36,672 bases of DNA from a virus. Its lineage: Duplodnaviria; Caudoviricetes. Under the pieces are notes generated by a model. The model saw only the letters and a list, made by a program, of their open reading frames with translations, had not been told where the DNA came from and searched no databases. The DNA lies in IMG/VR virus record IMGVR_UViG_3300030376_003444, positions 1 to 36,672 of that record. One strand, given 5' to 3'. Positions 1 to 36,672 of this stretch are shown in pieces; the stretch's first letter is position 1; the number at the start of each line of letters is the position of its first letter. A program made the position numbers and the translations under genes.

Positions 1-903
1 ATTGCTGTCACCAACAACTAATATTCCTGTGCCTGTGTTAGTAATCCATGAGTTAGATCCATCATGGTAAATTTGAAGATCAGCCCCACTTCCCCAAACA
101 GATTTAACATTATCTTTAAGCCAAACTCTATCGTTGGCTGAATCCCACAACCAAAAACGTCCATCGGTATCACCAAAAAACTTAACGTCATGCCCACCTT
201 GATTAACCCCTACTTTTATATCTCCAATTACATGGAGCTTTGCACCCGGCAAGGCCGTGTTAATTCCACAATCTCCATTATTTAATATTGTGAATTTTTC
301 TGCAAATCCAGATTGGTTGTATATCCTGAATCTCCCATCCGATTCAATGACTTGCATGAACACATGACGATTAGTGGTTTTTAAATCTAATCTCGCCGCT
401 GTGCTTGTGCCTACAATTGAGGTAATCGCATCTGCACCTCCAGTAAAAGTAGCAGAACCGTTATTTGATCCATCTAAAGTTAAAGCAGTCTTAACAGTGC
501 CACCGTCCTTGATCTTAAAAAGAATATCTTTGTCATCAATAGGGTTCTGAATAACAAAATCGCTGGAGGAGTTTTGTAAAATTCCAAATCTAAGACCATC
601 ATCTTTTAGACTAATTGTATCGCCACCAGCGTCTAAAACAATTCCATCAGCGGAGTCTATTATGAAGTCGCTAGTTGAGGCGATTGTTCCACCGATAGTT
701 AAAGTGCCACTAAGTGTTGCTCCAGTTGCGGTTAATGCTCCACTAAGTGTGCCGTTAAAAGCTGGGTTTAAATGTATGACACCGTTGCCAGCAGTGTTGC
801 CAACCCATAGATTTCCGTTAGCGGTATTAACTGCAAGTTCACCCGCAACTAAAGAACTAGGTGTGCCGCTTGCAGCATTCTTAATCTTTATGGTGTTTGA
901 CAT
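1..903 (-). CDS. Tail fibre protein, truncated at window edge (absent from ORF track)
   Basis: Hand-translated: ATG at 903, open to position 1 (MSNTIKIKNAASGTPSSLVAGELAVNTANGNLWVG...GDCGINTALPGAKLHVNGD...DNVKSVWGSGADLQIYHDGSNSWI). G/T/N-rich fibre-type repeats; lies after the gp17-like gene. Confidence 0.85.
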   Translation of the reverse strand, partial: MSNTIKIKNAASGTPSSLVAGELAVNTANGNLWVGNTAGNGVIHLNPAFNGTLSGALTATGATLSGTLTIGGTIASTSDFIIDSADGIVLDAGGDTISLKDDGLRFGILQNSSSDFVIQNPIDDKDILFKIKDGGTVKTALTLDGSNNGSATFTGGADAITSIVGTSTAARLDLKTTNRHVFMQVIESDGRFRIYNQSGFAEKFTILNNGDCGINTALPGAKLHVIGDIKVGVNQGGHDVKFFGDTDGRFWLWDSANDRVWLKDNVKSVWGSGADLQIYHDGSNSWITNTGTGILVVGDSN

Positions 904-1701
904 TTAACTGAAAGTGCCACCGTCTATTGTCTTATTTGTTAAAGTTTGAGTTGCATCAATTGTACAGACACTAGTTGTATCTATAGATAACGTAACTGCT
1001 GTATTTGAGCGTGATCCTGTGATACCAGAACCGCCGATAATATCTAAAGTAGCTCCTGACGCTACAGCAGCAGTAGCACCTCCGTCTGCTGAGACATTAA
1101 ATGTGTAATTATTAGCACTAGATGCAATCCCATCAAGTTTTGTCCCGTCAGTTTGTAGATTACGCCCATCAACAGTGCCTGAAACGATGATATTACCAGT
1201 AACATCCCAATCTTTGTTTACTGTCCATTTATCTCCTGTTTCTTCATACAGAATTTTTTTCTCATCATTTGCAGTTCCTTTAGCTATTATTCCTGCACCG
1301 TCTATTAAAGTATCTGTTTGTGTTGTCCCTGAGACTTGTCCTAGTTCTAAAGTCTTATCTTCTACAGTTACAGTAGCTACATTAGCAGTAATAGTATCTC
1401 CAGAAACAGTTAAGTTACCTGAAACAGTTAGATCACCGCTTATAGTTGGACTAGCTGGAATCCCGATCTGCCATTGAGACGCTGTTTCTGTTACTTCTAT
1501 TTCTAAACTAGTACCTACAATCGGTTTGTTAAGAAGTTCTTCTGTAACGGTTGCTGGATTGTTGTTATCCCTTTGAGACCCAATCCATAGTTTACCTCCA
1601 TTACCATTGTTATTATTCCAACCTAATTCACCGTAAGCTAGTGCAGTTGGATTACCCGTTGCTGTATATGTATTTCGTTTTAGTTGTATTAGATTAGACA
1701 T
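904..1701 (-). CDS. Tail fibre segment / accessory fibre protein
   Basis: 265 aa; N-terminal IQLKR...LAYGELG...KLWIG motif; GDLTVSGNLTVSG beta repeats; VDGRNLQTDGTKLDGI and TQTLTNKTIDGG motifs typical of fibres. Confidence 0.8.
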   Translation of the reverse strand: MSNLIQLKRNTYTATGNPTALAYGELGWNNNNGNGGKLWIGSQRDNNNPATVTEELLNKPIVGTSLEIEVTETASQWQIGIPASPTISGDLTVSGNLTVSGDTITANVATVTVEDKTLELGQVSGTTQTDTLIDGAGIIAKGTANDEKKILYEETGDKWTVNKDWDVTGNIIVSGTVDGRNLQTDGTKLDGIASSANNYTFNVSADGGATAAVASGATLDIIGGSGITGSRSNTAVTLSIDTTSVCTIDATQTLTNKTIDGGTFS

Positions 1702-2276
1702 TAGTATCCTCCTGCGTAAACTCCTCCATCAATTGTTTTAGTAAAAATCTCTTGTACATTCTGGGTTCCTACTGCATCTCCTTCAATTCCTAATGCAGTT
1801 TTTATTGCTTCTGCTGTATCTAGCGAACTACTTCCTGATCCGCTTGTGCCTATAAGTGCATTAGTGTCTGCAAGATCATCTTCTATTTCCTGCTCTCTGA
1901 ATAGGCTATACTTGTTGCTGTTGTCAAGGTCAGCTTCAGTTAATGGTGATCCTGCTTGGAAATCTACAAAGTGTGTTAGCTTTGGTGTGGCACGTTTAAT
2001 AAACAAACGGTATCGCTTATCAACTGCTAGGTTGTTAATTGTGATTACTCCTGACTCCAACGTAAAGTCGTTGTTCAATGTGTACCGATCTGCTGTTCCT
2101 GATGCTACATCAGCTTGAAACTGAGCCATCGTTTGATCTGATTTAGATGCATAGACTTCTAGATGATACGGATCAAGATACCCAAAGTTAGTGTTACTTG
2201 GGTTAGCTATTGTATGCGTTAAAACACCAGAGTTAACTGGAGTATCTTCTGTAGCGTAATAACGTGAGAAAGCCAT
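1701..2276 (-). CDS. Short T7 gp17-like tail-fibre N-terminal anchor (adaptor)
   Basis: KRATP...VDFQAGSPLTEADLD...EQE resembles the T7 gp17 N-terminal domain; follows the gp16-like gene via a TAATG overlap; only 191 aa. Confidence 0.85.
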   Translation of the reverse strand: MAFSRYYATEDTPVNSGVLTHTIANPSNTNFGYLDPYHLEVYASKSDQTMAQFQADVASGTADRYTLNNDFTLESGVITINNLAVDKRYRLFIKRATPKLTHFVDFQAGSPLTEADLDNSNKYSLFREQEIEDDLADTNALIGTSGSGSSSLDTAEAIKTALGIEGDAVGTQNVQEIFTKTIDGGVYAGGY

Positions 2277-5200
2277 TAAGTTCTAATAAGGTCTAAAATT
2301 TGATTTTTAACAGTAGCATCAAATGCACGTGTTGCATTCATTAAATCAGGGAATTCTCTTAAAGTCTGTGCTTTTGCAGAGGCCCTGAATTTAGCCATGA
2401 TTGACTTAATTGATTTTATACGTGGATCACGGTAAGTGCCTTCAAACTGTAAAACTCCTCGTTGAGCCAGTAATGACGCACGTTCATAATGTTTAGTTTT
2501 GTACAATTTCTTTAAGGCATCTCTAAGCGTCATTCCTCCTGATGTTTTTGTTTCTCCTATTAATTCTTGATACCGATCAAATGCTGATCTTCCTGTTTTT
2601 TTATCGTAGTACCTACGCATATCAAGATATTTACTTCCTTTTATACGAGGAGATGGTGCTCCAAAACCGTAGCCAAGGCTTGCAAGTTCTTCTAGCACTG
2701 GGTCATTTTTAGCTTTAGATATAAGAAACGGACTAAAACCTGACGCCCATACTGTAGGTGCGTACATTGCTTCCAGAGGTTCGCCTAAATAATTACGCAT
2801 AGGTTCTATAAACTGGTTGGCAAAAGGAACTTTAGATGTAATGCCCTCAAGTAATGAATATGTTTTTTTCACATAAGCATCATCAGTGATTGGAGTCCAT
2901 TGTGAAATGATTTTAGGAATATAAGCTGTCCCTTGTCGTTTCACTAAACCTTCAAACTCATGTTCTGGGTCTATTAACGCCTGTAAAACATTATTAATTC
3001 CAGCTAGATAACTTTTATCTGCTATGTTGTTCGAGATTGAGTAAGCACCTCCAAGCATTATTGCCTGTAGCCAACTGTCTTCAATATCACCGTCTCTTCC
3101 TAATTCTGCTGTTTTTTCATAAAGATCAGCAGCGAGTCCCATAACAGAAGCAAAAGGATCAAGGCGAGAATAGCTAATGTATTTATCACCTACTTTAACA
3201 GAATAAGGACGCCATCCAGTAGCCATGAGATTTCTACGTTCTCTAGGATTAGATGGACCACCTCCTGTTATAGTTCCTGTGTGTGCAGCAGCCGCAAAAC
3301 CAAACCAATAGAAACGACCTGCAGCTACACGGCCTTTTGCTTGTGCTTTCCGCAAAGGATCACCACTAGCCATGTCTGCTTGGTATCTCTGATTAAGATT
3401 CTTAAGCCATTGTATATCTGTTCCTGCTGTAGGTAACCGTTGTAGAGGCCACTTTAGAAGGTTAACAGGGGTCCTAATGAAAGGCATCAAGAGTCGCATC
3501 CAAGGATGTGCGTGTACCATGTCTTGTGTATCTTGCAACCATGATCTCTTTCCTTTCTTAACTAGTCCGTGTTCCTGTAATTCTTTTAGATCAGCATCTA
3601 ATGAACGAGTAAATGTAACGTCTTCAGCGTAATCCATTGAATACTTAGACACTTCTTCCAGCTTGCCACGTTGATGTTGTTTTCTGTATTGGTCTATAAA
3701 ATCCTCTTGAGTTATTTCAAAAGGTTGCATGTTTTTTTGGGCTGACTCTGCCATCTTTTGGTGAGCAGTAATAGCTTCTTCTCTGATTGCTTTGTTAGAA
3801 TAGCGAGCACCAGAAGCACGTATAAGTCCGTGAAAATGTGTGCCTACATAATCAGCTATGTAATCCGAAGAAATATTTTTAGGTTTAATTCCTTGTTCTA
3901 TAGCTACTTCATAAGCGTCAGACGCAAGGCGTCCCATTGCACTTGCTCTAAAGCTAATCTGTTTAAATAACTCATCACTTCCAATCATCAAACGACTAGG
4001 TAGCCGTATAATGTTTCCTGCAAAATCCATGAAATCTTTTGCAGTTTCAGTAGCACCTTCACTGAGTAAATTACGTGATATTGCTTTTGGAGGAGTTACG
4101 TCAAATAAATCAGAACCTTTTGTCAACGTACCTTCTCCAGTTCGTAACGCTTTACGTGCACCTGCAACTGCTCCTAATGCTTGTTGATATGTATCAGTAG
4201 TTTTTCCTGACCCTCCTTTAAAGATATCTTCACGATTACTTAGGTATTTATCTTCATCAATAATTCTGCTGATTTTCTTAATTTTATTGAGACCTAATTT
4301 GCCAATTACACGGGTAACTTGAGCGTTAATCATTGCTGTTTCAACTAATGATTTTGAAAACGCTTTTCGAGTCTGTGGATCACGTATGCCACCTAGAAGA
4401 CCTTCTAGTGGTTTATAGTACATGTGCAATCCTGTAGAGAGCATGTTGACAACTTGTGTCTTTGTCCCACTTAAGATTGAGTTAAGCCAGTACTCATTGT
4501 GAACATCAATCCAGTTCGTTGTTTTTGTAAGGTGATCTGAAGCAGCAGCAGCCCCATCTAATCCGTTGTCTGCTCCGTCAAAAATAGCGTCAGCCCGTTG
4601 AGCATGTTTTTTAATGTTGTTTAATCCTCCACGTGCATTCAACAGTTGTCCTGCTTCTATTCCTGTCATTGAACTGTCGTTGAAATCACGCCACGCTCTA
4701 AGAATACGCCCAGAAGACCTTCTTAGTTTTTGCATGTTTTCAATCTTGGCTGCTTGTTTTTCCATTTCGACCAAGTAATTGTTTACTAAAGCTTTACCTT
4801 CTTTGGTGGTTTGAAGAACTTTAATATCTGTATCAGCAATTTGTTTAGAAAGTTGCCTGTAACGTTTCATGCCTATGGCTTGTTCCATACGGTATGCCAT
4901 AATTCGCACATTAAGTTCTTTAGCTACATTAACATCCATTTGACGCGAATGGTCTAATACTTCGTCAGCACTTAGGTTATGGTAAAAACGTTTGTGACTT
5001 CCTCTACCTTTAATAAGCCTGTGCAACACATGCCTAGGTTTCAACCCAGTTCCGTCTGCAAAATCATCTAGTGAATCAAAAAGATGTTCTTCTAAAATAT
5101 CTGCAGGAGTCATGCCTTTAGTGTCATGTAAAAATCCTACAGCTTTTGCCAAAGAGTCTGCATCAGTTTGTTTTGCTATATTTTGTCCATAATGGTGCAT

Positions 5201-6874
5201 GAAAAAACTCATGAACCTTCCTTGGAAATAACGCATCCCTTGATCAGAATAAACAGTATCCAAGCGTAATACATGTTCAGCTTGTTTAAGTATGGCTTGA
5301 GGAGTTGACCCTTTGATTTCCCCTTTAAGCATTTGAACAAGTTTCTTGCCTCCTGCTGCTTGACCTTCGTTAAACAACAAAGCGGAATCTCTTTCAGACA
5401 ACTTTAAATGTTTTAATTTTGCAGGTGCATCAAACTCGTACTTGTAAAAATGTCCCAGACCTTTTCGTTTGGCTTCGTTTACTGCATGCAACTCAAGTCG
5501 TTGTTGATAAGCTTTATCAGTTTCCTTTTTTAACTGAGGGAAGTATTGCCTAGCACGTTCTTTTTCAATGAGATACTTTTGGTAATCATCAACAGTGTCA
5601 AAAATATCACTAGCGTTAAAACGGTTGTCTCCTGTAAATTTATCTAAATCTTGAGTAGACAATTTAAACTCTCGTTGAATTAGAGGTTTGTTGAATTTTA
5701 TAGTGTTCTCTTCAAACACAGTACGAACTCCCTCTTTAAAAGTAAGCCCTTCAACTACTTTGAAAGATGTTGTACGTGATGCAGGAGGGTTGACGTACAC
5801 ATTAGGATTTACCCCACGTGTTGTTGTTGCATCAGTGACTAACCCTTCATCAGCAACATCAGGTACAATATTTGTATCACGTTGTTCGACATCACTAAGG
5901 TTACTTGGCTTTCCATTTTCTGCTGCTTCACGTGCAGATAACTCAGCATCAATAAGTGTGTCTTTAGACTTTGATAATTGAGCATGAGCTTCACGTTCTT
6001 GTTGAGTTAAGACATCAGAAGTAATGCCTTCAGAAGCTTCTTCAGTAGCATCAGCACCTGCGGCTCCCATCTTATCTTTACCGCGAGTAGCTTTACGGAG
6101 CATTTTGTCAGTTTCTCCAGTAGCTGCTCTCCAAGCTGCTCCTGCTCCTGCCATTAAAAAGTTAGCAGCAGCACCTAACAATGCACCTTCTGCAGCAAAT
6201 CCTAAACGTCCCTTTAAGTTCTTTGCAAAAATACTGCCTGCTTCTTCCGTAGACAGTGAACCAAAGTCATCTCGCTGTGTGACTTCATCATAAGCCGCTT
6301 TCCATTCAGGGTTGTCCTCAAAAAAAGAACTAGTAAGAAGTTGTTCATCTTGCCCTCGGAACGCAAGTAACTCAGCTATTCCTCCTCTAAAAGCACCTTG
6401 TTTAGCTATGTTCCAAGCTCCTTTTGCTGTACGTGCTTTCCCTCCTCTTCTGCCACTTGCCTTTAATTGACGTTTTCTAAGTTCTTTAACGCCCAAACCT
6501 AGAGTGCTTTTAGTCCCTTTAATTATAGGACCCCCCATTAAAAGTCCTGTACCTAGTTGAGCTAAATCTTCAATGACTTGAAACAGAGTACTTTCAGGGT
6601 TATCTTCAATGTAGTCTGAAAACGTAGCCCAACGTTCCTCTCTGCCTGCCATATCAGGGGCAAAGTTAATTGTACTTTCAGCAGCTTTAAGTGTTCCTTT
6701 TCCTATGGCTTTATACGCATTCTCATACCACGAACGGTTTCGCATGAGATGTTGTTTATAACCTTCATTCATTTCGCTATTGGGCATTCTATTTACCATG
6801 TCCTGTAGCTGTGCCCCATAGCGATCCATGTCGGATTGCGACTTATTTTTTCTATATATTGTTCCTACTGCCAT
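2276..6874 (-). CDS. Internal virion protein, gp16-like
   Basis: 1532 aa; position; C-terminal MPFIRTPVN, ITGGGP, GWRPYS, ISYSRLDP motifs seen in large internal virion proteins of T7-like phages. Confidence 0.8.
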   Translation of the reverse strand: MAVGTIYRKNKSQSDMDRYGAQLQDMVNRMPNSEMNEGYKQHLMRNRSWYENAYKAIGKGTLKAAESTINFAPDMAGREERWATFSDYIEDNPESTLFQVIEDLAQLGTGLLMGGPIIKGTKSTLGLGVKELRKRQLKASGRRGGKARTAKGAWNIAKQGAFRGGIAELLAFRGQDEQLLTSSFFEDNPEWKAAYDEVTQRDDFGSLSTEEAGSIFAKNLKGRLGFAAEGALLGAAANFLMAGAGAAWRAATGETDKMLRKATRGKDKMGAAGADATEEASEGITSDVLTQQEREAHAQLSKSKDTLIDAELSAREAAENGKPSNLSDVEQRDTNIVPDVADEGLVTDATTTRGVNPNVYVNPPASRTTSFKVVEGLTFKEGVRTVFEENTIKFNKPLIQREFKLSTQDLDKFTGDNRFNASDIFDTVDDYQKYLIEKERARQYFPQLKKETDKAYQQRLELHAVNEAKRKGLGHFYKYEFDAPAKLKHLKLSERDSALLFNEGQAAGGKKLVQMLKGEIKGSTPQAILKQAEHVLRLDTVYSDQGMRYFQGRFMSFFMHHYGQNIAKQTDADSLAKAVGFLHDTKGMTPADILEEHLFDSLDDFADGTGLKPRHVLHRLIKGRGSHKRFYHNLSADEVLDHSRQMDVNVAKELNVRIMAYRMEQAIGMKRYRQLSKQIADTDIKVLQTTKEGKALVNNYLVEMEKQAAKIENMQKLRRSSGRILRAWRDFNDSSMTGIEAGQLLNARGGLNNIKKHAQRADAIFDGADNGLDGAAAASDHLTKTTNWIDVHNEYWLNSILSGTKTQVVNMLSTGLHMYYKPLEGLLGGIRDPQTRKAFSKSLVETAMINAQVTRVIGKLGLNKIKKISRIIDEDKYLSNREDIFKGGSGKTTDTYQQALGAVAGARKALRTGEGTLTKGSDLFDVTPPKAISRNLLSEGATETAKDFMDFAGNIIRLPSRLMIGSDELFKQISFRASAMGRLASDAYEVAIEQGIKPKNISSDYIADYVGTHFHGLIRASGARYSNKAIREEAITAHQKMAESAQKNMQPFEITQEDFIDQYRKQHQRGKLEEVSKYSMDYAEDVTFTRSLDADLKELQEHGLVKKGKRSWLQDTQDMVHAHPWMRLLMPFIRTPVNLLKWPLQRLPTAGTDIQWLKNLNQRYQADMASGDPLRKAQAKGRVAAGRFYWFGFAAAAHTGTITGGGPSNPRERRNLMATGWRPYSVKVGDKYISYSRLDPFASVMGLAADLYEKTAELGRDGDIEDSWLQAIMLGGAYSISNNIADKSYLAGINNVLQALIDPEHEFEGLVKRQGTAYIPKIISQWTPITDDAYVKKTYSLLEGITSKVPFANQFIEPMRNYLGEPLEAMYAPTVWASGFSPFLISKAKNDPVLEELASLGYGFGAPSPRIKGSKYLDMRRYYDKKTGRSAFDRYQELIGETKTSGGMTLRDALKKLYKTKHYERASLLAQRGVLQFEGTYRDPRIKSIKSIMAKFRASAKAQTLREFPDLMNATRAFDATVKNQILDLIRT

Positions 6875-6881
6875 TGTACTT

Positions 6882-9800
6882 TTATTTATTTTCAGGGCCT
6901 ATTAAATGAGGGATGGGAAGAGGTGTAATACCAAAGTGATTTTCAGCCTTAAAACGATTTTGGAAATAACCTTTTTCAGCAATTAGTAATTTATTATACA
7001 TTCTAGCTAACTCAGGGAATTTTTTTGACATCGTAGGTTGCTTTGCATCTGGTATGAAAAGAAGTCGATATTCCCAATGCTTTTGACGTTCTTGAAGTCT
7101 TTCGTATTTTTCAGGTGTAATTAATTCATATCTGTTTAATCCTTTTTCATCAAAAAAACCATCTTGTGGTGATGTAATAGGATTCATTATGCCAATGTCT
7201 ATTAAGGCTAATTCTTGTGCAATAACTTGATAAGGTTTTGCTTTTGTTTCTTTTTCGTCATAAATGTCACTTCTATCTCTATCTAAATAAATAGCACCTC
7301 GCATTGCTTTTATTTCATACCATCGGTCATTCACTTCTCCACCAGTTAATGCATCACGTAACTTAAGAAATTCCGTGTTGGTAAGCCCTTCTTCAATGTT
7401 ATACTTACCTCCAATTACATCCTGATTTTGTTCGTAATTTCCTTTAACCCATTCTTTAACTTCCTCATTATATTGGACGCCTTCAAACTTACTAACGTCT
7501 GAGTTTATGTAAGATTCAATTGCTTGATCTTCAATACTTTTACGAACTTCAGTAGGTAATAAATGTGTATGTCTTGAGTGTATCAGACCCGCTTGTTTTC
7601 CCATTAAAGAACGATAGGCAGCGTGAGCGTTCTTACGCACTGCAGGTTCAGCAGCTAGTAAGTCAAAGCCATGTGTTTTTCTAATAAACTCTGCATGTGT
7701 TTTGACATTGTCGGGAGCAGTTGAAGGGTCAATAACTTCGTTTTCTCCACCTTGTTCTTTTTCCCAAGCATCTAGAGATTCAGCTACACCTGATATTTCT
7801 TTTAAAGATGAATACACTAAAGTGTTGTTAAGATTTATTTGGTCTTCCTCTAACTTAAAAGTAACCTTCATGTTCTGACCCTCAGTAGGAAACTCAAGTA
7901 CTTGACCTTCTTCTGTATTTAGTTTTTTCCAATCTAAGGGATCAAAAGCTTTGGTAAAATTTTTATATAATTCTTTAGCTGTAGCCAGATTAGCAATATG
8001 ACGCCTTTGTTCAGTAAGTGTGTCTCTTTGTTCTGACTTTCTGAGTTCATTAGCTGCGTTGTAAATATCAAGTTGAAGTCGATTTCTGTTCTGGTCTAAA
8101 TCCCGTCGAACTGCTTCAAGGTTAGAATACCTTTGTAGTCCTTTAGGGCCTGCAAAAAATTGTGCAGATTTACTAGCGTCAAGTTTTTCAGGGTCTTCCA
8201 TTTTTCCTGCTCCATAAATAGGATCAGTGTTGTATTGCCTTTCTAGTTCATCAAAATTTTCCAGTATATTTATGTTGTCATCTGATAACTGTGTCTGTAA
8301 ACGCTCACGTTGTAATTCACCTGCTTGGTCACTGCGGCTTAAGGCTTCTTCATAATAAGTTAAAAGTGCTGTTTTTTCAGCCGTGAGTTGGTCTATAGTT
8401 TTTTTCTGTGTTTCCCCTTGAATCCTTGATGCCCATAAATTTTCACGTTCTTGAGGCGGTATGTTATCAAGGGCTTCTGTAGTGTTTGCTCTTAGCTGTG
8501 TTTCAAGTTGATGTGTAAATCTAGCAACAGCATGTTTAGCTGCCATGATCTTATCGTTTTCTTTAAAATTCTGCTGAAACCCTCCTTCATCAGGGGATAG
8601 CCTAGCTAATCCTAGTATTGTTGCTATTTCACTGCCTGCGTCTGAAGCAAGGACTGTAGTGACCATGTTGTTTACATCTCTGTCAGCTACTGTGTAGAAC
8701 GCATTCAGATCGGCAAATTTGTTTAAGTCATCAATAGCAGTATTTATATCAGCTTCTAAATCTGTGTCATCTATTTCATCTACTACATCTTGAAGTTGTG
8801 ACGCCATGCCTATCCAATCACTGGCAGAATATTCACCAGAGTTTTCAGGATTCATTGCTTCTCTAAATTGATGTAACATTGATCTTCCTAACGTTATTCC
8901 TCCATTTTGAAGTTTAGTTGTAACGGCAGATTGAAGGACGTTTCTGAAGAGAAGGGCATCTGATTCAACACTTGGATTGTTTTTAAACACAGCGGCTTTC
9001 ATGTCATCCATGTTAAAAAATGTGTAGACAACATCGTGCACTACTTCGTCAATACTTTTGTCTGTATCTCCTATGTATTTTTCAACAGCAGGAAGAAGAG
9101 GTTCAATTAATGGGATAGCCTGTTGATTGGCTATTTCTGTTAGATCAGCTATTAAGGCTTCTTTTGCTCCTGCTTTCGCTTTTCCATAGGCTGAACGATT
9201 TTGTAATAGTGTTGTTTGGACAGCCCTAACTGCATCTGCAAATATGTAGTCTGAAGTTTGATCAGCTTCTTTTTTAGTCATCCTGAGATCAGGGTGCTGT
9301 GAAAGAGCGTCGGCTATTTTGTATATGTTTTTCTGTTCAAAAATATCTAAGCCATACACTTTTTTATCTTTTAGGTAATCAATGTTTTCTTCCTTCCATT
9401 GATCGTAGTTACCTAACACAGATAAAACTTTTTGGTTAACTTTTCGTATTCTTCGATTTTGTTGGTTATCCTTATAAGTCGCAGCGTCCTGTTCTGTTTT
9501 TGCTATTTCACTCCAGATGGCTTCTAGAGTTTGTGATCCCGCTCGTTTACTTATATCTGCATACTTGGCAAACATTTGGGTTCTTCCTCCATTACCGTTA
9601 TCACGGGTCATGCTTGTGACTTTGCTCCAAGCTGCTGCTAGGTTTAATTCATTGTCAGGATCAGAAGCCATATCAAGGAACACAGGCAGGATTACTTCGT
9701 CCATAACTGATTGTGCATATCCTAGTTTATCTTCAGGGAAGCCTCCAAATTTTTTACCTAAAAATGATCTGAAATCATTTAATCCTTTTCTGATGTCAGG

Positions 9801-10478
9801 CGATTGTAAGGCAAACGCAAGTTGATTTCTGCCGTCTTCAAAAAAAGATTCTTTAATACTGACTTCTCGTCGTGCTCTGTTTTCTCCCTCAAATTCTGCA
9901 ATTAGTCTGTCTCTGTTTTTAATCCACGCAGGAGCATATCCAGTTTCCCAATAGTACCCAACTTTAGGGTCTTCTTGTTTTCTAGGCTCAGGAGTATATT
10001 TTTTATTAATCAGATCAACAGCATCATTAGAAAAGTCAGTACTTGTTTTAGCAAGGTTACTGATGTCAGCTAAAAATTCAGGATCACTATGGATTCTGCT
10101 TACATCACGTTCAGCAAAGTTAGCTCCTGTGCTTATGATCTCATGTTTAAAAATAGCAGGATTACTATAGATATTATTAGGTGCACCTGCTTTTTGTAGT
10201 TGTCTCTTGATGGCTACCTCTTGGTCAGTAACGCCTTTTTCTAGCTCATCATAATAAGCAGCAGCTTCTTCAGAAGTCATTTGCTGACGCACTGCACCAT
10301 ATTGCCCTAACACTGGGTTAAATCTTCTAAGAGAATCTGAAAGTTGTGCTAATGGATTAGGCCCAACTGGAGGCCCTGAAGCTCCTACGATGTTGTAACG
10401 TGCTGCATTACCTACTGGAGTAGTTTTAGGTATTCCAATTGAATCGACGGGAGGAGTTATTCTACGTTTAGCTGCCAT
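6882..10478 (-). CDS. Internal virion protein, gp15-like
   Basis: 1198 aa helical-type protein between the gp14-like and gp16-like genes; N-terminal LAQLSDSLRRFNPVL segment. Called mainly by synteny. Confidence 0.65.
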   Translation of the reverse strand: MAAKRRITPPVDSIGIPKTTPVGNAARYNIVGASGPPVGPNPLAQLSDSLRRFNPVLGQYGAVRQQMTSEEAAAYYDELEKGVTDQEVAIKRQLQKAGAPNNIYSNPAIFKHEIISTGANFAERDVSRIHSDPEFLADISNLAKTSTDFSNDAVDLINKKYTPEPRKQEDPKVGYYWETGYAPAWIKNRDRLIAEFEGENRARREVSIKESFFEDGRNQLAFALQSPDIRKGLNDFRSFLGKKFGGFPEDKLGYAQSVMDEVILPVFLDMASDPDNELNLAAAWSKVTSMTRDNGNGGRTQMFAKYADISKRAGSQTLEAIWSEIAKTEQDAATYKDNQQNRRIRKVNQKVLSVLGNYDQWKEENIDYLKDKKVYGLDIFEQKNIYKIADALSQHPDLRMTKKEADQTSDYIFADAVRAVQTTLLQNRSAYGKAKAGAKEALIADLTEIANQQAIPLIEPLLPAVEKYIGDTDKSIDEVVHDVVYTFFNMDDMKAAVFKNNPSVESDALLFRNVLQSAVTTKLQNGGITLGRSMLHQFREAMNPENSGEYSASDWIGMASQLQDVVDEIDDTDLEADINTAIDDLNKFADLNAFYTVADRDVNNMVTTVLASDAGSEIATILGLARLSPDEGGFQQNFKENDKIMAAKHAVARFTHQLETQLRANTTEALDNIPPQERENLWASRIQGETQKKTIDQLTAEKTALLTYYEEALSRSDQAGELQRERLQTQLSDDNINILENFDELERQYNTDPIYGAGKMEDPEKLDASKSAQFFAGPKGLQRYSNLEAVRRDLDQNRNRLQLDIYNAANELRKSEQRDTLTEQRRHIANLATAKELYKNFTKAFDPLDWKKLNTEEGQVLEFPTEGQNMKVTFKLEEDQINLNNTLVYSSLKEISGVAESLDAWEKEQGGENEVIDPSTAPDNVKTHAEFIRKTHGFDLLAAEPAVRKNAHAAYRSLMGKQAGLIHSRHTHLLPTEVRKSIEDQAIESYINSDVSKFEGVQYNEEVKEWVKGNYEQNQDVIGGKYNIEEGLTNTEFLKLRDALTGGEVNDRWYEIKAMRGAIYLDRDRSDIYDEKETKAKPYQVIAQELALIDIGIMNPITSPQDGFFDEKGLNRYELITPEKYERLQERQKHWEYRLLFIPDAKQPTMSKKFPELARMYNKLLIAEKGYFQNRFKAENHFGITPLPIPHLIGPENK

Positions 10479-11041
10479 TATGATATTGTTCCTGCTGCTT
10501 TACCGCCCACATATGCTGCTCCTACATCCCCTGCGAAATCAAGGGCAGCAGCAGCGGCACTGGGTTGATTAATTGGCCTGTAATTAGACACTAATCGTGC
10601 CTGTGTTGCTTGTGATGCTTGATCTCTTTCTCTCCTAAACTGATTTACCATTGAGTTATTATTCAAAGTAGCGGCATGAGCTAACTCAGCTTCTCTTTGG
10701 TCAAACTCTTGTAACATCATGGAATACGATGACCCTCCTACTCCACTCTCTAAAGCTGAAGTACGTGCTGTAGCTGCTACATTCATAGCCTGCCGTGTTA
10801 CCTGAATGCGATCCCTAGCAGCTTTATCTTGTGTTTCGCTTTGTCTCATTAAGGAATCAGACATGTTAGACGCATGCTGTTGTAGCATAGACTCACCTAC
10901 GGCACGTTGATGCGTTTCAACTGCTTTTGCGTTTTCTTTGGCAGCTTTATATTTAGTAAAAGCACTGGCTCCTGCAATTGCTGTTTGGGCTATAAATAGC
11001 TTACTTCCTAGGGCAGGTATCATTAAGGCTGGGGCACACAT
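10478..11041 (-). CDS. Internal virion protein, gp14-like
   Basis: 187 aa, MC start, A/Q-rich, ESGVGGSS motif; synteny. Confidence 0.8.
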   Translation of the reverse strand: MCAPALMIPALGSKLFIAQTAIAGASAFTKYKAAKENAKAVETHQRAVGESMLQQHASNMSDSLMRQSETQDKAARDRIQVTRQAMNVAATARTSALESGVGGSSYSMMLQEFDQREAELAHAATLNNNSMVNQFRRERDQASQATQARLVSNYRPINQPSAAAAALDFAGDVGAAYVGGKAAGTIS

Positions 11042-11549
11042 GTTTAGTAAATAATATAAATGTTCTTTGTTCTACTCCGTACTTTGGAATTGTTTTAACA
11101 AGCTCAAAACCCATCCATTTAAGCCACCTAAGATGCACAGCATTGCGAGCGTCGATGACATTGAATAAGGTTTTATATTTCTCATGTAATTCATTTAAGA
11201 TTTGTTTTGAGTTTCTGATGAAAGTTCTGGATTCGGCAGTGAGATCGTTAGTTCCGAGGAGCCAGACCACACCGCTTTCGGGATGCTCAGAGTCACGTGT
11301 ACCAAAGATTCCGCAAGGTCTTCCTCTTCTTGTCTTGATGACATAGCAAGGATCGGAATGTATGACTCCATCGACAAGCACTTGTACAGGAGACTCCCTT
11401 GTGACGGCAGAGATTTCTCTTTGATCAGCATCACGGAGTCTTCCTGCAATGTACTCAGCATCGTCAATGGTGGCGTGTTCAACATAGAGTTTACCAAAGT
11501 CTTTCCTATTTGTTCCATCTACTTCCTCTTGAATACGCAATAGCTTCAT
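11001..11549 (-). CDS. gp13-like internal virion protein A (GNAT-like fold)
   Basis: RLRDADQREI, GVVWLLGT, N.IDARN..HLRWLKWMGF motifs; follows tail tube B. Start is uncertain (44-nt overlap with the upstream gene). Confidence 0.8.
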   Translation of the reverse strand: MKLLRIQEEVDGTNRKDFGKLYVEHATIDDAEYIAGRLRDADQREISAVTRESPVQVLVDGVIHSDPCYVIKTRRGRPCGIFGTRDSEHPESGVVWLLGTNDLTAESRTFIRNSKQILNELHEKYKTLFNVIDARNAVHLRWLKWMGFELVKTIPKYGVEQRTFILFTKHVCPSLNDTCPRK

Positions 11550-14500
11550 AATCCATACTTAAAAAATCTGAAGGATACGGTGTGCTGTTCTGTATTTTTA
11601 TCTGCAACCTGTCGTTCCTTTCCTGTACTCCAAACTTGAAGAAACCTTCCTGTAATTCTGAAGTTCCTGTAAGTAAACTATGTAACGCATCATTTGCATA
11701 CGTGTTAGTTACTGTGTTTTTATTTGGGGCTGACATTTTAGGATTGTGTACTACATCAACAGTAAAAGAGCGTGCGTTGGCATACTCAAGTATTCCCCGT
11801 TGTATTTGATATCGTCCTGTTTCGGTAGCTTTGGCACTCTTAAGAAATGGTTGGCTGAAAACATATTCCATTGTGTAAGGATCGCCGATAAAAAAGTTAT
11901 TAGTAGGGACTGAAACTGCGGAAGGTGTGTCAGAAATAGTTTGTGGTGTAAAAACAACACCTGTTCCTGTAGTTGAACTAGAGTACTGCACTCCCGTGTC
12001 TGTAACTAAGCGTGTACTGCTGGTAATTGTATAACCTGCAGGCATTGTTATAGACGTACTGCCGTTAATTGTTGTGTCTGCTTTGTCTACACGGCGATCA
12101 AGAAGAACTTCGTAGTCCATGCTTGCATCTATCTGATCATCTTCAAACGTGATCTTCTCAATAAAAACAAGAGAACCCCGTTTGATGATCATGTATAATG
12201 TGTTTTTTATAAATTCAATCGAAAGTATTTGAGATGCAGCATCGCCTGTTTTGTAACTGAACCATGCTGATTGTGTTTTTTGATTGTTGTTGAGGAAGTA
12301 TTTGTACACATACAACAAGGCTTCACCTGAGTTATCTGTAAGAACTGCTAACACGTTTTCTGATGAACACGACGCCATCTTTAGGATGTTGCCTTTTATG
12401 TATTTAGGAGCATGTGATGTTACGTCTTGTGCTTCCATGCTGTCTAACTGTTCTTTAGATAAAAAGTATTCAGCAACCCCTCCGTAATTTGTACGAGGAA
12501 ATGCAAAGAAAACACTGTTTCCTGATAAGACAGGGGTTACTCCTGTGTTTAAAAAGTCAGTAGTAGGAGTAACACTAACAGTCTTAGGCGATAAGTATTG
12601 TGCACCTTGTAAAGAAAACTGCTGGCTTCTGCTGAATAAAATTAAACGATCTGAATACGTTAAAGCTGAATGTAATTTAGATACTTTTTCTGAAGCCAGT
12701 GTGACATCAATAGGTGCTGAATCTAAAAAAGAAGCTACTGTTGTCCTAAAAAAATTAAAGTATTCTCCAGCTTCACTGAGTATTACAGACTCTCCTGAAA
12801 TGAATCCTAATCTGTTTTTGAAAAGAAAAACATCATTAATAAAATTCCCTACAAAAGAAGGTGTGGGATTAGTATGTTCATCTCCTGCTACACGGTAGTT
12901 CCAATCACAGTGCTTAAGAACAAATTCTTTAGAGCCGTCTGATTTAAACCTACGTTGCAACATAACAGGCATCGTTTCATCGACAAGTCCTTTAGCAGTG
13001 TTGTAACCTACGCATTCTTCCCAACGTCCGTGACGTAATTGACTAGAGTCTGCTTTGTCAGCTACAAACTGTAAGTAATAATCATCTGCCTCTTCACGTG
13101 CATGTCCTATTACACGTACTACATGCCCATGTCTGCATATAGAAGGTAACTCAGTTTCTTCGCTTACTTCAAAATAAGTTAAGTCTAAACCTGCACCTCC
13201 TAAATCATCAGACACTTGTATCTCAAAAGGAACTCTTTGTGCGTTTCTGATAGAAATTACATTTCCTAATTGAGTTACTTCCCATGTAAGGTTTTTGAGA
13301 GTTTCTCCTGCTGTGCTACTGAACTTAGTAAGGAATTTATCTTTGGCAACATCTTTGGTGAACAGAGTGTTAAGGGTAGTGGTGACACTACTAGCAGTGA
13401 GCGTGTCTACTTCAACAGCAGCCCGATTAAACGTCAGGCCTATGGCTTCCTCTTTAAAAGCGTTAGTATACTGATCGTGATCTTCTTGAAGGGTTCGTCC
13501 ATCAGCACGTGACAACTTGCCTGTTCCTGCTCGAACATGGTAATTGCCGTTTATAATCAGTGCATTACTTCCAAGTACTTCTGCAATTCTTTCAGTACCT
13601 ATTGCTTGCTGATCTTCTGATTTACCTGTCCATATAGGAGTTTTGTAATAAAATTCACCGTCATATACTGTGTTGTTTAAATTGGATACTCGTGTTTGAG
13701 AAGCAGTGCCAGCACCTCCTGAAGTAAATGAACGATCCCTATGTAACCGATCAGTAGGTGTTGATGGAGACTGCAGTCCTTGTTTTACGTAGTCTTTATC
13801 ACCGCCACCGTGTTGATCAACGGATTTGCCAAAAGCCCTTACAATGTAATCCAGACCTACTCGATATTCTTTGTTATTATCCTCGTAGGATTGTTTTCCT
13901 GAATACGCTTTTCTTTCAGTGCCGTTTTTAGTGACATTAACAGTATGCGTAGTAGGTACGTGTCCTAGTTCAGAATCTAAAAATAACCAACTTTCTTGAG
14001 ATACAGTGCTGCTGTCGTACCCTGCTTCATCAGCAGCTACACCTGCGTTATCACATAAAACGACTTCCCATTCTTCACTTAGCTTTCCCCCTGCCTGAGC
14101 AATTGCATTTTTCACATCACCTACAGTAGTCAAATTGCTGGTGACTTTGTCGTTGTGTTTTGCCCAATAAAAGTTAACCCATATAAAAAGATTCCCTGCA
14201 CCTGAAGTGCTGTAATGTAAAGCTACTCGTTCATTATCTAAATCTTGTGTCACAGCTTTAAGACTTCCTACAACATTCTGCTTTGAATCTAGTTGTAACC
14301 CTGCGTGGATTTTACGTAAGTCTTGTTTGGAACTTTCTAAATATTTACCTCCAGATGTTGTGACATCATCAGCTAATAGGTCTTTGTATGCATTTCCAAG
14401 ACTAGCTTGAGAAGAAGCCAGCAGTCCAAAAGCATCATTAACCTGAACAATATCTCTTTCGTAAGCCCAGTTTTGCATCAACCTAATTAGGTAACTATTG

Positions 14501-16257
14501 AAATGACCTCCTTTCTTTTTTGCACGAATCTTACAGACAGGGCGAGATGTGGCAGTTGCTGATGCAGTACTGTTTCCGTATAAAAGAGTTGAGGCTGCTT
14601 TTGCTGCTACTCCTGTTGCCTCCGTAGCTGTCCTTTCTACAGCTTCTGACCCTACTTTAATTCTGTAGTATTTGCCGTAATCTGCTGTTTTAACACGCAC
14701 AAAAGCTTCATACGTAGGAATATGTTCTGGGTAACTATTTTCTTGTACTTCCCTAGTCTGGTTAACAATAAAAGTAGAGTCTCCTATAGTTTTAGCTTTA
14801 AGAGCTTTTGCAGGGTTATTGACTTGTAATAAATAATTATATGGATTTCCATAAGTATTGTCAGGGACAACTGGATAAGTGCTTCCTGTTTTTAAATCAG
14901 TTACATAAGGACCTGTACCTTTTTCACTGTGGGTAACACTGCAGGTTCCTCCGTCATCACCTACGTATGCAAAATCGTTTGTTTCTCTGTAATCATTCTG
15001 ACTAATGTTTCGAAACTTAGACGTATTCTTAGGGTTAGCCCAGTAGTAGACAGTGTAATTACCGTTTCCATCATCAGCCCCTAAATCCCACAGACTGTCT
15101 ATTCCTTCAGCTAGTGTTATTACAGTAGAAGAAACAGCAGTGACTATAGCTCGCGGATTATTTGGGTTGTCTCCTACTCGTATTAAACTACCTACAGGAA
15201 GTGTAGTGACATCAAACGATCCTTGGACTTTGGTCAACTCGTTTCCGTCAGGATTAAATGTTGTTTCGGTTGAATAAAAATCTACGTAATCACTGACAGA
15301 TTCACCTTCATCAAACCTTTGAACATACTCGTCAATGCGGAGTAACTGATCCCCATCTACACGATAACCGAAGTTAGTAGCTTTTACTGCTAAACTTTCA
15401 GCGTTTTTTAACCAGAATTTAGATGCGATTTCATTAGCCCTTAAGTTTGTTCCTCCCATTGTTTTGGCAGGTTGGCTTAATTCCACTAACTCATTGTTTG
15501 CTAAAATGTAAGCTGAAGTACCTTGTAGATTTCTGATGTTTATATAATTTCCATTTGCAAAAGAATGTCCTGTGCCTGAAGCAGGTGAGCTAAATCGTGT
15601 TGTAAGAACACCATCAACCCATGAACCGTCAGCATTTCGTACTGATTCAATTAATAGTCCTGCTTTGTATTCATCTCCTACAGTTCCTAAAGCTGCTGCA
15701 GTTAACTCAACGTGTCCTACTGTTAAATAATTAGTTGCTGTTGATGTTGCTGTAGTTGTTTTTAAAATAAACCAACGGTTATTATTAGTGTTACCAAAAG
15801 AATGTACATAATAGGTTTCACCTTCGTGAATGCCTGTTGGAAATCTGTCGCCTAATTCTGTACGTGTAAATTGAACAGCATCATTAACTGCAAAAAGGTC
15901 AGACGCATGTGTATACGTTATAGAACCTGTGATGTTGGCAGCATTTCCTGAACCATCCCAATCTCTTGCAGTGGTCAGATCAACACCTGTAATTCTAGTT
16001 TCCGTACCGTTATTTACTACAACAGCATACTGCTCATTATCATCACGGTACATGAGGTGCATAAAACTCTCAGTACCTGTAGACGCATTAACCCCTATTG
16101 AACTGACATGTTTAATCGGAGGACGCTTTACTAAGCCTTTGATATGTGAGGAGTACGCATTAATCTGTTCAGTTGCTTGTGAAGCATACCGTTGAGACTC
16201 AGCCTGCTGGCTTACTCCTTGAGCTAAACTTGTTGCTGCACTTTTAACTAAAGGCAT
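11506..16257 (-). CDS. Tail tubular protein B (nozzle), gp12-like, with large insertions
   Basis: GVSQQ...GLVKRPP N-terminus; NPTPSFVG, FKNRLGF, SEAGEYFNFF, PIDV, QSAW motifs; 1583 aa. Confidence 0.92.
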   Translation of the reverse strand: MPLVKSAATSLAQGVSQQAESQRYASQATEQINAYSSHIKGLVKRPPIKHVSSIGVNASTGTESFMHLMYRDDNEQYAVVVNNGTETRITGVDLTTARDWDGSGNAANITGSITYTHASDLFAVNDAVQFTRTELGDRFPTGIHEGETYYVHSFGNTNNNRWFILKTTTATSTATNYLTVGHVELTAAALGTVGDEYKAGLLIESVRNADGSWVDGVLTTRFSSPASGTGHSFANGNYINIRNLQGTSAYILANNELVELSQPAKTMGGTNLRANEIASKFWLKNAESLAVKATNFGYRVDGDQLLRIDEYVQRFDEGESVSDYVDFYSTETTFNPDGNELTKVQGSFDVTTLPVGSLIRVGDNPNNPRAIVTAVSSTVITLAEGIDSLWDLGADDGNGNYTVYYWANPKNTSKFRNISQNDYRETNDFAYVGDDGGTCSVTHSEKGTGPYVTDLKTGSTYPVVPDNTYGNPYNYLLQVNNPAKALKAKTIGDSTFIVNQTREVQENSYPEHIPTYEAFVRVKTADYGKYYRIKVGSEAVERTATEATGVAAKAASTLLYGNSTASATATSRPVCKIRAKKKGGHFNSYLIRLMQNWAYERDIVQVNDAFGLLASSQASLGNAYKDLLADDVTTSGGKYLESSKQDLRKIHAGLQLDSKQNVVGSLKAVTQDLDNERVALHYSTSGAGNLFIWVNFYWAKHNDKVTSNLTTVGDVKNAIAQAGGKLSEEWEVVLCDNAGVAADEAGYDSSTVSQESWLFLDSELGHVPTTHTVNVTKNGTERKAYSGKQSYEDNNKEYRVGLDYIVRAFGKSVDQHGGGDKDYVKQGLQSPSTPTDRLHRDRSFTSGGAGTASQTRVSNLNNTVYDGEFYYKTPIWTGKSEDQQAIGTERIAEVLGSNALIINGNYHVRAGTGKLSRADGRTLQEDHDQYTNAFKEEAIGLTFNRAAVEVDTLTASSVTTTLNTLFTKDVAKDKFLTKFSSTAGETLKNLTWEVTQLGNVISIRNAQRVPFEIQVSDDLGGAGLDLTYFEVSEETELPSICRHGHVVRVIGHAREEADDYYLQFVADKADSSQLRHGRWEECVGYNTAKGLVDETMPVMLQRRFKSDGSKEFVLKHCDWNYRVAGDEHTNPTPSFVGNFINDVFLFKNRLGFISGESVILSEAGEYFNFFRTTVASFLDSAPIDVTLASEKVSKLHSALTYSDRLILFSRSQQFSLQGAQYLSPKTVSVTPTTDFLNTGVTPVLSGNSVFFAFPRTNYGGVAEYFLSKEQLDSMEAQDVTSHAPKYIKGNILKMASCSSENVLAVLTDNSGEALLYVYKYFLNNNQKTQSAWFSYKTGDAASQILSIEFIKNTLYMIIKRGSLVFIEKITFEDDQIDASMDYEVLLDRRVDKADTTINGSTSITMPAGYTITSSTRLVTDTGVQYSSSTTGTGVVFTPQTISDTPSAVSVPTNNFFIGDPYTMEYVFSQPFLKSAKATETGRYQIQRGILEYANARSFTVDVVHNPKMSAPNKNTVTNTYANDALHSLLTGTSELQEGFFKFGVQERNDRLQIKIQNSTPYPSDFLSMDYEAIAYSRGSRWNK

Positions 16258-17087
16258 CAGACTTTATAGAGGTTAGAAATAGAGGGTGACTGTATTGTTT
16301 GTCCTCTTGAAACTGTATAATAAGGTAAAGAAGCATTGAATACATTTGTTTCTGCGTTCTCTGAATCAGCTTGTAGAAACTGTGCGTGTGCTGTTTGTTC
16401 TTCTAACGCAGCCATCTGCACTAACTGAGGATCGCCTACATGTCTTTGGGCAAACACTCTTGCTGCTCTCATTGTAATGTATCTACGTGCGTACTCAGGG
16501 AGTGACTCACCTCCTGAGGAATCCTGTTCAAAGGGAACCTGATAAGTAATGATTGCCTTGAGGTCTTCGTTGTACTCGTAGGTAGCATTGTTCTTGTCGT
16601 AGATAAACCTGCCTCTTACCACAGGGTCTATGTCACCGTAGCGGTACGAAGAGAAATCTACGTTTAGTGCTGTTGTGGGTGTGCCAATACGTTTGGTGTA
16701 GCCCATTGATGTACCTGTAGGTCCTGAACTAGCTACAAAAGAGTTAGCATCAGTCACGGAAGATACAGTATAGTTGGCGTTACCTATAGTTACTGTTTCA
16801 CCTTTAGACAAATAATGAGGAGCATCAGCGTTGCCGTTCTTTGTGGTTACTGTGGTTGTGTTTGTTACTGCACAAGTGATGGTTTCACTGCCACGTGCCA
16901 ACTCGACATCATAAAAGATATTGAAGTGCCAGCCTTCAGACTGAACTGCTTTGTCTATCTCTTCTAATATTTTTTGAGCGTCATTAGCTTCTCCCGCACT
17001 TGCCAGTTGACTAATTCGAGATTGCCCAATAGTGGACAACATCTGGTTGACCGCTTCTAATTTTCCTGTAAATGCACCGTAAGCCAT
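16257..17087 (-). CDS. Tail tubular protein A, gp11-like
   Basis: LEAVNQMLSTIGQ, VQSEGWHFN, LPEYARRYITMRAARVF motifs; follows capsid gene. Confidence 0.92.
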   Translation of the reverse strand: MAYGAFTGKLEAVNQMLSTIGQSRISQLASAGEANDAQKILEEIDKAVQSEGWHFNIFYDVELARGSETITCAVTNTTTVTTKNGNADAPHYLSKGETVTIGNANYTVSSVTDANSFVASSGPTGTSMGYTKRIGTPTTALNVDFSSYRYGDIDPVVRGRFIYDKNNATYEYNEDLKAIITYQVPFEQDSSGGESLPEYARRYITMRAARVFAQRHVGDPQLVQMAALEEQTAHAQFLQADSENAETNVFNASLPYYTVSRGQTIQSPSISNLYKV

Positions 17088-17094
17088 AATGTTA

Positions 17095-17133
17095 TAAAAA
17101 AAGAGGGAACCCCCAATATTTCAGAGGGTTCCC
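17095..17133 (-). terminator. Intrinsic terminator after the major capsid gene (T-phi-like position)
   Basis: Minus strand GGGAACCCTC-TGAAATATT-GGGGGTTCCC followed by TCTTTTTTT. Confidence 0.85.
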
Positions 17134-17147
17134 AGTGTTAACTGTTA

Positions 17148-18401
17148 TTAATCGTCGTTATCGACGTCAGCGTCAGCCAGTGTTTCTGGGCGAGTACCGT
17201 CAGACCAAACAACAACAGACTCAGGGCGAAGAGGCCCGTGACCCATGCTGTACTTGGCAACAAACAAGTTACCTTGACGGGCGATCAGATATTCTGACTC
17301 CATTGTCAAGTCTTGTAGTTTCAACGTACCGAAACCACCTTTCTGGAACACAAGTCCAGCACAGTGGGTGTAGTCTAGGTCATAGTTATTACCTGTTTGA
17401 CCTTCCCAACGATTTGGATGAGCGTTAGTTGCAGCACTAGACGGAAGGTGGTTGCTTGTGAGGAGGGTAATACCTGCAACACGAACAATTGTACCAGCCG
17501 CGATAGAACCTTCACCTCCAACATCCTTGTTGATTAGTGAAGAACCTACTACATCTGTACCAGAAGTGTTGTTAACCAATTCATAGTACATCGCAGGAGT
17601 GATGATTGCGTAACGATCACTCTGTGGAACGTCCTTCTCATCCAACAATCTTGCAGACTCAAAAAGAGCCTTACGGATTGCAGCAGCGTCAGGAGCGTAT
17701 CTCAACTTGTTAATAGCAGTAGAAGCTGCAGCAGTGTTAGCTTTTATAGTTGCATCTACTTGACCTTCAACACTGTTACTATACACAACTGAACCATATT
17801 TAGTTTGTCCAGCAATCCAAGGATCAGCAGGTATTAAGACCTTTTGAGAATCAGACACGCCAGCAACATCTGCTGCTTCTTGTGTTGAAGAGTTCTTAGC
17901 ACCTGTTTTGATAGCAACCTTGAGAACATTCTTATCGAACTCGTTAGCCAAGGCTTCACCAAGCTGGTGTGTGTAAGGGGCACGTACATCGAAGTGACTT
18001 ACCAGTTCATCAATAGATGAAATGAAGGTGTTAGCCATTAACATTTTGTCAATGTGTATCAACACTTCAGTCTGTTTGAATTGGTTAAGACCACCGTTAG
18101 CTCCTACACCTGTTCCGTCAGCACCTAAGATGTCAGATCCGGGGGTGTAGTAGCCTGCTCCTGCAGTTCCTATTACAGGGAACTGTGCCGATTTACCTTT
18201 AGAAATAGTTCTAATGGTATGTAACGGTTTCATGATGTTCTTTTCATCAAATACCGTCATTACTTCTCCCGCGAATTTCTTCAGGAAGAGACCTGTTGTA
18301 TCATCAGCCCATTGGTTTGAACCAACACGACCTTCGATGTTAATGTTTGAACGACCTCCGGCTGAACCGTTGCCTCCAAACAAATTACCTGCATAAGCCA
18401 T
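17148..18401 (-). CDS. Major capsid protein, gp10-like
   Basis: LFLKKFAGEV, RTISKGKSAQFPVIG, FDVRAPY...GEALA...D, LDEKDVP, MGHGPLRPE motifs. Confidence 0.96.
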   Translation of the reverse strand: MAYAGNLFGGNGSAGGRSNINIEGRVGSNQWADDTTGLFLKKFAGEVMTVFDEKNIMKPLHTIRTISKGKSAQFPVIGTAGAGYYTPGSDILGADGTGVGANGGLNQFKQTEVLIHIDKMLMANTFISSIDELVSHFDVRAPYTHQLGEALANEFDKNVLKVAIKTGAKNSSTQEAADVAGVSDSQKVLIPADPWIAGQTKYGSVVYSNSVEGQVDATIKANTAAASTAINKLRYAPDAAAIRKALFESARLLDEKDVPQSDRYAIITPAMYYELVNNTSGTDVVGSSLINKDVGGEGSIAAGTIVRVAGITLLTSNHLPSSAATNAHPNRWEGQTGNNYDLDYTHCAGLVFQKGGFGTLKLQDLTMESEYLIARQGNLFVAKYSMGHGPLRPESVVVWSDGTRPETLADADVDNDD

Positions 18402-18429
18402 ATTATTTTATCTTTCTTATATATTATTA

Positions 18430-18507
18430 AACAACTAAACGACCATAGCACTCACTATGATCTAACAATTCCCTAAGTTGTTGCTTCCAAGTTGTCTGTC
18501 GTAACAG
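18430..18507 (-). promoter_or_regulatory. Structured leader upstream of capsid gene
   Basis: CUGU-UACG-ACAG hairpin (18496-18507) followed by ACAAC; GAUCAUAGU-GAGU-GCUAUGGUC hairpin (18441-18462); enclosing AACAACU/AGUUGUU pair (18476-18482 with 18430-18436). Confidence 0.45.
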
Positions 18508-18508
18508 G

Positions 18509-18781
18509 CTATTCGGCTCCCTCTTCGGGCAAATTCATTGGCCCAGTTAACCAACCTTCTGGCAACTGGACTCTATTAGTGGATAGCTCCCAACCTTTTT
18601 CAGGCCCTTTGTAATAATACACATGGCCTTTGACATCTGGTCCTATCCTTACCAATGTGTCAGTCGGGTGTATGAATACCACTCTTTTGCCACCTGTCAA
18701 GCATCCGCTGCTCCCAAGCGTCACGCAACTTGCGAGGGACAGCAGAAGCAACCGATGCTTTAACAGGTTTAGTGGCATCAT
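18509..18781 (-). CDS. Small lipoprotein, putative o-spanin (Rz1-like)
   Basis: Basic-hydrophobic signal with lipobox-like LASC / SSGC; 90 aa; 5' half overlaps a small upstream ORF in another frame. Confidence 0.6.
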   Translation of the reverse strand: MMPLNLLKHRLLLLSLASCVTLGSSGCLTGGKRVVFIHPTDTLVRIGPDVKGHVYYYKGPEKGWELSTNRVQLPEGWLTGPMNLPEEGAE

Positions 18782-18830
18782 TGATTAGGAGTTTAAGTAT
18801 CTCCTTCAGTATTACTATTAGTATCTCCAC
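18660..18830 (-). CDS. 56-aa protein, putative i-spanin (Rz-like); absent from ORF track
   Basis: GTG at 18830: MEILIVILKEILKLLINDATKPVKASVASAVPRKLRDAWEQRMLDRWQKSGIHTPD*. Hydrophobic/amphipathic N-terminus; bridges holin and lipoprotein genes. Confidence 0.5.
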   Translation of the reverse strand: MEILIVILKEILKLLINDATKPVKASVASAVPRKLRDAWEQRMLDRWQKSGIHTPD

Positions 18831-19053
18831 TATTCAATTTAATTTCAGCATCTAATTGCTGTTTCTTTAAAGTAAGCCGAGACCCTGTATAGCCTAAGGC
18901 TACTAGTGTTGCTGTTATGAGTCCGACTATTTTTGTAGCAAACTCATTGTCTTCGACTACACCTGATGCCGTTACCACTCCAATGGCTACAGCTATTAAG
19001 CTTAACCAGAACTCAGTACTTTTGTACCCTGCTTTTTTCTCTATTGTATTCAT
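18793..19053 (-). CDS. Putative holin with two transmembrane segments
   Basis: 86 aa; GYKSTEFW then two hydrophobic stretches (LSLIAVAIGVVTASGV; IVGLITATLVALGY) and a charged tail. Confidence 0.6.
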   Translation of the reverse strand: MNTIEKKAGYKSTEFWLSLIAVAIGVVTASGVVEDNEFATKIVGLITATLVALGYTGSRLTLKKQQLDAEIKLNSGDTNSNTEGDT

Positions 19054-19106
19054 TTTGGTCTTGGTTTAGGGCGTTTTACTTTAGGCCCTCTAGTATTGTA
19101 CCTCAT
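19050..19106 (-). CDS. 18-aa basic micro-ORF MRYNTRGPKVKRPKPRPK
   Basis: ATGA overlap with the scaffold stop and a second ATGA overlap with the holin start; fills the gap exactly. Confidence 0.55.
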   Translation of the reverse strand: MRYNTRGPKVKRPKPRPK

Positions 19107-19834
19107 AAATTTGTTCTAGATAACCGTTTTTCTACCATAGCATGGAATGTTTTATCCCCTGCTTTATATCTTGGGTCTTTCATGTCCTGCATCATTTCGT
19201 AGTTAGACCCATATCCTCCTACATTCTGCGGTTTACCTCCTTGTATTAAGTTAGGCTCTGAAGTTTGACTAGCTCCTCCTGCAGAGACAAATTGAGCATA
19301 CATTCCTTTTATAGCCATCTTACCTAACGAGACGTTGTCACCTTGGACAGCTTCGTTAAACGTATCGATGTCTTCTTGGTCAAGGTTCTCAGTCATCCAA
19401 GCTGCCATTTGGTCGTATTGTTCTTGCCCTCCTGCCACACCAAACAATTCTTGTTCCTCTTGTGACTGTAGAAGTTGTTGTCCTTGTATGTAATTATCTA
19501 CAAGTTCTTTAGACAACCCTTTATCTGCAAGAGCTTTGTAAGTGTCTTCACTTAAGCCGCCTTGTTCAGCGTATTCATTACCGTACTTTTGAAAATCAGC
19601 ATCCGTAAGGAGGCCTTTCTCTTCCGCTTGCCTTGAAGAGAATTCCTTTTCAAGACTACTGTAGGCTCTGGCAAGTTCTTCAGGGCTACTGAATTTTTCT
19701 TGGAGCCACTCAGGGCGATCTGTTTGCTCTTGTAGTTCTTCTTGAACGGTTTCTTGTGCTTCAGATGGTTGCTCAATAGTCTCTTGAGGTGCATCTGGTC
19801 CTGTTTCTTGGTCGGTGATTGTTACTCTCTCCAT
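19103..19834 (-). CDS. Capsid scaffolding protein, gp9-like
   Basis: Acidic; RPEWLQEKFSSPEELARAYSSLEK, AGGQEQY...W, DMKDPRY motifs. Confidence 0.92.
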   Translation of the reverse strand: MERVTITDQETGPDAPQETIEQPSEAQETVQEELQEQTDRPEWLQEKFSSPEELARAYSSLEKEFSSRQAEEKGLLTDADFQKYGNEYAEQGGLSEDTYKALADKGLSKELVDNYIQGQQLLQSQEEQELFGVAGGQEQYDQMAAWMTENLDQEDIDTFNEAVQGDNVSLGKMAIKGMYAQFVSAGGASQTSEPNLIQGGKPQNVGGYGSNYEMMQDMKDPRYKAGDKTFHAMVEKRLSRTNL

Positions 19835-19837
19835 AAA

Positions 19838-20119
19838 TTATTTCTTTTTCTTGCCTTGAATTATCCGTTTCTGCTCCTCTTTACTTTTGAAGGGCAGGGT
19901 AGCTGCATCTGCAATCGATTTAATATATCTTTTGTGGCCTTTTATGACGTTTGACGGGGACATGTGATTCACTGCTCTCTTTATTTCTTTTTTTACATTA
20001 CCCTTTACGTCATATGCTGAGAGGTATTTGTCATAAACTTTACCTTCCTTACGTAATCCTTTTTGTTTTTGTACAAGTAAAGCCCTACGTCTAGCTCTTT
20101 GTTTTTCTTTAGTAGCCAT
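19838..20119 (-). CDS. Hypothetical highly basic protein
   Basis: 93 aa K/R-rich ORF tightly packed between its neighbours. Confidence 0.7.
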   Translation of the reverse strand: MATKEKQRARRRALLVQKQKGLRKEGKVYDKYLSAYDVKGNVKKEIKRAVNHMSPSNVIKGHKRYIKSIADAATLPFKSKEEQKRIIQGKKKK

Positions 20120-20120
20120 T

Positions 20121-20375
20121 TTATCTGTAATATTTGTTATGTTTTTTTCTTACAGGTGCAACTTTTTTACCAGCTTCATTTTTAAGGTGTTCTCTTATAG
20201 CTTGCTTCCTGCTTGGAGGGACTTTTAAAGCTTGTTTACGTTGAGACTCTTCAGCGTCTGCTTGAGCAGCAGCCATGTATTCTCTTCTGCGTTTCTGAGA
20301 CCATCCTTCCATTTCTTTTTTAGAAATTGTTCTAGGGTCTCTCTTGTAATCATTGTACGGTTTATTTGCTGGCAT
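20121..20375 (-). CDS. Hypothetical basic protein (MPANKPY...)
   Basis: ATG at 20375, 1 nt after the upstream micro-ORF stop, preferred over the TTG at 20420; 84 aa. Confidence 0.65.
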   Translation of the reverse strand: MPANKPYNDYKRDPRTISKKEMEGWSQKRRREYMAAAQADAEESQRKQALKVPPSRKQAIREHLKNEAGKKVAPVRKKHNKYYR

Positions 20376-20376
20376 C

Positions 20377-20454
20377 TTATTTAGATTTTTTTTTACAACC
20401 CCCTGTGCAGGTGTCCTCAAAACAGTCTTTGTTAGTACACATTAAGTATCCCAT
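20377..20454 (-). CDS. 25-aa four-cysteine micro-ORF MGYLMCTNKDCFEDTCTGGCKKKSK
   Basis: TAATG overlap with the portal stop; ends 1 nt before the next ATG. Confidence 0.55.
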   Translation of the reverse strand: MGYLMCTNKDCFEDTCTGGCKKKSK

Positions 20455-22040
20455 TATTGTTGCATTTGTTGAGCTTGTTCAGCCATTGCTGCTAATTGTT
20501 CTGGATTTTCACTGGCCATTTTTCCTGCAGCATTAGCAACATTAGGAGCCACTTGTGACATCATCTGTTGTTGTTGTGCAAGTTGTTGTTCTTGTTGAAT
20601 TTCTTCCTCTGATCGAATCAATCCTTCAACATCAATACCTAAGGAAGTAGCCCTTCTCTTAAGATAATCACCCATGTTTACATACGTAGCAAACTGATCT
20701 CCTAATAACTGGCTTGCTCCTGCTATGAATGAATCCAATTTGTTAAGGTCGTGACCTCTACCTAATGCCTCAAGCCCTGTTACAATGGTTGTTTTAACGA
20801 TTTTCTTGGGTAACTTAGGAAGACGCCCCGCCTTGGCCATTCTGTCCATCAACCTGTTTACGAGTGGCATTTGGAATTCTTGTGATAATATAGAGTAAAC
20901 ACCTCCTAATACATCTTCAAGTTCCTGTGCCATAAAGCGAATTTCTTCTGCTGTAACTCGTTCACCTTGTCTTTGAATGGCAGTGTTCATCAAGAAAGCA
21001 AACCCAAGTCGTTCTTTAATTTGAGTTATAGTTTCTTGAGCCACCCTGAGGTCGGCAAATTTTTCCACCTGAAGGACTGTGACATCCTGTGCGTTTCCCT
21101 GAACGATAGCACCGTTAGGGCTATTAGCCAAAATGCGTGGTCGTGTGGTTCCATTTGGGTTGCATAAAAATAATACTTTAGCAGAAGCAGCACTAGCTTC
21201 AACGATAGCTTGGGTAAGTCCTTCTAAAGATTGTAAGTCTCCCATGTACTCTTCAATGAATCCTCTTCCGTAGTCTTCATTCTCAAGGCGACTATACCTA
21301 AGGGGTATCCACGGATTTTTATCTGCAGGATATTCCCCTTCAGCTTCAGGTATGTTTATGTCGGCAACTTCCTGTCTTACCACCCATTTTTTCCCTTGCC
21401 TGTAAATTCCTGTGTAGACATCAACGGTCTTTTTGTTTCCTGCTGCTGGACTAGAGAAGTCTATCTCCTGTACATGTTCTTTTATGGACTCAGGAATGGT
21501 GTCTACAGATAAAGATTCTTTGACGATGATCTCTTGTATGTTGCCCATTGGATCACGGTGAGTGACATAACGATCCAGATTAAACACACGTAACCCTCCT
21601 TTGTCAGGGACGTACAGCAGAACATTGCCTGTTACAATTAATTGTTTAAGAGCTTCAAAGACTCCAACACGTACAGCACTTGTTTCTACCTCAGATTGTA
21701 CTGCTCGTTCTACTTCTGCTAGTGCTTTTTCTAATTCAGTTTTAAGAGTGTTATCGGCTTGGCCTTGGCTGGCACTCTCAAGCTCATATTTATCTATGAT
21801 TAGCCTAAAGAATGGAGAATTAGGAGGCAAGAGAGCTAACAACAACTTAGATGCTAGATTGTTTACTCCTCTGGCTCCTATAGATTGGAACGGTTGAGTG
21901 TATGTAGTAGCAGGTCCGTTGCTATCAGGAGGGACTAAGTAAGGAATCGTCAGCTTGGCTGCATCCCTAGCCCTTTGCAGGTAGGAATCCCTGTCAGCCT
22001 CACAACTTTGGTAGTAGCTTTTAAGGGAACCTGTGTGCAT
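20454..22040 (-). CDS. Portal (head-tail connector), gp8-like
   Basis: QSIGARGVNNLASKLLLAL, YGRGFIEEY, ERVTAEEIR, TGLEALGRG motifs; 528 aa. Confidence 0.97.
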   Translation of the reverse strand: MHTGSLKSYYQSCEADRDSYLQRARDAAKLTIPYLVPPDSNGPATTYTQPFQSIGARGVNNLASKLLLALLPPNSPFFRLIIDKYELESASQGQADNTLKTELEKALAEVERAVQSEVETSAVRVGVFEALKQLIVTGNVLLYVPDKGGLRVFNLDRYVTHRDPMGNIQEIIVKESLSVDTIPESIKEHVQEIDFSSPAAGNKKTVDVYTGIYRQGKKWVVRQEVADINIPEAEGEYPADKNPWIPLRYSRLENEDYGRGFIEEYMGDLQSLEGLTQAIVEASAASAKVLFLCNPNGTTRPRILANSPNGAIVQGNAQDVTVLQVEKFADLRVAQETITQIKERLGFAFLMNTAIQRQGERVTAEEIRFMAQELEDVLGGVYSILSQEFQMPLVNRLMDRMAKAGRLPKLPKKIVKTTIVTGLEALGRGHDLNKLDSFIAGASQLLGDQFATYVNMGDYLKRRATSLGIDVEGLIRSEEEIQQEQQLAQQQQMMSQVAPNVANAAGKMASENPEQLAAMAEQAQQMQQ

Positions 22041-22273
22041 CAGCTATATACTCCTACTCCACCTGTGTTTGTATTATTACTCCCAGAGGTAGGGTTTTGA
22101 TTGTTACGTATTACAAGAGAATCTCTTGATGATCCTCTTCTCCTCTTAGATTTCCCTTTTCCTACTGTAGCTGAAGGTTTTCGTGTGACTTCGGCTGCTT
22201 TAGCTGGAGATTTAGGAGCCAACATAGGAGCAGGAGGCTTTATTATTTTAGGTGTTGGTGCTGATAGACACAT
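22040..22273 (-). CDS. Small virion protein, gp6.7/gp7.3-like
   Basis: MCLSAPTPK start, Pro/Lys-rich, basic RRRG..SL.I motif; directly before portal. Confidence 0.65.
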   Translation of the reverse strand: MCLSAPTPKIIKPPAPMLAPKSPAKAAEVTRKPSATVGKGKSKRRRGSSRDSLVIRNNQNPTSGSNNTNTGGVGVYS

Positions 22274-22463
22274 CTCTTAGTTCCTCATGTATACTTATTA
22301 ACGTTTTTACAACGGACAACTGGCCCTGTTTATACCTTATGATGTTGATTTCTTCATCATCTGGCATTTTATCTGGAAAAGCTGACCTCAACCAAAGGAT
22401 AAGCTCCTCTGATACAGGAGGCAACTTTTCATTAGCATAATTAATGGGAAGGTCAAGAGGCAT
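22248..22463 (-). CDS. Conserved small phage protein
   Basis: P.VSEELI.WL...FPDK.P...GQ.SVV..L pattern that I recall at this position in T7-like phages. Confidence 0.6.
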   Translation of the reverse strand: MPLDLPINYANEKLPPVSEELILWLRSAFPDKMPDDEEINIIRYKQGQLSVVKTLISIHEELRDVSISTNT

Positions 22464-23007
22464 TTTTTAATATGTTTAAAGTTTCTAACATCTGACTGAC
22501 AGATCGTGTAAGTTCTTCTTTGGTTTTGTCGTTGTTCAGAATGTAGTCATAATCCCCGTAGTTGTTAAGGTCATTTTCAGAAGAATGTACATCAAATGGT
22601 TCAGGATACCCTGATTCTCTGCGTTCTACTTTGACAAGTGTTCCTCCAATTTCCTTGATATAACTGACTTCGTTTTTAAATCTGCAATCAGTAATAAAAA
22701 GCACATCATAATGGTCTGCTGATTGTTCAACGATAGGCCTCATCTTGTTAATCCAATAGTCAGAGCCATTGAATGCTCTCCTAAAGTCTGCTCCCCACAC
22801 TTGCAGAAGACTACGTAATTCGTCCTTATGCTTTTCTATAAACTCTAAAGTGAACCCAGTAATTTCTGAGACTTCATGTTTAAGTGGGTCTGCAAAAGCA
22901 ACACGCCCTGCTTTAGCTTTGTAGTGCTTCTTTAAGTACTCTCCAGCTAGTCGGTAGACCGTGTCTTTTCCTGATTTTTTCTTTCCTGACAATCCTATTA
23001 TTTTCAT
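22453..23007 (-). CDS. Deoxynucleoside monophosphate kinase
   Basis: IIGLSGKKKSGKDT P-loop, FADPLK, ITDCRFKNE, HSSE motifs. Confidence 0.9.
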   Translation of the reverse strand: MKIIGLSGKKKSGKDTVYRLAGEYLKKHYKAKAGRVAFADPLKHEVSEITGFTLEFIEKHKDELRSLLQVWGADFRRAFNGSDYWINKMRPIVEQSADHYDVLFITDCRFKNEVSYIKEIGGTLVKVERRESGYPEPFDVHSSENDLNNYGDYDYILNNDKTKEELTRSVSQMLETLNILKNAS

Positions 23008-23747
23008 GGTTTCCAGTATTCTATTTTTTTGGTTACGGGATTGTAATTTTCTACCCGTAAAATTCTAGCTAACCTAGCTTGCACCAGTGCTTCTTCACTA
23101 GATTGTCCTTGTGTAGTGTATGCATCTACAACAGCATCCCATGTAGCGTCTGCATCTAATATACGTTTGGCTCTTGTAGGTCCTATAGTAGGGCATCCTA
23201 AATACCCATCAGTGCTGTCCCCGATAAGTGTCTGGTACAAGTGAAATCTGTCTGCTGATTCTTTTGATATTTTTTTAATACCTTCTTCAGCTTTGTTAGG
23301 GTTCCATAATTCACATGGAATTGTTCGCATGTCTTTGTCTGAGCTTACGATTATTTTACGTGTGCCTTTACAGAACTCAGGATCAGTAGCCCAAACTCCT
23401 AACAAATCGTCAGCTTCTAGTGGCTCTACTAATTCTGCGTCCCATTCTTTAAATAGGTGTTTACGTAAAGGGACAAGACCCATTGGTTTTCTAGATGATT
23501 TTCTACTGTGCTTGTAGGTCGGATCAATATCTCTTCTGAAATTTTCTTTACCTGATAAGGCTATGACGATCTTAGTAGCTTTCAGATTTTTGACTAGAGC
23601 TTGTATGTCAGCATCCATTTGTTGTGTAGCTTGACGTACATCAGTCCACAGGCTCCATATGTCATCGCCCCAATCCGTAGCTACTTCAGAACCTGATGCA
23701 TGTTTGTAGGCTACGATATCTCCATCTAGTAATATTGTTGTATTCAT
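23004..23747 (-). CDS. 5'-3' exonuclease, gp6-like
   Basis: LLDGD, LEADD, SSDKD, GDSTDGY.G motifs; ATG at 23747 overlaps the upstream stop (ATGA-type spacing). Confidence 0.93.
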   Translation of the reverse strand: MNTTILLDGDIVAYKHASGSEVATDWGDDIWSLWTDVRQATQQMDADIQALVKNLKATKIVIALSGKENFRRDIDPTYKHSRKSSRKPMGLVPLRKHLFKEWDAELVEPLEADDLLGVWATDPEFCKGTRKIIVSSDKDMRTIPCELWNPNKAEEGIKKISKESADRFHLYQTLIGDSTDGYLGCPTIGPTRAKRILDADATWDAVVDAYTTQGQSSEEALVQARLARILRVENYNPVTKKIEYWKP

Positions 23748-24073
23748 GTAAGTTGACGAGCTAACCATTCAAAAACTTTTGGATTGTGTTTCCACACTGT
23801 AGTTAATCCTGTGGCTAGTCGTGTTGTCGCTTGTTCTTCTGTACTGCTATCTGTTATGTCCATCACATGATTAATACAATGGATTAGCTCATGCAGAAAA
23901 GTGTCAGCGGTAGTTTCTTTAGGATATCCTTTTGCAATTTGTATGACACATTTATCTACATCAGCCATGCCATGTGAATCACAAGAGTCTACCCACTCAA
24001 CCTTGAAAGTTTGGTTAAGGATAAGTATTTTAGTGGGCCTCTTTAAGTATTTTGTAATTCTCTTTGTACTCAT
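23744..24073 (-). CDS. Small zincin-like (HExxH) protein
   Basis: TFLHELIHC motif followed by EEQ; 109 aa. Confidence 0.7.
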   Translation of the reverse strand: MSTKRITKYLKRPTKILILNQTFKVEWVDSCDSHGMADVDKCVIQIAKGYPKETTADTFLHELIHCINHVMDITDSSTEEQATTRLATGLTTVWKHNPKVFEWLARQLT

Positions 24074-24452
24074 CGAACTTAGAGGTTTTTCCTACAGGAA
24101 CGTTAATCGTGTATTTGTGTCGAACTGTTTTACAAGGGAAGAAATACAATGTATCCGTAGGGTATACATACAAGGCAAGAACTGAATAGTTGCCTAAAGT
24201 GCTTTTTGTTTTTGCCCTGTAGTAAGTCTCACGCCCTCTGTGTTGTTGAGCTTTGGTAGTACTCTTCACTTGTATCCTGTTAAAAATTCCGTTGTAGTCA
24301 GACATCAGATCATAGCCTGTAGTGTTCTTAGGTTCAGATATAATAAAACCTTTAGCCATTAATTTAGCTGCTACTATAGTTTCTGCTGTTTCTCCTATAG
24401 CTAATTCATCAGTGCGTCTCAGCCCAGTTATGTCCCACTTTAGATTCTCCAT
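24030..24452 (-). CDS. PD-(D/E)XK endonuclease-like protein
   Basis: GETAE...YDL...RIQVKS motif; start placed at MENLKW (24452), uncertain. Confidence 0.75.
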   Translation of the reverse strand: MENLKWDITGLRRTDELAIGETAETIVAAKLMAKGFIISEPKNTTGYDLMSDYNGIFNRIQVKSTTKAQQHRGRETYYRAKTKSTLGNYSVLALYVYPTDTLYFFPCKTVRHKYTINVPVGKTSKFDEYKENYKILKEAH

Positions 24453-26247
24453 CAAGGGGACATCTGAACCCAAGTGTGGCCCCTGCCTGTTTAATAGCAC
24501 TGACTGCCTCAGAAGCCACAAGTTTACTCCACTCAGGTGCTGCTTCGCATTGATATTCGTCATGCACATGTGCCACTATTCCCCAATCTTTACCGTGAAC
24601 TAGACCCTTTTGGGTAAGGTTGTTATAGAGATGGACTGTGGCCTGCTTCATGATTACGGCCCCTGCCGATTGGAGTAATGTGTTTAATGCAGCATGCTCA
24701 CTCCGTATGAAAAGATGCCTTCCATCCAATCCCTTTAGATAGTTTCTAGTCTCAAGTGCATTGCTTATACAAGTCTTTAATTGTCCTAACGCAGGCAAAC
24801 TCCTTAAAAATTTTTCCTTAATTTTCTTACCAGCACCTCTTCCTTTACCTATAACTTCCCCAATCTTGGCGTCACCTGCTCCATACAAAAATGCATATAT
24901 AAATCGTTTGGCTGCGTCCCGTGATGGGAGTCCTGCTGCCGCCTGATTAACAGTGTGTATGTCTTCCTCTAGGAGTTTGTGAGTGTAATCTCCGTCATCG
25001 TAAGGAGCTAAATAGTGTGCTAAACATCTGAGTTCTAAACCAGCAGCATCACAACCTACTAGTTCCATTCCTTCAGATGCTTTAAACAAAGATCGGCACT
25101 CTTCTCCATAAGGTGACCCCACGCGAGGCACTTGAGCCACGTTAGGATTACTGTGTGTGCATCGTCCTGTGACTGCCCCGTTAGTGTTCACCCTTCCATG
25201 CATCCTCCCTTCTTTTTCTAGCTTCAGCCATGCTTGCTGGCCCTCTGCAAGTTGACCCATTCGTTTGACTAACAGTAAATATTCATTGAGTAATTCTACT
25301 GACTGTTGGTTGGTCTCCAGTTTCACCTTAGAGAGTATTCCCTCATCAATCTTAGGCTTACCCTGCTCAGTGAAATCAGAAGGTTTCCATCCCAATCTCT
25401 GTAGCCTGTCACCTATGTGATCACGACTGGCTGGGTTAAAAGGAACCAGCTTAAGTTTCACAGGCCCTTTTGCTATGTCCTTATCCTTATGACCTGCTTC
25501 TTTTGCTGACTTCTTAGTAGGCCAAAGGTGACCGTCAGGTGTACGATACAGGTGAGACTTCATAGGTATCTTATCATCAGGAAAGATCACCTTAAGTTCT
25601 TCTAGTAGCTCCAGTTTGCGGGATGATAGTTCTACATATAGCTTACGTGCCTTGTTGATATCGAATGAAAATCCATGATGCTCCATGCGGTGGATGCACC
25701 ATGCAAATTCATGTTCCAGTTCAATACACTTCTCTTCCCAACCTTGGTCCATCAAAGATTGATACAGCTTGTGAGTGACGATGGTATCCTGCTTACAGTA
25801 ATCCAACATTTCACTTTTGTAGACATCGAATCCTTCTTCCTCTCCGAACTCCCCTTTGTGTTCACCTAACCTATAGCCCCAAGCTTTAAGGCCGTGGGAG
25901 CCTTGAAGTCTTAGTGGCATGTAGTTCTTGTTCTTAACTAGGCGTTCACGATCAACATCGCCTATGTTTGTGTGCATCAAACGACTCAACACTAGAGTGT
26001 CTGTAATCTTTGGAAGTCTGCTGTATTCAGCAAGCCCTAGTTTAACTAGAGCGGGTATATCGAATCCTATAATATTGTGTCCGATAATCTCATCATACTG
26101 CAACAACATCCTTACCCCATCTTTAGCATCCTCTGGATCAAACCTGTGGATGTCACCTGATTCGACATCAATCAACACGATGCACCATAGCGTAGTGCAG
26201 GTGTCTAAGAGACCGTCAGTTTCTATATCAAAAATCGCTCTCTTCAT
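24409..26247 (-). CDS. Family A DNA polymerase, gp5-like
   Basis: Exo motifs FDIETDG, GHNIIGFD, YCKQD; pol motifs DAAGLELR, RDAAKRFIYAFLYG, HVHDE; ends GHNWAETH. Confidence 0.97.
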   Translation of the reverse strand: MKRAIFDIETDGLLDTCTTLWCIVLIDVESGDIHRFDPEDAKDGVRMLLQYDEIIGHNIIGFDIPALVKLGLAEYSRLPKITDTLVLSRLMHTNIGDVDRERLVKNKNYMPLRLQGSHGLKAWGYRLGEHKGEFGEEEGFDVYKSEMLDYCKQDTIVTHKLYQSLMDQGWEEKCIELEHEFAWCIHRMEHHGFSFDINKARKLYVELSSRKLELLEELKVIFPDDKIPMKSHLYRTPDGHLWPTKKSAKEAGHKDKDIAKGPVKLKLVPFNPASRDHIGDRLQRLGWKPSDFTEQGKPKIDEGILSKVKLETNQQSVELLNEYLLLVKRMGQLAEGQQAWLKLEKEGRMHGRVNTNGAVTGRCTHSNPNVAQVPRVGSPYGEECRSLFKASEGMELVGCDAAGLELRCLAHYLAPYDDGDYTHKLLEEDIHTVNQAAAGLPSRDAAKRFIYAFLYGAGDAKIGEVIGKGRGAGKKIKEKFLRSLPALGQLKTCISNALETRNYLKGLDGRHLFIRSEHAALNTLLQSAGAVIMKQATVHLYNNLTQKGLVHGKDWGIVAHVHDEYQCEAAPEWSKLVASEAVSAIKQAGATLGFRCPLDGESKVGHNWAETH

Positions 26248-27859
26248 CTCCGTCTTCTTCAGGGGCTGCACCTTCAATCAATCGTCCTGTATCCTTGTTG
26301 AACTCAAGGTAACATCCAATTCCGTTCTGACCTGACCAGCGATTCTTAAGAACCCTGACTGTAGTCCTGTGACCATTTTCGACATCTTGTTGATCACGTT
26401 CTAGACCAATCACCATGTCAGAGAGTTGAGCTATAGAAGCACTGCCTCTAAGTTGTGCTAGTGTAGTCCTCGCCCCCTCTTCATGTCCTTTTCCTTCAGG
26501 TCTCTTCAAATGACTTACGAGTACAAGACCAAAGCGTAGCTCCTCAACGAGGCTCCTTAGTTTGGTCATGGTGTTGTCAATCATTCGACGTTCATCTCCT
26601 CCCTCCATACCTGATACAACAATAGAGATATGATCGAGGAAAATTATTTTGCAACCAACTGAGGTTACTAAATATCTTATTTTTGATAATAAATTATCTT
26701 CTGATAAGGACCCCCAATGATCATATGTGAAGTAATTGCCTGAACCCACGGTCGCATCAAACGCTTCTTTCAGTTCCCCTTCTGATGCCTCTTTAGGGTT
26801 CAGGTAAATTGGTTTATTTAAGTGCAATCCCATCAATCCTAAAGCAGTACGTTTGGTTGACTCTTCCAGAGCTATGTAACCGACAGACTGTTGGGATGAT
26901 AGTAAATGATATGCGACCTCTTTACATATGGCACTCTTGCCTATACCAGAGCCAGCACATAGTGTAACAATCTCCCCCTCACGTAATCCGTGAGTCATCT
27001 CGTTCAAACCACTCCAAGGATACTGATGCGATATGCTGGTCTCCTCCTTGTTGATTGCTTCCCAAAGTTCAGTCCCACTTACAATTCCATCAGGCCTCCA
27101 AGCTTTAGCTTCCCACATGGCACTGATAAGTTCCTTGCCTCTTCTTTGTTGGAGCATTTCATTGGCATCCTTTAATGAAAGAGTAGCTACCTTTGCTTTA
27201 CCTACTGAAAGAATTTGAGAACAATCATTAGCAGCTTTCTGTCCGACTTTATCTTGGTCGAACATGATCACCACATTCTCAAACTTTTCTAGCCACTCTA
27301 GGTTTTCCTTGAATGCTTTTACTGCACCAGCAGCACCATTAGGTACAGACACAACAGGCCACTTGTTTTCCAACAACTGGGATACGCTCATTGCGTCTAT
27401 CTCGCCTTCAGTGACAACGACTTGCTTGTTGCCTGTTGATCGGTTCCACAACCATTGGCCATACAACGGTAGTTTTCCCGTTCCTAATATTCTGAAGTCT
27501 TTGTCTTGAAACCTGACCTTACTTATTCGGTCACCTTCGTCGGTCCTGTAGTTCGCAATCTGAACAGGCCTTCCGTTATACTCACCTACTTCATATTCCC
27601 AGAAGCGACAGGTATCTTCAGTTAGCTGCCGTTTGGCAAGTGCTGAATATCTGACGTTGGTTAATGATGTATGCTGTGTGAACTCCTCAGTGGGCTTAGG
27701 TGTTGCCGCATCTGAGTCGTAATTTTTGTGGAATTTATTACAGCTAAAACAATAGCCATGTCCATCATCGTAAACCCCAACAGCATCACTGCTGCCGCAA
27801 CTGGAACAGGGGCCATGTTTAACCAGTTGGCTTTCACTTTTTTCGTTTTCGGTAGTCAC
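26228..27859 (-). CDS. Primase-helicase, gp4-like
   Basis: Zn ribbon CSSC...CFSC, TOPRIM TEGEID and FDQD, Walker A AGSGIGKS, LDHISI, LRGSASIAQLSD, acidic tail ending in F. Confidence 0.97.
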   Translation of the reverse strand: MTTENEKSESQLVKHGPCSSCGSSDAVGVYDDGHGYCFSCNKFHKNYDSDAATPKPTEEFTQHTSLTNVRYSALAKRQLTEDTCRFWEYEVGEYNGRPVQIANYRTDEGDRISKVRFQDKDFRILGTGKLPLYGQWLWNRSTGNKQVVVTEGEIDAMSVSQLLENKWPVVSVPNGAAGAVKAFKENLEWLEKFENVVIMFDQDKVGQKAANDCSQILSVGKAKVATLSLKDANEMLQQRRGKELISAMWEAKAWRPDGIVSGTELWEAINKEETSISHQYPWSGLNEMTHGLREGEIVTLCAGSGIGKSAICKEVAYHLLSSQQSVGYIALEESTKRTALGLMGLHLNKPIYLNPKEASEGELKEAFDATVGSGNYFTYDHWGSLSEDNLLSKIRYLVTSVGCKIIFLDHISIVVSGMEGGDERRMIDNTMTKLRSLVEELRFGLVLVSHLKRPEGKGHEEGARTTLAQLRGSASIAQLSDMVIGLERDQQDVENGHRTTVRVLKNRWSGQNGIGCYLEFNKDTGRLIEGAAPEEDGDEESDF

Positions 27860-28055
27860 TTGTTATCTCTTCTATTTGTCCATCAAATTGGACGGTTCCT
27901 AATATTTCTCTTTCTTTATTTGACAGGCGTATCCATGTGATTTTGCCTGCCACTCCTTCTAATGTGTCGAGATCAGCTATCTGGACGGTTGCCTTCTTGC
28001 CTGTAGGGGTCACAAGCACCGCATGGGTTGCCTTGTGGGGCCTTATGATAACCAT
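27834..28055 (-). CDS. Hypothetical protein
   Basis: 73-aa ORF overlapping both neighbours, at the position T7 uses for lysozyme gp3.5; no amidase motifs. Confidence 0.6.
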   Translation of the reverse strand: MVIIRPHKATHAVLVTPTGKKATVQIADLDTLEGVAGKITWIRLSNKEREILGTVQFDGQIEEITSDYRKRKK

Positions 28056-28411
28056 GAGCTAGGAATCTTTTTACCAGAGTACAGGAACCCATGTCTTTCG
28101 CACCATTGCCCATAAGTTGTCTTACTTTTTTTCGACAACTTGGCATTAGGATTTTGAAAGACAAATCGGATGTCAATGTCTGGGTGTTGCTGTTTAATAA
28201 GCAGATGCTTTGCTCGATCTTGTGGCAAGAATCTCCCCTTCGTTTCAATGAAATAACCTAAGTCATCCAAATAAAAGTCAGGGAGATAATGATGCAGCTT
28301 GTGATACGGTATCCGTTGGGATTCGAAAGAAAATGGGACGCCTTGAGTCTCCAAAAGACGTCCCATCCCCCGTTCCAAACCACTACGGTATGTATTTGTG
28401 TTGTGCTGCAT
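28043..28411 (-). CDS. Endonuclease I (Holliday junction resolvase), gp3-like
   Basis: YRSGLE, YLPDF, IETKGRF, DRAKHLLIK, DIRFVF motifs. Confidence 0.95.
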   Translation of the reverse strand: MQHNTNTYRSGLERGMGRLLETQGVPFSFESQRIPYHKLHHYLPDFYLDDLGYFIETKGRFLPQDRAKHLLIKQQHPDIDIRFVFQNPNAKLSKKSKTTYGQWCERHGFLYSGKKIPSSWLS

Positions 28412-28447
28412 TTCTGTACACGCCTGAAGCTGGTTTCTCGACTACCA

Positions 28448-29113
28448 TCAGAAATCAGCGGCGTCAGACTGTACAGTGCTAGTGGCCTTTTCTCCTGCAA
28501 CGATAGGAGTGGTCGCACCACCAGAAGTTGGTTCCTTTTCGCTAGAGAACCCCTCTTCGACCACAGCAAAGCCGTGATCTCCTTGTCCTCCGCTACCTAC
28601 GGAAACCAAATTGATTACCTGAACAGCACCAAGTCTTAGTGTCAGACCTGTAGCCATTGGGGTATTGTAAGGTACTACTTTAAAGTTAACCTTAACATCT
28701 GACCCTTTACCGATAAGTTCGCCCATAGGTTTTAGCTGGGCATCCAGCACCTTAGGTCGTTGTTCGATCTTAGAGCCATCCTTTTTGGATTTAAAATGAG
28801 GCCTTAGCTTGGCCGTGAAGTCGTAGCCTGTAGTGCCATCATCCTCAGTGAACTTTTTACCTTCACAAGGATTTACAGAGCGAACCTTTTTACCTTCTTC
28901 TTCTAAAGACTTTTTGTAGCCATCTAGAAGTTCCGTAAGTTGCTTGTTGAGTTTGTCACCTTCCTTCTCATTCATTCTGAAGGTTATTTTGAACCAACCT
29001 ACTTCATCGAAATGGGTATCTGGTTCTAAAAGGTGAGTCCAAATGGCTTTTACTTCCCCTGTAGTTACATCCAACAGGGCCGATGATTTTTTGGTAGACT
29101 TCTTAGTAGTCAT
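28448..29113 (-). CDS. ssDNA-binding protein, gp2.5-like
   Basis: PDTHF...G, IGKGSDVKV, GLTLRLGAVQVI, C-terminal DAADF; start moved to MTTKK (29113), after an A/G-rich leader. Confidence 0.92.
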   Translation of the reverse strand: MTTKKSTKKSSALLDVTTGEVKAIWTHLLEPDTHFDEVGWFKITFRMNEKEGDKLNKQLTELLDGYKKSLEEEGKKVRSVNPCEGKKFTEDDGTTGYDFTAKLRPHFKSKKDGSKIEQRPKVLDAQLKPMGELIGKGSDVKVNFKVVPYNTPMATGLTLRLGAVQVINLVSVGSGGQGDHGFAVVEEGFSSEKEPTSGGATTPIVAGEKATSTVQSDAADF

Positions 29114-29186
29114 ATCTCTTCTATTTCTCTTTGTATGACGTTTTTGAGCGACTATAGGCTGATTTGGTCGTGCCTGTAATGCAACG

Positions 29187-31439
29187 TCAAGATAGAGCAT
29201 AGCACATTCGGTTGCTCTTGTCAACTCTGAACATACTGCATATAGCATCCTTGCAGGTTTTCAGTAGTTTGTCCACGTTATCAGGGTGTACTCCATAACA
29301 GTCATGAAGGGATATTATAGGGTAATCACATATTGACAGAACTTTATGGAGCAAAGCGGCATCATAAGAGTGGATGATGTTTGCAGCTACAGCATTTTTA
29401 GCCTTCCGATAAGACAATACATCTGTAGGTGTCTTTATGTGGAAACTTATTATTTCTTTATTCACTGAAGTGCGTAGGCGAGTGCTTTTAGTTTTCTTAT
29501 ACTCGTTTGTAACTGGGAATCCTGACAGGCTATTCCATGATAGTGATTCATTACGGTTAACTTTTTGCTGACAAGAAAGCATGAATTTTCTAGGAGCCTC
29601 AGTTAATTCATCCAGTGATTCATGGTAGATGTTCAGTAGCTTATCTATTTCAAAATAAATGGTTTTACCAAAGTGATCTTTATCTAGAGATTTATACCAA
29701 TCAACAACAGTCTGTTTTAATCCATGTGGGGTTCCACCGTACATGTACATTACTGTTAATGATTTAACTAAAGAGCGGTCCAACCCCATTGATAGCCATG
29801 CTACAGATTCAGGACGTCCACTTTGGATAATTTTAGCATGCATAGATTGGAGTAATTCAGCATAAAGATCAACAGGCTCATCACTGTTAGATAAATTAGT
29901 TAATCTTTGTAATTCTTTGTCACCTGTAAGCAGTCCAATTATCTGCATCCCAGACGCAGTGTGGTCCAACTTGACAGGTAAATGTGAGTGAAAACTTATC
30001 CTATTATTTATCCAGTTGTTAAACTCAAAACACCATTGAAGAAATTCAGTAGGAGAATCACAATCTAACCAGAAACTTTTATGCTGCTCAGGGTCTGTTG
30101 CTACAGCTTTGATCCACTTTTCATGCTTTAAAGCCCACTCTTGCCTTTCATCGAAAGTTCCCTTAATTCCATATCTATTGGCTCCACCAATAAGGAACCA
30201 GTGTTCATTTCCTCTGACTGATCTTCCTTCTGCAAATTCTAAAAGCCCTTTGGCTTGGTCAGGACCTTGAGGGTTAAGCAATTTAGGCACATAATAAAGT
30301 CGGCCCCTGAAATCAGCTTGCACAGGGAAGTGTAAATCAGTAGAAACATGTTCTTTGGCTAACTCACGGAGGGTCTTTTCTAGTATCAATTGAGGTATCC
30401 ACCGCCTCCTCCTTGAGTGAAATAAAGCTTGACACCGTTTCCACTCCTTTGTACCATTGGGATACCGAAGGTGATTGTCACTGATGTTGTTATTCTTACT
30501 TCCCACTAAGTGGACATTCGAGAGTGACCCTAGGGAGACCCTAAAGGGAGTTTGTTGTAGGCGATTTGCAGCAGCAAACACTAAGGAGAGGTCTTTAGAG
30601 GCATAAGTGTCTTCTATTGTCTGCCTGTTTTTCTTCTTAATGAAGTGCCAGTTGATATTTTCAGGGAATTCGTAGCCTCCTGAGGTGACTGAAGTCCAAT
30701 CCTTTGGAGTTTCCTTACAGGGTAAGTAATAAGGGAACAATGTAGAAGCTCTAGAGTTAAATGAGTCTATCCATTTTAGGGTCTCTTCAGTGGGAATTAT
30801 GAAAGATACTGTTTTATTACGTCCTAGCTTCTTGTTTTCATACCTGAATAATCCTGTAGATTGCCTAAGTATTTCAAGCAGTACTAAACCTATTTGAGTT
30901 CTGTGAGTGACGCCTAAGTCTAGCTTCCAAGTGTCTCCTAAGTCTTGGTTAGCGGCTCTTATGATTAAGCTACGTTTAAACTCATAGGAAGCTCTGCGAG
31001 CAACCTTAGATTCTAGTGATTTGAACCAAAGTTTGTTGTTCTTTTTAAGATCACTGAAATTAAGTTCATCTTGAAGCTTCTGACCTATGGTAAAACCTAG
31101 ATTAGTTCTTTTACACTCTTGTGAGACACCATTTAGGTAACATTTAAAAGTGATATGGGAGATTAATTCGGTTTTTAAGGTTATTTTAGACAAGGCATTG
31201 TGGTATCTCCCTGCTTTGCCTTTTTTTATATCAGTTAGGTAAGTTTCAAGTGCTTTGTTGAAGTTGAAGATGAGTTTTTTGAACAGGAAGGAACCATGAT
31301 TGGTCTGAGATTCTTTTTGTTTTTGTGAAAGTACTTCAACACGTTTTTTAAACTTGGTTTTTCCTTTGGATATGGAAGACAGGCCGCTCACTAAAGGAAG
31401 AGATAGGACAAGTGCTTCACCGACCAAAGCAATACACAC
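29187..31439 (-). CDS. Single-subunit DNA-directed RNA polymerase, gp1-like (compact, divergent)
   Basis: DFRGRLY...NPQG.D..KGLL.F; motif A LDHTASG; motif B RSLVK...YG; IHSYDA; motif C LHDC. Start uncertain (GTG 31439 or GTG 31391). Confidence 0.92.
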   Translation of the reverse strand: MCIALVGEALVLSLPLVSGLSSISKGKTKFKKRVEVLSQKQKESQTNHGSFLFKKLIFNFNKALETYLTDIKKGKAGRYHNALSKITLKTELISHITFKCYLNGVSQECKRTNLGFTIGQKLQDELNFSDLKKNNKLWFKSLESKVARRASYEFKRSLIIRAANQDLGDTWKLDLGVTHRTQIGLVLLEILRQSTGLFRYENKKLGRNKTVSFIIPTEETLKWIDSFNSRASTLFPYYLPCKETPKDWTSVTSGGYEFPENINWHFIKKKNRQTIEDTYASKDLSLVFAAANRLQQTPFRVSLGSLSNVHLVGSKNNNISDNHLRYPNGTKEWKRCQALFHSRRRRWIPQLILEKTLRELAKEHVSTDLHFPVQADFRGRLYYVPKLLNPQGPDQAKGLLEFAEGRSVRGNEHWFLIGGANRYGIKGTFDERQEWALKHEKWIKAVATDPEQHKSFWLDCDSPTEFLQWCFEFNNWINNRISFHSHLPVKLDHTASGMQIIGLLTGDKELQRLTNLSNSDEPVDLYAELLQSMHAKIIQSGRPESVAWLSMGLDRSLVKSLTVMYMYGGTPHGLKQTVVDWYKSLDKDHFGKTIYFEIDKLLNIYHESLDELTEAPRKFMLSCQQKVNRNESLSWNSLSGFPVTNEYKKTKSTRLRTSVNKEIISFHIKTPTDVLSYRKAKNAVAANIIHSYDAALLHKVLSICDYPIISLHDCYGVHPDNVDKLLKTCKDAICSMFRVDKSNRMCYALS
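29196..29224 (-). promoter_or_regulatory. Sigma70-type promoter upstream of SSB, inside the RNAP 3' end
   Basis: TTGACA (29224-29219), 17-nt spacer ending TGC, TATGCT (29201-29196): consensus -35, extended -10 TG. Confidence 0.7.
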
Positions 31440-31501
31440 GCCCAGAGAACCTTAGGAGCGACCTGAAAAACGAAAGTGGCATTACAGTAATTAAAAGCAA
31501 C

Positions 31502-31738
31502 TTATTTGATGCCTCTGTTGCGAGACTTAGCCATGACTGCAAGGTTGGAACGTTTGTTATTTCGAGGATTTCCGTCTTTATGATGTACGTCTTTGCCTTT
31601 AGGGACACCACCATTTCGTTCTTTCTCTGCGTGGGCTGCGTTTCTTCCTGCTCTGTCTAGTTTATCCGCTTTAGGTTTGTGGTCTCTCGCATATTCTTTT
31701 TTGTAATCTCTTTTCTTTTTAGGATATTTTACTTTCAT
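31502..31738 (-). CDS. Small HNH endonuclease-like protein
   Basis: RDYKKEY...GKDVHHKDGNPRNNKRSNL...SRNR; ATG at 31738. Confidence 0.8.
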   Translation of the reverse strand: MKVKYPKKKRDYKKEYARDHKPKADKLDRAGRNAAHAEKERNGGVPKGKDVHHKDGNPRNNKRSNLAVMAKSRNRGIK

Positions 31739-31807
31739 AAGTAATGGTCTCTCTAACACAGAGTCAACATTAGGCTTTCTAATAAGTCAAAGTTAATTGT
31801 CAACAGG

Positions 31808-31843
31808 TAAGTAACGTATGATAGTGATTATCCCCGTGGCCCC
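31808..31843. repeat. Copy 1 of ~35-bp intergenic direct repeat
   Basis: taagtaacgtatgatagtgattatccccgtggcccc; 30/36 aligned identities with 35870-35903. Confidence 0.75.
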
Positions 31844-31860
31844 CTTTAGTATTATCTAAC

Positions 31861-31942
31861 AAAAAAATAGGTATATAAGCGGCTATGAAGAGGACATACA
31901 AACCTCACCCACATCTTAATAGTTGGACTACTTATATACCTA
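31861..31942 (-). terminator. Long hairpin plus U-tract (terminator or RNase III-type site)
   Basis: 12-bp perfect inverted repeat TAGGTATATAAG (31868-31879) / CTTATATACCTA (31931-31942), further imperfect inner pairing, T-run after it on the minus strand. Confidence 0.55.
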
Positions 31943-31946
31943 ATTG

Positions 31947-32348
31947 TTATAGAGCGTATTCCATAATGGTGTCTTTAGATAGCGATAATGAAGGGTATTT
32001 AGAGTTTATTTTGTCACTGTCTCTTACTTTCCACAAGTCTATGTAGAAGAATTTATCAGGAAACATATTAGTGCAGAACACAATGTAATCTAAATGAGAG
32101 GTAGCTAGGTAGTTAGCACCATCTTTACCTCCTGCTTTAGATATTAGCTGTAACTCACAACGATCTCTATTGTTCCATGATCTGTATTTAACGTTAACAG
32201 TTTTGTAATCACATTTATGTACAATTACATAGTCTTCTATGGATTGATTTTGAACAGGTGTGTATATAGGAATATTTCTTTCTATACAGAACACTTCAAA
32301 ACGTTTTTCGTAGAGACTGCCTAGTTGCGTACGTGATAGTTTATTCAT
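31947..32348 (-). CDS. PD-(D/E)XK nuclease-like protein
   Basis: GSLYE...P...EDYVI...TVNVKY pattern; 133 aa. Confidence 0.55.
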   Translation of the reverse strand: MNKLSRTQLGSLYEKRFEVFCIERNIPIYTPVQNQSIEDYVIVHKCDYKTVNVKYRSWNNRDRCELQLISKAGGKDGANYLATSHLDYIVFCTNMFPDKFFYIDLWKVRDSDKINSKYPSLSLSKDTIMEYAL

Positions 32349-32419
32349 GGTCAGTTATTACTAACGTTATAAACATGATAGTAAAAAATAGTGAAGCACA
32401 TGCAATGATTAGGATTGGA

Positions 32420-32626
32420 TCAGGCATTGTTATTCCTTTCCACAAGTTTTCTGTGATCTTCTAACATCTCACGTTCTCTTGGAGTAGTAGGGGGCATACG
32501 TCCTTGTAGAATCATTTTGTGTATAGCGTTAGTGGCAGCTTTTCTAATGTCTATGCTTTTACCTGTGTCTATTTCACCGTGACCTGCGTCTCCTACTTTA
32601 GTGTTATGTACTCTTTCAGTGTTCAT
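32420..32626 (-). CDS. Hypothetical early protein
   Basis: ATG at 32626, 1 nt after the upstream stop; 68 aa. Confidence 0.6.
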   Translation of the reverse strand: MNTERVHNTKVGDAGHGEIDTGKSIDIRKAATNAIHKMILQGRMPPTTPREREMLEDHRKLVERNNNA

Positions 32627-32627
32627 A

Positions 32628-33161
32628 TTATTTCCATTCTTTAGGGTTGGCAATAGAACGTGCAGCACATTTAAGTATGCAATTTTTAATACTTAGTGAT
32701 ACACCTTTACATCCTGAGTCAGTGACTGCTTTTCTTACAGAATCAGGAAACATGTGTATAGATATGTTATCCCACTTTTGTAAGCTGATTGTGTTGAAGT
32801 ATTTATCTTCTTTATATGCTTTTGCTAAGAAATCAGGACTACCAATATTATCTAAGATTAGTTGACGTATTTCTTCAGTATTAAAAGAAGGTTGACCAAA
32901 GTACATGTTGTGAATCATCCATCGGTGATTATGTGGAACAGGTTCTCCAAAGGTTTCTTTTCTGTTAAGAGCTTCTTCGTAGTGACACCAACTCATAAAC
33001 TCTACACAGTTACCTTTTCTTTCCCATTCTTTAGACTTAGCTTTGATCTCTGCTTGTCCTTCTTCTCTCTCTTTGTCTAAACCTTCTTGGTACTTTATAT
33101 AGTCTTCTGAAGGCATTTCTCCGTACATTTCTTTGTACATATTTACAGCTTCTTTATTCAT
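32628..33161 (-). CDS. Hypothetical early protein
   Basis: 177 aa; C-terminal FNTISLQKWD...SLS..NCILK.AAR pattern that I recall from other phage hypotheticals. Confidence 0.7.
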   Translation of the reverse strand: MNKEAVNMYKEMYGEMPSEDYIKYQEGLDKEREEGQAEIKAKSKEWERKGNCVEFMSWCHYEEALNRKETFGEPVPHNHRWMIHNMYFGQPSFNTEEIRQLILDNIGSPDFLAKAYKEDKYFNTISLQKWDNISIHMFPDSVRKAVTDSGCKGVSLSIKNCILKCAARSIANPKEWK

Positions 33162-33438
33162 TTTCTTTTACTTTATTTCTTAGTTCATTAGTTAGGTTCA
33201 ACCACGATTGATAAACCATTCGTGATAGTGGTTCATGTTTAGCTTGCATGGACAACAGATGTTTTAACTCATCTACATGTGCTGCTAAGGCTAACATTTC
33301 AGGATCACAGTTTTTCATGTTACCTATTTCTAGGGTGTATTCAGAATCTTCTTCACCCAGTGGACCAGAGACTCCACCTCTACATGTGTAGTCGCCATTG
33401 TCTGGTTGTGATTTATATAAGTATGTATGTCTAGGCAT
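33154..33438 (-). CDS. Hypothetical early protein (MPRHTY...)
   Basis: Start moved to 33438 because the upstream in-frame part is a hairpin plus AT-rich leader; 94 aa. Confidence 0.6.
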   Translation of the reverse strand: MPRHTYLYKSQPDNGDYTCRGGVSGPLGEEDSEYTLEIGNMKNCDPEMLALAAHVDELKHLLSMQAKHEPLSRMVYQSWLNLTNELRNKVKENE

Positions 33439-33455
33439 GATAGTATTTAAAGTTA

Positions 33456-33490
33456 GGGAGCCATCCCCAGATTGACTGAAGATGACTCCC
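33456..33490 (-). other. 15-bp RNA hairpin between early genes
   Basis: GGGAGUCAUCUUCAG-UCAAU-CUGGGGAUGGCUCCC; three G-U pairs work only on the minus strand. Confidence 0.65.
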
Positions 33491-33503
33491 ATGATGTTTA
33501 TAC

Positions 33504-34583
33504 TTAGAACAATAATTGCTGTCCAACAGCACCAGCAACTGCAGCACCACCAAGTGCAGCAGCGAAACCACTAGTTGCTTTGTTATGTTTGCCAGTACGT
33601 AGGTCTAAACGTCCAGCTTGAACATCATCAGCTAGTGTGAATGCACGTGTCTTGCGGTCAACAGTAGACTTGTTGAGCAATGCACGTACTTGACGGGCTT
33701 CTTGGATTACTTCAGGACTTCTGAATGCACCACGTTGACCCCTTGGGTTATTGACAGGTGACCAGTGGTCTTCGTACTCAGTGACTACATTGAAAGGATG
33801 CCACAATGTGCCTTCTGATTTTTCCTTACCACGTGCGTCTAGGAATATAGGTTCAATACCATTATTCCACTTACGCCAATCTTTTAAGTCTTCATCAAGC
33901 GGTCTGTCGTAACACAACTTGAGGAAGTTTAACTGTTCTTGTTCAGAGAGAGACATCTGAGTCATTCTGTTGAATGTGGTCTCAACTTTGGATAAGTGAT
34001 CTAGTCCCAATTGCATGTACTTGATTGCTTTATCCATGTTGATCTGAATAGAACGTGTGTGTTTTATGTTATAGCTGTGATTGCTATCTCTAAGAGCAGC
34101 ATACAGTGTGTTAGAACATACAGGTCTGATGTGAGTGAACTTCATTGTCAATGCTTGTTGACCTGTGTGTCCTTGTGCAATAAGCAAGTATCTCTCGGTG
34201 GTATCACCATTGAGTAACTTAGCTTCATACGGAAGGCGGCATTGTAAGAATACAGATGAGCCATTATGGAAATACCCTCCAGATACAAACTGAGCGTTTG
34301 AGTCTTGAAGGATACGGTCGAAGCACCTGAATGCTTCTGTGTTTTGTACTGTTTCAAACCCTTGTCCTACAACGCAGTTACCAAGTGGTGTGCCTGAGTC
34401 TGTTCTGTAGATACCTTTGAGGTTATCCATAGGTGTCCATTGATACATACAATGTTGACGGTTATAGGTTTGTACTTGTACATCGCCTGAGGATACTTCC
34501 CAATCTAGGTTAGCTGCTCTGACGGCCTCGGCAGTTGAATATATGGACTGCCCTTCTAGGTTTATTATGTTGTATGATGACAT
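33504..34583 (-). CDS. DUF932 / TIGR03299-like phage-plasmid protein
   Basis: ANLDWEV, VQNTEAF, IRPVCSNTL, IKHT, GTLW..FN.VTEY.DH motifs. Confidence 0.85.
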   Translation of the reverse strand: MSSYNIINLEGQSIYSTAEAVRAANLDWEVSSGDVQVQTYNRQHCMYQWTPMDNLKGIYRTDSGTPLGNCVVGQGFETVQNTEAFRCFDRILQDSNAQFVSGGYFHNGSSVFLQCRLPYEAKLLNGDTTERYLLIAQGHTGQQALTMKFTHIRPVCSNTLYAALRDSNHSYNIKHTRSIQINMDKAIKYMQLGLDHLSKVETTFNRMTQMSLSEQEQLNFLKLCYDRPLDEDLKDWRKWNNGIEPIFLDARGKEKSEGTLWHPFNVVTEYEDHWSPVNNPRGQRGAFRSPEVIQEARQVRALLNKSTVDRKTRAFTLADDVQAGRLDLRTGKHNKATSGFAAALGGAAVAGAVGQQLLF

Positions 34584-34613
34584 ACTTATTTATCTCTATT
34601 TATTATGTTATGT

Positions 34614-35513
34614 TTAAATGGCTATATCGGAGTAGCCTTTCTCCTTACTGATTAATATAACGGGTCTTGCGTCAGTAAACCGCAAGTCGTGAAGCTCGTT
34701 GTCATACATCTGATATCCCCATTTGTGAGGAATACCTGCATCAATGTCATTGAGCATGTTTTTGTACCTGTCTTTGTTGTATACAATATTAACATTGTAT
34801 CCTGCCTCAAGGACTTGAAGACAGTTGTCAACATCACTCTGAGTACCATCGAATGAGTACGTTAAATGATAGTTGAGAGGCATATCAGTCCACGCTGGTC
34901 TAGTACCATAACGGTATTTAGTGTAGTCGTAGAACTGAACATTAGGGAATGCGTCGAACAGTGTTTTCTTATCAAGGAACTTAGCTGTTTTGATTTCCCA
35001 CAATAAGTCAGACAAACCGTTTAACCTGATTGTTAAGTTAGGCATACCTTTATCTCTAAGTTGACTGTTGAGATATGATATTTCTAGGGCTATGTCTTCC
35101 ATTGTATCCTCGTATTTCTCAAATAGATTACGAGTACGCCTTATTCGTGCATTAGACACGTTAGGCATGCGGCCTCTGCCTTGATGGTAGAGACAGGTAT
35201 CGTGACACTTGGAGAACCTGTGACACGTGGTATATCCTGAGTACTTAGCTGGAGCCAAGTGCAGGATTGCTGTGGCGTAACCATATTCAAGGGATTTGAT
35301 AGCCTTGGGGTTACTGAATGTGAGATACTTACACCGTCTACTGATTGAGGTGATGTGATTTGCACATTCTTGTGATACCACCCTCTTGGATGGTCGCGTG
35401 TGGGCAACGCTTGGCATGCTTTGAAGCACACTACTGCCCATATCAGAGCTAACACTTTGAGTATTAACTCCCATAGTTCTTCTGACACTTGTGTTGTCTG
35501 ATATGATAGTCAT
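34614..35513 (-). CDS. GP88-like protein (three-Cys, radical-SAM-related)
   Basis: C....KC...CLY..GRG, IRLNGLSD, FPNVQFYDYTK, NYHLTYS, HDLRF.D motifs; start uncertain. Confidence 0.8.
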   Translation of the reverse strand: MTIISDNTSVRRTMGVNTQSVSSDMGSSVLQSMPSVAHTRPSKRVVSQECANHITSISRRCKYLTFSNPKAIKSLEYGYATAILHLAPAKYSGYTTCHRFSKCHDTCLYHQGRGRMPNVSNARIRRTRNLFEKYEDTMEDIALEISYLNSQLRDKGMPNLTIRLNGLSDLLWEIKTAKFLDKKTLFDAFPNVQFYDYTKYRYGTRPAWTDMPLNYHLTYSFDGTQSDVDNCLQVLEAGYNVNIVYNKDRYKNMLNDIDAGIPHKWGYQMYDNELHDLRFTDARPVILISKEKGYSDIAI

Positions 35514-35576
35514 ATGTAGTTGTTTATTATGTTTATTTTATTTGTGAGTACCAACATGACGCATGTTAGTAAATTT

Positions 35577-35867
35577 TCATGATTCTGTTCCGTATAGTAT
35601 TTGCCAACCAAGAGGTGATGTTCCTGATATTAGAAACTCACGATCTTCTGGACTAAGTGATTTGAACTCATTGATCCGATCAGTCTGATTGAATGCGAAT
35701 AATTCAGAACCTAGTACGGTAACTGAATGTTGACTGCCAGTGACGTGGCATGTGCCTGTGAATGTGTATTTATGTACATCATCATCAAATGATTCAGTGT
35801 ATGTACATTCTCTGATGTACCTATTTTGCAGTGGCAAGTAAGTAAACCTTGAATTGATATTAGACAT
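35577..35867 (-). CDS. Conserved hypothetical phage protein
   Basis: 96 aa; LSPEDREFLISG.SP..W..L motif. Confidence 0.75.
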   Translation of the reverse strand: MSNINSRFTYLPLQNRYIRECTYTESFDDDVHKYTFTGTCHVTGSQHSVTVLGSELFAFNQTDRINEFKSLSPEDREFLISGTSPLGWQILYGTES

Positions 35868-35869
35868 GA

Positions 35870-35903
35870 TAAGTAAGTATGATAGTTATTACTCTGTGGT
35901 CCC
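35870..35903. repeat. Copy 2 of ~35-bp intergenic direct repeat
   Basis: taagtaagtatgatagttattactctgtggtccc, ending 2 nt before the ATG at 35867. Confidence 0.75.
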
Positions 35904-35919
35904 TATAAAGACTAACGCC

Positions 35920-36456
35920 TCAGGATTGCTCCTGAGGGTTAGGTAGGCCATTGACTAGAGTGCGATCTTCGACATCGACAACCTTAGTGGGATCATATGC
36001 ATGATGCTGCTTCTTAGACTTCATCTCTTCAGATGTCACAGGGACATTGCGGTTATCCAACTCATCCTGCTTATTAGCTTCGGCTGCTGATGCCTGCTTC
36101 ATAGCACCGCCCTTGTTGAACCTTTGATATGCCATGTTAGTGAGATACTTCTCAGAGATCGCTTCTGCTGATATGTCAACGTACGGTGTGCCATCTGGCA
36201 GCTTGTCATGACCTGCATTGATCCAATGGAGAGTAGTCTCTTGGCAACATGGACATGTAATCTGTAACTTGCCATTCATGTCTTGTCGCCTGAAGCCTGA
36301 CTTGCGGCGGTGAGGTGGAGTGATAAACAGGCCAGCAAATCCTGATTCATTCTGAGGCCTATTGGCTAATGTCTTCTTAACCTTGGTGGTAAGGTCACGT
36401 AGTGTAGCCGTAGCTGCAGCCGCAGCCTTCCTGAGTGTGTTATGTTTGTTTTTCAT
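35920..36456 (-). CDS. Hypothetical protein, first gene of the early region in this window
   Basis: 178 aa from ATG 36456; CPCC motif; its N-terminus lies in one arm of the large inverted repeat. Confidence 0.65.
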   Translation of the reverse strand: MKNKHNTLRKAAAAATATLRDLTTKVKKTLANRPQNESGFAGLFITPPHRRKSGFRRQDMNGKLQITCPCCQETTLHWINAGHDKLPDGTPYVDISAEAISEKYLTNMAYQRFNKGGAMKQASAAEANKQDELDNRNVPVTSEEMKSKKQHHAYDPTKVVDVEDRTLVNGLPNPQEQS

Positions 36457-36627
36457 TTTAATTTTGAGGATCACCGGAAGGGTTCTTCATTTCCTGTGAT
36501 CACCCCTCAGGGCACAGGAATGAACGGTCCCTGAGGATGATCCTCAAAATATCCTCACTGAAAAACATTGATAACACTCAGGAAGGCGTAGGCGTAAGCG
36601 GAGGCGTAACGGAGTGATCCTTAACAC
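36386..36627. repeat. ~240-bp imperfect inverted repeat (giant hairpin/cruciform)
   Basis: Nested perfect stems 36425-36438/36574-36587 (14 bp), 36447-36455/36559-36567 (9 bp), 36461-36473/36538-36550 (13 bp); 36486-36498/36513-36524 (12 bp, one bulge); periodic outer stems. Confidence 0.92.
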
Positions 36628-36672
36628 TTGTAACATGTAGAATGCAATAGGACTAAGAATGGGTAGCCTGTT

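What the first reader, a model, noticed from the sequence alone, without database searches (positions are those of the whole stretch)
36395..36617. Ladder of five GNA/GNA 3x3 internal loops in a giant hairpin at the early end
Seen: on the + strand the left arm reads TCAC-GTA-GT-GTA-GCC-GTA-GCT-GCA-GCC-GCA-GCCTTCCTGAGTGT and the right arm ACACTCAGGAAGGC-GTA-GGC-GTA-AGC-GGA-GGC-GTA-AC-GGA-GTGA. The short stems stay complementary even where they vary (GCC/GGC, GCT/AGC, 2-bp GT/AC), and all ten loop triplets are GNA. Established: 5'-GNA/5'-GNA loops are closed by sheared G-A pairs in both DNA and RNA. On the mRNA strand the same loops are weak U-C/C-U mismatches. Inference: selection acts on the folded + strand, which is the template/antisense strand. 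This implies a structured ssDNA (cruciform, origin, genome-end processing, hairpin-type promoter for the divergent RNAP, or decoy) or an antisense RNA. I know no such element in T7-like phages.
Basis: partly seen in the sequence, partly recalled or inferred. Interest (0 to 1): 0.85.

Follow-up and report, generated by a model that had tools for sequence, protein, structure and literature searches.

The report
Template-strand fold-back of first phage gene
In a group of uncultured marine T7-like phages, the DNA just ahead of the first gene is a decayed mirror copy of that gene, with mismatches that favour folding of only one strand, which suggests that this end of the genome likely becomes single-stranded DNA and folds back on itself, something we did not find described for these phages.

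Summary
The G.A ladder is real and conserved, with double-sided stem changes, in three relatives. It is not an assembly fold-back. The ladder is one form of a clade-wide feature: in 14 of 19 loci the leader is a decayed inverted copy of the first gene, up to about 590 nt per arm. Its transition mismatches are G.T on the template strand 273 times against 64. The same clade writes a nick-like word, ACTATCA, only on the coding strand, mostly in the early region. The gene's family links distantly to phage single-strand-binding proteins. Best reading (0.4): the nicked coding strand is lost and the template strand refolds over the first gene, shielding it and keeping it readable. A single-stranded DNA fold of any purpose is about 0.6; an antisense RNA is 0.2. 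Nicks, ssDNA state and transcription are all untested. The scan noted this heptamer before on other DNA (e1-6296963); the fold-back was not found in earlier notes.

The parts
36395..36438 (+). Left (gene-side) arm: five GNA units between 2-4 bp stems, then one side of the 14-bp stem. On the - strand these are codons 7-20 of the first early gene (the Ala/Thr run).
36439..36458 (+). Gene-side arm over the start codon (CAT at 36454-36456). It pairs with about 36560-36573; an unpaired bubble lies just upstream of the ATG.
36459..36558 (+). Apex module (100 nt, own covarying rod). Exchangeable: contigs of three runs from three studies join 36458 to 36559 across 270 other letters; L001/L030 carry a roughly 190-nt branched apex with cGNAg/cGNNAg loops.
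36559..36617 (+). Right (leader) arm: non-coding, decayed inverted copy of the gene start, with five GNA units.
36348..36661 (+). Full extent of the imperfect inverted repeat by strand-neutral alignment (arms 36348-36482 and 36529-36661; outer parts loose).
35920..36456 (-). First early gene, 178 aa; 78-81% identical in L001/L002. One divergent family across the clade, linked by profile search to small phage proteins annotated as single-strand DNA binding.
35880..35886 (-). ACTATCA, candidate coding-strand nick word nearest the hairpin. It is one of 11 copies (25624-35886), all on this strand, 8 of them in 31.8-35.9 kb.
31819..31847 (+). Inverted copy of the left-end 'CCCCGTGGCCCC box', abutting an ACTATCA word. 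Candidate far arm of a roughly 5-kb template-strand panhandle. The window's own left copy lies beyond the contig end and is inferred from L001.
31502..31759 (-). Small HNH endonuclease gene, conserved before the RNAP gene in the four other records that cover it (49-69% identity); candidate nickase (untested).

Best explanation
The hairpin is a leader-encoded inverted copy of the start of the phage's first early gene, and it likely forms in single-stranded template-strand DNA, where it would rebuild a duplex over that gene after the nicked coding strand is lost. Shown: (1) the leader copy, in 14 of 19 clade loci and in eight of them covering most or all of the gene; (2) pairing kept by double-sided changes; (3) mismatches (G.T wobbles, or G.A brackets in the window's subfamily) that stabilise the template strand and weaken the mRNA strand; (4) a strand-exclusive word concentrated in the same early interval. 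Inferred: (5) the element sits about 75 nt inside the left terminal repeat, by analogy with T7's ATCTGT at position 161; (6) ACTATCA marks coding-strand nicks, by likeness to TACT/RTGMC of phage tf; (7) the short coding-strand pieces are stripped at entry or during replication, freeing the template strand; (8) the fold shields that strand and keeps the first gene duplex-like and readable, perhaps starting at the bubble before the ATG; (9) the product is a single-strand DNA-binding protein that then coats or opens the fold. The imperfect pairing would leave the mRNA translatable and avoid a perfect palindrome in double-stranded DNA.
For: Covariation: 11 of 54 paired columns change on both sides among 4 sequences; L001's three synonymous changes in the 14-bp stem are all matched in the leader; G.A edges are kept 10/10 in L001 and L002 and 7/10 in L030. 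Family: inverted-repeat score 63-334 in 14 of 19 clade loci, shuffles at most 31 (18 shuffles), 22 outgroup loci at most 70; T7, phiKMV and tf left ends score 28-40. Strand: G.T 273 vs A.C 64 over 13 loci, where composition predicts 56% (p 4e-22, loci not independent); G.T > A.C in 13 of 13; outgroup best repeats 63 vs 84. Template strand folds lower in 14 of 14 with RNA and DNA parameters. The A/G class is spread over all codon positions (9.5-15%), so cytosine deamination alone does not explain it. DNA rather than RNA: cGNAg/cGNNAg hairpins with stems of 3 bp or more number 38 on the template vs 14 on the coding strand in 24.7 kb (late side 37 vs 28 in 76 kb). L001/L030 loops switch GTA to GCTA, GTAA to GCAA and GTTA to GTCA, mostly not GNRA. 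Such mini-hairpins are far more stable in DNA than RNA and bind SSB poorly (PMC13037366, passages). Route to ssDNA: ACTATCA 97 coding / 0 template copies in 54 kb downstream of terL in 20 loci and 0/0 in 90.7 kb upstream; outgroup 11/6 and 7/9; 56/0 in six whole records, which overlap those loci. Known nick words are TACT/RTGMC, top strand, left-biased (PMC3517423 passages; tf record) and WACTRTGAC, mostly coding strand (PMC11780129 section 3.9). Panhandle: inverted box pair in G002 and G005, each matching its own genome's partner; G005's three differences are all G.T on the template strand. Gene: the clade profile reaches about 50 small proteins at E 8e-7 to 9e-4; 35 of 62 aligned rows hit a PHROG 'single strand DNA binding protein' family; hhalign probability 97% to one of them. 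Precedent: ssDNA stem-loops upstream of ssb in plasmid leading regions (PMC9849209 and 10.1101/2023.02.15.528439, passages).
Against: No nick, ssDNA state, genome end or transcript was observed. No -35/-10 pair is rebuilt in the fold in any of 14 loci, so how transcription would start is open. G.T and G.A pairs stabilise RNA as well. The window's own apex loop (CTCA) is not DNA-type. The nick word differs from tf's at one position, and nicked phages tf and phiKMV have no such repeat. L010 reaches its early genes yet shows no long repeat; four more misses have short contigs. The panhandle is absent from G003 and G004. None of the 15 clade rows is among the listed PHROG hits (rows beyond the first 20 are not itemised), they lack the acidic DDxPF tail, and the fold searches were inconclusive (best Z 5.3-5.5). 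The other early genes have no copy of their own. Three outgroup loci score 66-70, overlapping the weakest clade scores (63-76).
Confidence: 0.4

Rival explanations
1. Same ssDNA fold, different job: a snap-back at the genome end. The 3' template-strand tail left by resection or incomplete replication folds, and its end primes rightward synthesis, giving a closed hairpin end for protection or concatemer processing, like the T7 'M-end'.
For: The folded strand is the one whose 3' end lies at the left end. In the long forms the copy starts about 10-55 nt after ATCTGT. A T7 hairpin end exists (title seen in a reference list; details recalled).
Against: As recalled, the T7 palindrome is short and lies on the other side of the terminal repeat. 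Priming needs only a short stem, not a whole-gene copy. It does not explain the nick word or the gene's link to SSBs.
Confidence: 0.2
2. A leftward (antisense) RNA folds into a long G.U-rich rod and acts as a decoy or regulator.
For: G.U wobbles and sheared G.A pairs are RNA-compatible. The RNA-parameter gap is larger than the DNA one. T7 has a leftward promoter, A0. The window has a 10/12 sigma-70-like site on + just past the gene's end.
Against: That site is not conserved (L001 has a 9/12 site elsewhere; none in L019, L020, L028, L030, L010). No U-run terminator follows the right arm. Apex loops are mostly non-GNRA GNA/GNNA. A self-paired rod is a poor antisense. No Rfam match.
Confidence: 0.2
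3. Neutral or near-neutral by-product: an old inverted duplication kept in step by template switching, decaying under a G/T-biased mutation pressure on the template strand.
For: Template switching can copy changes between arms without selection (established knowledge). T.T > A.A (106 vs 42) and G.G > C.C (57 vs 14) also show G/T gain in the copy.
Against: Template switching erases mismatches, yet ten G.A edges persist while the middle bases vary. The copy tracks genes only 14-31% identical in protein. The coding strand's G+T share is only 0.43-0.50 across the window.
Confidence: 0.1
4. An mRNA leader hairpin that hides the start codon until cut (RNase III type) or opened.
For: The - strand also folds strongly (z -8.0) and covers the AUG. 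T7 early mRNA is processed at hairpins (recalled).
Against: Mismatches are systematically worse on the mRNA strand (13 of 13 loci; 14 of 14 energies).
Confidence: 0.07

Closest known systems
Frpo/ssi single-stranded DNA promoters of conjugative plasmid leading regions (PMC9849209; bioRxiv 10.1101/2023.02.15.528439; passages read)
   Same: Long imperfect stem-loop on the template strand of the first-entering DNA, directly at an ssb-type gene.
   Different: No rebuilt -35/-10 (0 of 14). The stem is made of the coding sequence itself plus a decayed copy. It lies in a tailed dsDNA phage with no known ssDNA entry.
Localized nicks of phages tf (TACT/RTGMC) and Rembedalsseter (WACTRTGAC) (PMC3517423 passages; PMC11780129 section 3.9)
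   Same: One-strand word, left-biased, (W)ACT-AT core, on the coding strand of early genes.
   Different: The word is ACTATCAY (C where tf has G), denser (about 1 per 560 nt downstream of terL) and absent from structural genes. tf has no fold-back. Nicks are not shown here.
N4 virion-RNAP hairpin promoters and GNA mini-hairpins at ssDNA phage origins (review PMC13037366, passages)
   Same: Template-strand sheared G.A motifs; cGNAg/cGNNAg loops in the apex of relatives.
   Different: Here a 220-1100 nt rod with internal G.A brackets, not a 5-bp stem with a triloop. No virion RNAP was detected.
T7 M-end hairpin of concatemer processing (Chung, Nardone and Hinkle 1990; title seen in a reference list only, content recalled)
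   Same: Hairpin of one strand near the concatemer junction of a T7-like phage.
   Different: As recalled, short and upstream of the terminal repeat. This element is downstream of the ATCTGT signal and overlaps a gene.

Membership tests
Frpo-type ssDNA promoter | Stem-loop favoured on the template strand upstream of or at early genes | tested here: met
   (computed folding and mismatch bias only)
Frpo-type ssDNA promoter | Fold rebuilds -35 and -10 boxes | tested here: not met
   0 of 14 loci with a site of 8/12 or better in the 90 nt before the ATG partner; the host's sigma consensus is unknown
Frpo-type ssDNA promoter | Located in the leading region of a conjugative element | tested here: not met
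   T7-like phage gene set
Frpo-type ssDNA promoter | Host RNAP transcribes from the ssDNA form | not testable with these tools
   needs in vitro transcription
tf/LUZ24-type localized nicks | Word on one strand only, biased to the left part | tested here: met
   97/0; 56/0 in six records
tf/LUZ24-type localized nicks | Consensus TACT/RTGMC or WACTRTGAC | tested here: not met
   word is (T/A/C)ACTATCA(T/C); differs at the G position
tf/LUZ24-type localized nicks | Physical single-strand break in virion DNA | not testable with these tools
   only assembled contigs were served
N4-type hairpin promoter | Short stem with GNA triloop at the start site | tested here: not met
   window apex loop is CTCA, L002 CACT; GNA/GNNA loops only in the L001/L030 apex
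N4-type hairpin promoter | Virion-encapsidated RNA polymerase | tested here: inconclusive
   one 750-aa T7-type RNAP; the 1198-aa virion-region protein hit no PHROG; the contig lacks the right end
RNase III site in T7 early mRNA | Structure selected on the mRNA strand | tested here: not met
Known RNA families (Rfam 15) | Match at gathering score | tested here: not met
   window 31000-36672 best E 0.47; 0 matches in 10 related loci
Small phage single-strand DNA-binding proteins (PHROG 18154/7364, DUF736-like) - first gene | Sequence homology | tested here: inconclusive
   transitive only; the window and L026 proteins hit nothing themselves
Small phage single-strand DNA-binding proteins (PHROG 18154/7364, DUF736-like) - first gene | PC4/PUR-like fold | tested here: inconclusive
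   four-strand meander model pLDDT 87; Pur-alpha Z 4.5-5.5 and T5 PC4 Z 4.3 among unrelated rows; no Foldseek PDB match

The most novel reading that the evidence does not exclude
These tailed dsDNA phages run their first ~5 kb as programmed single-stranded DNA. The coding strand is pre-nicked every few hundred bases and shed. The template strand closes into a panhandle and folds a private mirror copy over an SSB-like first gene, so that it is read from ssDNA out of reach of restriction enzymes, as in plasmid conjugation. This would give the long-unexplained phage genome nicks a function.
Probability: 0.25. Interest if true: 0.95.

Novelty: categorically new. Interest (0 to 1): 0.82.

Why it matters
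Phage genome nicks have been known for about 50 years without a function (PMC11780129, section 3.9). Here a nick-like word, a template-strand fold-back of a whole gene, a template-strand panhandle and an SSB-like first gene fall in one interval of one clade. That turns 'the coding strand is shed and the template strand works as ssDNA' into a direct test. Even if the molecule is RNA, a gene-length self-complementary element tracking a fast-evolving gene was not found in Rfam, in five paper searches or in this scan's earlier notes. These searches cover open-access text only and match exact words. A natural five-step ladder of G.A brackets is also a ready object for structural work.

Tried and rejected
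Assembly fold-back: rejected. Named phages: no DNA match; closest terL about 57%. Host: the genome scan gave only 49-61% terL matches, so no host; genes lack Shine-Dalgarno motifs by eye. RNA runs X13 and X17 have only low-depth contigs on genes and none over the hairpin; contigs cannot show strand or absence, so this is no evidence. A right-arm DNA pattern returned only the two contigs already found. A terL-side motif scan gave 17 contigs already held and 3 unrelated matches. The metagenome scan added a copy of the window's own type and re-finds of L001 and L030. ACTATCA as a -10 box: no fixed -35 or distance to starts, and flanks are unconstrained. The box as a general phage promoter: no coding-strand copy in 36.7 kb of the window. 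Leader copy as a coding gene: matches show no codon-position pattern., 53 start codons for L010, L020, L024, L025 were wrong picks and were corrected. The pattern was too strict and was replaced. Atlas and fold searches for the first protein named no family. Rows left out: of 33 loci at 75% terL identity or more, 18 were used; 14 had under 700 nt after terL and L011 duplicates L010. The 22 outgroup loci were hand-picked from the other 47 for downstream length. No supplements were read; supplementary tables of the nick papers could bear on motif variants.

Full report
OBSERVATION. The window is a T7-like phage contig with all genes on the - strand, from an uncultured marine group. The ladder is as described: five GNA/GNA units between short stems, above a perfect 14-bp stem. 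No chain longer than 2 appeared in 10 shuffles of the window. The + strand folds somewhat lower than the - strand (DNA -58.3 vs -55.1; RNA -116.9 vs -104.7). It is not an assembly artefact: the probable source run's contig goes on beyond the window, and runs X2, X3 and X5 of three other studies keep both arms but hold 270 other letters between 36458 and 36559.

WHAT THE ARMS ARE. The left arm is the start codon (36454-36456) and first 20 codons of a 178-aa gene that is 78-81% identical in two viral contigs. The GNA units on that side are the reverse of alternating Ala/Thr codons. The right arm is non-coding. Among the window, L002, L001 and L030, 11 of 54 paired columns change on both sides. 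L001's three synonymous changes in the 14-bp stem are all matched in the leader. The ten G.A edges are kept in L001 and L002 and seven in L030, where one loop has closed into a stem with G.T pairs. The middle base is free and is Watson-Crick in 7 of 15 cells. L030 also breaks four pairs of the inner stem. These are at most three independent lineages.

THE FAMILY. Using terL from L001, the order in the clade is terL, a CCCCGTG box, ATCTGT about 77 nt later, a leader, then the first gene. In T7, ATCTGT lies at position 161, at the edge of the terminal repeat as recalled, and ATCTGTT is the class II signal of the concatemer junction (PMC11617373, passages). So the leader is inferred to be the unique left end. 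A strand-neutral alignment finds an inverted repeat between leader and first gene in 14 of 19 loci (scores 63-334; 18 shuffles at most 31; 22 outgroup loci at most 70, three of them 66-70). In eight loci the arms are 340-600 nt, start just after ATCTGT and cover most or all of the gene. Misses are L010 and four short contigs. T7, phiKMV and tf left ends score 28-40. The G.A ladder is limited to the window's subfamily (5, 5, 5 and 3 brackets; 0 or 1 in ten others), so it is one way of building the rod. Apex modules are shared across different arms and are exchangeable.

WHICH STRAND. Over 13 loci, transition mismatches are G.T on the template strand 273 times and A.C 64 times, where composition predicts 56%. 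The direction holds in 13 of 13 loci and not in the outgroup (63 vs 84). The template strand folds lower in 14 of 14 elements with both parameter sets. The A/G class is even over codon positions, so the changes are mostly in the copy and are not only cytosine deamination. A general G/T gain in the copy is also seen (T.T 106 vs A.A 42; G.G 57 vs C.C 14), which leaves room for mutational bias.

DNA OR RNA. G.T and G.A pairs suit both. The loops lean to DNA. cGNAg and cGNNAg hairpins number 38 on the template and 14 on the coding strand in 24.7 kb after terL. The L001/L030 apex loops switch between triloop and tetraloop while keeping G and A, mostly outside GNRA. L009, L010 and L013, which lack the long repeat, carry several such mini-hairpins on the template strand. 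A review by their discoverers gives Tm 76.5 C for the DNA and 39 C for the RNA octamer, notes them at ssDNA phage origins and N4 promoters, and reports poor SSB binding (PMC13037366, passages). The window's own apex has no such loop. No conserved leftward promoter or terminator was found. The RNA runs were uninformative. The stability of (GNA)2 internal 'zipper' motifs in DNA is recalled; two searches found no paper to read on it.

A ROUTE TO SINGLE STRANDS. ACTATCA(T/C) occurs 97 times on the coding strand and never on the template strand in 54 kb downstream of terL in 20 loci (18 have it). It never occurs in 90.7 kb upstream, and the outgroup shows no pattern. Six whole records give 56 to 0, with none in structural genes (these overlap the loci). 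Phage tf has 14 mapped top-strand nicks at TACT/RTGMC, 11 in the left half (PMC3517423, passages). 61 phages share WACTRTGAC, mostly on the coding strand, function unknown (PMC11780129, passages and section 3.9; also a discussion passage of 10.64898/2026.09.21.753257). I noted the likeness and then found that earlier agents had read this heptamer the same way on other DNA; that is not independent support. In the window, G002 and G005 an inverted copy of the box sits at the far end of the early region, next to an ACTATCA and just before a conserved TTGAC element, the HNH gene and the RNAP gene. Each copy matches its own genome's left box (for the window, L001's), and G005's three differences are all template-strand G.T. 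G003 and G004 lack it. A sigma-70-like coding-strand site of 10/12 occurs in 3 of 17 clade loci against 10 of 22 outgroup loci, with G+C 48% vs 42% as a confounder.

THE GENE. First genes are one divergent family with a G..CPxC..SLHW core and no Pfam hit. A profile search of 1.8 billion proteins reached about 50 small proteins at E 8e-7 to 9e-4. Of 62 aligned rows, 35 hit PHROG 18154 and 30 hit PHROG 7364, both annotated as single-strand DNA binding. An Atlas neighbour cluster is 10% DUF736, and hhalign gives 97% to one member. A model of the compact L026 homolog is confident (pLDDT 87) but fold searches were inconclusive. SSB function is therefore a lead, resting on others' annotation.

MECHANISM. 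I commit to the following at 0.4: the coding strand of the early region is nicked and lost, and the template strand folds its leader copy over the first gene, shielding it and keeping it readable until an SSB-like product accumulates. It would work like Frpo, which drives early ssb expression from ssDNA in F (PMC9849209, passages; preprint passages). It is not a member of that family: no -35/-10 is rebuilt in any of 14 loci and the stem is coding sequence. Rivals are a snap-back end (0.2), an antisense RNA rod (0.2), a neutral by-product (0.1) and an mRNA leader (0.07). The sequence patterns are shown; nicks, the ssDNA state, genome ends, transcription start and protein function are inferred.

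VERDICT. A real, selected, strand-specific fold that is larger and more general than first seen, with no described counterpart found in the searches named under Why it matters. Interest 0.82.

Noticed in passing
window 25624-35886 (11 sites, + strand reads TGATAGT): Strand-exclusive heptamer, dense in the early region and absent from structural genes across the clade; candidate nick word.
   Followed up: yes
window 31819-31847; L135 (G005) 1363-1401 vs 6338-6376; G002 about 546-568 vs 40610: Inverted pair of the CCCCGTGGCCCC box flanking the early region, matching within each genome; absent in G003 and G004.
   Followed up: partly
window about 31780-31825 and the same place before the HNH gene in G002-G005: Conserved block ACTATCA - ACTTACC-like - TTGAC on the coding strand; probable host promoter for the HNH-RNAP unit.
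   Followed up: partly
L009 about 8530-9150, template strand: About 600-nt purine-rich leader packed with GCGNAGC-type mini-hairpins and GA repeats instead of a long inverted copy.
   Followed up: partly
L013 about 7750-8350: Leader with four near-tandem copies of a roughly 60-90 nt unit, most ending near the heptamer, between pyrimidine runs.
   Followed up: no
window 35575-35577: Contigs of runs X2, X3 and X5 hold 201 extra letters here, between the second and third early genes.
   Followed up: no
L024/L025 upstream of the first gene: Apex of about 300 nt between the arms that itself holds two heptamer copies.
   Followed up: no
L012, L019, L020, L024, L025, L028, L033 just after the first gene: Hairpin plus U-run on the coding strand (read by eye), so the first gene looks like its own transcription unit, followed by the heptamer.
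   Followed up: partly
window-wide gene starts: A-rich starts without a Shine-Dalgarno motif; host unknown.
   Followed up: no
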